Assembly (NCBI GenBank): GCA_051362555.1
Contig: CM120645.1
Location: forward strand, 9,982,001 to 10,046,000
Reading direction: 5' to 3'
Length of the DNA stretch: 64,000 bases
DNA from: Lingula anatina
Taxonomy: Eukaryota > Animalia > Brachiopoda
Part shown: positions 1 through 64,000 of the stretch, piece after piece
Position numbering within the stretch: the stretch's first letter is position 1
Layout of the letters: every line of letters starts with the position of its first letter
The notes under the pieces: model-generated
Told to the model about the DNA's origin: nothing
Database searches by the model: none
What the model saw: the letters and a program-made list of their open reading frames with translations, nothing else
Position numbers and translations under genes: made by a program

Positions 1-38
<38 letters not shown>

Positions 39-349
39 TGAAACACATTTTTTGGCAAAAGTAGATATTGTTTAAAAGCAGGCAGTTGCATGGCACTATT
101 ATTCGACCAGAAGTTGTGACATTTTGATCTCTTACTTGAAATAATCATAGGTTATATTACTCTAGATCACCATCACCAAAACAATTTTCTTATTAAAGAT
201 AAAGGAGCAATTGATATTGCACAAACAGCATGGGTGTCAATCAGTTTCTTGAACAGGGAGATTGCAATTAGTCCCATAGCATGAGTGTTATGCTTGTAGT
301 ACTAATTATTACAGTGCCAGTACTAGTGTTCTTCCTTTTCCTCCTTTAG

Positions 350-3300
350 TTTTGTCCCCAATTGGTTATAGTTTCTAGTGGATTTGACTCAGCACTTGGA
401 GACGAGAAGGTATAATACCTGATGCTACTTTTGTGTTCTTTGAACAACCATTAACTGTCTTAACTTGTTTCTACTTACTATTTTCTAGTTACTTTTTTGT
501 AATGATATTGAATACAAGTTTCACAAAAGATTGTTTTGCCCCCCCCTCCAAAAAAAAAAAAAAAAAATTGGTCTAAATTTTTAGATCTCAGCATTTTGCC
601 CCACGATAATCTTATTCCGTAGTATTAGTCTAATTTTATGAAGTGTTTGTCCTCTTCTTGTAAGAAGAAAGACATGACTGATGTTTCAAACCAACACTTT
701 TTTAGTGGAAAACTGCAGATCAGGCAGACCATATATTTTAGTCCAATAGTTTTGCCCAATTTTGAATGACTGCAGTATCTTTTGTGAAACTGCTCAGTTT
801 TGTAATGTCTTACCCTTCCATTTGACAGATTGCTCCTGCTTTTGATTATTTATTTACAAAGATTCATGAATTGATGTAATCAATGTTTTTAAAAGTTTTA
901 CTTACTAGTAAATGTTTTAAATTTGTAAAGAGTTAAAAGTTCACTTGTGGCACTCACAAGTATGGAAAGATAAAAACATTTGATAGAATTCTGATCTCTT
1001 TATAATATGATTGAATGTAACTTAAAAACTATTTTAATACAGACAAATATAACATCAGCTTATATTTTGCTAAACCTCAGGCTGTTTACTTGGCTGTTAT
1101 AAGTTCTTTTCTCACAAGTACACAGTTTTTTCAATCATTTGTCCAAAAATATGCACTTGCATATTCATTAGTTTACCTTTGTTGTATTGTAGGGAGAGAT
1201 GGAGGTGACCCCAGCTTGCTATGCTCATTTTATCAACATGCTCAGTGCTCTGGCTGATGGCAAACTGGCTGTTATACTAGAGGTAAATAAATATGTTGAA
1301 ACATGTGCCAGTGTGGTAGATGTGACAGTGTGTTGGGTGTGACAGTGTGTTTGATTTGACTGTGTTTGGTAGAACAGTGCACTTGGTAAATGTGTGGAAG
1401 TTTGACGTGAATTGTTGTTATAAATTTAACAAGTACCTTCCAAAAATCATCTACATAAGACATAATATTTAATGTCCATATTTTTTAAGAAATCAATTTT
1501 TAAACTTTGATAAAGTGTTGAGCAACACCACATTTTAATCACCACTGTTTAAAGTAAAAATATATGACCTGGACATTATGCTCTCCATAGGGAGGATACT
1601 GCCTGAAGTCTCTGTCTGAGGGCGTGGCTCTCACACTGAGGGCTCTACTGGGAGACCCGACACCAAGGATAGGACCACTACAGCAGCCTAATGATGTGTA
1701 AGATATTTCATGCCTTCTGCCCCTCTTGTTGTGATTTTTTTTTTTTTTTTTCATTTTCTTTTACCAGACAAATTAAAGACAGGATTCACTTATAACATAA
1801 ATTTCTGTAAGCAGGATGATCGATTCTTGAATTCTATATTCACATCATATGCATGGTAATTTAGTGATGTGTTTTTCTTACTTTTATCAGCAATAACTGT
1901 GAAAAAAATAGTCAGAAATTGTAGACCAGTGTTATGAATTTTCTTGATGTTCATATTTTACTAAATAGATGTGAAATGGGAGACAGATGTGGCAAGAGGA
2001 CAGTAAGGTAGTCATGAGTTCATATTATCAGATTATATTACAGTACTCAGTGTTTTTAACTTCACCATCATCCATATCAGGGCCGTTAGTCTGTCTTTTA
2101 TCTTTCTTTATTCCTACTTTCCAGTATCAAGAAGACCATACTGAATGCTATCCGCGTGTTACGCCCATATTGGCAGTGTCTCCAGTTCCAGGGGGTGCTG
2201 CCAGTACAGAGTCCTGAGGTATCCAGTACCACGCGGGAAGATGATAACTTGTAAGTTTGTTATTTTATAAATAACCTAACAGGCCTTTTAAATAATACTT
2301 AATTAATAAATGTTACTATTAAACTGAACAACAATGTCTTGCATAATACACATTTAAAATAAGCAAGCTCAGCATTTTTTTTTTCTCTTCATCACAGGCT
2401 AAATAAATACTGGGTTGATAAGTAAATATTTAAGAAATATAATTTATCATTGAAGTTATTCTTATGGTCAAATGCATCTGTTTGGAGAACATTATCCATC
2501 AGGTTTAACCATCCCTCTACTTCTATTTTATTATTCAGATTTAATTTTAAAAATCAACATAAATTGGCATATCCAAGTGATTTGAACTTTTCATTCCATC
2601 TCCTAGGAGAACTGTGCCGTTTTCCACCCCCGAGAACCGTCCCGAGGTGTACCCAATAGACGAGTGTTGTTACCCAGTCCAGGAGCCAGAGGTAAAGGCT
2701 GCCTACAGTGCCAGAATACAGGAGCTGATAGATAACACTTACCTGGGCAAGGCACCACACAGGTAAATGGGCATCAGTGTATCAGGGATGAGATTTTTCC
2801 GACTATGGGTAGAATTCTGACTTTTTGGGAGTGAAAAAAAAATAATAATAATAATTGGCCTAGGTCGCTCCCTGGACCCTATGTCATATTTATTGACTTT
2901 TTCACCAAAAGGCACTCTCATCCCTGATTATGAGGCCTCACATAGTTGGATTGATCTATGTAAAATGATAGTTATATTAGGAATGAGCCCTTGGATTCAA
3001 CTGATATTGTGTTTATAAATGGTTTCTGTTCTCTTATGTATACAGGACAGCCCTGGTCTATGACGAAGTCATGAGGAAACACAAGAACCATGTTGATCCG
3101 TAAGTGAGCTTTCTTTTCAAAAAGAAATTGTGGAATTAATGATGCAGTGCAAATATTTGAAATTAAGATATCAGTTAGCAAAATATTCAACTTTGTGTAG
3201 AGTATTAGGGAGAGAAATCATTTATTTAAGTGACATGTGTTTGTAGTATAATAAAAAATATAAGAAAAGCAAAATTTTTGTGTTAAAAGAATTAATTATA

Positions 3301-6049
3301 CCTAGTCCTATTGGGCTTAATGACATCATATCTTTGTTAGCATATTAAGTGAGGTATATTCTTCCAGTTTTGTGAGACAATGAGGTCAATTCATGTTACA
3401 CAAAATTTGAAACCTGGCAGTCTCAACCAGTTATCAAGAAGTGTCTGGCATGGTTTTCTCACTTTCTGGCCTCACTCAACCTTCAAGTTTTAAGTTAATA
3501 ATCATTATACTTCTTTATTATACCCAGGGGTCACCCAGAGAGACCTGACAGAATAACCAAGATATATAACAAGATTCAGGAGTATAGGTTGTTGAAACAT
3601 TGCCTAAGGGTGGAGGTAATATAATTGTCTACTAGTAGAAAGTTTCACTCAGAATCAGTAGCTTAAATAATGATATGTACTAGTATCCAATACTTAGCTT
3701 TATTAGATTGAGTTACTTATGATAGGCATGTTTTTTCATCAACTGCTTTTCTGTATATTTCAGAAAGGCTTGAATCTTTCCAAAACTGTATTATGTATTT
3801 CTCTGTATTTTCCAGTCAAGGATGGCAACAGATGAAGAGGTACTGACATGTCACAAGTAAGCCTAGGCTCTAAAAATTGTTTTAATGACAAAGATATCTT
3901 TACCCTGACGGATAGGTTATTGAAAACATGTATAAAAATTAAGCCTGTGATTTTGACAGAATTTTAAACCACCAGTTATGCTGCAATCATGTTATCAATT
4001 TGCTCCTTGTACTGCCACAGCTGTCAGACTGAAAGACTGTTTTACAATTAAAGAACTTTTTTATCTTTGAATTTATTTCTTGCCCCCATCTGCTATTTGT
4101 CATATAAAAGTTTGCATGCACAAAGGTGTCAAAATCAAGGATTGTTTCATGCCAAAAACATTCTGTGGATCATACAAACTTTAAAAGATAAACAAATTTA
4201 TACTTATGAAAGAAGATTTTAAAGTACAACATATTCTCTTCAACTAATATCCTTTATGTACCAAATTACATTTTAAAAATAATCATATTTATTTACATTT
4301 TATCTAAAACCTTCATTTAAACTTAAATATAACTTAATTCATCTGTGACTTTTTACGTTACCACTATGGTCAGTTAGCCATCCTTTTTGATTATTTAATT
4401 GTACTGTCTGGCTGCTTTCAGAGCCAAGAAATTAAAACATTTATATAATCATTACTACTGATGGGGCTTTGAGGTAAGACTGATCAGCAAAATTTTTATA
4501 TCTCACTCCAGGATGGAGCACTTTAAGAAGATGCAGCAGATCAAAGAGACCAAACCCAGAGAACTCAAAGAAGTTCAGCTGCAGTACAACTCAGTCTATC
4601 TCTGCCAGGTAAGATGTTCAGTCTTTCAATCTTTTGCACACAATTATTATCTTTTAGTCAGATTTAATGCCACCAGGACAGATTAAATTACTAGCTTCTC
4701 TAATCATATTAAAAAAAAAACAGCATCAGCCAAATAACAAATGATGATTTGAACGATTGAATATAATACATTTTATAGCTTAATGTTAAATTAATTCTTT
4801 TTTGAAAACAAAATTGATAATTATTAAACCTAAGGCCACACTTTTTTAATTTTATGGATGACATCCTGCGCGCGCACCGATTTTCATCCGTTCTCCAAAA
4901 AAAAAAAAAAAAAAAATCCCCCCCCCTCCCCCCCCAAGGAAGTCGGTTGTCGCAAACGTCGTTATTGAATTTGCCGGAAAATGTAATCGGCAATCCTCGG
5001 CTAATTCCGCAAGCTCCATGCTGTCATTGTCGACTGCGGAGACATCCGAGTAGTTCCGAGTGCGGAAAATGAGCTTTCTGCGCATGCGTATTATCACCAC
5101 GTGGAAATATGGCCGCTTTGGCGTCAAATTCATCTCTAGCATTAATTTCAAAATACACGACAATTAAAGTCATAAAGAGAACGGGGGCCGTCGTTTTGGA
5201 TTGGTTTGCCATTGATATAGGACATGGAGATATCACCTTTTTACGATTATACGAAAGGCTGGCCGCGGCCAGCGATCATTGCCCGGAAAATTTCAGTGAC
5301 ATTCTGTCCAAAGCAGCACATAGGCTTACCAGGTTTTTTTTGTAGCGAAAAAAGGGTCGACAAGAGCGTCGTGGTATTTGGTGGACTGAAGGTCGGACAG
5401 GCCACCCAATAGTTGGCTGCTACGTGTGAGTCGAAGTAGACAAAATGGCATCGACCGAAATTACCTTTTTTAGATTTGGTAGTAGGAAGCAATTCTGTGA
5501 AGTGTTCACAATGCTTAAATTTTCTGAGAGTAGGCCTACAAATAAAGACACGCTGTTTATTTGATATTTGTTTTATTGATTGCTATACCAACAGAATGCA
5601 TGAAATAACCTTAAATAGATTTGGTAATATGCAGCATATATATATTCATGACTTAATTTATACCTTTCTACGAAGTAGGCCCTATTCACAATGCTTTAAT
5701 ATTTTGAGAACATGGATAAAGACATGTTGTTAGTTTGATACGTGTTTCTGTGGTAAATTAGTGTTTCCAGCTGTGTACTGAAAACATAACTTTTCTTAAG
5801 CAGTTTTTTTTTTTTTTTTTTTTTGGACTGTTTTTTTTTTTTTTTTTTTCGCCCGCTCGCACCGATTTTGGGGTCCCCAGAGGATGTCATCCATAAAAAT
5901 AAAAAAGGGTGGCCTAAACTTGTTTTAAGACTTAATTTGTACCATATTGTGTTAAAGAATAAGAAAACTTCTCATTTATGTATGTTTAATTTATTTAATA
6001 TCCACATACACTTCAGTATATTTTTGAAGTTCAGCTTACAGTTTTAAAA

Positions 6050-6100
<51 letters not shown>

Positions 6101-8939
6101 ATAATAAACTGACTGAATATATCTTTGTCCAGGAGTCCTATGACTGTGCCTTGCTGGCTGTAGGTAGTCTGTTGAATGTGGTGGAGGCAGTCTTAACTAA
6201 CAAGGTGAGATATATAAAGGCTTCCTTGGTTTAGAAGTGAGTAAACCACATTGTTTGCTATTATTGAATATGAAATGTCCGAAGGAGCTCTATCTGATCT
6301 CTTCTTTTTTATATAATTAATATTTATTTCTTTTTATTTACTGTAGGAAATTGAAAGTTACAAGAGTCATTATAATACTTGTAATACTTCTGATTATACA
6401 GCTAAGTAAAATGTAACAGTAGCAGTCAGTATAATAGTGGATAGAACCTACAGAGTTGTGCCACAATGATCCAACTTGATAGGTGTGTTACGTGACAGAA
6501 CATTTATGCTCCATGTGGATTAAATATTTGTAATTTGGTGTTTTCTGTAGAGTCAGAATGGTGTTGCTGTGATAAGACCCCCAGGTCACCACGCGGAGAT
6601 CAACCAGGCATGTGGATTCTGTCTGTTTAACAATGTTGCCATAGCAGCTCGCTATGCTCAGAAGACGTTTGGTGTGAAAAAGTATGTAGTCCTACTAGAC
6701 AGCTGAGATATTTGGGGACATGGAATTTCAGGAACTTAAATGTTGTTTGGTGTTTTTGAATTCTTAAAAGGTTTTTAAAAGAAAATCTTAGATATTAGAA
6801 TGTAAGGACAGTGTGTTGTATTAACCAGTGTGTTGTATTTTACTGGTAAGTCATTCATGTGATTAAGGCCATTTAAGGAAGCCTGAGGGTGAAAACCCCA
6901 GTCTTGTTTCTTTGGCAGAAAATCATGTTAAGCCACATAAAAAATCATTTACTTTTTTATCATTATTTTTTCTACACTTTACCATTAAAATTAATCCAGT
7001 CCTCACTGTGATATCTGTTATATTGTCAGAGTTCTAATACTGGACTGGGATGTCCACCATGGTAATGGTATACAGCACATCTTTGAAGATGATCCAAGGT
7101 ACTGTTGACAGTAGATATTACACATGGGCAAAGTTAACATATGTTAATGACTCCATCTCTTCAATGAAGAAAAATTGTCAAACTTGAAGTAAAACGATTC
7201 TGATTTCATTAAAATTTATATTTCTTTATAGAATATTTTTAAAAAATTGGTGCTTTTACTCTGTAAGGTATCATGCTTTTCAGTTATGTTGCCACCAACC
7301 AATAGGAATGTTCTGATTTAAAGAAGTTATGACTTGTAAAATACAGTCACAGTATCACATTGTGTAAATTTCACAATTTTCCCTATTGTGTCCCCAAAGT
7401 GCAGTGTATAAGATCCAAACTTAACCAGTTTATGTCTAATGTCATTTCAGCATACTGTACATATCAATCCATCGCTATGACCAGGGGTTTTTCTTCCCAG
7501 CTGGACCAGATGGAAACTATGATAAAGTGGGAAATGGAGCAGGCGCTGGCTTTAACATCAACATTCCCTGGAACAAGGTGAAGAAAAACTTTTTTCAAAC
7601 TCTTTAAAAAACTTTTCTTGAATACAGAAATAAATTAATTTTAAGCGATGTGTATTATCTCAAGAAATAATCTTCATAAAGGCGTGTCTATTTTAGTACA
7701 ATTTAAGATAAAAACTGATTGTTATTTTACAGTATGGTATGGGTGACGCAGAGTACGTGGCAGCCTTCCTCCAGGTGATCATGCCAGTGGCATACGAGGT
7801 GAGGGTATTTCTTAGCTCTTTGCTTTTAGATAGATAGATAGATAGATTTTATGAGCGTAAATGTTTTATAATTACTTAATTGCAGCTGTAGTTTTTTCTT
7901 ATGGTTTAACATATTCTGATTGCATTGTTAATATCATAAGTTAAATAAGTTGGTAATTTGTGTTTGTTGATGATTTTTCGTGGATTTCTGAGTGCTTAAT
8001 CTTAATGAAATTGTTTCTACTGGTTGCCTTTTTCTACTCGATGACTCTTTTTCTTTTCAGTTTGACCCAGATTTGGTGTTGGTATCTGCTGGGTTTGATG
8101 CAGCAAGGGGAGATCCCTTGGTAAGTGGACCTGAATTGTGACAGCCACAATGTGGTCTTAATGTAACCCGGTAGTACCCAATATCTGCAACTTTTGCTAA
8201 GTTTGCAAAAACCTGGGAGGAGCATTGTTAAAGGTTCTTGCACAACAAGAGGGCTGGAACAAGAGGGGGTGCAGTTTTATTTTCATTTTAGTATTATTTA
8301 TACTTTATATAGACTTACCAGTATGAAAAATGAGACTATTACATTTGACATTTTAAAGAGTTATACTCTTTTTGATGTCATGAAATAATACATGTAGTTA
8401 TATTGCTTTGTTTTAAGATCATGGGTTAAAAGACATAATTTTTCATAATTTTTCAAAGAAATATATTTCAGAAATTACATGATTTAAGAATTTCATGATT
8501 CAGATTTAATTATGTTTCGATCTTCAGCCACTATAAGTCATGTGTATTATGAAAGTTATTTGAAACAATGTTATTTCAGGGTCATTGTGATGTCACCCCT
8601 GCTGGCTATGGTCACATGACCCAGATGTTGATGAGCTTGGCCAATGGGAGAGTCATATTAGCACTAGAGGTAAAGTATACCCAGGTACTTCACCATGAGG
8701 TGCAGAGATTACTGGAAACTCACCCCCAGGAGCAATTTGATAATAATTGTTGTTTTTGTGATTTTTTAGTAACCTCTGAAACTCACTGTATGGCACCTTC
8801 ACAGAGAACAGAAGTGAAATACTGTAAATGCATTGATCAGAATTCCATAGGATGCTAGCATTTCAAATTTCAAACATTTTGACCAAAAAAGACTGGTTTT
8901 CTTCTTATGTCAAAGTCTCTTTGCACACACACACACGCA

Positions 8940-8971
<32 letters not shown>

Positions 8972-8996
8972 CACACACACACGAACACATGTACAT

Positions 8997-9028
<32 letters not shown>

Positions 9029-9870
9029 TAATATATGTCGAATCTGGGCAACAGTTTTGCCATATAGTTCTGAACCATGTATTATATCTCACATCTTTCC
9101 TGTATATTTCTAGGGTGGCTACAACCTCCACTCCATATCAGAAAGCATGGCTATGTGTACCAAGGTTCTCCTGGGAGGAACATGTCCGCCCCTGGGGTCT
9201 CTGGTACCTAAGACAATGGCCGTAGAGTCCATATGTAATGTGCTGGACACACACAAGAAGTACTGGAAGTGTCTTCAGTTTAGGGGTGAGGTTACTGGAT
9301 TTGATTTAATTGAGAAATTAAATAAAAAGTTTCTTTTCAATCATTTTGGTCTTTCTATGTGTTGATTTACTTTCTTCTCACCCATATTATTATTCAACAT
9401 TTTAAAAGCCATATGTCTTGTATTTCAGTTGATTTGTCTGTACATTTGACAGCTTTGCTGCCTTGTTAAAGCCATATATCCTGTGTTTCAGTTGATTTAC
9501 CTGCCCCAGTTAACCCAGTGACAGCAGGTGTCCAGAACAATGCTGTGACCAGTACCTCAGATATGGACAGTATTACCACGGCCATTGGAGCTCTACAAGG
9601 TATAGTGTGGTCTATCTGAACTCACTTTTTGTTTGTGTGAATATTTATTTTGTTAGATGCCTGCAAAGAGATGGCAATCGGAATATTTTAACAAAAATTT
9701 TCTCCATTTTTTATGTACTTGTATTTTAGTCCTGTTACTTCCATGATCTCATTTTTAGGATCAAGGCTTCGTGTTTTCTCGTTGTTTATCTTGTCTGTTA
9801 AGTACTTTATTAATGTGTAAAGAAATAGATTAAGCTTGTATTGTTTCCTCTTTCAAAAGCAATAAATAGC

Positions 9871-9902
<32 letters not shown>

Positions 9903-11649
9903 TTATTACAAAAAAAATTATTTCCTCAAACAACAAAAAAATATATTGCAATCACTTTATTGTATTCAGTAAAATCTGAGTCAGTCAGCAGCTGTTCAGA
10001 TGGAGGCAGTTTTCTGTCCTCGCCTACAGTGACATCTAGTGACTGCACCGGAGACTCTCCTCTAGGAGCTTGTGGTGGATCAGACGCCAAGAATTTGACT
10101 GTACGCGAGCTGCTGGGAGGGGCTTTAGCTGACCAGGTAAAGTGTTTGTTTGAATTCACCAGTGCCATCTATTGGTCGTGTCAGAAAGCACTGATCCATA
10201 AAGACTTATTGGAACAGTAAACGAGTTATTGTTGTGTTGACTTTGTAACAATTTAAAGATCTCTTTTACCCCACGGCAGGCACTTCAATAAATTGGATAA
10301 TTGCATATGAACTGTATTTTGCTTACACCCTTGCCTGCACTTTCATATGTTTCAGTGTATGCATCTTATTTTTCTAAGTGGAATAAGTCAATTACAATTA
10401 CTCGCAATCCACTGAATGGGACATATAAAAGATAATTATATCTCTGCTGCGCCTCAATATAATTATACTCTTGTATGTCATACAGTGGACAACCCATGTT
10501 GTAACTAGTACATATAATTAAGACTATTACATTAATAAAGATAATAATAATATTTTTGTTGTTTCATTTATCATAGGATGACCTGCAGATGTTTGCTGTT
10601 GTTCCCTTGCCATGGTGTGAACATCTCAAAATGGTGGCTCCTCTACCAGAGAGAGGCCTGGACGTGTTCGCAGCATGCTCCATGTGTGAAAGCACGAAAG
10701 AAAACTGGGTCTGCCTCACATGTTATGAAGTGAGTAGAGATTTCATAGCACTCTGCAGGTGGAATAGATTTTTGGTTGGTATATAATATAAACAATCTAA
10801 GGAACAAAAGCTTAATCCTGTGTATACATAGTCAGTTTTTTTTTTAATTATAATAATTTTAGTGGTGATTGTTAAGCTGTTTTTCTGTCTCTGCTGTTAG
10901 AATTATTGCCACTCAACCTGTTTTGTACTTTCTAGGTTTGCTGTGGAAGATATGTCAATGAGCACATGCTTTTTCATGGGTTGAGTACAGAACACAAAAT
11001 GGTATTAAGCTATTCAGACCTTTCAGTGTGGTGTTATGGATGTGACGCCTACATACATAATGAGGTAGCTATCATTCCATTTAGACCTGTCTTTGTGGTG
11101 TGATTCTTATTCTCAGTCTTTCTACCAACTGATTTAATCTGGTGTTTTTAATGGGAAATGTCAGTCCAGTTAGACCTGTCTTTCTTCTAGCCTGGAAAAC
11201 CATTAGAAATCAATATTAATTTATTTTTATTGACATTTTAATTATCATTTAGATATTTCATTTTATTATTAAAATGTAGTTCTATACTTCTGCTTTCAAA
11301 TTTTAATTGTTTATAGTAATTTTGTAGCTTACAAGATAAATTACTTATTTGAGGCAGATGTATGATTTATAACTAATCTTTAAGAGAGATTAACCTGGCT
11401 GAGTGATAAATTATTTTCAAAAGTTTCAGTGGTATTTCATATCTATTTAAACATGTATGGAATTTATAGATGTAGAATATAGTCTAAGAGTTTTTATGTA
11501 AACATGTAAACAGCACTGAGGCTCATGAGTAGCTTGGTTTTAAGAAATGAATAATAATTGTTATTATTAATTTATTTTTTTAGATTATAGTGCCACACAA
11601 GAGAGCAGCACACAGAAGCAAGTTTGGAGAGGACATTCCTGGAGTGTGA
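350..11649 (+). CDS. HDAC6: Histone deacetylase 6 (5'-partial, 22 exons): end of catalytic domain 1, catalytic domain 2, C-terminal ZnF-UBP
   Basis: AG/GT-bounded, phase-consistent exons 350-409, 1193-1282, 1591-1697, 2125-2250, 2607-2762, 3046-3099, 3528-3615, 3816-3856, 4512-4608, 6133-6204, 6551-6681, 7030-7098, 7451-7577, 7733-7798, 8061-8120, 8580-8669, 9114-9285, 9492-9599, 9970-10136, 10577-10729, 10936-11064, 11584-11649 (TGA, then AATAAA). Motifs: [15 protein letters not shown] (CD1); [42 protein letters not shown] (CD2); [38 protein letters not shown] (ZnF-UBP). Confidence 0.96.
4834..5914. mobile_element. Non-autonomous TIR DNA transposon (PIF/Harbinger- or Zator-like) in an HDAC6 intron
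   Basis: About 34-bp TIRs GGCCAC(a/c)CTTTTTT..TTTTATGGATGACATCCT at both ends, flanked by TAA on both sides (4831-4833, 5915-5917); CpG-rich interior; no transposase ORF. Confidence 0.85.
6052..6098. repeat. (TAT)n microsatellite
   Basis: Directly visible trinucleotide run. Confidence 0.95.
8925..9027. repeat. (CA)n/(CACG)n microsatellite
   Basis: Directly visible; generates spurious HT/VC-rich ORFs. Confidence 0.95.
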
Positions 11650-12169
11650 AATAAAAAAAATTGTTTTATCTGAAATATAAGTTTATTTTTACTCCAATGT
11701 TGAAGAAAAAGAAATAACTTCTAATTTCCATACTGCAAATCTAGTGGGAAATTTACAACTGAATGCTATTAGGGTCAAACAAATTGACCAACTTGAAGAT
11801 AGTAAAAATGGGTTTATTGTATTTTATCCTGTACAGGAAACGCTGTTCATTAATATGTTCCATACCAGATGTTGTAATCAACTTGAAAATTTGTATGCAT
11901 TCCACGATTCCATCATAAAAACTCTGAGAAAAGATTATATTTTCTTCACTCTAAAAACCAAAGAAATATTATCTCAAATTTTTGACTAGATAAGGGCAAT
12001 ATTTTACACTGTGTGTGTTATTTAAAATCAAATAATTCTCTCTCCAGACAAATGTAATGCTTAACCAGAGAAATGTTTTATGACTTCAAATTTTGTAGAA
12101 GGTTTAATCTTGTTAGTCAATTAGATTATGTTGAAAACCAGTGATCAGGTTGATAATTAAGGTTGCTAG

Positions 12170-12320
12170 GTCTCATTCCCATTAAAATTATTGTTCTAGG
12201 TAGATCAATCCAACTCATGGGGGACTCATGCTGAATGCAGTCACTTTAGCAGGTTAGTATTGCATTCAGCAGAGTTGGATCGATATGTGTAGATCGATAG
12301 TTTCGATGGGAACGTGTCCA
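12170..12320. mobile_element. Degenerate palindromic MITE; relatives at about 2940-2990, 35395-35860 and 39086-39345
   Basis: Shared motif GTTCTAGGTAGA..ATCCAACTC..GCTGAATGC with an inverted partner TGCATTCAGCAGAGTTGGAT. Confidence 0.6.
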
Positions 12321-13897
12321 TAGACTCATGACTGTTACCTCTAATTTGTACTCTTTTGTTTTAGACACTGTATTATGTAATTGTAGTACATTTATTCAGT
12401 ACCGTTATTAATAGCCTTTTCTTAGCGAGTGGTATACTTGAGCCATACAGTCTACCTGTACACTTTGACAATTCCTAGCATGTAATTTCGTTACAGGGGA
12501 TCTCTCTTTTACAAGTTCCCCGCAAGTGTTGTTGCTGCTACATGTGCCAGTTTAAATTATGTGCACTTTTCTCGGGCTAGAATCTTGCAATGAATTGGCC
12601 AGAGACATGTCTGTGAATTTCTTGTGAAAAATCAGTATGTGAGCCTGGTAGAGTTGCTACAGCTTGGTTAACTTAATTGATTGGCGTGTAGGCGATTCTC
12701 TTACTGTTAAAATTACTATTAAGTTGTCAATCTTACAAATGGCTGTTACAGACTAATTATACCACTCAGTGTGAGAAGGGTCTCATGTTTATGTATTGAG
12801 GAACTGATTTTCAATATATATATATAATGCTTCTTTTAAATTTATCAATGTGTTTGTTGCGTTTCTTGTACACACTGACAAGCCTGGATGTTTTGAAAAC
12901 CAGCTCACATATACCTGCCGATCTTGAAATGTGTATAGAAGAAATACATTCAAAGGCAAACTGGGAAATATTAGCTCAAAACACTAAATAAAGACCTGAT
13001 TTGATTGCAACGTGTTTTCATTGAAAATGGTATATTGTATGAAGGTGCTGTTCCGTTGAATGAATTCTTCTAACCTTCCGTTTCTTAGCGTAAATCGATT
13101 TATTATGCGTCATTTTTTCAAGATGCAGATAATTTCAACGTATAGTAAAGCGTATAATTAGAAAATCTTGAATATGTTCTCGATGCTCCTAAACTGCAAT
13201 CACCATACGGGGGCCGACTCTGCTATTCAAGGATATTATAACACAATATCTTGAAGGAGGTATGTTCTTTCCAAATTTTTGTTGTTTATGCTCTCATTTA
13301 CCGAGTTTTAGTTGAGCTTGCCGACTTAAGTCTCCTCCCGAGGAGGCTTGACATCGTCGACTTACAGCTAAGAAAAAAACGACGTAAGCGACCTTTTAGA
13401 TTCTTTGTGAAACGGGACTTAATGACGTAACGACTTAATTACGTTGGTAACCAAGCCCTAAGTCAGGGAAACCGAATGTCGTAAAGTCCCCATATACCTC
13501 CATAGAGACAATAAAATAGAATATTCTAACCACTTGTTATAGTTTATTTGTGCGTTGTATTGGATTAATGTGGCAGTCCAAGGTTGTCCTAGGTGGTTTT
13601 CAAGTTTATGCACCGGGTTTTAATATCTTTTAGCGATTTTACGACAACCGTTTACTATCCAATCAAGGTCACAGCCGAGCGTGCATGAAACGTCATGTCT
13701 TGTGAAACTTTGCAATTTTACACCTCCTTTTCTTGAAGAGTTTCTCGTGCGCGTCGACTACGGTAAGCACGCCAAGCTAAGACGTTAGATTCTTTGTGAA
13801 ACACTCCAAGTCGACTTCGGCTAAGTCGACCTAGCTAGGCCACCCAGCTCGAGTAAGACGTCTACGGATTTAAGATTCTTTGTGAAACGGGGGCCAG

Positions 13898-14219
13898 GGC
13901 TCCGTATCTCGAAAGGTTCGCTATGTTGCGCACGTGCGCAAGTGTCTCGATTCCATAACCGATTCTATTTCGAGATACGGGGCCCGTATCTCGAAAGCAT
14001 CGCGTATTGCGAATCGCTATATCAAATAGAGGGTACAGGACTAGTTCTATCTCACGTAAACCCTATGTTCCTGAAGACGAGGCAGAATCCCAGTCAAACT
14101 TCAACTTACAGGTAAGTCTCGTTTAACTGTAAAATTATATGGGACGAGTATGGGCGAGTTATGGAATCGAGACGCTTGCGCACGTGCGCAACATAGCGAA
14201 CCTTTCGCGATACGGAGCC
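13898..14219. mobile_element. MITE with about 60-bp TIRs and CAG target duplication (PIF/Harbinger-like)
   Basis: GGCTCCGTATCTCGAAAGGTTCGCTATGTTGCGCACGTGCGCAAG... is inverted at about 14158-14219; CAG flanks both sides. It abuts another GC-rich element ending GATTCTTTGTGAAACGGGGGC. Confidence 0.85.
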
Positions 14220-14535
14220 CAGACGGCCTTTTGGTTAGTTCACTCACCGGCAGACAGTTTGATATAGTAAAATGTTCACGAAGGCATGTTTCTCATTATT
14301 TTTTAAATGTCCGATATTGGATTAATATAAGTTGTAAATTATTCATCCTAAACCCATAAATTCCTAATAATAAAAGTAGATATTCATTTTTGATGACAGA
14401 AAATGCCTCTCTTTCTACCTGCAGTGTAGCCAAAAAGGTCTATGTTGTAGGCTTCTGCCATTAGCTGGTTGCCTATAGATTCCACCACCTCCACATTCTG
14501 TTTAGTACTAACGTCAAACGTTAAGTGTGAGATAA

Positions 14536-14623
14536 TACACTGTCACCCGTGCGATGTATGCCATAACACTTCGTGCGTCAGTGAGAGGTGGTCATGGCAT
14601 ATATCGCGAGAGGGTGACAGTGT
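14536..14623. repeat. Imperfect hairpin, probably part of a repeat element
   Basis: TACACTGTCACCC..GCGAT.TATGCCAT pairs with ATGGCATATATCGC..GGGTGACAGTGTA. Confidence 0.7.
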
Positions 14624-15290
14624 AGGCCCTATTATTTGACAAACACAGAGAAAAAATATAGTCATTTCACCCTAAAACACCCCTAAAACCGAATAAAGTG
14701 ACCCTATATCACGCTCTAGAGATGTTATATGGAATAAACTCGTCCACGTGCACTGGTCACCTCCCGCCAAATTCTTACGTAATGTCTGACCAATTTGGTC
14801 AATTTTTGCTAAATACTTGTTGTGGAAGTTCAACTCGCTTGAATAGTATTTAATCAACCGTCGACACTGACCATGCGCGTGTCAGCTGAGCCACACCTAG
14901 CTGGAACTGCTGCGGAAAAAAGGTCCCAAGGCAAATCCACTTCTTTTAAGTGACATTTCTGATAAACAAGGAGCGTCGGACCGGAATATAGTCAAATTAA
15001 TTCTTCACAAGTGCAAAGTAGGAAGAAATTTACGTTTTTGTGATATTTCTGACAACAAGGCAGACGGATGTTTATAACCAGTCCACAAGATTGATAATTC
15101 TACGTTTTAGTGACATTTTTACTGCGAGGCGGTTTTTTTGAACATCCATGTGCTGGTTTTCATAGCATCCATGAGCTACATGTAATTACAAGTTCAAAGG
15201 GGGAATAGATTTGATTTTTACCGATATTACTGATAAAGAGGAAGAATGAACAGCTTAAATACAAAAGGTAAATAACACAACCGTCGTAAT

Positions 15291-17163
15291 TTTTATGTAC
15301 AGACACAGATGTGTCTGTACATATAGCCATCATCTGCGTCTGTCGTCGCCGTCGTCGCCGTCGGTGCCGTCGTCGCCGTGCACTTTTACCGATAACACGA
15401 TAAGTGGAAAACCATTTTACCTTTTGACTTGAAACTTGCAGAACTGATGAATATTCATAATACGCAGGTCAAGTTCGAAAATCAGCATGATCGGGTCACT
15501 TTTAGGGAATTTATGCTGTTTTTTCACTTTTTTCAGCAAATATGCAGCACCGATAACACGATAAGTGGAAAACCATTTTACCTTTTGACTTGAAACTTAC
15601 AGAACTGATGAATATTCATAATACGCAGGTCAAGTTCGAAAATCAGCATGATCGGGTCACTTTTAGGGTATTTATGCTGTTTTTTCACTTTTTTCAGCAT
15701 ATATGCAGCACCGATAACACGATAAGTGGAAAACCATTTTACCTTTTGACTTGAAACTTACAGAACTGATGAATATTCATAATATGCAGGTCAAGTTCGA
15801 AAATCAGCATGCTTGGGCCATTTTTAGGGAATTTATGCTTTTTTTTCACTATTTTCAATATAAATACAACACTGATAACACAATATAAGAAAAACGGATT
15901 GGCCAATTGTAATTATACTCATAGGAGTGGTCAATCTTACTAAAACGCAGGTTGAGTTCGAAAATCAGCATAATCGGGCCATTATTTTAGAAGTTATACT
16001 GTTTTTCACATTTCCTCAGATTCAATTATTAGGCATGTTAACAGTCTCATTATTTAACTAATAAGATGCCTAAAAGTGTTTGTTTGATATTTCCTGCATC
16101 TTTACAACATTGTTAGTTGATTATGTAAAAAACATGGTAAACTTGTTATCATGTATTGTGTAATAAAGTGTCAAAAATGGAAATAAACTCATATCATTGC
16201 AGTTTGTCAGATTCAATCATCCACTATGTTCAGAATCTCAGAATGGAGGAAATTGGACATTTAACACTGTTCTATTGATACTTTTCCCATCTCATCAATT
16301 TTCTTAGTTGGTCATATAAAATGGCAGTAAAATGTTTATTTTGTTTTATGTTAAAAAAGTGTTAAAAATGGAAATAAACCCATTTCAGAACAGTGCTGTC
16401 TTGTTTACATTTTGGCATTTTCAAGGCGTGACTTTGAAGTTCCATGGGCCTGAAGACCTTGCTAGTCACATTTTCTGAATATCTGTGAAACAAATATTTT
16501 ATAATTAAAAATTGATGGTCATTAAGCTGTTAAACATTATGTAATATTGCATCAAAATTTGAAGAAACCCCTATTTTGGGCACTGCTTCCATGATGACCA
16601 TTTAAGGAAAATCATGTCACTTACTGTTCTCAAACTTACAGGAAAGAAACATGGGACTAAAATACAGCTTCAGTAGGCAATGCAGTCTGTTTGGTATTTT
16701 TATTTATTTATTTATTTATTTTTTTTTGGCAGTTAAACAGTTTTTTGTGAAAATTTAATTTTTCACATATTGGCATTTTCAAGGTGTGACTTTAAAGTTC
16801 CATGATCTTGAAGACTTTTGCTTGTCACATTTTCTGAATGTCCATGTTACTAATATTTTATTAATAACATTTGATTGTCATTATGCTGTTAAACATTATG
16901 TAATGTTGCATCAAAATTTGAAGAAATCCCTATTTTGGGCACTGCTCCTATGATGACCATTTAAGGGTAATCATGTCACTTACTGTTCTCAAACTTACAG
17001 GAAAGAAACATGGGTCTAACATACAGCTTCAATAGGCAACGCAGTCTGTTTGGTAAATTTTTCTGGCAATTTAACAGTTATTTGTGAAAATTTAATTTTT
17101 CACTTATTTGCATCTTTATTTTCTGTTCTTTGTCTGTACATTTGACAGCTTTGCTGCCATGTT
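15291..17163 (-). mobile_element. Helentron-associated/DINE-like non-autonomous element (family A) with about 161-bp internal tandem repeats
   Basis: One end has the hairpin TATGTACAGACAC-AGAT-GTGTCTGTACATA plus a (GTCGCC)n microsatellite; the other end is TGTCTGTACATTTGACAGCTTTGCTGCC. Repeat units start at 15391, 15552 and 15713. Near-identical reverse copy at 50949-52770. Confidence 0.85.
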
Positions 17164-18429
17164 TTTGTGTATGCACGTGTGGTTTAAATGTAAAATAATT
17201 CCCGCTTTCAAACCATACACATATGATATGACTTAGTGAGATAAAATGATAAATATTAATTGTTGAACATGAAAAGTTTATGCTGATTTTTAAGAGTGTG
17301 AGAGATTTTAAATTTGTCTAGATATATAACGCAAGCAAAGTCGCTATTCTCTTGCTGCCAAAAGGTTACATGTGAAGCTCTGGCTTCGGCTTTCAGCATT
17401 TTAGAAACCTCGACTTATATAACCAAGATGTAGTTGTGAAATTCTAGACTTCATCGAGGTTAAATCCGAGTTTTCCGATGTAGAGTGAAGCGAGGTTGCC
17501 CTCGATCTTTGCTGAAGCTTATCTAAATGGACAGGCTTCAGTGACCAGCATATCGCCACGGTCACATAACATCCCTAGGTATGTATCATTATATTTCTAT
17601 GAGCTGTTCACAATGTATATAATGTGAAAAATGAATCACACTTAAGAGTTGTTATCACTTTATCTATACACACTTTTTCCACATTTTAGAATCGTATACT
17701 GACTGCAATTTGTCGCACTGTTAACGTTTATACGATATTGACTAGATATATCTATTTTATCATAATGCTGTTTTGTTTAATTGCTCACGTCTTTAAAGTT
17801 AAATAAAATACATAATCACTTAATGGGATACCATGGAAGATAATTGGCAGTACAATAACATTATTATTGTTTTCCATGGCATATTAAATTGTTTTCTGTA
17901 AGCACCATGCACCTTAATTGGTTATAAGAAAATATACTTGGCACTATGTGTAATGTAAAGATTATACAATGGCAGGATAAAAAATACATCCACATGAACG
18001 TACATTTAAATCAACTTTTATCTATGGAACATAAAATTTTGTATATGATATACAGTAGGCACAACATGGACCATCATTCTTACCATCATCTCCAATAATA
18101 GGCCTACGATCACTTCTCCCGTTTCATGCACCATTCTGGATTTTTTAGATATTTTAATATTAATTTAAATATTTAAAAACCATCAATATGTGCAATAAAC
18201 AATTTTTGATTCCAAATCCACAATGTTTGACTCCACTATTATATCAGTGTAAATAGGCCCTACGTTAGTGTTTCATTGTGGTGTTTGCTGATTACTAACT
18301 GTGGGCCTCCACAAAATATAGGCCCTACGACTTGTATTGTTCGTTTATGTCAAAATCATCAAGTTAATCAAATACTTCAGTGGCTCACGTCATACGATAG
18401 CAGCGCACGCCTTCTACGTACGTCTTCTT

Positions 18430-21400
18430 TCATGATAAACTCTTAATGATCCGCTCCGCCTCGCGTATCCCAGAGTTCCTCGCTCCGTGCATGGTAGAGT
18501 TGAAGGCCACGTCGGTCGCCTCGCCTGCAAAAAGCAGACGAACTTCTCCCCGGTCGTCTGCTACCGGCTCCGCAAGTTTGGCAAAATCCTCAGGAGAGCC
18601 TGGTAGTGTAAGAGCGACGTATGACCCCAGTGTGTACAGGTCCGTCCCCCACTGGGAGCGGATTATCTTGCTCGGTTCCGGGATGGTTTGGTCGCCAAGG
18701 AAAGATCGGAGAATTTCGGTGCATTTTCGACTGACGTCGGCTTCAGGGAGGAGCTCCGCTTGCCGCGCCTCTATGAATCCAGATATCCAGCCTACTAGCA
18801 CGTTGGGATGGGTCGGGTATTCGTCGAATGAAAAGATCCGTTTGTACCACTCCTTATATGGATCTCTGACCACGCCCTCTTCCCCTCTCCACGCCAATTT
18901 AACGCTCCCCAGTTGTCCCCTTTTCCAGAAAGGCTTGTCGTACACGAGGAAAAGTTTATCAACGCAGCCAGCATTTATTTTGTCTATTGCCAACAACTTA
19001 TCCACTGGAAGGGAAGGTTCAAAAATTCTATGGGCGTGTTGTTTCAGGTAACCCAGAGGCACTGTGACTAGACATACGTCTGCCGTGTACGTTTCACCAT
19101 TTGAGCAGACGACAATGACGTCAGCGCGATCCTTGACGTCATTTTTCCACCTAATCTTCGTCACTTCTCGATTAAGTCGAACACACCCGTCTGGTAGATT
19201 ACTCGATAGAGGCTTAAGAACAGATGCCAACCCTTTGGCGACCAGCGCGTCCCCTCCGACTATTTCTGTGAAATTCTCCAAGTCGAGCACCGGCACGTGC
19301 GGAAGATCGCTCCCAACGTAGACCTGTTCGCCATTTTTAATACAATTGAAAATGGCGGCCGCAGTTTCTTGTTCGTCGTCCCGGAATTGCTGTCTCTCCT
19401 CTTCGTATCTCACGCTGAAGTAGTCTTCAACTGTCATTGAAGATTTGTCCTTGCTTGTGCTTGGGGAATAAACCTCGTCACTGATGGTTGTGTAGACCGT
19501 CCAGACTCTGTCGCTCAGTTCTTTGTTGATCTCCAAGCCATCTTGCGTGTAGAATGCGCCGTCTGACAGTCTGAAAATATAATATTATTTATGAACAGTT
19601 CGTCATTTAACAGAATTTCCAAACCGAGAATAACTCATGATACCATAAAACATTTTCACTGTTACACCACCGGGGGAGGGGGGTATATACTGTTTATACG
19701 GTAACACCATATGTGAAACATCGATTTAACTTAGAAAGTTTTAACTTAAGGTTAAAAACTTTAAGAGGAACTTTAAGCCCAAAAACTTAGACCCCCCCCC
19801 TCCACAAACACACACAAGACACAAGATGACTACACCCATCAATAGTATAAAATTATATTATAATGTAAAAATATAAAATATAATATAAAAAAATTAATTA
19901 CTCAATGTAGAGCAAAGACTAAGAAAATGTCGCAAAAAAGACAAAGGGACATAATGATGATATAAATTTATTAAATATCATTGTAACCAAAAGTACAAAG
20001 TTGTTAAAAATATGAGTTCAAATGGAATTCAATAGTTCCATAGTTCTAAGCGCTTTTTTGCAAGTAGGCCTAACGACCATTTATATATCATTTGATATGA
20101 TAAATAGAAAACACTTTTAAATTTAAGTTCACATGCATGTTTGTGGTTACGTTGCCCCCAACAAAACACGCCAATATAAAGGATATGAGATTCTTCAAGA
20201 GTTCATCGTCAATAGGAATTTTGCCTGACAATTTGCTTTTAAAAGCTTATACACTAAAATCACCTTGACTCAGCACTATTTAAAGCACATTTGATTAAGC
20301 ATGCATATCAAACACATGCCACCGGCGTCAAGACAGGGTTGATTTACCGTAAACACCACTGCGTTAAATATAGAGCACCTGATAAGACACGGTGCATTGC
20401 TTTATTGATATACGGCACACCTTAACAAACATGGTCAATCATAAAGCCTAGATTACATTTACACGGGCGCCGTGCGATGAAATATTGTCCGTACGATTTT
20501 TTATGAAATCGTAGGGAGCTATGGGCTACGCTGAGTATGTCTACATTACATGGCCTTAAATCAGTAGGATTCCGTGCGATTTCGCACGGCCACCGTCTAT
20601 ACCTCCGCTCAGACGCCGTACGAAAGGGGCATTACGTGCACCGTAATATAACAAATCACTACACAAATAAAAGGGCGATGAGCAGAATGCAGAAAAGCTG
20701 GTGATCATACGAGTTTAATTGGAAACAAAAGGAAGCGTATTGATCTGACTGCATTCGGCGGGAGTCCCCGTGGAGTTAGTGCGCAGTATCTGGTACCTAG
20801 TACAATAGATTCATTGGGAACGCGCCGTTATTCTAGATCTACACAAACACCGCTGTCCTCACCTTGTGGACAAGAACCCTTCTCTCACGAGGCCATGCTT
20901 CTGTGCCAGAGTGTACACGGAGTTTTCGGCAGTCGTTCCGTGGATATAGTTGGCCCCCAGCTCTATAAGGCCGTCACCCTCCTTTACTGTGTGGATTCTT
21001 CCACCTACCCTGAAACACGTGGTGAACAGGTTATTATTATTTAAAAAAAAATATTATTGTGAGGATGGGAAGGACCGCAGCCACCGTGCGGGAGAGAGGT
21101 AGAAAGCAACGAACATATAGATACTGTATGTTGCCATACTCTGCCATAGTGAGTTTTTAAAGAATTTATTTGGGAAAGGGGGGGGGGGGGGGGGCGGGAA
21201 AAAGGAAGAGAGTAACCTTCTTTCTATAAAATTTAAACGCGTTTAGTAAAAAAGTAATTATACAAGATTTGGCCTATAACAACAGAAGGGTGAACAGAAA
21301 CTACAGAAGGTTTACATTTAGATGTGACGAACGCGTCGAGGGGAGGGGGGGGTAAACGGTAAGGCCTCTATTTGTACATGTATTTGTAGTTGAGGGTGAA

Positions 21401-22100
21401 ATCGGGTCAGTGTATAAATTATTCTGTTGACTTAATATGTTATTTTAAAGACTAGTACTTCAGGTACTTTTCTGAGGCCTGCAAAACAACATGGCCCCGT
21501 AGAATTTCTGTAGAATCTCCACACGATTCCCGATGATATTTCTATTGGGTTTTTGTCCCACAGAATTCCCATAGAGGTGCCGTAGAACAGATGGAATTCC
21601 ATAAGCCGACAAGAAATTTTAGTTAAGGTTTCAAAGTAGTCGGGACCTCAACCAAAACACCAACAGACCATCCTAAACACATTAGGCCTACGAAATAAAA
21701 TGAAATGGGATAAAATAAAGCGCCATCTTTCATTGGCCTACATAATAAAAGATTTATGCACATTAATTAAGGTTATCAAAATAAAAAGGTGAATAAATTT
21801 ATTAATTAATGTGAGGAATATATTGTGCATGTAATAAGAAAATGAAGGTGTTTTATAAAAACACGAAAAGAGCGTCCTATTAAAGCCCAGTGAGCGCCAC
21901 ACGCTCTAAGAACAACAGTATTCTGAGCACGTGCCACGTAGACCTACTGGTGAGGCAGCGTTCGGTACGTACCTGTTTCTTGCCTCCAGAACAACGATGT
22001 CTCGGATGCCTGCACTGATCAAGACGTCTGCCGCGGACAGTCCTGCCATCCCCGCTCCTACGATGATAACCCTGTACTTACCGACGCCAGTGGAATCCAT
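18430..22100 (-). CDS. FAD-dependent polyamine oxidase (spermine oxidase / N1-acetylpolyamine oxidase family), 3 exons, 471 aa
   Basis: Exons 22100-21973, 21009-20863 and 19570-18430 splice in phase. Motifs: VIIVGAGMAGLSAA (FAD binding), LEARNRVGGRIHT, ELGANYIHG, VTVPLGYLK, DKLFL, W..D.YTLGSY, LLFAGEAT..STMHGARNSGIREAERI. SMOX versus PAOX orthology cannot be resolved by eye. Confidence 0.93.
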
Positions 22101-22273
22101 ATTTGTTGCCACTGGGGAGCTGGGTTTTATGTCAAATACGGTAGCTATATTATATTGGCTGGTTAAGCGGCGGTGAATGCCGCGATATATTGACTGGAGT
22201 GTGGGTCGAGTCATGTCAGGTCAAGAGATGGCGGATTGTGTTATCCAAGGCCAATATCTAGATGCCATACCAG

Positions 22274-22306
<33 letters not shown>

Positions 22307-22414
22307 AATAAATAAATAAAATAAAAAAAAATTTAAAAAAATTAAAAAATTAAAAAAACTAGATGTAATACCAGGCAAAAAAAAAAGGTATCTTAAAGCA
22401 GCTGCTATGATGTA

Positions 22415-25095
22415 TAGTCCGGTGGCTTAAGGAAAAAATCGTGACACGGCGGATAAAAGCACCAAATTTTGCATGTGGGTACCTTTTGAGATTCTAAATC
22501 AAATTAGAGCCGTAGCCCACGGAAAAAAATTACCGTTTGGCCAAAAAATCCAAAATGGCCGCCAATTTATTGAATTCTTTAGAAATATGTATATGCCTAT
22601 GTTGATTTTTATCAAATAAATTACTTTTTCAAAGTTTTCCACACCCTTATAACCCATTTTATTCATATATGTCAGATAGCAAACAAGTTCCCTTGGACTT
22701 TTTGAAAAAATCCAAGATGTCTGTCATTTGCCATAGAAACGGAACAGCCATAGGAATACTAGTGCACAACTATTATCAGCTAGAACGATACGTTGTCCAC
22801 TATTAAATTAAGTCTGCTTCTCAGATCTTTGTTACCCACATAATATGTTTGTGGTGAGTAACTGCGAAGTGTTCTTGGGCATTTTGGAAAATCCAAGATG
22901 GGTGCCATGTGCCACAGGAATTCTAGTATACGGTGATTCAACTAATGGCAACTGGAAAGATTAATTTTTCACTGTCAAATTAAGCTGGTTTCTGAGTGTT
23001 TTTCCACATCCTTTCTACCCACACAATATGTATGTGGTGAGTAACTAACAGTATTCTTGGGCATTTTGAGAAAATCCAAGATGGCCGTCATATGTAATAG
23101 GAATACTTATGGTATTACAAAGGGTTGGAACTAATGCCAGCTAATTAACTATCAAATTCAGTTTATTTTTTAGTGCTTTACACATTATTATTACACTGTG
23201 ATACATATCTAGCAGGTAATAAATGTGCATATTTGATCATTTTGAGAAAACCCAAGATGGCCGTCACTGGCCATAGGAATACTACTGGAATTACAACTGC
23301 ACATCCATGGCTTTTCATCTACTACCAGGGTGAATTTGTGTTTGCTTATCAAGTTTTGCCCATCCTTATAAGTCTTATGATATATATCTGGTAGGTAAAT
23401 AGTGTGCATTCTTGGATATTCCGAGAAAAAGATACCTACAATTTAACATAGGAATACTAATGGGTGGGTTTCAATTGCTGCTAGAGAGGCATATGGTTCA
23501 TTATACAATGACATTTCCATGGGTTTGTTTTAAAAATAATTTATGTTTTTCATTCCATTTATTATTACTCCTATGATGTATACCTGGTCTGTAGCATGTG
23601 TGTATCTTTGGGTATTCTGAAAAAATTCAAGATGTCTGCCTTTTGTCATTAGAATATTCGAACACATAATCAAATAATGCTAGAAATACACTGAGTACGA
23701 TTTAAACATAGTTAACGTTGGGTCGTTTTTAATGTTTTTCATATCCTATTTATCCTTATGAAAGACTCTGTGTGTTTTGAAAGTGTATGTATCCTTGAGT
23801 ATTATTCGGAGATAACCCAAGATAGCTGCCAGTTGTCATAGGAATATATCATTCAAATGCACATAGGTGTCAATTAATAAAACAGTTCAGACATTGATGC
23901 CAACATGAAATAAAGCCGTTTGATGTTTAAACATGTTGACAACCTTATTAACCTTACTCTTTATAAATCTGGTGTGTAACAAGTGTGCATCTTGCGTATT
24001 TGAGAAAATTCAAGATTGCTGCAATTCACAATAGGAATAGTACAGTCAACTACTGCCAGAGAGACATTGGGTTCAATATAAAATGAATTTTGTTTCTCTG
24101 TATTTCCCACATTCTTTTTGGACTTTTAGATATCTATCTGGTGGATAACAAGTGTATACCCTTAGGTATTTTGAAAAAATATCATGATTACCCTCATTTG
24201 CCTTAGAAGTGCCTATTAAATCTAATGCACCACTTTTCCTATGGGGAAAAGAAGGCCATCTTGGATTTCCCCAAAATGATAAAATATGGACATTAATTAC
24301 CTAACAGATATGTATCATGGGATAATAATAATACTAAAAAACAGAATAACAACTGAATTCAGCTTCATTTTATTTGTAAGCCTATCTCTCGCAGGTATTA
24401 ACTGAACCCCACCTTCTATGGCTAATGGCAGCCATTTTGTTTTGTTTTCAAAAAGGATACACATAACATTCTCATCACATATATATTATATGAATTAAAA
24501 AGATGTGGAAAATACTCAGAAACAAACCTAATTTATCAATTAATATTATATCTCCATGGCAGAAGAAGCCCTATGTGTATACTAGTATTCCTTTGATATG
24601 GGGGCCATCTTGGATTTTTCTCGAATTACCTGTGAATAAAGGTTAGTTACTCACCACAAATATATTATTTGTGTAATAAGAAACAAAATTAGTTAGATAG
24701 TGGGCAATGCATCTTCCTAGTTGGCATTAGTTAGTTGAACACCCTTGTACATGTTCTAGTATTCCTATGCCATACGGCGGCCATCTTGAATTTTTCAATA
24801 AGTCCAAGGACACTAGTTTGATACCTGACACATATGCATAATATGGGTAATAACGATGTGGAAAACATTGAGAAAATACTTAATTTGATAAAAATCAACA
24901 TAGATATGTATATATTTCTACAAAATTTCACAAATTGGCGGCCATTTTGGATTTTTTGGCCAAACGGTAAATTTTTTCCGTGGGCTACGGCTCTAATTTG
25001 ATTTAGTATGTCAAAAGGTACCCACATGCAAAATTTGGTGCTTTTATCCGCTGTGTCACGGTTTGGCCATTTTTTTGCCCTAAGCAACCGGACTA
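22415..25095. mobile_element. Academ-like non-autonomous (foldback) DNA transposon, 2.68 kb
   Basis: Termini TAGTCCGGT...ACCGGACTA, 3-bp duplication GTA on both sides, TIRs of roughly 300 bp or more, internal repeats with AAAATCCAAGATGGC forward in the left arm and GCCATCTTGGATTT in the right arm. Confidence 0.85.
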
Positions 25096-25211
25096 GTATT
25101 GAATAACAACAAAAATAGTGTATCAGTTATAAAATCAATCCAGATTTATTATGACTTTGAAAACGTAGTTATACAAAATTGAAAAGAGGAAAGGAATGGA
25201 CATTTATTTAA

Positions 25212-25490
25212 AGGAAAGCACTCAGAGAGCACAAACCTCTAGCTGCCAAGGTGATTCAATTCTCATAATTGTTATTAATTAATTAATTATTGATTTATTA
25301 ATTAATTTAGGGATCACACTGGAAATTTCATGACCTTTTGCATAATGTTGCTTACAGACATTAATTAATTAATTAATGGATCATCACCAAAATCCAATCA
25401 TTAATTACTTGGTCCCTCAATCCTGACAGTTTCTTAAAATTTCATCAAAATCTATCAGACAAACAAACAACCAAAAGCATAACCTCCAGG
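25212..25490 (+). mobile_element. Short HINE/DINE-like element (family C), degenerate
   Basis: GAAAGCACTCAGAGAG..ACCTCT..GCCAAGG start, then CAGACAAAC repeats and CATAACCTCC end, like the copies at 54946 and 58116. Confidence 0.65.
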
Positions 25491-26235
25491 TTGAAAAAGT
25501 GGGGCCGTCTCAATAATCCGGAGGTTTAGTGTTCCGAAAGTTCATTGGTCCGAAAAAATTGTATTCATGCACCTCTCTGAATGAACTTAACTTTATCACC
25601 AGTACACTTTATTCACGCATTAATTAATTGAGACTATCAAACTTTAGAATTATTACTACAGGGCCCCGCAAAAGCAGTACAAGATACTAACACAAAATAC
25701 TGCACCAATCTTACATGCATATTTGTATTAATAACTGATAACAATAATGTCAAGATAGAACGCATAATTTCTTTGGATTTTCATTATCCTATTAGCACAA
25801 ATACTTCCACCTTCAGTAACTACACGTGTCACCTTTCTCCAGTATATGCGGCACCATTCTCTCTGTAGTTTATATAGTATTACATTATTTATTGGTTTAC
25901 CATTTCAAACCTTAAATCATAAGGATCTGTCACATCTAATGAGCCTAAAACAAATACTCCCACTTAAGTAGTATAGATAATGAATATGAACATCAACTGT
26001 GTTTTGAAGTATGTGCCAATTGCTTGTTGCTTAAAATAAAATTCCTCTTATGTTTATCAATCTATTATATTTATGATCGTTGTAACTAAACATATGCATA
26101 TATGAGAAATTATTATCTAAATGCTTTCTCTTGCATCATTAGATAACTAAACTACACCCCATGCATGTGCCAAGAATGCACACATTTCATACTAGTGACA
26201 ACATACGAGCACTGCTTCAGGTAAACTGACATTAT

Positions 26236-26765
26236 AAGTAGGGTGACATGCTTTGTATTGTCCATATATATGCTCTCCAAAATATGACACACACAAAATA
26301 AACTGAACACAACTATATTATGCTACATTTAATATATATTGTTCTGCATACATCTAAAAATTAATTTCATAAATATTTTTGTTTTACTACACTTTATATT
26401 TTAATACATGTAGGGTGACATTTGTATTGTTCATGCAATCACAGATAAATAAAAATATGCTCTCCAAAATATGACACACAAATACAATAAACTAAACACA
26501 AGTTTATTACGCTACATTTAATATATAGTATTCTGCATACATTAAAAATTAATTACATAAATGTTTTGGTTTTACTAAATCTTATATTTTAATATAAGTA
26601 GGGTGACAGTTGAATTGTCCATGCAATCAAAGATAAATTAAAATATGCTCTCCAAAATATAACACAAACACACGCAATAAACTGAACACAACTATATTAT
26701 GCTACATTTAATATAAAGTATTCTGCATATACATTTAAAAATGAATTACATAAATATTTGTTTTA
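26236..26765 (+). repeat. Three diverged tandem repeats of about 170-190 bp
   Basis: GTAGGGTGACA...TATGCTCTCCAAAATAT...GCTACATTTAATATA recurs at about 26238, 26410 and 26598. Confidence 0.85.
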
Positions 26766-27779
26766 CTATTCAAATCTTCAAATTCAAGGTATACAGTACA
26801 TGTATAATAAATAACTACATCAAATCAGAGTTTTCTATATGCAATATATGTCCACGCATCATGCAGGGGACTAATATACACATTTAACAAGTACATCTTT
26901 AGAAGAGAGAACACTTATGACAATGCACAGCACATACATGTACGACACCACATGTATGTACAGGTAGACAAATCATATTCTGGTAAAATGCCAACATACA
27001 CCTCATAGCTCCAGCTGCATTCTTAACCAAGTTTCCAGAGACAAGGAAGACCCAGGGCAGGGGGCGGGTAAGGGGGGGTTCAAAGGGTTTGAACAAGCAC
27101 CTTTTTTGGCAGGGGAAAAAGTCCACTAGTTCCTTGTAAAATTGATCTACTGGTAGGTACATTATGGTTAAAGTCCCCCCCCCCTATGAACTAGCTGGCT
27201 ACAGGCCTTAATTCTCAGTCTGATGTTAACTGGTGCTTTGTAAAGAAATTGATTCAGACTATATGCAGAATAAAAATATTGTAGATGTGTTAAAACATTT
27301 AGTATAAATACACACACACTATGCAATAGAGAGATTTATCTATAAAATATTGAAAAAGCACTGATATAAAAAAACTATTACTCTTACACAAAAGACAGAA
27401 CTCCAAGCATTTCACTTCCTTGTTATAATAACTAAGTCAATTTGCCACATTAGGATTATGTCCAATGATATGATGCCACTGGTATCCTGAAGAGTTTCAC
27501 ATAATCCATGTGCCTTGGTCGAAAATCAATAGGTAAGTCTCTTGAAATTCTTAAGTCAGCCCTGTGTAAACTTTACTGCGTTCCTAGTTTTGGCATATGC
27601 ACAAAGCTACTAATCATACTTATGGTTTGTGTAGAATATATGCATTACTTGCATTTTTGTTTGAAAATGGTTGAATATAGAAAACGTACAATTTTTTTCA
27701 CAATGTACATCAACGTAACTGCCAGGAAATTAGTTGCATTGTCAGACAACTGCTGGTCAAAACGGCAATTTTCCCGTAC

Positions 27780-27886
27780 TCACCAATGGTCAATGACCCT
27801 ATTCCTGCATTCAAAGTTAGTCCAGGTTTTTTCCTAAACGCTTGGTTTTTTGTTAAAATCTCTTAAGAGATTTTAACTGACAGAGC
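27780..27886 (-). mobile_element. End of a dispersed repeat carrying a 26-bp perfect palindrome; inverted copy starts at about 39641
   Basis: GTTAAAATCTCTTAAGAGATTTTAAC occurs at about 27852 and 39645, with homologous flanks (AAAAAACCAAGC..GACTAACTTTGAATG). Confidence 0.7.
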
Positions 27887-28426
27887 CCTCTCTGACATAT
27901 TAAATAGTCACGTGATATCGAGCGGGGTTTTCTGATGACCTACCGGGTACATAAATCCGAGGGAAAAGCAGACAACAACAACACTTTATTACAATAAAAT
28001 AAGATTCATACGATATAATCATCTTATTGCTCAGAATGCATTTACACTGTATATCTACAATGTGTGCAGTTCTGGGCTTTTCATTATCCGACACACTGTA
28101 CAAAAACTCGCAACTTACGTCTGAGGATTGTGTCATGCACCTGCTATATCTTATCCAGCCACATGTTATTTTGGTCTCGAATGCACGCGAGAATCCGCGT
28201 GATGCACCAACATCCTTGGCAACGAATGCCTTGACGACCGGGAAGAAAGGCACCGAAAGCCCTATTGTCAAGCACAGTTTTTAGTTTCACTACAATAACA
28301 GCCGTTTTAGTGTTGAAATGCAATATAGTAAATATTTATGTGTTGTTTAGAATGTATTTCTTGCAGAATTTTGAATCTCAAAGGAAGAGTTATTATTGCT
28401 TTAATGTTGAGACCTGATCATGAAGA

Positions 28427-29517
28427 TTAGTTTGTTTCCATATCATTTTCCTCCCTCTGTGGAATCTGTGGTGGCTTGTAAATACAAGCTTTTATCTGAT
28501 GTAGTGAAGGGTGGATCCTAGAAACAATGCTTCTCTGCACATTAAACGGTTCCAAAACTGAACCAACTACAATTCCAATGATACACATTTGGCCATTAAG
28601 CAATTTCACAAACACCGCAGATCCAGAGTCCCCTTTCTGAGAAAATGGCTTATCATGTGTGGCATAAACATTTATCATATTTTTAAATCTTTCACTATGA
28701 CCAGATGTCTTATCCACAAAGGTAATCTCTCTGCAACAAGCAACCCCAAGGCCGAGTTTTCCCTCTGTCCACCCAGTGGTTTTTCCATATTTGTATGCCA
28801 AGGCATGCTCAGGAAGCAGATCTACGTGTCTAGTAACCACATCATTGAACGTTTCAAGTGATTCTAATGGAAATAAGTTGCCTTTGGCATTCTTATGCAA
28901 TTGCACGAGTGCTATGTCTACACCACATTTAATCACATTGCCATCCCCATCATCATGTTCAACATTACCTACATAGCATTTGCTAACAATGCCACATCTT
29001 TTAAAATTGTTTTCAACAAAAACAGGAGTGCCAATTACTGTTTCAGGACGTCTATCATAAGGGCAAAATACATGGGAACATGTAACAAATGCCTTTGGCC
29101 TGGTTGAGGCATGGTTACCCTCATCTTTCTCCACAAATAAACCAAGACTACCAGATTTATCAGAACCTACAGCACTTCCAATATACAACTCACAATGATC
29201 ATCTCTGTTTCCTTCATTGTCAGCATGAAGTACAAATGTTCCTTGCCTGACTTCAACTGGATATTCCTGAAGTTTTTTTGGAAAGTCTGAAATATTAGTC
29301 ATGTCACTGCAGTATATTGCAATGCAAGGACTGCTCTTTCCATCTTCATCTGCTTGTTCTCTTGAAAGAGAGATATCTATACACGAGATGTTGGAAAATT
29401 GATCAAATAGTTCATCACAATTCTTTTCGATGATAGCTCCCATTTTCTTCCTTTCATCACGGGAAATGAGCTCTCTTGTCATCATATCTAAGACTTCTTT
29501 CTCCACGGTTCTTTCAG
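28427..29517 (-). CDS. Terminal exon: Nal1/Ssy5-like trypsin-fold serine protease with N-terminal accessory domain
   Basis: GSLGLFV, FVTCSHV (His), VDIALVQL (Asp), [24 protein letters not shown] (Ser), IIGIVVG; upstream [21 protein letters not shown] resembles the Nal1-type N-domain. Confidence 0.88.
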
Positions 29518-32500
29518 CTATGAAGAAAGAATCAGAAATAAAGCAATATGACCAAGATAATATATACATTTAGATACAATGTTTAGCATTAAAATATAAT
29601 CAAAATTTACTTAATTGATACTTTGAAACGCTACAATATTTAGAAGAAATTTAGAGTAAAACAAAAATATGATTTGGTAGTTATGGGGCAAATGTCACCA
29701 ATATTGTGCAAAAAAACAGTCTGAGAATAATTACCATAAATGTAAACAGATCATGCTGACTTTAGAAAGCAACCTGCTTCTTTGCCAAACAAAGCCACTC
29801 AGCAAATTTAAAGTAAAACAAAATTATTGAAACCCAGGGGCAACACCAGGGCCAGAAACTTTCAAAATTCAGTTCTTGGTGAAAAGTGGCTCAATGGTCA
29901 ATTTCAAGGTCACTGTAAGATTGGCAGTAAATGACTTCCTATTCAAGTTCAAAAGTAACTAAGGACTTATCTCTAATTGTAACCCCTCACCATAACATGA
30001 GAGCTTAGGTCTGTGTAGTGTCTGAAAATTGGCACAAACAAAATTTTTTTGCAGAAAATTCCCATTTTTAGAACATTTTGGCCCTTTTGACCTTGAAATA
30101 AAAGTCAAAGTTCAAATCCAAGGGCATATTTGGAATCTCCACATATGACTGTTGGGCAGACTTCAAAATTCGAATCCCAACTCCACTAAAATTTCCAAAT
30201 TACCCATGAACATTATTTATGATTGGTCTATCAAACCCAAAAGTTTGACCTGTATTTTACATATGTTGATCAATCCTCAAAGTTTTACGACAGTAGGCTC
30301 CATCAGTTTTCCTTGAAATGCATACTTTTTGAAAAATAATTCAATCATGCAGATTTTCAAACAAGACCTATATTTTATCAATATTCATCAGTGCTGCAAT
30401 TTTAAAGAGGGGAAGAAAGCAGAAAATCCAACTCAAACACCACGGTATCAAGGAATTTTCAGCAAACAAAAACAGGAAATCAATGATTTAATAAGGCTTT
30501 TTAAAATTTATGTTTCATGAGCCTGTAGAGCTTCATGGTAATTTACCTTCAGTATCACTTGGTAATGTAGTGACAGGTGGAGTAACACCATGCTCCTGTA
30601 GAAAAAAAGAAACCCTGGTGATCAGATAGTTAGATTATTCATTTATTTACAAGACAAATGCAATTCACTAAGATACATTTAATATTTATGTACAAGTTAT
30701 GACTGAGCTATGCTTCCATTACATATTTTCATAACTTACCTTCTCACTTGTGCCTGGCATAAACCATAGTCTGTACACTGAATCCTCTGGCATCCCACAT
30801 TCTGTGAGATCAGTCTCTTTAGGATCTATTGCCATCAGTTCATCTCTGACCTTTGGCTTTCTTGGGTCTCTGACACACCATTCTAACTGCAAATGTGGGC
30901 AAACAGTCTGCTTAACTTGCTGAATTTGGTTTAAGACATGGTTCTTCCACTTCACATATGCCTCTCGGATTGTTCTGTCAAACTTTGTCCCTGTGGGATA
31001 TAAAGGGATCAGTTCAATGCAAGAGGATTTTGCTGACTTTCTCAAAGCACAACGTGCTCTTCTTCGTGGATCAATTGCAAAAACAGCATAATCATAATAC
31101 AGCTCATTTTGAATGAGAAAAAAGTCCCCTCTTCTTCTTAATCCTTTCCTACTTGAAGATGTGTCATTTTGGGCTAATTTTGATGTAAGCTGGTTGAAAA
31201 GCACATGTGGCATAAAGTTCTCTTTCCCTTGTATGAAAAGTGTTCCTTCACTGCCAACCAATTCCGGATTCTTGCATATCTGGAGTAAGCTGGGCACATA
31301 GAACTGTCGAAAAGTAGGCTTTTCTGCTGTACCTGGCTTGATGTCCTGTTGCAAAAGAATGTTGAATTGCACCATAACACCGATTAAAATGGGCTTCAAC
31401 TCACTGTCATCTCCCCAAAGCTCATCCAAAAGTCTTTCATCTAGGATGCCCCTCTTTAATGCAGACCAATATGGAGTCCCTTTGGTTTTGACATGGTGTT
31501 TATCAACTGCTATAATAGACCTGAATGCGTCTATCAGCCACAGTGGATTCAAAATGACTATGTCTGAGAGATCATCAGTCTGAAAGTGCATAAGATCTCC
31601 AATGTCATGATGGAACTGGAGGAATGACTTCAGCTCAATGGCATCCTGCATTCCAACTTTAAGAGCTAATTTTTGCAGCTCCTCATACTTTATCCACCTT
31701 TTTTCTCGTTTCTCAGGTGCTTGACGCAGCTGAAGATCTTCTTCTAATCTAATCCATCTTATTGGATTCTTCTCTCCCCAAGATTTTTGGCTTTCAGCAA
31801 TTTTCATAACATATCGACGGAGATCTGATATTTCTTGATCTTCATCTTGACATGTGTTGTCAATTGCAAAGAAACGAGGATCAACATGCACACCACTTTT
31901 CTTCTGTTGTATATGATGCCGCAATTTAGCAAAGTACGCATTTATTTCTTCTTCATGCTATAAGAGAATGGGAGAAACAGTTTTTCAACACATTGTAAGC
32001 TGCAATCACATATTCTATCAATCATCATAATTGCTTTTTTTCAGAACAGTTTAAATTTTTTTTATTTTTTGTTTCAGTAATTATGCCTACCTTTTCTTTG
32101 GGAACATTTTCCAGGAATTTGTCTTTATGCGTGCAAGCGATGATTATTCGGGGAGACAATACCCCATCTTCACTTAGGTTTTGCTGTGGTGCATAAGTAT
32201 GGATTATGTCTATCCAATAATAAGTGAAGTCTGGAAATATATCAGACAAAATTCAAAATGTACTTTAGTAACATTTTTTTTGCTGTTTGAACTGTTTGAG
32301 TACAGAAAGATGTCTGGTTATATGATAACTTTTTAATATTCTTAAGGCAAAATATATTATTCATATTTAGCAAAAATATTTACTTGTAAGAGCAAATTCT
32401 GGACAAGGATGCATTGTGATGAGCACCACACCTAGACCAGTGCACCTTCACAGGGGCGGATTTAGGCCGTCTTCTAGGTCTTACAGAAGACGGTCAGATT

Positions 32501-35500
32501 ATTAAGTTTACTTTGACGGGTATCTTATATTTTCTGTCAGAAGACGGTCAAAAACTGAGGACGAATTAACAAAGATAATTTGGAAGACTGTAAGAAAATA
32601 TCTCTGGATCCGCCCCTGCTTCAGATAACAAAATTTACATGGATTGAGTTGAGATCATATGTGGCCTATATCCAAGAGATGGGTACACAGGCCCTTGAAG
32701 TCTAGGAGGACAAGTGGTGATGGTGTATGGCAGCAAATACAGCGGATATGGTGGACAAGATGGGACGGGGCTAAAACCACGTGTTCCGGCAGTGTTTACA
32801 CTGGTGTTACAATTATAGTTGACATTTCATAACTGCTAGCTGGTATTTAACAACATAATTGGTAGTGAAATGATTTTATAAACATAAAAGCCCTTTCCGT
32901 TAAAACGCTTGTAATGAGCCATGAATTTCATACTGCTCTTAAATTTCAAAAATCTTAAAATTAATTTTGACCAGTAAGCAGTTTTGCGGGATCTTGATTT
33001 TCCTGAATCTCACACACCTTAAAATCAGCAATTGAGCTATTTTTGTGCTCAAAAAGCCCTAGCCTGCATTTACCCAAGTGCTGTGTGGCCCAAGGTGCAA
33101 GATAACGATCGGTACAGTTAGCTTTGGATGCTAAACAACATTGTCATCACAATTCATTAAGATAACAAGAGAATCTATAAAGAGTTGCACTGTCACTCTG
33201 TCGTTTCTTAACCGGAGTACTTGGCGTGAGATAGCAATCGGTAGTTTTTCTGAGGCGCACATTAGCATTGCCAACAGTAGGGACTTCAGTAACAGAACAA
33301 AAGAAGCAATTAACAGCTGCAATTAAGATTACCATTATTGCTTTCTTGTCTCACTCAGATTGTTCACGATCTCCTGCTGAACATCCCCCGCTAATGAAAT
33401 CCCTTGAACAAATATGAAAACTGCCTTCTCATTTCGATCTCCTGCTGATGATCTTCCGCTAACAAAGTCCCCTAAACAAATATAAAAATTGCCTTCTAGC
33501 ATGGACAAAATTTCCAAGCTTCTAGGCTTGCTTGGATCGATGAAGATCTCCTGCTGATGAATACAGCAACAAAGTCCCTTGAACTAGTATGGAAATTGCC
33601 TTATCGTCACGCTCAGATCGCTCACGATCTCCCTTGACGAACTTCCAGTCCCTTGAACGAATATGAAAATGGCCTTTCTGTCTCATTAGGTGTACCAAGA
33701 TTCTTTTCAAAAATCAAGACAAGTTTCTGGCTGATAGAATGACTTTCAAAAAAATTACACTACTGATAACAATGCTGTTTTGCATCCCTAGCCAACAGTA
33801 CCGCTCATTATCTAGCACCTTGGGCCGTACGTGTATCCCTTGGGTTGCAAATACTGACACTCACCCATCATACATTATGGTAACTGTAAATAGATCATTG
33901 GGGGAAGATAACATAAGGTCTAGCGACAAACAGACAACTTCTGGTCAAAATTGACAGAATTCCATGAAATTGAAATGCTTGGAAGTTCTGAGCACCTCCA
34001 TTTCATGAATTTCGACCAAAATAATCTTTTCCCAAATTTAATTATTTTTTACTTTACAAAATTCATGGCACATTAGCGTATATACTCACTAGCTGACAAA
34101 CAGTTGTGAGCTGGTGGGTGTCTTACCAAGAATAGTTCCTGAGAAGTGTTCAGCTCCTTGCCATTGGTCATCTAGCCTGTCTGTTAAAGCAAGGCTCATA
34201 TCAATGGCAAGAATGTAAATAGCTCTGGAAGAAAGGAATGTGTGGTGGGTGTTGTAATACACACTTTGCCCTCCAAAATCCCAGACTGCTAGACGAGCTG
34301 GTGGATTTTCAATGTCGTACGAGCTTTCTGTCAAATGTTTTAAGACATCAGGCGGGAGCTCCAAAGCCTCCTTGGAACTACTAGGGCTGGGCTGATGTTC
34401 TTAAAATATAAATGAACAAAGTTCACATGTTTCAGTATTAAAAAAGATTAAAGACAAATTTAATCATTTAAATGTATGAACTACAGTATAAAGCTAGAGG
34501 GTTGTACATGGTGATGGCTTGATCATTTAATCAGAAAAATAATTTTGGAATAACTAAAAATTACTAAGTAAATAAAGCATTTTGGTGCTTTTACTGTATA
34601 AAATGGTCTGCTTTTCAATTGTGCTGCTACCACTCAATAGGAATGTACGAAGTTAATGAATTTATAACATAAAAAACAGAATCTTTTAAATTCACAATTT
34701 TCCCTTTTTGAAATGATCAAGCCATTAAATTATGCAATAACATGCTTTGCTAAAGTGGGTGAGACACATTTAGGATAAAACATTTTGCCACCTTTCCTTT
34801 ACCAATTTTTACATAGTTGACAAGGAATTTTAACATAATATGTAGCACATAGAGACACCCAGTATAATACTGCATGGTGTATTCGTTGTCTTGTGTTATT
34901 GTCATACTAATTTTGATCAAGGGAAAATGGACCACCTGCCGCACTGTGCATCCTAATCTGATATTGCATAATGATGGAAGTTAATTATAAGTTAAGAAAA
35001 TTGTAACAAATGTTTAAATTTGAAAGAACCTACTGTACCCCTTTCCTTCTCATGTTATACTAAAATTTGTCCTTCCATTTCATCTTCGAGTCTTAGAAAA
35101 ACTTACCATAAAAAAAGAAATAAACACCATGATATGCCATTAAAGCAAATTGGAAAAAAATGGCATAACTTAAGAAATTTGCAAAAATGGTCTGATCATG
35201 CTGATCTATGAACTTCACCTGTATTTTTGTAAGATTTATCACTCCTGTGAGTTTCAAGACAATATGCCTATCGGTTTTCTTGAAATGTGTTATAAGTGAC
35301 ACATAAATGCTGAAAAAAGGCCCAACATGCTGATTGTTGACCTTGACTTGTATTTAAGGAATATTCATCAGTTCAGTAAGTATGAAGACAAAGGGTGAAT
35401 TCCCAGAGTTTTAGATTGATCCAGAGATTTAGGCTTCGTTCACATGCAATGTCTATTTTCTAAATTCTATTTTCTCGCGCTATCTTATGATCACGGTCTG

Positions 35501-38500
35501 TGCCCTGAATATCCCGCCGCGTAATTACTAGCAGCGCGAGCCAGTTACTTATAGTAACTTATAGTAACTGGCTCGCGTTGCCAGTAATTACGCCGCTGCC
35601 AGTAATTACGATATTCAGTGCACAGACCGTGATCATAAGACATACCGCGAATAGAAAATAGAATTTAGAAAATAGACATTGCATGTGAATGAAGCCTTAG
35701 ATTTAGATGGACCTAACTCCCTGGGGGTTCACGCTAAATTGCAGTCAGCCGAGCGCACACCCCTACAGCTTTAAGTAGGCGGGACAGACGCTTAAGCTGG
35801 CTAAGCTAGTGAGACTCTCCACAGGGACAGATCGATCTAAAATCTATGGAAATGGGGTCAAAAGGTGAAAATGTGAAATGTTTTTCCACTTATCGTGGTA
35901 CTATATATCACTGATATATGCAGTTATATTTCTGCTAGATAAATCTGTCTGCCAGCTGAAAACAAAAGTGGATGGCCTTGGAGAAATATTAGTTTAGATG
36001 ATGTTGGGTGCTACCACTGTGCTCCTATATTTTGTTCATAGTGATCAATACCATCTTTATCTGAACAGACGGGCTTCTTTGTTAGGCACAAGCAGGCAAG
36101 GACAAATGTGAACAAAAATTGACTCTCATCTCTCATAAGACCTCATGTTGATGAAGGACATGATGTTATTTCAGCCAGTTACATGCACACAGCTTTGTCT
36201 TCATCTGGAGTTATCAGACTGCCATGCAGCTGTTGTGGAAAATAGGGAAAGGTGCACAGTCAATTTGAATTTTCACTGTATAAGTGACAGGTCCTATGTC
36301 AGCTGCCTTAAGCCATGATAGTGTTCCAGTTGGTTGAGGACTGAAGCAAGTTGGAGGATAAAGAGATTCTCTAGTCAAGTCATTTCTTCTCAGTGAATTT
36401 AAGAAACGAATTACATCAGAAAAGAAAAAAGATCCAACTGCTGCCTTTCAAGAAATGTTGAATAAAAAACAAACATGAAACTGTTCAACAAGGATGCTTG
36501 GCTGAATGTTCATCAAACCATTGGTTATTTTTTCATGTTTAAATATTATAATGAAGAAGCAAAGAAGAATGCCCTCTAGAGGCAAACATTAAAGAAACAG
36601 ATCAAGGAAATGTTAGGTTTATGAAAAGACAAATATACATAATAGGCTTTTTTAGTTTAACTTAATTCTGTGGCCACATAAATTCTAGATATTTTAGCAC
36701 AGTGTCATTCTGCTAAGAGCAGATTATAAATAAGTCAATTTTTTTCATTGGGTTTTTTAAAACTTGTGATGATGTATATAATGTACATATAAGATGTGTA
36801 GAATGTGACCCTGTATAAGTATTTGCACTAGAAGTTTTCAGTCGAGTGAATGGCTGTTGTCTTTTTAATTTCTCATAGTTGATCATGGTGCCTTTTTATT
36901 TTTTAAATCATAATAAACATATATTTTTTCTTTTAAAGCAATTAAGTTTTCTTTGAACAAGAGATGGAAATATTTAAACAAGGCAGCAAAGCTGTCAAAT
37001 GTACAGACAAAAGACAGGAAATAACTATGCACAAAATAGGCTACTGTCAATTCTGATGCTAAAGTACATTATGTTAAACTGCAAATTCAACATCAAATTT
37101 TAATTATGCTCAACAGGTAATACCAATGTAAGTAAAATGTGTAACAAGTTCACACTTTGAAAATATATAACTTCCAGAAAAAGAAGCCAATTAGACTGCT
37201 TTTCCAACTCATAAGTAACATGGCAATCATAAGTAACATGGTTTTCCCATGATGGTCATCATGGCAGCAGCACCCAAAATTGTGTTTTCTTCTATTCTGA
37301 TGCAATATTACATAATGGTTAACAGCATAATGACTGTCAATTTTTAATAATAAAATATACGTATCATGGATTTTCAGAAAAAATGACTAGCATGGGTCTT
37401 CAAGCCCGTGGAACTTCAAATTCACACCATGAAAATGCCAATATGTGAAAAATTAAATTTTCACAAAAAAAAAAAAAACGTTTTACTGGCAGTAAGAATT
37501 ACCAAACAGACTGCATTGCCTACTGAAGCTGTATTTTAGTCCCATGTTTCTTTCCTGTAAGTTTGAGAACAGTAAGTGACATGGTTTTTCTTAAATGGTC
37601 ATCATGGGAGCAGTGCCCAAAATAGTTTTTTTTTTTAAATTTTGATGCAATATTACATAATGTTTAACAGCAAAATGACCATCAATTTTAATAATAAAAT
37701 ATTAGTATTATGGATATTCAGAAAATGTGACTAGCAAAGGTCTTCAGGCCCTTGGAACTTCAAAGTCACAACTTGAAAATGCCAAAATGTAAACAAGACA
37801 GCAATGTTCTGAAATGTTTTTTTTTCCAGTTTTAACAATTTCTAACATAAAACAAAATTAACAGTTTACTATCGTTTTTATATGATCAACTAAGAAAATT
37901 GATGAAATGGGAAAAATATTAATAGAGCAGTGTTAAATGTCCAATTTCTTCCATTCTGAGATTCTGAACATAGTGAATGATTGAATCTGACAAACTGCAA
38001 TGATATGAGTTTATTTCCATTTTTGAAACTTTATTACACAATACACATTAAAAAGTTTACCATTATTTTTACATAATCAAATAATGATGTTGTAAAGATG
38101 CAGGAAATGCCAAACAAACACTTTTACGTATCTTATTAATTAAAAATTGAAACTGTTAACATGCCTAAGAATTTAATCTGAGGAAATGTGAAAAAACGGC
38201 ATTTCTTTAAAATAATGGCCCGATTATGCTGATTTTCGAACTCAACCTGCGTTTTAGTAAGATTGACCACTCCTGTGAGTTTAATGACAATTGGCCTATC
38301 TGTTTTTCTTATATTGTGTTTACAGTGTTGCATATATGCTGAAAAATGAAAAAACAGCATAACTACTAAAATAGTGGCCCGATCATGCGGATTTTCGAAC
38401 TTGACCTGCGTTTTAGTAAGATTGATTACTCCTGTGAGTTTCATGACAACTGGCCTAACGGTTTTCCTTAAAATGTGTTTACAGGGTTGCATATATGCTG

Positions 38501-41289
38501 AAAAGTGAAAAAACAGCATAACTTCTACAATAATGGCCCGATCATGCTGTTTTTTTAACTTGACCTGCGTTTTATGAATATTCATCAGCTCTGTAAATAT
38601 AAAGCCAAAAAGTAAAACTGCCCTCCACTTATCGTGTTTGAAGGAAAGTGCATGGCGACGGCATCGGCGACGGCGCCGACAGACGCAGGTGATGGCAATA
38701 TGTACAGACACATCTGTGTCTGTACATAAAAACAAACATCATTTAAATTGCATCTGAATTGAGTGTTTCAATAAAACAATAAGTTAAACTTGAAAAGTCC
38801 ATAATATGATCTGGGCTCCATCTTTTGGGGACAGGGAAACTGGGTCCCTTGCTACTAACCTCCCAAACAAATTGTGGACCTTTTATATTTATTTTATTTT
38901 TATTTTTTTGTAACCCAAACTTATCGGAGAGTTGAAATCTAACCCATTTAATAAGTGGTAAGACCACAGTTCAAATGTACCCCGTATTTGAGAGTTTGAA
39001 ATGGATGAAGTATGGCACTTTGTACAGAATCTTAATGGGGGTGCTAATATTACACAACCAAGGTAGCATTATGCAACAGTCATAGGGCTCATTCCTGATA
39101 AAACTTTTGTTCTAGGTAGACCTATCCAACTCCAGGGGTACTCTGGCTGAATGCTATCAGATATACACCCACCTACAGGTACAGTACTTGCATTGAGTAG
39201 AATACAGAAAAGATGGTGATGGTAAGAATGCATAGGAAACAAGAAGAGACGTGATAGTCTGTTAACCTGATTGCACTCAGCAAGAGTACCCGTGGGGTTG
39301 GATTGATCAAGGTAGAATGAAAGCATCATTGAGAATGTGCCCATAGCACTGGCTAGCCCATATTTTTTACATTTTTACCACATTTTGAGAGGTATCCAAT
39401 TTTTCACACATTTCCTTGAGTGGCCCCAGCTTAAAGATCACTATGTCCAAGTTTAAAAGTCTTCAAATTACTTAAAGGGATAATAACTCTTCATATGAGA
39501 TCTGTATTTCACAGTAAAAACATTGTGAATAACTCATGGAAATATAATATATTCTGTTTTACCACAAAAATGGCAGTTATAGCTATTATTCTGATTTCTG
39601 AGCTTGTCTTTAGACCACGTGACCTCCACTGATGGCTATACTCTGTTAAAATCTCTTAAGAGATTTTAACAAAAAACCAAGCTTTTTAGAAAAAAACCAG
39701 GGACTAACTTTGAATGTAAAAATGGATTCATTAACCATTGGTTAGTATGGAAAAATTGTTGTTTACTCTAGGAAAATTCATTTTTTAGCCGAAACGAAGA
39801 GCTTTAATCCCTTTAAATAAACATATGTTGAAATTTTTTAAATACATTTGTTATGTTTATTTGGGGAAACACTTCTTATTATAGTAACAAATTCCACTGG
39901 ATGAAGTGCATTCCACCTGCATAGGCAGTGAGGAAAGACAAAAAGTAGGTCAAAAATCTCTATTTTCTAGGGCATATATCTCCCAACCCATAAAAGGTGC
40001 AGTAATATTTTTTTTTAAATTGATAAAACTATTAGTATATCCTTTGTTGATAATCGTGCCAAGTTTCATGAGTCTCCCCCCCGATCCCATATTTTTGCCA
40101 AGAATGGATATTTTTTCATTTTACTTCACAGAAGCTTATAACTTCTTAGGACACATCTTCACACCAATTTGGTTGAATTTCTCGTTAAATGGCACTTAAT
40201 TAGCTCATTTAATATTCATGTGACCGGGTCATTATGTCATCAACGGAAATTTCAACTCTTTACATTAAGACCCTGGTATCTGAACGAGGGAATGAAACTA
40301 CATGCTTGCTGTGGTTTCATTGTCCCGCGAGTCTGGAGGAAACAAAACAAGATTGGGTCATAACATCTGTGATTACATGCATGCTCAGATGACAGGATGT
40401 CTTTACACATTGTTGTTTAATAAAAAGCAGACTATTTCAGATGTTTAAATACTGAAAATGAAAAATTTGTTTAGATAGCTTTGTAATTAAGTTGAAAACA
40501 GAGTAAAGCACAACAACCCGTTTTCTTCACCCAGCAAAATTTGTGACAAAGTAATTTTTTTTCAAGTGTGTGGGTTAAATGATCCCTGATATGATGAAAA
40601 AAAACATGACAATACTTTACTGAGAGCTTTCTTTTCCGTAATGAATAGCTACAAAATGGCCTGGTATATCTGTCTCCCAGATTAAAGCGCTGTATTAGTG
40701 TCATTTTCCGCTAATAATTAAAAAGTTTAAAATACAATGTTTGGGAACACAAATTTGTTTGTTATAATATGACAAATCTAACACGTATAGGAATATTTTG
40801 ACAGACTTTCAAAGATGATAACCCCTTGCTGTTACCCAGTATTGTGGAAGTGCAGACATATATATATATATAATGTGATACTCACCTCCAAGCGAAAAAA
40901 ACAGCTTCTTTTCAAAATCAGTATCATTGCATCTGATATGAGTCAAGTGCCGCATATTTCTGGGTAAATCCTCAAGGGAGGCATCCAGCAGGATAGGGAC
41001 AACGATGTCTTCACTCATCTCGGCAGCATAATGCAGCGCCATATTTCTTTCCTGCTTGCACCAAGGACTTGTAAGAAAGTCCTTGGAAAGAAAACAAATG
41101 ATGTACGTGCATTTTTCGAGGGCTTCATTAATACAAGTCACTGTTGAAGTACCTGGGCGGAAATCTCGTTTTGAGTAGCAGCAGCTGACTCCCCTTTTCT
41201 CCAATGTGTCCATGACACTTTCCACAAATTCAGCATCAACATTACTGTGGGCCAAAAATGCATCATACTTGTCTTTGTAAAGTACTTGC
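28427..41289 (-). CDS. Multidomain Roco-family protein: TIR - ROC (G3-G5) - COR - Nal1/Ssy5-like trypsin-fold serine protease (5'-partial, about 1057 aa)
   Basis: Exons 41289-40886, 34399-34127, 32230-32091, 31957-30740, 30595-30547 and 29517-28427 all have AG/GT boundaries and matching phases (1,1,0,0,1), giving one open frame to the stop at 28427. The TIR-to-ROC junction spans a 6.5-kb intron and is the least certain link. Confidence 0.8.
30740..31957 (-). CDS. Exon encoding ROC G5 region and COR domain
   Basis: FFAIDN (G5), [63 protein letters not shown] are typical COR motifs. Confidence 0.9.
32091..32230 (-). CDS. Exon encoding ROC G4
   Basis: YWIDIIH...[11 protein letters not shown] matches the ROC G4 consensus P.IIVGTH.D. 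Confidence 0.88.
32400..32815 (+). mobile_element. Degenerate 3' end of HINE family B with a 168-bp TIR mini-element inserted (32451-32618)
   Basis: Homologous to 48958-49209 (CCACACCTAGACC, GAGTTGAGAT, ATCCAAGAGATGGGTAC, TCTAGGAGGA). The insert has TIR CAGGGGCGGAT/ATCCGCCCCTG with CTTCA on both flanks. Another family B fragment lies at about 29860-30150. Confidence 0.75.
34127..34399 (-). CDS. Exon encoding ROC G3/switch II
   Basis: [33 protein letters not shown] is the ROC hallmark WDF.GQ..YY.TH..FL...A.Y.L..D. Confidence 0.92.
35432..35696. mobile_element. Hairpin MITE (PIF/Harbinger-like) with TTA target duplication, nested in an older MITE
   Basis: GGCTTCGTTCACATGCAATGTCTATTTTCTAAATTCTATTTTC.. 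is inverted at the right end; TTA at 35429-35431 and 35697-35699. Confidence 0.88.
36977..38730 (+). mobile_element. HINE family A element
   Basis: Starts AACAAGGCAGCAAAGCTGTCAAATGTACAGACA; ends with (GACGGC)n plus ATGTACAGACACATCTGTGTCTGTACAT hairpin; about 160-bp internal repeats. Confidence 0.85.
40886..41289 (-). CDS. Exon encoding a TIR domain (TIR_2-like)
   Basis: KYDAFLAHS (box 1), [10 protein letters not shown] (BB loop), [28 protein letters not shown] (alphaC Glu), [17 protein letters not shown]. Confidence 0.93.
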
Positions 41290-41998
41290 CTGGAATGAAA
41301 AATATCACTTCTTTATTATGAGGCCCATAATTTAGTGTGAATAAATAGCTTGATGACATATAGTTTAATAGATAGGATAAGATAGAGAAGCATTACAGCA
41401 TTGGAAAAGGAGACATTTTCAGGTGTGCAAATTTTGTGAGCATAACGACTGATGGAACCTCTGACTACACCGAGGAAGTATAAGAATCGATGTCCATGGG
41501 GCTATGGAATGTCTTATGGTAATGGGTAAGTAATATTTTACTTTTCAAGTGTAAGGGAATGTTTGTTGTTTGGGAAAAAAAAACAGCTTGTATAGTCTGT
41601 AAGGATAAATGCCTGTTAACTTGGGAAAAGTACATAAAGTTAATATTTTGTATTGTTATATTATATAGGGTCACCTGAGTCAGCTACAGGACGTGACATA
41701 TGTTCATTGTTATTGCATTAACAGTTATGTTCAGACGTTAAAGTTTATTATAAGCAATATCACCAGCCCTCTCAGTGAATATATGGTAATTCTCTATCTT
41801 AAACAGAGGACTTATTAAACTCAATTCTGGAATCTTGGCTTTAAAAACTTTGATGAAGAAGAGGGAGAAATGGAAGAGGTAAATGTCCTTGTATTTTTTT
41901 TTTTTTTTGAAAAATCAGTAAAAAAAAAATTACAATAATGGCACAAATTAGTAAGATGTATATTAAAAACATTACAAAAATAGTGAATTGAACATATA

Positions 41999-44900
41999 AA
42001 CAAGGCAGCAAAGCTGTCAAATGTACAGACAAAAAAACAGAAAAAAAAGATGCAAAATAGGTCATTTTGATTCAATAATAAATGCTTATAATAGCAGTCA
42101 GTCAACACTGATTTTTAATCATGCACAACAGGTAACATGGTCAATAACAGGAGCAGATTCAGAGATATTTTCTGACAGTATTCCAAAGTATCTTTGTTGA
42201 TCCATCCTCCATTTTGATAGTCTTCCAACAGAAACCCATTAATATAAACTTTAAAATCTGGCTGTCTTCCAGGAGACCCAGAAGATGGTCTCAATCCACC
42301 CTTTCAATAAGATTACAATGTCAGGACCATGAGAGTTAAAATTCACATGATGAAAGTCCCTATATATGAAAAATGATGACAGTGCATAAAATAATATTAC
42401 AGCGTGTTTAAAGACATAAATACCAATACAGCTGCTTATGTGGAAATACTGAAAATGTGCAGAGCCTCAGGTGGATGGGAGCTAAAAATCACATCTTAAA
42501 AATGCCAGTGTTGGAGAAAAAATGAAATAGAAACAACAAAAATATAATTCCAATGAAGCTGTTATTCACTGCTTCCTTATTATGGACACTATGTTATCTA
42601 GCAGAGAGCTTAACAGGGAAATATCAACAAGTGTGCTTTATGAAATTTCAATTAATGGCTACTTAATTAGGTAAATGAGTTTATAGCACTGAAATTAGCC
42701 TTGTGAATACCAAAGGGGAATTAACAGACTGACCACACAAATTTGTCTATCAAAGGTCTTCAGGCCCATAAGTCACACCTTAAGAAAAGCAGAAAACAAT
42801 AATGCACAAAAACAGGAGACTGCCCAATTCTGATGCAATAATACATTATGTTTAACTGCACAGTCAACATAAAATTTTAATTATGTACAACAGGTAACGC
42901 TGATGAAAGTAAAAGCATAAGGCTCCAGGCCCATCAGAGTTCAAGTTTTCAATTAGAAAGTGCCAGAATGAGAAAAATGAAAATTTCACAAAAAATGCAT
43001 AAATTTAATAAAAATGATAACCCAATTGACCTGGCTTTCTAATTTTAACTGCATGCCAATCCTAAAAATCATACTTATAAGTTAAATATAATAATAAGTA
43101 ACACAGTTTTCTTTTCGTAATGTTTGCAGTAGCAGTGCAAAAAGATTATTGTCAATTTTGATGTAACATTACATAATAAATTATAGAATAATTATCACCA
43201 ATTTTTGATTATTGACTATAAATAGCATGGACATGTAGAAAATTTGATTACCATTAGGCTTCATGTCCATGGGAGCTCCGAGTCCCACAATGAATATGCC
43301 AAAAAGATAATGAATATTTCACTAAGTGTATAACTTCCAGAAAAAGAAGCCAATTAGACTGCTTTTCCAACTCGGGCTGCATTTTAGTCCTGTGTTTCTT
43401 TTTTGAAAGATTGACAGTAATAAGTAACACGGTTTTCCCATAATGGTCATCATGGCAGCAGCACCAAATATTGTGTTTTCTTCTATTTTGATGCAACATT
43501 ACATAATGATTAACAGCATAATGACCATCAATTTTTAATGATAAAATATACGTGTCATGGATTTTCAGAAAATGTGACCAGCAAGGGTCTTCAAGCCCAT
43601 GGAGGTTCTAAGTCGCACCTTGAAAATGTCAATAAGTGAAAAATTAAATTTTCACAAAAAACTGTTAAATTGCCAGAAAAATTTACCAAACAGACTGCAT
43701 TGCCTACTGAAGCTGTATTTTAGTCCCATGTTTCTTTCCTATAAGTTTGAGAACAGTAAGTGACATGATTTTCCTTAAATGGTCATCATGGGAGCAGTGC
43801 CCAAAATAGGGGTTTCTTCAAATTTTGATGCAACATTACATAATGTTTAACAGCATAATGACCATCAATTTTTAATTATAAAATATTAGTATCACGGATA
43901 TTCAGAAAATGTAACTAGCAAAAGTCTTCAGGCCCATGGAACTTCAAAGTCACATACTGAAAATGCCAAAATGTAAACAAGACAGCACTGTTCTGAAATG
44001 GGTTTATTTCCATTTTTAACACTTTTTTAACATAAAACAAAATAAACAGTTTACTGCCATTTTTATAAGACCAATGAAGAAAATTGATGAGATGGGAAAA
44101 GTATCAATAGAACAGTGTTAAATGTTCAACTTCCTCCATTCTGAGATTCTGAACATAGTGGATGAATGCATCTGACAAACTGCAATGATATGAGTTTATT
44201 TCCATTTTTGACACTTTATTACACAATACATGATAACAAGTTTACCATCACTTTTACAAAATCAACTAACAATGTTGTAAAGATGTAGGAAATGTCAAAC
44301 ACTTTTACGTATCTTATTAGTTCAATAATGAGACTGTTAACATGCCTTAGAATTGAATGTAAGGAAATGTGAAAAAACAGCATGACTTCTAAAATAATGA
44401 ACTGATTATGCTGATTTTCAAACTCAACCTGCGTTTTAGTAAGATTGGCCCCTCCTGTGAGTATAATGACAATTGGCCTAACTGTTTTTCTTATATTGTG
44501 TTATCAGTGTTGCATATATACTGAAAAAAGTGAAAAAACAGCATAAATTCCCTATAAGTGACCCGATCGTGCTGATTTTCGAACTTGACCTGCGTATTAT
44601 GAATATTTATCAGTTCTGTAAGTTTCAAGCCAAAAGGTAAAATGGTTTTCCAATTATCGTGTTATCGGTGCTGCATATATGCTGAAAAAAAGAGAAAAAA
44701 TAGCCTAAATTCACTAAAAATGACCCAATCACGCTGATTTTCGAACTTGACCTGCGTATTATGTATATTCATCAGTTCTGTAAGTTTCAAGCCAAAAGGT
44801 AAAATGGTTTTCCACTTATCGTGTTATCGGTGCTGCATATATGCTTAAAAAAGTGAAAAAACAGCATAAATTCCCTATAAGTGACCCGATCATGCTGATT

Positions 44901-45460
44901 TTCGAACTCGACCTGCGTATTATGAATATTCATCAGTTCTGTAAGTTTCAAACAAAAAGAAAAAACAGTTTTCCACTTATTGTGTTATCGGTAAAAGTGC
45001 ACGGCGACGGCGACGACGGCAACGACAGCGACGACAGACGCAGATGACGGCTATATGTACAGACACATCTGTGTCTGTACATAAAAACAGCATAACTTCC
45101 CTAAAAATGGCCTGATCATGCTGAATTTCGAACTTGACCTGCGTATTATGAATATTCATCAGTTTTATAAGTTTCAAGCCAAAAAGTAAAACGGTTTTCC
45201 ACTTATCGTGTTATCAGTGCTGCATATATGCTGAAAAAAGTGAAAAAACAGCATAACTTCCCTAAAAATGACCCGATCATGCTGATTTTCGAACTTGACC
45301 TGCGGATTATGAATATTCATCAGTTCTGTAAATTTGAATACAAAATGTAAAACGGTATTCCACTTATCGTGTTATCACTGAGTGCACGGCGACGGCGACG
45401 GCGACGACAAACGCAGGTGACGGCTATATGTACAGACACATCTGTGTCTGTACATAAAAA
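41999..45460 (+). mobile_element. Long HINE family A element with duplicated 3' end
   Basis: Same termini as other family A copies; microsatellite plus hairpin occurs twice (about 45001-45085 and 45385-45460). Confidence 0.85.
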
Positions 45461-45535
45461 GCAATGATGAATATTTCAGAACATGCCAGATACTTTTGGA
45501 GACAGTTATGACAGTGTCTACTATTCAGAAGATGA

Positions 45536-48500
45536 AACTAGAGGATCAGAGAGGCGATACCGCCTCCGAATATTGTACCACCAGCTGGAGCAAGCGCATT
45601 CGTATAGACCCCCACATACACAAAGTAAGGGACACAGCCACCAGTCTTGTGCTTGACAAGCTGTAAAAATGCAATCAACAAGAATTTTCAAAATATGCAA
45701 AAAATATATATAATTTAAAATGGTACAATCAAAGTTAATTCATCGTAAGGTAGGTCAAAGGTCAATTTCAAGGTCACAGTAAATTGCCAGTATATGACTT
45801 CCTTTTCAAGTTTAATAGTAACTATGGACCTATCTCTGCCAGTTTTGGAGATAAAAGGGAATCAAAATTTGCAAAGTTCAGTTCATGGTGAAAAGTAGGT
45901 CAAAGGTCAATTTCAAGGTCACAGTAAGATTGCCAGTATATGACTTCCTATTCAACTTCAATAGTAACTATGGACCTATCTCTGCCAGTTTTGGAGATAA
46001 AATAGAAGCAAAATTTACAAAGTTCAGTTCATGGTGAAAAGTAGGTCAAAGGTCAATTTCAAGGTCACAGTAAGATTGCCAGTATATGACTTCCTATTCA
46101 ACTTCAATAGTAACTATGGACCTATCTCTGCCAGTTTTGGAGATATAAGGGACTAAATGTTATAATTTTGGAGTTACCATAATGTGCCATAAATTTCCTA
46201 CAGAAAAAATTAATTAAAATAAAGAAAAGGTAATTTTGGTCAAAATTCTTGAAATGGGAAGTGTCTTGAAGTTCGAGATGTTCAAATTTGATGATATAAT
46301 GTCATTTTTGACCATGAGTTGTCTGCTTTGCCAAGCCTTATGTTTTATTTTTCTGGAGTTCAAAATTTATTATCCATTACTGTACTGCGCATTTTGCTTT
46401 CACCACCAATATATACTTTTTGATACAGCGTAACTTTGGAGATAGAAGGGAAGCAAAATTTGCAAGTTCAGTTCATGGTGGAAAGTAGGTCAAAGGTCAA
46501 TTTTAAGGTCACATTTAGATTGCCAGTATATGACTTCCTATTCAACTTCAATAGTAACTATGGACCTATCTCTGCCAGTTTTGGAGATAAAAGGGAAGCA
46601 AAATTTACAAAGTTCAGTTTATGGTGAAAAGTAGGTCAAAGGTCAATTTTAAGGACACAGTAAGATTGCCAGTATATGACTTCCTATTCAACTTCAATAG
46701 TAACTATGGACATATCTCTGCCAGTTTTGGAGATAAAAGGGAAGCAAAATTTGCAAAGTTCAGTTCATAGTGAAAAGTAGGTCAAAGATCAATTTAAAGA
46801 TCACAGTAAGATTGCCAGTATATGACTTCCTATTCAACTTCAATAGTAACTATGGACCTATCTCTGCCAGTTTTGGAGATATAAGGGACTAAATGTTATA
46901 ATTTTGGAGTTACCATAATGTGCCATAAATTTCCTACAGAAAAAAATAATTAAAATAAAGAAAAGGTCATTTTGGTCAAAATTCTTGAAATGGGAGGTGC
47001 TCTGAAGTTCGAGTTGTTCAAATTTGATGAAATAATGTTATTTTTTTTTTACCATGAGTTGTCTGCTTCGCCAAGCCTTATGTTTTATTTTTCTGGAGTT
47101 CAAAATTTATTATCCATTACCGTACTGCACATTTTGCTTTCACCACCAATATGTACTTTTTGATACAGCGTAACTTTGGAGATAAAAGGGAAGCAAAATT
47201 TGCAAAGTTCAGTTCATGGTGAAAAGTAGGTAAAAGGTCAATTTTAAGGTCACATTTAGATTGCCAGTATATGACTTCCTATTCAAGTTCTATAGTAATT
47301 ATGGACCTATCTCAGCCAGTGCTGGAGAAAAAAAGGGAAGCAAAATTTGCAAAGATCAGTTCATGGTGAAAAGTAGGTCAAAGGTCAATTTCAAGGTCAC
47401 AGTAAGATTGCCAGTATATGACTTCCTATTCAACTTCAATGGTAACTATCAACATATCTCTGCCAGTTTTGGAGATAAAAGGGAATCAAAATTTGCAAAG
47501 TTCAGTTCATGGTGAAAAGTAGGTCAAAGGTCAATTTCAAGGTCACAGTAAGATTGCCAGTATATGACTTCCTATTCAAGTTCAATAGTAACCATGGACA
47601 TATCTCTGCCAGGTTTGGAGATAAAAGGGAAGCAAAATTTGCAAAGTTCAGTTCATGGTAAAAAGTAGGTCAAAGGTCAATTTCAAGGTCACAGTAAGAT
47701 TGCCAGTATATGACTTCCTATTCAAGTTCAATAGTAACTATGGACCTATCTCTGCCAGTTTTGGAGATAAAAGGGAAGCAAAATTTGCAAAGTTCAGTTC
47801 ATGGTGAATAGTAGGTCAAAGGTCAATTTCAAGGTCACATTTAGATTGCCAGTATATGACTTCCTATTCAAGTTCAATAGTAACTATGGACCTATCTCTG
47901 CCAGTTTTGGAGATAAAAGGGAAGCAAAATTTGCAAAGTTCAGTTCATGGTGAAAAGTAGGTCAAAGGTCAATTTTAAGGACACATTTAGATTGCCAGTA
48001 TATGACTTCCTATTCAAGTTCAATAGTAACTATGGACATATCTCTGCCAGTTTTGTAGATAAAAGGGAAGCAAAATTTGCAAAGTTCAGTTCATAGTGAA
48101 AAGTAGGTCAAAGGTCAATTTCAAGGTCACAGTAAGATTGCCAGTATATGACTTCCTATTCAACTTCAATAGTAACTATGGACCTATCTCTGCCAGTTTT
48201 GGAGATATAAGGGACTAAATGTTATAATTTTGGAGTTACCATAATGTGCCATAAATTTCCTACAGAAAAAAATTAATTAAAATAAAGAAAAGGTAATTTT
48301 GGTCAAAATTCTTGAAATGGGAGGTGCTCTGAAGTTCCAGAAGTTCAAATTTGATGAAATAATGTTATTTTTGACCATGAGTTGTCTGCTTTGCCAAGCC
48401 TTATATATATTTTTTTCTGGAGTTCAAAATTTATTATCCATTACCGTACTGCACATTTTGCTTTCACCACCAATATGTACTTTTTGATACAGCGTAACTC

Positions 48501-49209
48501 GAAAACCGTATGGAATACAAAAAAACGGAGACCACCTCCAGTGTTGGGCTTTACATGCTCTACAAAATGCAAAAAAGAATGGGACTCTAGCATTAACGGT
48601 TCCCGAATTAGAGACAGTTTTCAGTTTCAATATCTTATGGCCGCTACTCCCGTGAAAATGCACCGATTGACCCCAAATTCACGGAGATGAAAGATGACCT
48701 GAAGGGTAACAACTTCCAATAATATTTTTGGTTAAGTCTGTGTGGTGTCTGAATAACAGGGCAAATAATTTTTTTTTCGTAAAAAAATTAATTTTTTTGA
48801 AAATTTTGGCCCGTTTGACCTTGAAATAAAGGTCAAAGGTCAAATCCAAGGGCATATTTGAAATCTACACATATGACTTTTGGAAAGCCGTCTGTAGAAA
48901 TTTTTCCCATAATTCCTTCCGTAGGGTAGATAATTAGCATTTAATTTTGCCATTTTTAGACAAGGGTGCATTGCAATGAGTGCCACACCTAGACCCCAAT
49001 ACCGACAAAGCCCAAATTTTACGTGGAACGAGTTGAGATTATAGGTGACCTAAATCCAAGAGATGGGTACGGGGGCCCTTACTGTCTAGGAGGAGAAGCG
49101 GTAACGGTAGCCGTCCGGCGGAGCCGGCGGAACCGGCGGAGCCGGCGGAACGATCCGGACGGGACCGAAACCATGTGTACCGCCAGCGCTAACGCTGGTG
49201 GTACAATAA
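45536..49209 (+). mobile_element. HINE family B element carrying 146-bp satellite monomers and about 300-bp spacers
   Basis: 5' end AACTAGAGGATCAGAGAGGCGATACCGCC; 3' end (GCCGGCGGA)n then the hairpin TGTACCGCCAGCG-CTAA-CGCTGGTGGTACA; TACCGCC is shared by both ends. Confidence 0.8.
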
Positions 49210-49819
49210 CTGAAACTAAAAGTTAATAAAAATCTGGCAATATATGCTGCAAAATCCCATGGACTTGAATAAAAGCCTTTTGATCAACCTGTCTGACTTT
49301 GTTATTCACCTGATAAGGGTTTTAACTACTTTGATAGCACAACTTCTTAAAACATCTATATATACTGTTTAAATGAATTATTTATATTTGGGCTAGTGTT
49401 TTTTTAGACCCTGCTGCTAGTAGTCTAAAAAGCTTTTGGCACTGACTGGGTAAATGGGGAGAACATAGGCCTTGATGGGATTTCAAAATAGTCATTTTTT
49501 GTTTTGTTCTTTCTATTTCAGGACCCAGGCACAAAAAAAAAAAAAAAAAAATCAATCCCCCCATCACCAATAGTCTAACAGCTTAGACGGTAGGGTCTGC
49601 TGTGAAGTGGTGCCCCAAGCAGGAAAAGTTGTCACTAAAAAGCAACATCTGGCACACCAAAAATAATACCAGTTTCAACAGGTTACTAGCTATTAGCACC
49701 CAGCTTCTTGGGTTTGCTGACCCGTTGTGAATGTTCCCACTATTTTGGACTCTGCACACCCCACTAGAAGGCTTGAAAAAGAAAACAAGGCAGCAAAGCT
49801 GTCAAATGTACAGACAAAA

Positions 49820-52800
49820 CAGCCATTCCACGAGAAAGGGTACAATTCTGAATAATACCTGTCGCAGCTTATTTTCGGTAGTAAAAGCATCTGCAATTTA
49901 GCTTTTTTTAGCCTTTTTTAGCAGGACCCGATGTGTTCTACTTAAAAAAACAACAATTAATATAGTACCACTTGCTTTTTGACGGGAACCCCGGGGGTCT
50001 ATATGCCGCAAAAAGCACGATTTCGACGTGTCGCTTCGGTATTATAGCTGATTTGCCACAAGAAAAAGTTTATATTTTCCCGTATTTTAGTGTTTTTAGT
50101 CCTCAACTAATTTGAATTCATGTTTCTTTTTATCATACATGGTGTTCTCTGTCGAATTTGTTGGTTAGTTACGTCACTGTCATAGTTTAATCAATGTCGC
50201 TCAGTAACCCCTAACCTCCGTAACGCTTTTTTAAGTCAGTGTAATAATAAAAGAAAATACTCTTAAATGGCCTTCCTGTGCATTTTTCAATTTCTTAATA
50301 CATGAAGTTTAATAAAACAGTGCTATTTGTTAATTTTGAATGATGCGTTCCATCATAGAGAATGTTAACTCACAAAAGTCGGGGTGTCGCATTTAAGAGC
50401 CTAACCTCAGTAACGGACCAAATTTGAAGAAAATGTTGCTTTAGAAAGTTAAAAACATCATTTTTGTTAAGCAAGGACCAACTTCTTCCTAATAAATTCA
50501 TTCAATAGTTATGCAAAGTTATCCCGAGGATAAAAACTGAAAAAGAGTGCGTGTCACCTTACATCCGTTATACTAACCTCCGTTACGAAATAAGTTAATT
50601 GTTATAAAAATGACTAACATACTTTAAAACGTTATTTCTGTGGTTTTGTGAGTAAGTTCTGATCATAGAAGTAGTTCTACTTCTATGTTCTGATGTAGTA
50701 TGCATTCATACGGCTTGCTGTTAAAGACATCATCCCGTATTAATATAGATATAAAATATACATATATAGCTGATAATTCTATCAAGATAAGCTAACCATT
50801 TAAGTTTTTACTCGAGTTTGCTATAAAATCGAGGGTAAATCGTGATTTGTTTTTTCAAATTGATTTCCATTTGTCACTTGACGATGCCTTTTTGAATTTA
50901 TCATTCTGATTTTAAGCGAAATGAGGAGTTTTCAGGACTGTCTTGGCAAACAAGGCAGCAAAGCTGTCAAATGTACAGACAAAGAACAGAAAATAAAGAT
51001 GCAAATAAGTGAAAAATTAAATTTTCACAAAAAACTGTTAAATTGCCAGAAAAATTTACCAAACAAACTGCGTTGCCTATTGAAGCTGTATGTTAGACCC
51101 ATGTTTCTTTCCTGTAAGTTTGAGAACAGTAAGTGACATGATTTCCCTTAAATGGTCATCATAGGAGCAGTGCCCAAAATAGGGGTTTCTTCAAATTTTG
51201 ATGCAACATTACATAATGTTTAACAGCATAATGACAATCAAATGTTATTAATAAAATATTAGTAACATGGAGATTCAGAAAATGTGACAAGCAAAAGTCT
51301 TCAAGATCATGGAACTTTAAAGTCACACCTTGAAAATGCCAATATGTGAAAAATTAAATTTTCACATATTTAACTGCCAAAAAAAAAATAATAATAATAA
51401 ATGAATAAAAATACCAAACAGACTGCATTGCCTACTGAAGCTGTATTTTAGTCCCATGTTTCTTTCCTGTAAGTTTGAGAACAGTAAGTGACATGATTTT
51501 CCTTAAATGGTCATCATGGAAGCAGTGCCCAAAATAGGGGTTTCTTCAAATTTTGATGCAATATTACATAATGTTTAACAGCTTAATGACCATCAATTTT
51601 TAATTATAAAATATTTGTTTCACAGATATTCAGAAAATGTGACTAGCAAAGGTCTTCAGGCCCATGGAACTTCAAAGTCACGCCTTGATAATGCCAAAAT
51701 GTAAACAAGACAGCACTGTTCTGAAATGGGTTTATTTCCATTTTTAACATTTTTGAACATAAAACAAAATAAACATTTTATATGACCAACTAAGAAAATT
51801 GATGAGATGGGAAAAGTATCAATAGAACAGTGTTAAATGTCCAATTTCCTCCATTCTGAGATTCTGAACATAGTGGATGATTGAATCTGACAAACTGCAA
51901 TGATATGAGTTTATTTCCATTTTTGACACTTTATTACACAATACATGATAACAAGTTTACCATGTTTTTTACATAATCAACTAACAATGTTGTAAAGATG
52001 CAGGAAATATCAAACAAACACTTTTAGGCATCTTATTAGTTAAATAATGAGACTGTTAACATGCCTAATAATTGAATCTGAGGAAATGTGAAAAACAGTA
52101 TAACTTCTAAAATAATGGCCCGATTATGCTGATTTTCGAACTCAACCTGCGTTTTAGTAAGATTGACCACTCCTGTGAGTATAATTACAATTGGCCAATC
52201 CGTTTTTCTTATATTGTGTTATCAGTGTTGTATTTATATTGAAAATAGTGAAAAAACAGCATAAATTCCCTAAAAATGGCCCAATCATGCTGATTTTCGA
52301 ACTTGACCTGCGTATTATGAATATTCATCTGTTCTGTAAGTTTCAAGTCAAAAGGTAAAATGGTTTTCCACTTATTGTGTTATCGGATCTGCATATATGC
52401 TGAAAAAAGTGAAAAAACAGCATAAATTCCCTAAAAGTGACCCGATCATGCTGATTTTCGAACTTGACCTGCGTATTATGAATATTCATCAGTTCTGTAA
52501 GTTTCAAGTCAAAAGGTAAAATGGTTTTCCACTTATCGTGTTATCGGTGCTGCATATATGCTGAAAAAAGTGAAAAAACAGCATAAATTCCCTAAAAGTG
52601 ACCCGATCATGCTGATTTTCGAACTTGACCTGCGTATTATGAATATTCATCAGTTCTGCAAGTTTCAAGTCAAAAGGTAAAATGGTTTTCCACTTATCGT
52701 GTTATCGGTAAAAGTGCACGGCGACGACGGCGACGACAGACGCAGATGATGGCTATATGTACATAAAAAAATGGTACTAGCTGACATCAGTACTAGCGTA

Positions 52801-54118
52801 CATGTAGCAGACATTATTTTTGCGGGAGACATATGGCGAAATATATTAAGCATTGAAGCAACGCTTGTATTTATCAGGTAGAACTGCGGGGTTATTAGGC
52901 CCTGTTTTACTGTTTTAGTAGCACATAATAGTTTTTAACATCTTCTAGATGCTTCCAGTAACTTTAAATGGACAATTATCCGCAAACACGTGTCTATTGT
53001 CGGCCTGTATACTTGATTGTATACATTAACTTTCTCGGGTATTGTGTTGTTTTTTATTGCCTATAGCTGCGATCATGTACAAGTAGGTTTAATGTTTTGT
53101 TATACAGACACCAATATGCCACTTACAAATACAGAGCTACAAAAACACTACAGAGAAAGAAAAAAAAATCTAATGACCGCGAAGCTTTTCTTGTGAAAGA
53201 TTTTGAACTGTTTAAAGGCATGACATAATTTAGACTATAGAGTTTTACCTAACCTCTGTTACTAAGATTATAAATTAAACTCTTAATCTGGTAAAATATG
53301 GAATGTGAATTCTACAGATACATCGATCAACATATTTGCGGTGAAATGTATCCAGTAGCGGTACATGTATTCATGTAGTCCTTGAAAGAAAGCAAAACAA
53401 CCCGTTGTAACAATTTGCCATTTATTGGTTTGAATAAACATGTTTTATCAATTTTTCTGTTATTATGTAACGTTTGTCGTATCTGTAATACTACAAATTC
53501 CGAATTCAGCCTCTAAAGCTAAGAAATATCAAAACAAATATGATCGCTATTAATGACCTAACCTCCGTTACGAAATTACTCATTTTTCATTTGAACATTG
53601 GATATGTGTGTGCTCATTGATCAATGCTCATATCATAATGGATTGATAGCACTTTGTTCATAAACAAATAGTATGATAAAAAAGCAAGTCTGTCCCCAAT
53701 GATTAATAAAATATTCAAATTACAATATCTCAGGCTTTGTATTTATAGAAAACGAACCACTTATTACCAATGTGTTTGCACTGCATTTTCTATAATTGAA
53801 GAGAAATCTTAAATGGGCAATAAAATTTTGAATACATACAAAATCTTAATAATTGAATCAAATATGGAGCCTGTGACCTTTGGCATGATTGAAATATAAC
53901 CTAATTTAGATGTTACCTAACCTCTATAACGAAAAAAATACTGTACCATGTTTACACGTGCATATTTCTTTAAATACAGTAATGGTGTGGGTTAAAATTC
54001 TTCTACTACTCTCTGAATACCTCTTCATCAAAATAATATAAAAAGTTTTCCAGTTTTGCAAAGTTCATATCACTGCATTTCTTGTTTTGGAATTGTACCC
54101 CTTTTCGTGGAATGGCCG
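49820..54118. mobile_element. Non-autonomous TIR DNA transposon (possibly Sola-like), itself interrupted by a HINE-A copy
   Basis: TIR C(A/G)GCCATTCCACGA.AA.GGGTACAATTC at both ends, AAAA on both flanks, six dispersed CTAACCTC.GT.AC-like motifs inside. Confidence 0.75.
50949..52770 (+). mobile_element. HINE family A element (young subfamily, near-identical to 15291-17163), 3' hairpin collapsed
   Basis: Matches the reverse complement of 15291-17163; ends GGCTATATGTACATAAAA, a deletion between the two TGTACA of the hairpin. Confidence 0.85.
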
Positions 54119-54945
54119 AAAAAAAAAAATTAAATTAAATTTAAAAAAAAATAAATAAATAAATAAAGATGCAAAATAGGTCATTTTGTCAATTTTGATG
54201 CAATAATAAATAATGCTTATAATAGCACTGTCAGTCAACACTGAATAATACCAATCATGCACAACAGGTAACATGGTCAATAACAGGAGCGGACTCAGAG
54301 ATATTTTCTGACAGTATTCCAAAGTATCTATGTTGATCCATCCTCCATTTTGATGGTCTTCCAACAGAAAAAAAAATAGATACCGGTCAATACAAGGCAG
54401 CAAAGCTGTCAAATGTACAGACAAAAAACAGAAAATAAAGATGCAAAAAAGGTCATTCAATTTTGATGCAATAATAAATAATGCTTATAATAGCACTGTC
54501 AGTCAACACTGAATTTTAATCTTGCACAACGGGTAACATGGTCAATAACAGGAGCAGACCCAGAGGTATTTTCTGACAGTATTACAAAGTATCTATGTTG
54601 ATCCATCCTCCATTTTGATGGTCTTCCAACAGAAAAAAATAGATACCAGTCAATATAAACTTAATAACCTGACTGTCTTCCGGAAGACCCAGAAGATGGT
54701 CTCAATCCACCCCTTCAATAAGATTACAGTTTCAGGACCATGAGAGTTCAAATTCACATTATGAAAGTCTCAATATTTGAAAAATGATGACAGTGCATAA
54801 AATAATATTACATAATGTTTAAAGACATAAAAAACAATACAACTGCTTATGTAGAAATACAGAAAATCTGACGAGCCCCAGGCAGATGAGAGTTAAAAGT
54901 CACAAATGCAAGTGTTTGAGAAAAAATTATAAAGGAAAACAACAA

Positions 54946-55182
54946 AACTAGAAAAGCACTTTGAGAGTGCAGACCTCTGCCAAAGCAGCAATTGTTGATT
55001 ATTATTGATAATTGATTGATTATTGATCCGAGAGTGCAACCAAAAATTAATCATTGTCCTCTTTGGCCCACTTCCGACAGTTCCTGAAAATTTCTGCAAA
55101 ATTGGTCCATAACTTTTTGTGTTATGTGGATGACAGACAAACAGGGGTGAAAATATAACCCCCTTGGCAGAGCTTGAGGTAA
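54946..55182 (+). mobile_element. Short HINE family C element inserted in HINE-A
   Basis: AACTAGAAAAGCACT..GCAGACCTCTGCCAA start, ACAGACAAAC and AACC.CCTTGGCAGAG..GGTAA end; the homologous site at about 42535 is empty. Confidence 0.8.
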
Positions 55183-55228
55183 ATATAATTCCAATGAAGA
55201 TGCTATTCAAACATTTAATCTTCCAGTT

Positions 55229-55286
<58 letters not shown>

Positions 55287-58115
55287 CTTATTTGCAATAT
55301 TAAACAAAATTTACCTGCATAATTATCACTGCTTCCTTATTATTAATCTAGCAGAGAGCTTTACCTTTGGGAGTTTACAGGGAAATATCAACAAGTCTGC
55401 TTTGCCTAATCTCATTTAATGGCCTATTAAAGCAAATGACTTTATAACTCTGAAATTAATCTAGTGATACCCAAGGGTAATTTACAGACTGACCCACTCA
55501 AAGGTCTTCAGGCCCATAAGTCACACCTTAAGAAAAGCACAAAACCATAATGCCCAAAATAGGAGACTACCAATCCTGATGCAATAATACATCATGTTTA
55601 ACTGCACAGTCAACATCAACTTATGCACAACAGGTAACACAGACGAAAGTAAAAGCATAAGGCTCCAGTCCCATCAGAGTTCAAGTTTATACTTAGAAAG
55701 TGCCAGAATGAGAAAAATGAAAATTTCACAAAAAAATGCATAAATACAATAAACATGATAATCCAATAGAGCTGGTTTTCTCATGAGCTGAAGGCCAATC
55801 CTAAAAATCGTACTTGTAAGTTTAAAATTATAATAAGTAGCACAGTTTTCTTTTCATAATGTTTGCAGTAGCAGTGCAAAAAGATTGTTGTCAATTTTGA
55901 TGTAACATTACATAATAAATTAGAGAATTATTATCACCAATTTTTGTTTATTGACTATAAATAGGATGGACATGTAGAAAATATGATTACCATTTGGCTT
56001 CATGTCCATGGGAGCTGCGAGTCCCACAATGAATATGCCAAAAAGATAATGAATATTACACTAAAATGTATAACTTCCAGAAAAAAAAGCCAATTAGACT
56101 GCTTTTCTAACTCAGGCTGCATTTTAGTCCTGTGTTTCTTTTTTGAAAGTTTGACAGTCATAAGTAACACGGTTTTCCCATAATGGTCATCAAGGCAGCA
56201 GCACCAAAAATTGTGTTTTCTTCTATTTTGATGCAACATTACATAATGCTTAACAGCATACTGACCATCGATTTTTAATAATAAAATATAAGTGTCATGG
56301 ATTTTCACAAAATGTGACTAGCATGGGTCTTCAAGCCCGTGGAGGTTCTAAGTCACACCTTGGAAATGCCAATATGTGAAAAATTAAATTTTCACAAAAA
56401 ACTGTTTAATTGCCAGAAAAATTTACCAAACAGACTGCATTGCCTACTGAAGCTGTATTTTAGTCCCATGTTTCTTTCCTGTAAGTTTGAGAACAGTAAG
56501 TGACATGATTTTCCTTAAATGGTCATCATGGGAGCAATGCCCAAAATAGGGGTTTCTTCAAATTTTGATGCAATATTACATAATGTTTTACAGCATAATG
56601 ACCATCAATTTTTAATTATAAAATATTAGTATCATGGTTATTCAGAAAATGTAACTAGCAAAAGTCTTCAGGCCCATGGAACTTCAAAGTCACACCTTGA
56701 AAATGCCAAAATGTAAACAAGACAGCACTGTTCTGAAATGGGTTTATTTCCATTTTTAACACTTTTTTAACATAAAACAAAATAAACAGTTTACTGCCAT
56801 TTTTATATGACCAATGAAGAAAATTGATGAGATGGAAAAAGTATCAATAGAACAGTGTTAAATGTCCAACTACTCCATTCTGAGATTCTGAACATAGTGG
56901 ATGAATGCATCTGAAAAACTGCAATGATATGAGTTTATTTCCATTTTTGACACTTTATTACACAATACATGATAACAAGTTTACCATCATTTTTACAAAA
57001 TCAACTAACAATGTTGTAAAGATGCAGGAAATGTCAAACAAACACTTTTACGTATCTTATTAGTTCAATAATGAGACTGTAAACATGCTTAAGAATTGAA
57101 TCTGAGGAAATGTGAAAAAAACAGTATAACTTCTAAAATAATGGCCCGATTATGCTGATTTTCGAACTCAACCTGCGTTTTAGTAAGATTGACCACTCCT
57201 GTGAGTATAATTACAATTGGCCAATCCGTTTTTCTTATATTGTGTTATCAGTGTTGCATTTATATTGAAAATAGTGAAAAAACAGCATAAATTCCCTCAA
57301 AATAGCCCAATCATGCTGATTTTCGAACTTGACCTGCGTATTATGGATATTCATCAGTTCTGTAAGTTTCAAGTCAAAAGGTAAAATGGTTTTCCACTTA
57401 TCGTGTTATCGGTGCTGCATATATGCTGAAAAAAGTGAAAAAACAGCATAAATTACCTAAAAGTGACCCGATCATGCTGATTTTCGAACTTGACCTGCGT
57501 ATTATGAATATTCATCAGTTCTGCAAGTTTCAAGTCAAAAGGTAAAATGGTTTTCCACTTATCGTGTTATCGGTGCTGCATATATGCTGAAAAAAGTGAA
57601 AAAACAGCATAACTTCCCTAAAAATGGCCCGATCATGCTGATTTTCGAACTTGACCTGCGTATTAGGAATATTCACCAGTTCTGTAAGTTTCAAGCCAAA
57701 AGCAAAAACGGTGTTCCACTTATCGTGTTATCGGTAAAAGTGCACGACGGCGACGACGGCGACGACGGCGCCGACGGCGACGACAGACGCAGATGATGGC
57801 TATATGTACAGACACATCTGTGTCTGTACATAATAAACTTAAAAACCTGACCGCCTTCCGGAAGACCCAGAGGATGATCTGAATCCACCCATTCAATATG
57901 ATTACAGTTTCAGGACTATGAGAGTTCAAATTCACATGATGAAAGTCCAAATATTTGAAAAATGCATAAAATAATATTACATAATGTTTAAAGACATAAA
58001 AACCAATACAACTGCTTATTTGGAAATACAGAAAATGTGCAGAGCCTCAGGTGGATGGGAGTTAAAAGTCACAAAAGCCAGTGTTTGAGAAAAATTTAAA
58101 AAGAAAATATATCAA

Positions 58116-58339
58116 AACTAGAAAAGCACTCCGAGAGTGCAGACCTCTGCCAAGGCAGCAATTTTTTATTATTATTGATTGATTATTGATCTGAACCACC
58201 ACCAAAAAACTAATCTTTGTCTTACTTGACCCACTTCTGACAGTTCCTGAAAATTTCATCAAAATCGGTCCATAACTTTTTGACTTATGTTGATGACAGA
58301 CAAACAGGGGTGAAAACATAACCTCCTTGGCAGAGGTAA
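58116..58339 (+). mobile_element. Short HINE family C element
   Basis: Same termini; terminal hairpin ACCTCCTTGGCAGAGGT is complementary to the 5' ACCTCTGCCAAGG. Confidence 0.8.
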
Positions 58340-58383
58340 ATATAATTCCAATGAAGCTGCTATTCCAACTTTTAATCTTTGAG

Positions 58384-58444
<61 letters not shown>

Positions 58445-58867
58445 TTATTTGCAATATTAAACAAAATTTACCTGCATAATTATCACGGCTTCCTTATTAT
58501 TAATCTAGCAGAGAGCTTAACCTTTGATCTCATTTAATGGCCTATTAATTAGGCAAATGACTTTATAACTCTGAACTTAGCCTAGTGATACACAAGGGAA
58601 ATTTATAGATTGACCCTCTCAAAGGTCTTCAGGCCCATAAGTCACACCTAAGCACAAAACAATAATGCACAAAATAGGAGACTACCAATTCTGATGCAAT
58701 AATACATGTTTAACTGCACAGTCAACATCAAATTTGAATTTTGCACAACAGGTAACATTGATGAAAGTGAAAGCATAAGGCTTCAGGCCCATCAGAGTTC
58801 AAGTTTATACTTAGAAAGTGCCAGAATGAGAAAAATGAAATTAAAAAAAATGCATAAATTTAATAAA

Positions 58868-61800
58868 AACTAGAGGATCAGAGAGGCGATACCGCCTCCG
58901 AATATTGTACCACCAGCTGGAGTAAGCGCATTCGTATAGACCCCCACATACACAAAATAAGGGACACAGCCACCAGTCTTGTGCTTGACAAGCTGTAAAA
59001 ATGCAATCAACAAGAATTTTTAAACTATTGCAAAATATATATATGGTACAATCAAATTTAAGTTCTTCGTAAGGTAGGTCAAGGGTCAATTTCAAGGTCA
59101 TAGTAAATTGCCAGTATATGACTTCCTATTCAAGTTCAATAGTAACTATGGACCTATCTCTGTCAAGTTTGAAGTTAAAAGAGAAAGAAATTAGCAGAGT
59201 TCAGTTCATGATAAAAAGTAGGTCAAAGGTCAATTTCAAGGTCACACTTGGATTGCCAGTATAGGACTTCCTATTCAAGTTCAATAGTAACTATGGACCT
59301 ATCTCTGCCAGTTTTGGAGATAAAAGGGAAGCAAAATTTGCAAAGTTCAGTTTATGGTAAAAAGTAGGTCAAAGGTCAATTTTAATGTCACATTTATTTT
59401 GCCAGTATATGACTTCCTATTCAAGTTCAATAGTAACTATGGACCTATCTCTGCCAGTTTTGGAGATAAAAGGAAAGCAAAATTTGCAAAGTTCAGTTCA
59501 TAGTGAAAAGTAGGTCAAAGGTCAATTTTAAGGTCACATTTAGATTGCCAGTATATGACTTCCTATTCAAGTTCAATAGTAACTATGGACCTATCTCTGC
59601 CAGTTTTGGAGATAAAAGGGAAGCAAAATTTGCAAAGTTCAGTTCATGGTAAAAAGTAGGTCAAAGGTCAATTTTAAGGTCACATTTAGATTGCCAGTAT
59701 ATGACTTCCTACTCAAGTTTAATAGTAACTACGGACCCATCTCGGCCAGTTTTGGAGATAAAAGGGAAGCAAAATTTGCAAAATTCAGTTCATGGTGTAA
59801 AGTAGGTCAAAGGTCAATTTTAAGGTCACATTTAGATTGCCAGGATATGTCTTCCTATTCAAGTTCAATAGTAACTATGGACCTATCTCTGCCAGTTTTG
59901 GAGATAAAAGGGAAGAAAAATTTGCAAAGTTCAGTTCATGGTGAAAAGTAGGTCACAGGTCAATTTTAAGGTCACATGTAGATTGCCAGTATATGACTTC
60001 CTATTCAAGTTTAATAGTAACTACGGACCCATCTCCGCCAGTTTCGGAGATAAAAGGAAAGCAAATTTTGCAAAGTTCAGTTCATGGTGAAAAGTAGGTC
60101 AAAGGTCAATTTTAAGGTCACATTTAGATTGCCAGTATATGACTTCCTATTCAAGTTTAATAGTAACTACGGACCCATCTCGGCCAGTTTCGGAGATAAA
60201 AGGAAAGCAAAATTTGCAAAATTCAGTTCATGGTGTAAAGTAGGTCAAAGGTCAATTTTAAGGTCACATTTAGATTGCCAGGATATGACTTCCTATTCAA
60301 GTTCAATAGTAACTATGGACCTATCTCTGCCAGTTTTGGAGATAAAAGGGAAGAAAAATTTGCAAAGTTCAGTTCATGGTGAAAAGTAGGTCAAAGGTCA
60401 ATTTTAAGGTCACATTAAGATTGCCAGGATATGACTTCCTATTCAAGTTCAATAGTAACTATGGACCTATCTCTGCCAGTTTTGGAGATAAAAGGGAAGA
60501 AAAATTTGCAAAGTTCAGTTCATGGTGAAAAGTAGGTCAAAGGTCAATTTTAAGGTCACATGTAGATTGCCAGTATATGACTTCCTATTCAAGTTTAATA
60601 GTAACTACGGACCCATCTCGGCCAGTTTCGGAGATAAAAGGAAAGCAAATTTTGCAAAGTTCAGTTCATGGTGAAAAGTAGGTCAAAGGTCAATTTTAAG
60701 GTCACATTTAGATTGCCAGTATATGACTTCCTATTCAAGTTTAATAGTAACTACGGACCCATCTCGGCCAGTTTTGGAGATAAAAGGAAAGCAAAATTTG
60801 CAAAATTCAGTTCATGGTGTAAAGTAGGTCAAAGGTCAATTTTAAGGTCACATTTAGATTGCCAGGATATGACTTCCTATTCAAGTTCAATAGTAACTAT
60901 GGACCTATCTCTGCCAGTTTTGGAGATAAAAGGGAAGAAAAATTTGCAAAGTTCAGTTCATGGTGAAAAGTAGGTCAAAGGTCAATTTTAAGGTCACATT
61001 AAGATTGCCAGTATATGACTTCCTATTCAAGTTCAATAGTAACTATGGTCTTATCTCTGCCAGTTTTGGAGATAAAAGGGAAGCAAAATTTGCAAAGTTC
61101 AGTTCATGGTGAAAAGTAGGTCAAAGGTCAATTTCAAGGTCACATTTAGATTGCCAGTATATGACTTCCTATTCAAGTTCAATAGTAACTATGGACCTAT
61201 CTCTGCCAGTTTTGGAGATAAAAGGGAAGCAAAATTTGCAAAGTTCAGTTCATGGTAAAAAGTAGGTCAAAGGTCAATTTTAAGGTCACATTTAAATTGC
61301 CAGTATATGACTTCCTACTCAAGTTTAATAGTAACTACGGACCCATCTCGGCCAGTTTCAGAGATAAAAGGAAAGCAAAATTTGCAAAGTTCAGTTCATG
61401 GTGAAAAGTAGGTCAAAGGTCAATTTTAAGGTCACATTTAGATTGCCAGTTTATGACTTCCTATTCAAGTTTAATAGTAACTACGGGCCCATCTCGGACA
61501 GTTTCGGAGATAAAAGGAAAGCAAAATTTGCAAAATTCAGTTCATGGTGTAAAGTAGGTTAAAGGTCAATTTTAAGGTCACATTTAGATTGCCAGGATAT
61601 GACTTCCTATTCAAGTTCAATAGTAACTATGGACCTATCTCTGCCAGTTTTGGAGATAAAAGGGAAGAAAAATTTGCAAAGTTCAGTTCATGGTGAAAAG
61701 TAGGTCAAAGGTCAATTTTAAGGTCACATTAAGATTGCCAGGATATGACTTCCTATTCAAGTTCAATAGTAACTATGGACCTATCTCTGCCAGTTTTGGA

Positions 61801-64000
61801 GATAAAAGGGAAGAAAAATTTGCAAAGTTCAGTTCATGGTGAAAAGTAGGTCAAAGGTCAATTTTAAGGTCACATGTAGATTGCCAGTATATGACTTCCT
61901 ATTCAAGTTTAATAGTAACTACGGACCCATCTCGGCCAGTTTCGGAGATAAAAGGAAAGCAAATTTTGCAAAGTTCAGTTCATGGTGAAAAGTAGGTCAA
62001 AGGTCAATTTTAAGGTCACATTTAGATTGCCAGTATATGACTTCCTATTCAAGTTTAATAGTAACTACGGACCCATCTCGGCCAGTTTTGGAGATAAAAG
62101 GAAAGCAAAATTTGCAAAATTCAGTTCATGGTGTAAAGTAGGTCAAAGGTCAATTTTAAGGTCACATTTAGATTGCCAGGATATGACTTCCTATTCAAGT
62201 TCAATAGTAACTATGGACCTATCTCTGCCAGTTTTGGAGATAAAAGGGAAGAAAAATTTGCAAAGTTCAGTTCATGGTGAAAAGTAGGTCAAAGGTCAAT
62301 TTTAAGGTCACATTAAGATTGCCAGTATATGACTTCCTATTCAAGTTCAATAGTAACTATGGTCTTATCTCTGCCAGTTTTGGAGATAAAAGGGAAGCAA
62401 AATTTGCAAAGTTCAGTTCATGGTGAAAAGTAGGTCAAAGGTCAATTTCAAGGTCACATTTAGATTGCCAGTATATGACTTCCTACTCAAGTTTAATAGT
62501 AACTACGGACCCATCTCGGCCAGTTTTGGAGATAAAAGGGAAGCAAAATTTGCAAAATTCAGTTCATGGTGTAAAGTAGGTCAAAGGTCAATTTTAAGGT
62601 CACATTTAGATTGCCAGGATATGACTTCCTATTCAAGTTCAATAGTAACTATGGACCTATCTCTGCCAGTTTTGGAGATAAAAGGGAAGAAAAATTTGCA
62701 AAGTTCAGTTCATGGTGAAAAGTAGGTCACAGGTCAATTTTAAGGTCACATGTAGATTGCCAGTATATGACTTCCTATTCAAGTTTAATAGTAACTACGG
62801 ACCCATCTCCGCCAGTTTCGGAGATAAAAGGAAAGCAAATTTTGCAAAGTTCAGTTCATGGTGAAAAGTAGGTCAAAGGTCAATTTTAAGGTCACATTTA
62901 GATTGCCAGGATATGACTTCCTATTCAAGTTCAATAGTAACTATGGACCTATCTCTGCCAGTTTTGGAGATAAAAGGGAAGCAAAATTTGCAAAGTTCAG
63001 TTCATGGTAAAAAGTAGGTCAAAGGTCAATTTTAAGGTCACATTTAAATTGCCAGTATATGACTTCCTACTCAAGTTAAATAGTAACTACGGACCCATCT
63101 CGGCCAGTTTCAGAGATAAAAGGAAAGCAAAATTTGCAAAGTTCAGTTCATGGTGAAAAGTAGGTCAAAGGTCAATTTTAAGGTCACATTTAGATTGCCA
63201 GTATATGACTTCCTATTCAAGTTCAATAGTAACTATGGACCTATCTCTGCCAGTTTTGGAGATAAAAGGGAAGCAAAATTTGCAAAGTTCAGTTCATGGT
63301 AAAAAGTAGGTCAAAGGTCAATTTTAAGGTCACATTTAGATTGCCAGTATATGACTTCCTACTCAAGTTTAATAGTAACTACGGACCCATCTCGGCCAGT
63401 TTTGGAGATAAAAGGGAAGCAAAATTTGCAAAATTCAGTTCATGGTGAAAAGTAGGTCAAAGGTCAATTTTAAGGTCACATTTAGATTGCCAGGATATGA
63501 CTTCCTATTCAAGTTCAATAGTAACTATGGACCTATCTCTGCCAGTTTTGGAGATAAAAGGGAAGAAAAATTTGCAAAGTTCAGTTCATGGTGAAAAGTA
63601 GGTCACAGGTCAATTTTAAGGTCACATGTAGATTGCCAGTATATGACTTCCTATTCAAGTTTAATAGTAACTACGGACCCATCTCCGCCAGTTTCGGAGA
63701 TAAAAGGAAAGCAAATTTTGCAAAGTTCAGTTCATGGTGAAAAGTAGGTCAAAGGTCAATTTTAAGGTCACATTTAGATTGCCAGTATATGACTTCCTAT
63801 TCAAGTTTAATAGTAACTACGGACCCATCTCGGCCAGTTTCGGAGATAAAAGGAAAGCAAAATTTGCAAAATTCAGTTCATGGTGTAAAGTAGGTCAAAG
63901 GTCAATTTTAAGGTCACATTTAGATTGCCAGGATATGACTTCCTATTCAAGTTCAATAGTAACTATGGACCTATCTCTGCCAGTTTTGGAGATAAAAGGG
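58868..64000 (+). repeat. HINE family B 5' end followed by a 146-bp satellite array (about 33-34 monomers, running past the window end)
   Basis: 5' end nearly identical to 45536; monomer GTGAAAAGTAGGTCAAAGGTCAATTTTAAGGTCACATTTAGATTGCCAG...; ORF-track offsets of 438, 584 and 1314 are multiples of 146. Confidence 0.97.

What the first reader, a model, noticed from the sequence alone, without database searches (positions are those of the whole stretch)
28427..41289. TIR-ROC-COR-serine protease fusion: a candidate animal immune sensor/effector of apparently undescribed architecture
Seen: six minus-strand exons splice in phase into one ORF with a TIR domain, ROC G3 (WDFGGQ), G4 (CTHKD) and G5 (FAIDN), a full COR domain, a 49-nt linker exon, and a trypsin-fold protease with intact His/Asp/Ser (TCSHV, DIAL, GDSGS). 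Known: characterised animal Roco proteins (LRRK1/2, DAPK1, MFHAS1) pair ROC-COR with kinase, death or LRR domains, not proteases; COR mediates dimerisation; TIR and trypsin-like proteases are recurrent effectors in prokaryotic defence systems. Inference: a nucleotide- or oligomerisation-gated protease, with the protease in the position the kinase holds in LRRK2 and TIR as adaptor or NADase. I do not know a described protein with this architecture but could not search.
Basis: partly seen in the sequence, partly recalled or inferred. Interest (0 to 1): 0.92.

Follow-up and report, generated by a model that had tools for sequence, protein, structure and literature searches.

The report
Brachiopod Roco-derived scaffold with NAL1 protease
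Six exons of an animal gene, likely from a Lingula brachiopod, join in frame into a protein with an immune-type TIR domain, the rear half of an LRRK2-like GTP switch, its partner COR domain and an intact protease built like rice NAL1; it likely acts as a protease switched on by clustering, but the GTP-binding loop is absent from this window and the TIR join is untested.

Summary
The six exons are real: all joins are GT-AG and in phase, giving 1,058 residues without a stop. TIR, ROC motifs G3-G5, a full COR and a His-Asp-Ser protease are confirmed. The protease is NAL1-type (Z 26.6 over 304 residues).

Main correction: the ROC is half a GTPase. No P-loop (G1) or switch I (G2) lies anywhere in the window, although a paralog with a 90% identical COR has both. 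GTP gating is therefore unsupported as the gene stands.

The nearest relatives are Lingula anatina gene models with the same ROC-COR and linker but different ends (ZU5, another NAL1-type protease, or nothing). The two COR-linked proteases are not sisters (AU p 8e-36), so this join likely arose twice by exon shuffling. No relative shows the TIR join, and no RNA could be examined.

ROC-COR plus protease is already in print for bacteria, brown algae (peptidase) and a sponge (caspase); TIR plus ROC-COR for Aplysia. I found no paper on an animal ROC-COR with a NAL1-type protease. Verdict: new variant of a known kind; likely a clustering-activated immune protease.

The parts
40886..41289 (-). Exon 1 of the model: TIR domain, phase 1-1 exon, with BB-loop RDFRPG and helix-C WCKQE glutamate
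   Evidence: Pfam TIR_2 E 1.8e-23; 77% identical to the TIR of Lingula XP_013406542, whose likeness starts and stops at this exon's ends; best PDB match oyster TIR-STING 6wt6 E 5e-15, glutamate aligned. Join to exon 2 inferred only.
34127..34399 (-). Exon 2: end of the ROC insert and ROC G3 (WDFGGQ)
   Evidence: Pfam Roc E 3.6e-7, profile 53-98; 87-88 of 90 aligned residues identical to three paralog models, with a 9-residue deletion
32091..32230 (-). Exon 3: ROC G4 (CTHKD)
   Evidence: 38-41 of 46 residues identical to four paralog models
30740..31957 (-). Exon 4: ROC G5 (FAIDN) and full COR (A and B parts)
   Evidence: Pfam COR-A E 9e-20; model (pLDDT 72) matches the Chlorobium COR 3dpt over 320 columns, E 4e-11; 88-90% identical to Lingula paralogs
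30547..30595 (-). Exon 5: 49-nt linker exon ending in a phase-1 donor, the apparent swap point for effector exons
   Evidence: 14 of 15 residues identical to XP_013396602 and 13 of 15 to XP_013388275, where ZU5 follows; strongest acceptor of the six
28427..29517 (-). Exon 6 (last): NAL1-type serine protease; N-terminal alpha/beta domain about residues 16-96, double barrel about 108-348; His148 (29074-29072), Asp200 (28918-28916), Ser297 (28627-28625); ATTAAA at 28405
   Evidence: Model pLDDT 86; Foldseek ranks 1-34 shown are NAL1; Z 26.6, rmsd 3.9, 304 aligned, NAL1 90-452; family profile vs NAL1 E 8e-15; triad columns; poly(A)-like signal
41675..41699 (-). Weak candidate first exon (ATG, 8 codons, phase-1 donor) 385 nt upstream of the TIR exon
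   Evidence: The only one of 5 phase-1 donors scoring 4 or more upstream of the TIR exon that has an in-frame ATG; no homology support; may be chance
30647..30721 (-). In-frame stop (30721-30719) and AATAAA/ATTAAA in the intron after the COR exon: possible short isoform ending at COR
   Evidence: one paralog has both a read-through model (XP_023930899) and a spliced-on model

Best explanation
This is a gene likely assembled by recent exon shuffling in a Lingula-like brachiopod, in which a TIR exon is likely spliced to the rear half of a ROC domain, a full COR domain and an intact NAL1-type serine protease, and its product likely works as a clustering-activated immune protease rather than a GTP switch. 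Shown: the exons, frames, domains, catalytic triad and the absence of G1/G2 from the window. Inferred: (1) TIR-TIR contacts would recruit the protein to a receptor or adaptor platform; (2) COR would help pair the chains, as in other Roco proteins; (3) the crowded protease modules would form a NAL1-like ring in which each N-terminal domain packs on the next subunit's barrel; (4) the model lays residues 90-97 of one subunit in the neighbour's substrate cleft, so a cut near Leu96-Ala98 would unblock or release the catalytic part, much as an initiator caspase is activated by proximity; (5) the substrate is unknown. Odds of the parts: COR-protease join 0.85, TIR join 0.65, clustering-driven activation given the joins 0.7.
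For: Frames and splice sites. Linker exon and phase-1 effector position shared with paralog models; XP_013401761 carries ROC-COR-linker-protease independently. Window COR is 88-90% identical to NHL- and ZU5-type paralogs but 75% to XP_013401761, while its protease is 52% identical to an LRR-protease model and groups with it and an ankyrin-protease (support 98 and 99), not with XP_013401761 (AU p 7.9e-36; 20 of 93 rows used). The protease family (93 hits) carries Pfam-recognised ankyrin (3), DUF4559 (2), DED, ubiquitin, nSTAND3 and OTU partners in 9 of 91 scanned, plus LRR and COR in the two found earlier. His-Asp-Ser intact in the window and in 58 of 75 relatives with letters at all three columns. 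NAL1 needs assembly for activity and trimerises through its N-terminal domain packing on the next protease domain (PMC12012508). Three copies of residues 15-345 scored 0.55 against a best control of 0.12, runs agreeing in at least 72% of contacts, pLDDT at least 73; the mark was reached by 21 of 30 solved microbial homo-pairs and 0 of 23 single chains, and on eukaryotes by 17 of 29 but only 1 of 7 without an older solved relative, so the pass may come from likeness to NAL1. No G1/G2 in 3,449 open stretches of the window, while a leave-one-out profile finds the paralog's G1 at E 6.7e-16. None of the other exons of the TIR paralog lies in the window.
Against: No transcript evidence was seen. No relative joins TIR to this ROC exon: the one longer TIR relative found (1 of 245 candidates) is TIR-coiled coil. 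The intron between TIR and G3 is 6.5 kb and its acceptor is the weakest of the six. The gene's start is not established and 81% of the 22.7 kb upstream is repeated DNA, so G1/G2 could lie beyond the window. The G3 exon is about 97% identical to paralogs, which fits a working GTPase as well as recent origin. An in-frame stop and AATAAA follow the COR exon. COR pairs are two-fold and NAL1 rings three-fold, so the two need not cooperate; NAL1 trimers are inactive and need an N-terminal strand for the active hexamer, which this exon lacks (alignment starts at NAL1 residue 90). 82 of 91 scanned relatives show no credible Pfam partner domain. No evidence of immune induction was obtained.
Confidence: 0.5

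Rival explanations
1. The gene is a complete GTP-gated Roco protease: its sensor and G1/G2 exons lie beyond position 64000, and the TIR exon is spliced into the long variable loop between G2 and G3, inside the GTPase.
For: In 12 relatives G1 and G3 are 77-216 residues apart, against about 47 in Ras (recalled), so this loop tolerates large inserts; the paralog XP_013403180 has G1 191 residues before G3; G3-G5 are intact; upstream DNA is repeat-rich like a long intron.
Against: Neither the G1/G2 region nor the insert residues seen in paralogs match anywhere in the 29.6 kb upstream of the G3 exon; the TIR paralog carries this TIR near its N-terminus; a possible short first exon lies 385 nt before the TIR exon.
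Confidence: 0.22
2. ROC-COR-protease is one gene whose 5' exons lie outside the window; the TIR exon is a stray shuffled copy, a skipped exon or part of another transcript.
For: No database protein shows the join; 6.5-kb intron with a weak acceptor.
Against: The TIR exon is open over 404 nt at 23% divergence from its paralog, has the best donor of the five, is on the same strand and in the matching phase, and no other partner exon was found between it and the G3 exon.
Confidence: 0.17
3. The locus is a young, unused or partly used chimera: transcripts stop after COR at 30719, and the protease exon is silent or belongs to a separate unit.
For: Stop and AATAAA in the intron; a paralog model ends this way; no database entry matches the window's own protein; lost P-loop.
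Against: The linker exon keeps strong sites and 14 of 15 residues; the protease exon starts at a phase-1 acceptor with no start of its own, and is intact at 48% divergence from its nearest relative.
Confidence: 0.11

Closest known systems
Bacterial AP-GTPase (ROC)-COR conflict systems with variable C-terminal effectors (Kaur et al. [quoted passage not shown]
   Same: Constant ROC-COR core; paralogs in one genome end in different effectors, among them TIR, caspase and trypsin
   Different: Those have N-terminal LRRs and a named AP-GTPase domain; here no LRR, TIR in front, G1/G2 absent from the window, modules are spliced exons, and the protease is NAL1-type. Only one fused COR-trypsin row appeared among the 17 'trypsin' places in that file.
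Brown-algal group 3 and other SAR ROCOs with a C-terminal peptidase IPR009003 (PMC11378527)
   Same: ROC-COR followed by a trypsin-fold peptidase in a eukaryote
   Different: LRR-ROC-COR core; described as an inherited SAR clade. Earlier scan notes call those peptidases HtrA-like (not checked here); this one is NAL1-type and a recent lineage-specific join.
Rice NARROW LEAF 1 (PDB 7y77, 8pmi, 8hau; PMC12012508)
   Same: N-terminal alpha/beta domain plus double barrel over 304 aligned residues; His-Asp-Ser; predicted N-domain-to-barrel ring contact
   Different: NAL1 is free-standing, with an N-terminal strand that builds the active hexamer; here that part is replaced by TIR-ROC-COR; about 17% identity; ATP site not shown
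Animal Roco proteins with protease or TIR partners: Amphimedon APGTPase+COR+DED+TRADD-N+caspase (PMC8195603 file 4), Owenia ROC-caspase (PMC11463336), Aplysia TIR + ROC-COR proteins (PMC9334734)
   Same: Animal ROC-COR tied to a protease or to TIR, in a proposed immune or cell-death role
   Different: Those proteases are caspases; none of the passages seen combines TIR, COR and a serine protease
LRRK1/LRRK2, DAPK1, MFHAS1 and Chlorobium Roco
   Same: COR fold and G3-G5
   Different: No kinase, no LRR, no P-loop in the window; protease after COR
Lingula anatina XP_013401761 (uncharacterised RefSeq model)
   Same: ROC G3-G5, COR, linker, protease of the same family
   Different: No TIR in the model (21.8-kb scaffold); its protease belongs to another subfamily (27% identity; monophyly rejected)

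Membership tests
Roco GTPases (ROC-COR) | G1 P-loop GxxxxGK[ST] | tested here: not met
   Absent from the model and from the whole window by motif scan, tblastn with the paralog's G1 region and a G1 profile with a working control; it could lie beyond position 64000
Roco GTPases (ROC-COR) | G2 switch I | tested here: not met
   Covered by the same tblastn query and profile; same caveat
Roco GTPases (ROC-COR) | G3, G4, G5 motifs | tested here: met
   WDFGG, THKD, FAIDN, as in paralogs and distant relatives; five-motif definition from PMC6337361
Roco GTPases (ROC-COR) | COR (both halves) directly after ROC | tested here: met
   Pfam COR-A; fold match to 3dpt over 320 columns
Roco GTPases (ROC-COR) | GTP binding, hydrolysis and COR-mediated dimer | not testable with these tools
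   Needs protein; dimer not modelled
NAL1-type serine proteases | N-terminal alpha/beta domain plus chymotrypsin double barrel | tested here: met
   Model residues 16-351 align to NAL1 90-452, Z 26.6, next family Z 19.4; Foldseek
NAL1-type serine proteases | His-Asp-Ser triad | tested here: met
   H148, D200, S297 in conserved columns
NAL1-type serine proteases | Pfam Nal1_C or Peptidase_S64 above cut-off | tested here: inconclusive
   Window exon: S64 E 0.031, no Nal1_C; 32 of 65 aligned relatives hit Nal1_C at E 0.05 or less; Atlas neighbours carry Nal1_C on 14-91% of members where listed
NAL1-type serine proteases | Ring through N-domain to barrel contacts | tested here: inconclusive
   Model supports it (0.55 vs control 0.12) but may echo the solved NAL1
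NAL1-type serine proteases | N-terminal strand that stacks two trimers (NAL1 residues 48-53) | tested here: not met
   Alignment begins at NAL1 residue 90; a plant NAL1 feature, so this is NAL1-like, not an orthologue
NAL1-type serine proteases | ATP bound in the N-terminal domain | not tested
   Residue-level match to NAL1 K139/D166 not obtained (one search did not align that part)
TIR domains (TLR/MyD88/TIR-STING type) | TIR profile above cut-off, BB-loop proline | tested here: met
TIR NADases | Helix-C glutamate | tested here: met
   Aligns with the glutamate of oyster TIR-STING, but also with that of a TLR TIR, so not diagnostic
TIR NADases | NAD+ cleavage | not testable with these tools
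   Needs an assay
Bacterial AP-GTPase-COR conflict systems | N-terminal LRR sensor | tested here: not met
   No LRR in the model; the 5' end is not established
Bacterial AP-GTPase-COR conflict systems | Paralogs with different effectors after COR | tested here: met
   ZU5 in three models plus an older model of a fourth gene, protease in one model and the window, a few residues only in one

The most novel reading that the evidence does not exclude
Brachiopods run a modular Roco immune toolkit in which a constant ROC-COR-linker core swaps phase-1 effector exons, and has captured a NAL1-type protease twice; in this gene a TIR exon has replaced the GTP-binding half of the switch (or sits inside it), making a TIR-recruited, self-cutting serine protease that does the job of an initiator caspase in an animal.
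Probability: 0.3. Interest if true: 0.8.

Novelty: new variant of a known kind. Interest (0 to 1): 0.6.

Why it matters
Animal cell-death and immune platforms are known to switch on caspases. A cytosolic serine protease of the NAL1 type wired directly to TIR and COR would be a second proteolytic output, and would show in an animal the swappable-effector logic so far described for bacterial ROC-COR systems. It also gives an LRRK2-like scaffold with a simple read-out (self-cleavage), and a natural test of what COR does without GTP. The wider protease family (Lingula and bivalves where named) appears unstudied.

Tried and rejected
No genome is held for the window and no sequencing runs could be listed, so the 5' end and all junctions stay untested by reads. 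A metagenome scan with the COR exon gave 67 pattern matches and no relative. Searches for G1/G2, for the paralogs' insert residues and for the TIR paralog's other exons in the window found nothing. A scan for further phase-1 internal exons above 34400 gave only a shorter TIR acceptor and one repeat-derived candidate. Single-sequence search of the protease against the PDB found nothing; the family profile was needed. A profile aimed at the N-terminal domain did not align NAL1's ATP-binding residues. An HtrA or extracellular trypsin reading was rejected: HtrA folds score Z 13-14.5 against 26.6 for NAL1, and no PDZ family was hit. A single origin of the two COR-protease joins was rejected. One tree row set: 22 of 93 rows were dropped for short coverage, and 20 rows were chosen by hand. 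An Atlas search with XP_013401761 did not complete. The paper that first described oyster TIR-STING was not found under the id I recalled. Earlier scan notes by sequence and place returned nothing.
Full report
1. Observation. The six minus-strand exons are as described. Joined by coordinate they give 1,058 residues with no internal stop; every intron is GT-AG and the phases are 1, 1, 0, 0, 1. Under a generic splice matrix recalled from memory the donors rank at the 97.7-99.9th percentile of 1,763 GT sites and the acceptors at the 85.0-99.8th percentile of 1,742 AG sites. Pfam confirms TIR_2 (E 1.8e-23), the second half of Roc (E 3.6e-7, profile 53-98) and COR-A (E 9e-20); the protease exon alone reaches only Peptidase_S64 at E 0.031. 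A model of exon 4 matches the whole Chlorobium COR over 320 columns, so COR is complete.

2. Source and relatives. No genome is held. The COR exon found 15 longer relatives among 3,809 candidates; the best four are Lingula anatina models at 90, 89, 88 and 75% identity, the rest 26-34% and, where named, from Mercenaria and Branchiostoma. The protease and TIR exons each found one longer relative, both Lingula (52% and 77%). The window is therefore likely Lingula or a close brachiopod; none of the hits is the window's own protein. The paralogs are predicted models, and I could not see what supports them.

3. The joins. Joins 2/3, 3/4 and 4/5 read the same in the paralog models. The 49-nt linker is 14 of 15 identical to a model in which ZU5 follows. 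XP_013401761 continues from its linker into a protease with the same three catalytic motifs, so COR-linker-protease has an independent precedent. The TIR join has none. In its favour: the exon is open, has the best donor, matches in phase and strand, its paralog's likeness starts and ends at the exon's borders, and no other exon of that paralog is in the window. Against: 6.5 kb of intron and the weakest acceptor. An in-frame stop and AATAAA follow the COR exon, and one paralog gene has both a read-through and a spliced model, so a short isoform is possible. No reads could be examined.

4. The missing half of the GTPase. A ROC has five motifs, G1 to G5 (PMC6337361, passages). The model has G3-G5 only. 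A motif scan found three GxxxxGK[ST] strings in the window, none in a ROC context; tblastn with residues 300-495 of XP_013403180 found no match better than E 0.89; a G1/G2 profile from 12 relatives found nothing better than E 4 in 3,449 open stretches, while the same profile built without XP_013403180 found that protein at E 6.7e-16. So within 29.6 kb upstream of the G3 exon there is no P-loop. Either the TIR replaced the 5' half of the gene, or the gene starts beyond the window and the TIR sits in the G2-G3 loop, which is long and variable in these proteins (G1 to G3 distance 77-216 residues in 12 relatives). The upstream 22.7 kb is 81% repeated DNA; one weak ATG mini-exon lies 385 nt before the TIR exon.

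5. The protease. A search of 1.84 billion representatives gave 93 hits at E 0.001 or less. Of 10 looked up, 9 are bivalve and 1 Lingula; two more are the Lingula proteins. A local ROC-COR profile found COR in 1 of the 93, XP_013401761. Pfam found ankyrin, DUF4559, DED, ubiquitin, nSTAND3 or OTU in 9 of the 91 newly found; one more hit is a long repeat protein that is probably spurious, and the rest show no partner domain. His is kept in 88 of 92 aligned rows, Asp in 73 (Glu in 16), Ser in 75 (gap in 15). A 65-row profile finds rice NAL1 at E 8e-15, far ahead of anything else. The model (pLDDT 86) aligns to NAL1 residues 90-452, that is its ATP-binding domain plus protease domain, at Z 26.6, rmsd 3.9, 304 residues; alpha-lytic-type proteases follow at 19.4 and HtrA at 13-14.5. 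The Atlas neighbours are Nal1_C-bearing clusters.

6. Mosaic origin. The window's COR sits with the 88-90% paralogs, XP_013401761 being the longest branch of that clade. Its protease groups with the LRR-protease XP_013395621 and the ankyrin-protease XP_013421641 (support 98 and 96 in a 71-row tree; 98 and 99 in a 20-row tree), while the protease of XP_013401761 groups with another protein at 65% identity. Forcing the two COR-linked proteases together is rejected (AU p 7.9e-36). The simplest reading is two separate captures of a phase-1 protease exon behind the linker exon.

7. How it likely works. NAL1 trimerises through its N-terminal domain packing on the next subunit's protease domain, and needs higher assembly for activity (PMC12012508, passages and section 5). 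Three copies of residues 15-345 of the window's protease scored 0.55 against a best control of 0.12 (agreement at least 72%, pLDDT at least 73); the mark was reached by 21 of 30 solved microbial homo-pairs and 0 of 23 single chains, and on eukaryotes by 17 of 29 but by only 1 of 7 without an older solved relative, so memory of NAL1 may explain the pass. In that model residues 16-48, 68-70 and 90-100 of one copy touch residues 146-149, 292-298 and 316-323 of the next, which include His148, Ser297 and the strand that binds substrates in this fold (established knowledge). I infer a blocked resting state and a cut in trans near Leu96-Ala98 on clustering. The TIR is closest to oyster TIR-STING, then TLR and MyD88 TIRs; it keeps the BB-loop proline and the helix-C glutamate. 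One preprint lists oyster TIR-STING among NADase-type TIRs (10.1101/2022.05.07.491051, passages), but a TLR TIR aligns a glutamate there too, so I favour recruitment over catalysis at about 3 to 1. COR would add pairing. The chain TIR recruitment, clustering, ring, self-cut, substrate cleavage is inference throughout. It is weakened by the mismatch of two-fold COR and three-fold ring, and by the lack of NAL1's hexamer strand.

8. What is known. Kaur et al. 2021 (PMC8195603; passages, section 15 whole, supplements searched by term, file 4 cut when stored, figures not seen) describe bacterial LRR-AP-GTPase-COR proteins with at least 24 C-terminal domains, among them TIR, caspase and trypsin, and list a sponge ROC-COR-caspase. 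Brown-algal group 3 and other SAR ROCOs end in a peptidase (PMC11378527, passages); that paper counts some forty animal domain combinations in a figure I could not see, which may include this one, and its one held supplement had no hit. Aplysia has TIR with ROC-COR (PMC9334734, passages) and Owenia a ROC-caspase (PMC11463336, passages). Ten library searches showed no paper on an animal ROC-COR with a serine protease or on animal NAL1-type proteases; I saw listings only for most hits, and subscription papers, including surveys of Lingula immune genes and of bivalve TIR proteins that I recall, are not held. Earlier scan notes pointed me to the brown-alga paper and describe NAL1-type fusions in a clam and an annelid; they are leads, not support.

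9. Verdict. Observation confirmed; interpretation partly supported. It is Roco-derived but fails the G1/G2 test within the window, so I do not file it as a working Roco GTPase. It is a new variant of a known design (ROC-COR plus swappable effector), notable for the protease type, the double origin and the TIR standing where the P-loop half should be. Interest 0.6; 0.8 if the clustering-activated protease reading is shown.

Noticed in passing
window 29302-29300 and 29254-29252 (protease residues 72 and 88): A lysine and an aspartate each kept in 85% of aligned relatives are Met and Glu here, and the family's KGxIP loop is shortened here and in XP_013395621. They may correspond to NAL1's ATP-binding K139 and D166; not shown.
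   Followed up: partly
P0003, P0004, P0019, P0020, P0021 (Lingula models): After the same linker these carry ZU5; by recall ZU5 is usually followed by UPA, a self-cleaving module in PIDD and NLRP1, which would make a second proteolytic output of this family.
   Followed up: no
P0003, P0004, P0005, P0018, P0021: Five of the six Lingula ROC-COR RefSeq models with a full COR lack G1 (only XP_013403180 has it), three on scaffolds over 470 kb: either cut models or a family that often lacks the P-loop.
   Followed up: partly
P0021 (XP_013396602): ROC-COR-ZU5 runs into an EXS membrane domain; probably two genes joined by the annotation.
   Followed up: no
window 18433-22220, minus strand: Neighbouring flavin amine oxidase gene (Pfam Amino_oxidase E 1e-47).
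   Followed up: partly
window about 6100-10200, plus strand: Exon pieces that read like a class IIb histone deacetylase (motif recalled; the open stretches tried gave no Pfam hit).
   Followed up: partly
window 41376-41477, plus strand: Short frame just upstream of the TIR exon resembling a hAT-transposase fragment (recalled likeness).
   Followed up: partly
window 45750-48214 and 59074-64000; 37160-38638, 42566-45087, 50992-52763, 55326-57836: A 146-bp satellite (16.8 and 33.8 copies), 159-161-bp arrays, and a 1.5-2.5-kb block present four times, once inside the TIR-G3 intron and three times upstream; such repeats could have driven the exon swap.
   Followed up: partly

Follow-up and report, generated by a model that had tools for sequence, protein, structure and literature searches.

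A predicted NAL1-type serine protease at the C-terminal end of a TIR-Roc-COR gene model in the brachiopod Lingula anatina

Introduction

The alpha-lytic/SGPB family (PDB 2ALP, 3SGB, 2PRO, 3PRO) comprises secreted bacterial proteases that carry signal peptides and whose pro region has two parts; in alpha-lytic protease, the pro region is both folding catalyst and inhibitor. In animals, caspases or kinases are the established end points of signalling by NLR, death-fold and ROCO proteins. Rice NAL1 (NAL1_N PF25608 and Nal1_C PF25819; PDB 8PMI, 7Y77) is a stand-alone cytosolic cage protease composed of an NTD (residues 1–88), an ABD and a serine protease domain (SPD). According to the available part of its structural report, the ABD binds ATP structurally and its contacts with the SPD build a trimer, while a swap of N-terminal strands stacks two trimers and orders the catalytic triad, the hexamer being required for activity (PMC12012508). 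Yeast Ssy5 (MEROPS S64, PF08192) is a cytosolic signalling protease with an alpha-lytic-like catalytic domain, as the accessible portions of two papers describe it (PMC6761765, PMC12958826), and is held inactive by its prodomain (PMC6761765).

Proteases have also been reported as effectors of ROCO proteins. In the available excerpts of two surveys, bacterial LRR-Roc(AP-GTPase)-COR-trypsin proteins and brown-algal group 3 ROCOs carry a PA-clan protease in a variable effector slot after COR, the bacterial ones with trypsin effectors at this position (PMC8195603, PMC11378527), and NucA-fused trypsins are described in bacterial conflict systems in the part of a third that is at hand (PMC7159879). 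Among molluscs, TIR occurs with Roc/COR in one protein of Aplysia, and no C-terminal protease is reported for it in the accessible text (PMC9334734). A fungal survey contains, in its available part, a weak S64 match in Crassostrea that its own authors doubted (PMC5567314). Our literature searches brought up no account of the animal family presented here, though the supplementary domain tables of three of these papers (PMC8195603, PMC7159879, PMC11378527) could list such fusions.

In this work, we have analysed a stretch of 64,000 nucleotides from Lingula anatina (hereafter the window), in which an original prediction from the sequence had placed an intronless protease module of NAL1/Ssy5 type.

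Results and Discussion

The protease exon

The module occupies a terminal exon at 28427..29517 on the minus strand, which has 1,091 nt including the TAA, is entered in phase 1, and encodes a pro-like N-domain followed by a predicted chymotrypsin-fold serine protease. Residues are numbered in the exon protein (P0001), whose residue 1 is the codon at 29515. All the motifs quoted in the original prediction have been found in a single frame, the minus-strand ORF 29569..28427: CIAIYC (residues 64–69) and PVEVRQG (86–92) as pieces of the N-domain, GSLGLFV (122–128), a further protease motif at 242–252, and the triad motifs TCSH with His148, GVDIALV with Asp200 and FSQKGDSGS (291–299) with Ser297. 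The three residues follow each other in chymotrypsin order. The IVGG activation motif, whose absence had been claimed, is indeed lacking in the exon protein, and the single 1.09-kb exon after a phase-1 intron is also borne out. Its acceptor is a pyrimidine-rich TAG (...tctttcttcatag/CT, the exon starting at 29517), and the 49-nt exon upstream ends in GAA G/gtaaat, so that the intron between them is of phase 1. On the other hand, the lack of a signal peptide says little here, since this is the last exon and not the N-terminus; the cytosolic reading rests instead on the TIR, Roc and COR exons upstream, none of which had been named before.

The N-domain covers residues 16–92 (29240..29470, minus strand) and the protease domain residues 108–348 (28472..29194, minus strand), the latter a predicted double beta-barrel closest to the NAL1 SPD and to alpha-lytic/SGPB proteases. 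The predicted catalytic residues are, all on the minus strand, His148 (29072..29074), which is aligned with the TNRH motif of NAL1, Asp200 (28916..28918) as the acid, and Ser297 in GDSG (28625..28627) as the nucleophile, aligned with the GDSG of NAL1. The stop codon comes 14 residues past the protease domain with no PDZ in between, and a possible polyadenylation signal, ATTAAA, lies 22 nt past the stop (28400..28405, minus strand; a consensus match).

Family and fold assignment

Searches with the single sequence are nearly blind for this protein. P0001 alone matches only Peptidase_S64 in Pfam, and this below the gathering score (E 0.034, 13.1 bits vs 23.6) and only over the C-terminal 75 profile positions. 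It has no match to PF00089 at E<=1 and none to Trypsin_2, phmmer against the PDB returns only an acetamidase (E 0.51), and a single-sequence search for near relatives returned none. When 1.84 billion representatives were searched with a two-sequence profile, 257 relatives came out at E<=0.001; the best 150 of these were analysed, and 80 family members were aligned (alignment A2). In A2, His148 and GDSG are invariant (80/80), and GDSG is held in 115 of the 116 matches that reach the Ser region. Column 200 shows Asp in 63 members and Glu in the other 17, a replacement of the catalytic Asp that is unusual in chymotrypsin-fold proteases.

With the profile of the 80 members, rice NAL1 is found in the PDB at E 2e-13, while trypsin reaches E 0.07. 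Pfam over the same members (E<=0.1) gives Nal1_C in 39, Peptidase_S64 in 25, Trypsin_2 in 11 and Trypsin in 3; P0001 itself stays below the Nal1_C cut-off, with no such match at this threshold, and some relatives pass the Peptidase_S64 cut-off (e.g. P0003, 1.3e-6). The AlphaFold2 model of the exon protein (pLDDT 86.3) has NAL1 as its first Foldseek match (E 4.6e-14), and in the VIA structure comparison its residues 16–350 lie on NAL1 90–449 (Z 25.8, 300 residues), PA-clan chains overall matching at Z 10–26 and SGPB and alpha-lytic protease matching the catalytic domain at Z 18.7–19.1 (rmsd 2.3–2.7). In a wide search over 48,161 representatives, NAL1 (Z 25.3) is followed by the alpha-lytic type (18.8–15.8), by Deg/HtrA (<=13.6; Deg1 13.6) and by S1A chains (10–10.7; TMPRSS2 10.7), with FAM111A (8s9k) at Z 10.4 and rank 31. 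In addition, neighbours in the ESM Atlas (score 0.96–0.98), mostly bacterial and one from a plant, have Nal1_C, NAL1_N or S64 in some members. The comparison with NAL1 which the original prediction had proposed thus came out as expected there, and neither the best profile matches nor the closest folds belong to S1A, HtrA or FAM111.

The model predicts a PA-clan serine protease with a double beta-barrel, which would work like NAL1, Ssy5 and the alpha-lytic proteases, yet stands outside plant NAL1 (no NTD) and outside S64 (below the cut-off). With rice NAL1 it shares the layout of ABD and serine protease domain, the H-D-S triad, the K.G.T[TS]G.T.G and F...GDSG motifs, the lack of IVGG and the predicted cytosolic location; it differs in its sequence (15–17% identity), in a replaced lysine of the N-domain, and in its place at the C-terminal end of a ROCO gene model, NAL1 being a stand-alone cage protease. 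Unlike Ssy5, it has neither a long disordered phosphodegron prodomain nor the SPS sensor context. Unlike the alpha-lytic/SGPB enzymes, it has a single pro-like unit and is encoded by an exon that is flanked by an intron and follows cytosolic domains. HtrA/Deg differs from it by the PDZ and Trypsin_2 match that the exon protein lacks, and the secreted S1A trypsins by IVGG and PF00089.

The N-domain

In the whole-module structure alignment, the modelled N-domain overlays the NAL1 ABD. When it is folded alone (pLDDT 80.5), Foldseek ranks 1–4 are taken by pro region chains of alpha-lytic protease (3pro/2pro), as weak matches (E 0.064–0.094, probability 0.85–0.91). VIA likewise gives the alpha-lytic pro region Z 5.0 (rmsd 2.4, 62 residues, rank 3 of 48,161), a value tied with a designed protein and with ribosomal S3 KH domains, against Z 3.7 for NAL1. 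The likeness to the pro region agrees with the second-best match of the catalytic domain and with the reported resemblance of Ssy5 to alpha-lytic protease. Considering these models, the autoinhibitory N-domain of the original prediction is plausible, while the overlaid domain in NAL1 is structural and not inhibitory as far as the available text goes, which counts against it (PMC12012508). At the likely self-cleavage position after the DVREG motif, a small residue is present in 63 of 117 sequences vs a background of 22%, a modest enrichment, and the window has His.

We regard it as unlikely that the N-domain works in the NAL1 mode, assembling the module, with no inhibition, into a trimer or cage for the breakdown of regulatory proteins, so that Roc-COR and TIR would only localise the enzyme or choose its substrate. 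Such a mode would suit the best match of the whole module, ABD included, to NAL1, the ESM Atlas neighbours with both NAL1_N and Nal1_C, and the contribution of the ABD to the trimer within the required hexamer, as described in the accessible part of PMC12012508. It fits less well with the missing NTD on which the hexamer depends: the alignment starts at NAL1 residue 90, and a linker and COR stand upstream instead. In addition, where 73 of the 80 aligned members have a lysine, which may be equivalent to the ATP-binding K139 of NAL1, the window has Met72, and the isolated N-domain is closer to the alpha-lytic pro region than to NAL1. One N-domain would thus connect NAL1, Ssy5 and alpha-lytic protease, enzymes that have been studied apart from each other, and it becomes possible to ask directly whether this domain inhibits, assembles or does both.

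Two side observations concern this part of the protein. Most of the relatives P0004–P0151 have an extra conserved domain with no Pfam name, ~95 residues upstream of the N-domain; 93 of 100 match its own profile, a circular count, and it is absent in the window, P0002 and P0003. Its reading as a second pro-like copy was not supported (hhalign probability 0.8), a clear duplicate existing only in P0089. Moreover, for residues 570–760 of the Lingula protein P0009, the nearest ESM Atlas clusters include stand-alone proteins of 89–116 aa, many from tailed phages, with NAL1_N in 13–15% of members (scores 0.81–0.84; leads only). If the N-domain is a pro-region inhibitor, such phage proteins could inhibit bacterial NAL1-like defence proteases.

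The surrounding TIR-Roc-COR gene model

In the gene model assembled from splice sites and frames, the protease exon is the C-terminal module of a TIR-Roc-COR gene and not a lone gene. Upstream of it on the minus strand we have identified a 49-nt linker exon (30547..30595; phase 0 in and phase 1 out, canonical splice sites and frame, with the length and register of the P0009 linker), a COR exon of 1,218 nt (30740..31957; Pfam COR-A E 9.3e-20, 74.6% identity to P0009), an exon for the C-terminal part of Roc with a G4-like THKD (32091..32230; 78.7% identity to P0009), a Roc exon with WDFGGQ (G3) (34127..34399; Pfam Roc E 4.7e-7), and a TIR exon of 404 nt (40886..41289; Pfam TIR_2 E 3.6e-23) that is frame-compatible with the Roc exon. 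All five have AG/GT ends and can be joined with the protease exon into one open frame, with strong donor scores (7.0–12.1), and COR follows directly after Roc. The five exons from Roc to the stop give 922 codons with one stop. With TIR added, the frame is still open (1,058 codons, 1 stop); a phase match alone has ~1 chance in 3, and we infer the TIR-Roc joining with this in mind.

Within the 64-kb window, no P-loop (G1/G2) exon has come to light, whether by regular expressions applied to both strands, by Pfam searches of 140 frames, by tblastn of the N-half of a scallop Roc or by an exon scan, and no start codon or convincing first exon was found. An inversion hiding the P-loop exon on the plus strand was considered and rejected, there being no P-loop at 22.2–27.8 kb. 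The in-frame TIR exon sits where the G1/G2 part of Roc is expected (34400–64000, minus strand). Either the product is a TIR-COR protein without a P-loop, or TIR is inserted within Roc and G1 lies beyond the window; the gene in the window may be incomplete, and a GTP switch of its Roc is putative. Compared with the bacterial and algal ROCO peptidases, the present case is found in animals, with independent fusions, has TIR upstream and shows no P-loop in the window.

For the RNA evidence, four of nine listed raw-read runs of the same label were mapped at 92% likeness. In the stranded runs, reads from the strand of the gene cover Roc and COR (depth up to 33.6), and the Roc-COR joint 31957/32091 is spliced in 52 reads from 3 of 4 runs. 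These reads carry many differences from the window sequence, and their probable source is a paralogue. The TIR exon has a depth of ~1–2, while the protease exon has 0 at 28534–29000 and <=0.51 at 29001–29467 in all four runs, and neither the COR-linker-protease joint nor the TIR-Roc joint is among the 15 joints listed out of 195. As a separate observation, runs X4, X5 and X7 show over 30740–34399 an expressed near-copy of Roc-COR that is ~5% different, with no matching reads on this protease exon; it is possibly a paralogue with another C-terminal effector.

Such data raise the possibility of a 5'-truncated or silent duplicate in a multi-copy ROCO family, where the module would be real in the family and no working protein would be made here. 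The near absence of RNA on the protease exon, the missing P-loop exon and start codon, and the mostly repetitive sequence at 41.3–64 kb are what such a copy would leave. Against this, 922 codons run unbroken from Roc to the stop, the donors are strong and the triad residues are intact; P0009, a gene model of Lingula, starts at this Roc exon too; and only ~6–25% of each run was read, from individuals apparently other than the assembled one. We consider a silent copy rather improbable, slightly more so than the NAL1 mode.

Relatives, fusion partners and module swapping

The closest relative is the Lingula LRR protein P0002, with 52% identity over 95% of the exon (E 5.9e-100). Thirty relatives were looked up, and the 20 that carry names are all from Lingula or bivalves: six from Lingula anatina, eight from Mercenaria, three from scallops and three from Saccostrea, i.e., from one brachiopod and three bivalve groups. 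Among the best 150 of 257 relatives, 18 have a recognised additional N-terminal domain, which always stands N-terminal of the protease. In seven of these it is an NTPase or death-fold scaffold: Roc-COR twice (P0009, and P0103 as ANK-Roc-COR with an intact P-loop), CARD-NACHT (P0010), DUF4559-NACHT (P0084), nSTAND3 (P0073), DED (P0013) and CARD (P0047). The remaining fusions are seven with repeats only (LRR in P0002, ankyrin in four, NHL, pentapeptide), three with DUF4559 and one with ubiquitin; one further relative has a C-terminal DUF1664. As 131 of the best 150 have no other Pfam domain, many of them looking like partial gene calls, fusions to immune scaffolds make up a minority.

Scaffold and protease show discordant relationships. 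P0009 and the window are 76.7% identical over Roc-COR-linker, with the 16-residue linker in register, while their proteases are 27% identical (local); the protease of P0009 is 58–65% identical to those of P0010 and P0006, and that of the window has its closest relative in P0002. We have computed a 25-row LG+G4 tree and a FastTree on 126 rows, in which six isoform rows and partial matches were left out. In the former, the window groups with P0002 (100/98) and P0003 (100/100), and the latter agrees on this grouping. A grouping of the window and P0009 proteases is rejected (AU p 0.00024), and the three proteases fused to Roc-COR cannot be placed in a single clade either (p 7e-34). This discordance indicates module swapping, and together with the variety of scaffolds it upholds the shuffled module of the original prediction. 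For P0009, the protein sequence suggests that the switch of protease took place at the same phase-1 junction.

Based on the above analyses, we favour, with a probability of roughly 0.55, a latent cytosolic protease of NAL1/alpha-lytic type that is activated by clustering and serves as an exchangeable effector in immune or cell-death signalling. The predicted His-Asp-Ser protease would be held latent by its own pro-like N-domain, which may chaperone folding and block the active site as do the pro regions of alpha-lytic protease and Ssy5. COR dimerisation or TIR assembly might replace the N-terminal strand swap of NAL1, with its trimer stacking and triad ordering; clustering of the scaffold would then switch the protease on, and its cleavage of a host target would serve immune signalling or cell death. 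The module would be a caspase-like effector whose phase-1 exon is passed between scaffolds of NLR, ROCO, death-fold and repeat type.

More tentatively, and with somewhat less than even odds, brachiopods and bivalves may have a caspase-independent, intracellular protease arm of innate immunity. In it, an expanded family of NAL1/alpha-lytic proteases with a built-in pro-domain would move as a phase-1 exon between NLR, ROCO, DED, CARD and repeat sensors, and induced proximity would set the enzymes off. The locus in the window would be a TIR-COR version that has lost its P-loop, and the NAL1 ABD a retained alpha-lytic pro region. A NAL1-type serine protease, familiar from plants, yeast and bacteria, in the slot of caspases or kinases in two animal phyla would be an added effector class. 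It would suggest a function for many "uncharacterized" proteins of oyster, clam, scallop and Lingula, and would bear on shellfish immunity.

Origin of the module and the surrounding DNA

Nothing has been found in support of the lateral acquisition that the original prediction considered. An intronless exon is no sign of transfer here, because COR, in this same gene, is likewise encoded by one unbroken exon of 1,218 nt, because 31 of the best 150 relatives stop at profile positions 202–228, where the gene calls seem to have ended at an intron, and because family members occur in a brachiopod as well as in three groups of bivalves. The composition is unremarkable as well (GC3 0.31 in the protease exon vs 0.37 in COR). 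In searches for relatives, none of 85 pattern matches in prokaryote genomes and none of 142 in viral contigs was confirmed with the two-sequence alignment, which sees close relatives only, and with PADLOC, too, no protease was matched.

If a conflict-system trypsin of NucA-trypsin type had recently passed from bacteria into this animal and were still intronless, this would be in line with the sharing of both domains with the NucA-trypsins (hhalign probability 98.2, E 3.7e-14), with the bacterial clusters at the head of the ESM Atlas list, and with the bacterial Roc-COR-trypsin fusions described in the available part of PMC8195603. We consider such a recent transfer highly improbable: the nearest relatives are animal, while the bacterial ones are only 16–25% identical; in the 25-row tree, the 20 non-prokaryote-like rows stand together on one side (97/93); the family occurs in Lingula, clam, scallops and oyster; the composition is unremarkable; and the COR exon is intronless too. 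An ancient transfer, before the split of brachiopods and molluscs, is conceivable, and the trees, computed on rows other than NAL1 and Ssy5, point to no donor.

The flanking sequence is ordinary animal DNA, judging from the repeat-rich introns and from a flavin amine oxidase gene at 18430–22220 (minus strand; Amino_oxidase E 1.1e-47), which is likely a polyamine/spermine oxidase with a long last coding exon. At 27760–28404 and 39472–39801 there are opposite-orientation copies of a short repeat, likely of MITE type, with an internal palindrome of 26–28 nt and heavy coverage in the RNA reads; the idea that they are two ends of one element was rejected, as they are copies of a dispersed, highly read repeat. 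Two likely non-autonomous DNA transposons with terminal inverted repeats lie in the Roc introns (33087–33826, 63 nt, 84%; 35431–35697, 45 nt, 98%). Upstream of the gene, 36900–38740, 42000–48500 and 51000–64000 consist of tandem arrays (159-nt and ~345-nt units) and larger repeated blocks, with several spurious ORFs. Finally, short exons are present on the plus strand at ~7300–10750, whose motifs we take to be those of a histone deacetylase with ZnF-UBP (HDAC6-like); Pfam on the single frames tested did not confirm this.

What the first reader, a model, noticed from the sequence alone, without database searches (positions are those of the whole stretch)
34127..41289. No P-loop between TIR and ROC G3: TIR inserted inside the GTPase fold, or a GTPase-dead Roco
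Seen: the TIR exon ends in phase 1 and the G3 exon begins in phase 1, so they join directly. Scanning 34400-40885 by eye found no GxxxxGK[ST] or switch-I exon. The TIR exon starts in phase 2 with no start codon, so upstream exons are needed, and 42-64 kb is almost all repeats. Inference: either G1/G2 lie upstream of the TIR exon beyond the window, placing TIR within the G2-G3 region of the ROC domain where nucleotide state could gate it, or the P-loop was lost and ROC-COR acts only as a scaffold.
Basis: partly seen in the sequence, partly recalled or inferred. Interest (0 to 1): 0.8.

Follow-up and report, generated by a model that had tools for sequence, protein, structure and literature searches.

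The report
Roco gene missing its P-loop exon
In this marine invertebrate genome, an LRRK2-related immune-type gene has a TIR exon where its close relatives carry the GTP-binding exon, so this copy is most likely a recently broken or reshuffled, GTP-blind family member rather than a new kind of switch, although no transcript yet shows how it is spliced.

Summary
On the minus strand a TIR exon (41289-40886) lies 6.5 kb upstream of the G3 half of a ROC domain, followed by G4, COR, a linker and a NAL1-like serine-protease exon; the six exons read as 1058 codons without an internal stop. No P-loop or switch-I exon exists in the 29.6 kb upstream of G3. The closest relatives are Lingula anatina paralogs; two of them show that this half of ROC is encoded upstream of G3 and is 71-82% conserved, so it would have been found. 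G3-G5 show no decay (110 of 114 residues identical to the intact paralog), so any loss is recent. Best reading (0.45): recent deletion or exon reshuffling in a fast-turnover Roco family, giving a GTPase-dead TIR-COR-protease copy that is barely expressed. Rivals: unlinked fragments or assembly error (0.3), intact Roco with a far-upstream P-loop and the TIR exon skipped (0.15), TIR spliced inside ROC (0.1). The last needs a weak second acceptor (41284) and has no precedent among the homologues examined. The TIR-G3 splice itself is not shown.

The parts
40886..41289 (-). TIR exon, 404 nt, phase 2 to phase 1; alpha-C glutamate present (WCKQE); alternative acceptor at 41284 gives a 399-nt phase 1-1 cassette
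   Evidence: Pfam TIR_2 E 3.6e-23; 77% identical to the TIR of Lingula LOC106170997; best PDB match oyster-type metazoan TIR-STING 6wt6, E 5e-15, Glu aligned; splice sites
34400..40885 (-). 6486-nt putative intron; no ROC N-half; 39% repeated within the window
37160..38638 (.). 1.5-kb dispersed repeat; same-orientation copies upstream of the TIR exon at 43329-44825, 51130-52542, 56063-57568 (about 85% identical), inverted copy at 15555-16982
   Evidence: self-BLAST
34127..34399 (-). G3 exon, 273 nt, phase 1-1: end of the ROC loop, G3/switch II (WDFGG); 9-residue in-frame deletion against P0001, P0002 and P0020
32091..32230 (-). G4 exon (THKD), 140 nt, phase 1-0
30740..31957 (-). G5 (FAIDN) plus COR exon, 1218 nt, phase 0-0
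   Evidence: Pfam COR-A E 9.3e-20; 75-90% identical to four Lingula paralogs
30547..30595 (-). 49-nt linker exon, phase 0-1
28427..29517 (-). Terminal exon: trypsin-fold serine protease, NAL1/S64-like, with His, Asp and GDSG motifs in order
   Evidence: Pfam S64 E 0.034, below cut-off; Atlas scores 0.96-0.98 to Nal1_C/Trypsin/S64 clusters; 27% identical to the C-terminus of paralog P0004; motifs
41290..64000 (.). Repeat field upstream of the TIR exon: 4227 of 22711 nt unique; no P-loop exon and no match to the start segment of the TIR paralog

Best explanation
This is a copy of an expanded Lingula-type Roco family whose P-loop/switch-I exons are absent from the 29.6 kb upstream of G3, likely through a recent deletion or exon reshuffle that left a TIR module next to the G3 half, so that any spliced product would be a GTPase-dead TIR-COR-protease protein. 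Shown: exon anatomy, open frame, absence of the ROC N-half, intact G3-G5, TIR Glu and protease motifs. Inferred: in this family modules are swapped at phase-1 introns (NHL or TIR in front; ZU5 or protease behind); removing the phase-1-bounded P-loop block keeps the frame; the product would lack alpha0, beta1, the P-loop, alpha1 and beta2, could not bind GTP, would have an unanchored switch II but a folded COR, and so could at most dimerise through COR and hold TIR and protease together without the nucleotide switch. Low read depth on its own protease exon suggests a weakly expressed, dispensable or dying copy.
For: No trace of the ROC N-half by motif, tblastn, profile or piecewise alignment, with working positive controls. 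In paralogs it lies in front of G3: P0001 is NHL-ROC-COR with the P-loop at 348 and G3 at 539; P0064 (P-loop part only) and P0004 (G3 onward plus protease) are adjacent models on one 21,765-bp contig. The NHL module is followed by different partners at the same residue in P0001, P0030 and P0031, and post-COR modules differ (ZU5 in P0002/P0003, protease in P0004 and here), i.e. shuffling. In the TIR's closest relative the domain is N-terminal and no ROC is present. 9 of 100 COR-bearing proteins held lack the ROC N-half and 8 of these 9 are Lingula models. Half-ROC is 110 of 114 identical to P0001 against 310 of 347 in COR (p = 0.02) and no exon has a stop (expected P = 0.05 at 2% neutral drift from stops alone), so the event is recent. 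AlphaFold of a natural G3-onward model loses the G3 strand (pLDDT blocks 69 and 58 against 91 and 87) and keeps COR. Protease-exon depth is at most 0.03 in three runs and 0.43 in the fourth, while family-wide COR depth reaches 28.
Against: The TIR-G3 splice was not seen: only 15 of 266 joints were shown and TIR depth was 0.1-3.5. The TIR exon has no start exon in the window either, so something must lie beyond 64000 under any expressed model, and that could be the P-loop. Intact frames and motifs fit a working gene equally well. The conservation contrast vanishes if the G4 exon is included (p = 0.33), and G3 is the slowest part of Roco proteins anyway (PMC6337361, passages). P-loop-less Lingula models are at least once a split annotation (P0004/P0064), so they do not prove real loss. 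No breakpoint was identified; the flanking repeats are only 85% alike. No homologue with TIR in front of ROC was found.
Confidence: 0.45

Rival explanations
1. No TIR-G3 transcript exists: the TIR exon and the G3-to-protease block are separate orphan fragments (partial segmental duplicates), or the assembly has collapsed or mis-joined the repeat-rich interval and dropped the P-loop exons.
For: None of the other parts of the TIR paralog (start segment, coiled coil, C-terminus) is in the window. In run X7 TIR depth (3.5) is about eight times protease depth (0.43) although polyA libraries should favour the last exon. A 1.5-kb repeat lies on both sides of the TIR exon. Several Lingula models start at or inside the G3/G4 exons.
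Against: All six exons keep canonical splice sites, one strand and one open frame. The window has no N and resolves long repeat arrays whose copies differ by 6-15%, which does not look like a collapse. TIR reads at 92% likeness can come from other TIR loci.
Confidence: 0.3
2. The gene is an ordinary intact Roco-protease whose P-loop exons lie beyond 64000, behind an intron swollen by repeats; the TIR exon is a passenger in that intron and is skipped.
For: G3, G4, G5 and COR are undamaged. With its strong acceptor the TIR exon (404 nt) would shift the frame after a phase-1 exon (stop at codon 51), so skipping would be needed. ROC-COR-trypsin-like proteins with a P-loop exist (P0145, P0148; P0004 with P0064).
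Against: Needs an intron above 29.6 kb where a paralog fits P-loop to protease into 21.8 kb. A skipped passenger exon has no reason to keep an open frame, its Glu and both splice sites unless it arrived very recently.
Confidence: 0.15
3. TIR is a cassette spliced inside ROC: P-loop exons beyond 64000 splice to the weak acceptor at 41284 (399 nt, phase 1-1) or through an unseen adaptor exon, placing TIR in the long beta2-beta3 loop of a GTP-competent Roco.
For: The 41284 acceptor keeps the frame from a phase-1 donor through G3. The junction falls in a disordered stretch (pLDDT under 50, residues 466-514 of P0001) of a loop that is already long (P-loop to G3 median 170.5 residues). A clam homologue, P0082, has a Pfam CARD (345-420, E 1.9e-5, 25 bits against cut-off 23.9) between G3 (265) and G4 (about 503), so domains can sit inside ROC. 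G3-G5 are intact.
Against: The 41289 acceptor (CAG|G right after the pyrimidine tract) should outcompete AAG|T (recalled splicing rule). All ROC N-half exons would have to lie more than 29.6 kb away. 85 of 86 P-loop-to-G3 spacings are at most 243 residues, against more than 300 needed. In all 6 TIR-bearing Roco homologues scanned the TIR follows COR. Flexible linkers on both sides make nucleotide gating doubtful.
Confidence: 0.1

Closest known systems
Lingula anatina Roco paralogs LOC106168600 (P0001, NHL-ROC-COR), LOC106157231, LOC106163288, LOC106163537 (ROC-COR-ZU5), LOC106167508/9 (P0064 + P0004, ROC-COR-protease)
   Same: 75-90% identity over the COR exon, same G3/G4/G5 motifs and matching exon boundaries; P0004 also ends in a trypsin-like protease
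   Different: Here a TIR exon stands upstream of G3 and the P-loop block is absent; the protease is only 27% identical to that of P0004; none of these models has a TIR
Lingula anatina LOC106170997 (P0017/P0018), TIR plus coiled coil
   Same: TIR 77% identical over the exon, Glu kept
   Different: No ROC or COR; none of its other segments is in the window
Metazoan Roco proteins with TIR (Neuralized-ROC-COR-Death-TIR P0096, P0115, P0126, P0155; Aplysia ROCO-TIR proteins, PMC9334734 passages)
   Same: TIR and ROC-COR in one gene, presumed innate-immune signalling
   Different: Those held here have a P-loop and carry TIR after COR
Roco GTPases LRRK1/LRRK2 and Chlorobium tepidum Roco (6hlu, 3dpu, 8e05, 8fo9)
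   Same: The intact paralog's model matches these folds, E 1e-16 to 3e-15; COR-mediated dimer and G1-G5 motifs as reviewed in PMC6337361 (passages)
   Different: This copy lacks G1 and G2 in the window, has no LRR or kinase
Brown-algal ROCO families (PMC11378527, passages)
   Same: Expanded Roco family with exon shuffling, truncations or insertions in ROC, and many presumed pseudogenes
   Different: There LRR exons are shuffled; here whole effector modules

Membership tests
Roco GTPases | COR domain directly after ROC | tested here: met
   Pfam COR-A E 9.3e-20, above cut-off
Roco GTPases | G1 P-loop GxxxxGK[ST] and G2 | tested here: not met
   Absent from 34400-64000; sequence beyond 64000 could not be read
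Roco GTPases | G3, G4, G5 motifs | tested here: met
   WDFGG, THKD, FAIDN in order; identical to P0001
Roco GTPases | GTP binding and hydrolysis; COR dimer | not testable with these tools
   No assay; no complex prediction was run
TIR domains | TIR profile match over the whole domain | tested here: met
   TIR_2 profile positions 2-115 of 122; 44 PDB sequences at E up to 0.01
Catalytic (NADase) TIR domains | Glu in helix C | tested here: met
   WCKQE aligns with the Glu of 6wt6; that this Glu is the catalytic one is recalled; bioRxiv 10.64898/2026.04.20.719644 (passages) notes that Glu alone does not guarantee activity
Catalytic (NADase) TIR domains | NAD+ cleavage or cADPR production | not testable with these tools
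   Needs expression and LC-MS
NAL1/S64-like trypsin-fold serine proteases | His-Asp-Ser motifs in order | tested here: met
   TCSH, DIAL, GDSG at model positions 840, 895, 990; motif roles recalled
NAL1/S64-like trypsin-fold serine proteases | Curated family score | tested here: inconclusive
   Pfam S64 13.1 bits against cut-off 23.6; Atlas look-alikes 0.96-0.98, families on under half of members; no PDB match under E 0.5
Domain inserted inside ROC (G2-G3) | G1/G2 upstream and G3 downstream of TIR in one transcript | tested here: inconclusive
   No G1/G2 in the window; no junction read seen; frame possible only through the 41284 acceptor or an adaptor exon

The most novel reading that the evidence does not exclude
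A catalytic-type TIR exon was recruited as a phase 1-1 cassette (through a second AG 5 nt into the exon) into the long beta2-beta3 loop of a GTP-competent Roco, giving a G1/G2-TIR-G3-COR-protease protein in which the GTP-driven monomer-dimer cycle sets TIR proximity, and so NADase output, and protease activation.
Probability: 0.1. Interest if true: 0.65.

Novelty: new variant of a known kind. Interest (0 to 1): 0.27.

Why it matters
If the best reading holds, it is one snapshot of how invertebrate Roco immune genes swap effector modules at phase-1 introns and shed the GTPase half: useful for family evolution, modest in itself. An expressed GTPase-dead TIR-COR-protease would be a natural test of whether COR alone can drive or block effector dimerisation. 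If TIR really sits inside ROC, it would be an effector wired into the G-domain, which I did not find in the homologues or papers searched, and a direct handle on how the Roco nucleotide cycle controls an enzyme.

Tried and rejected
No whole genome is held, so nothing beyond 64000 could be read. No RNA holder listed; nine same-species runs were offered, four were laid once on 28000-44000 (6-25% of each read): repeats swamped the joint and loose-end tables, so the junction stays open. Metagenome scan with the COR exon: 71 pattern matches, 0 relatives. 14 open phase 1-1 candidate exons of 30 nt or more in the intron, 9 of them in the 38324-38719 repeat; none resembles ROC. 67 stop-free frames of 40 aa or more in mostly unique sequence 34450-54200: 2 weak DUF hits below cut-off, nothing else. 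Start segment of P0017 (residues 1-49) against 41290-64000: score 29, shuffles mean 31. The GLTGAGKS match at 9516 lies 19 kb downstream of the stop, profile E 40: chance. One search used two exon coordinates off by one; corrected. The Pfam set of 83 was filtered to P-loop-G3 spacing under 260 residues and so cannot by itself exclude an insert; the unfiltered checks are (spacings and TIR search over all 176 proteins then held). One protein with spacing 1111 (P0025) was not scanned by me; its precomputed domains are Roc, COR-A and Ras. The representative search listed only the best 150 of 40,874 hits and favours colinear proteins. Paper searches 'pseudoGTPase + Roco' and 'NAL1 + Roc' gave 0; the Lingula immune-system paper (PMID 29278680) is not held, and may bear on TIR and Roco repertoires. 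PMC12373286 and PMC7653742 (passages) do not mention Roc or COR. No supplements were read.

Full report
Observation. The window is animal DNA with spliced genes; the nearest proteins are named Lingula anatina by their sources. On the minus strand six exons have canonical splice sites: TIR 41289-40886, G3 34399-34127, G4 32230-32091, G5-COR 31957-30740, linker 30595-30547 and a terminal exon 29517-28427. Joined, they give 1058 codons with no internal stop; junction phases are 1, 1, 0, 0, 1, and the TIR exon starts in phase 2.

Absence of the P-loop. GxxxxGK[ST] occurs 3 times in six frames of the window, never in 34400-64000. The intact paralog P0001 (NHL-ROC-COR, 90% identical over the COR exon) matches every Roco exon here but gives nothing for residues 305-490. 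A profile from 84 ROC N-halves finds three controls at E 1e-22 to 8e-16 and nothing better than E 1.9 in the window. Five consecutive pieces of P0001 311-490 and one of P0064 score within about the shuffle range in all three regions tested, while two 12-14-residue controls are found. Apart from the TIR frame, the minus-strand stop-free frames of 120 aa or more upstream of G3 (4 of 5) are 83-100% repeat. The absence over 29.6 kb is real in this assembly.

What the relatives show. P0064 (P-loop and G2 part alone) and P0004 (G3 onward, ending in a protease) are neighbouring models on one 21,765-bp contig, so the missing block normally sits close upstream of G3. Protein ends suggest phase-1 boundaries on both sides of it (inference from where models P0001, P0002, P0030, P0031 and P0064 diverge). 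Flanking modules vary among paralogs: NHL in front, ZU5 or protease behind. Of 100 COR-bearing proteins held, 91 have the ROC N-half; 8 of the 9 without are Lingula models that simply begin late, and none has another domain before G3. The TIR exon is 77% identical to LOC106170997, where TIR follows about 49 N-terminal residues and precedes a coiled coil; no other part of that protein is in the window. Among 83 Roco homologues scanned with Pfam, 5 have TIR, as does a further one (P0097); in all 6 it follows COR. P-loop-to-G3 spacing is at most 243 residues in 85 of 86 cases, median 170.5. Against my reading, P0082 from a clam has a CARD between G3 and G4, so ROC can host a domain.

Timing. G3 core plus G5 tail are 110 of 114 identical to P0001, COR 310 of 347 (p = 0.02; p = 0.33 with the G4 exon included). 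No stop or frameshift in 3174 coding bases limits neutral drift to about 1-2% (indel rate assumed). So there is no long-evolved pseudo-GTPase here: either the loss is recent or the P-loop exists further away.

Structure. In the AlphaFold model of P0001 (pLDDT 77, matches 6hlu, 3dpu and LRRK1/2) the missing block holds helix 322-333, strand 341-348 with the P-loop, helix 354-361, strand 377-384 and a long helix; the exon junction at residue 491 lies in a disordered stretch (466-514), 43 residues before the G3 strand. Strand names are from the recalled Ras fold. In a model of the natural G3-onward protein P0020 the G3 strand is no longer formed and its confidence falls, while COR stays confident; this is a hint, not a folding test. 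A TIR-G3 product would therefore be unable to bind GTP but might dimerise through C-COR (PMC6337361, passages). The same loop would tolerate an inserted TIR, loosely tethered.

The second acceptor. Five bases into the TIR exon a second AG gives a 399-nt, phase 1-1 exon. From a phase-1 donor it reads through to G3, whereas the first acceptor gives a stop at codon 51. The first is the better consensus (CAG|G after the pyrimidine tract), so I give the second about one chance in five (judgement).

Expression. Four of nine offered runs were laid. Depth on the TIR bin was 0.2, 0.12, 3.5 and 0.14; on the G3 bin 1.0, 9.9, 8.4 and 0; on a COR bin 4.7, 28, 20 and 3.1; on the two protease bins at most 0.03 in three runs and 0.43 in X7. 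At the listed COR sites most reads differ from the window, so they are largely paralogs or other alleles. In the three stranded runs TIR reads point to a minus-strand transcript. The TIR-G3 joint is not among the 15 of 266 joints shown. The animals sequenced may also lack this copy. Expression of this gene is low or unshown; the junction remains open.

Literature. TIR with ROC-COR is reported in Aplysia (PMC9334734, passages); brown-algal ROCO families show shuffling, ROC truncations and insertions, and many pseudogenes (PMC11378527, passages); a Lingula TLR TIR makes cADPR (bioRxiv 10.64898/2026.04.20.719644, passages); AP-GTPases with variable effector ends are described in PMC8195603 (passages). 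Searches listed no report of TIR inside ROC or of a P-loop-less Roco. One earlier scan note (e1-7318350, unchecked) describes another animal Roco without its GTP-binding loop.

Verdict. Observation confirmed; interpretation partly supported. Recent loss or reshuffle giving a GTPase-dead copy 0.45; unlinked fragments or assembly error 0.3; intact Roco with TIR skipped 0.15; TIR inside ROC 0.1. New variant of a known kind, interest 0.27. The sequence beyond 64000 and one cDNA junction would settle it.

Noticed in passing
window 28427-29517 (-): Single-exon NAL1/S64-like serine protease fused behind COR; look-alikes in the Atlas are mostly bacterial clusters; ROC-COR-trypsin-like proteins also occur in clam and lancelet (P0145, P0148).
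   Followed up: partly
P0082 (Mercenaria LOC123526993), residues 345-420: Pfam CARD between G3 and G4, i.e. inside ROC; P0127 has about 160 residues between G4 and G5 motifs.
   Followed up: partly
P0064 and P0004 (Lingula LOC106167509, LOC106167508): One Roco-protease gene likely annotated as two models on a 21.8-kb contig.
   Followed up: partly
window 18430-19584 and 21906-22220 (-): Flavin amine oxidase (polyamine-oxidase-like) gene downstream; Pfam Amino_oxidase E 1e-47.
   Followed up: no
window about 8553-10220 (+): Exon-like frames that read like a class II histone deacetylase (recalled resemblance).
   Followed up: no
window 45780-48214 and 59053-64000: Arrays of a roughly 146-bp satellite, running off the window end.
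   Followed up: no
window about 41421-41526 and 41806-41878 (+): Two exon-like pieces with AG and GT ends on the opposite strand just upstream of the TIR exon; read depth 0 in that bin, no Pfam match in the overlapping frames of 40 aa or more.
   Followed up: partly
window 35431-35697: 270-bp self-complementary (MITE-like) element in the intron.
   Followed up: no
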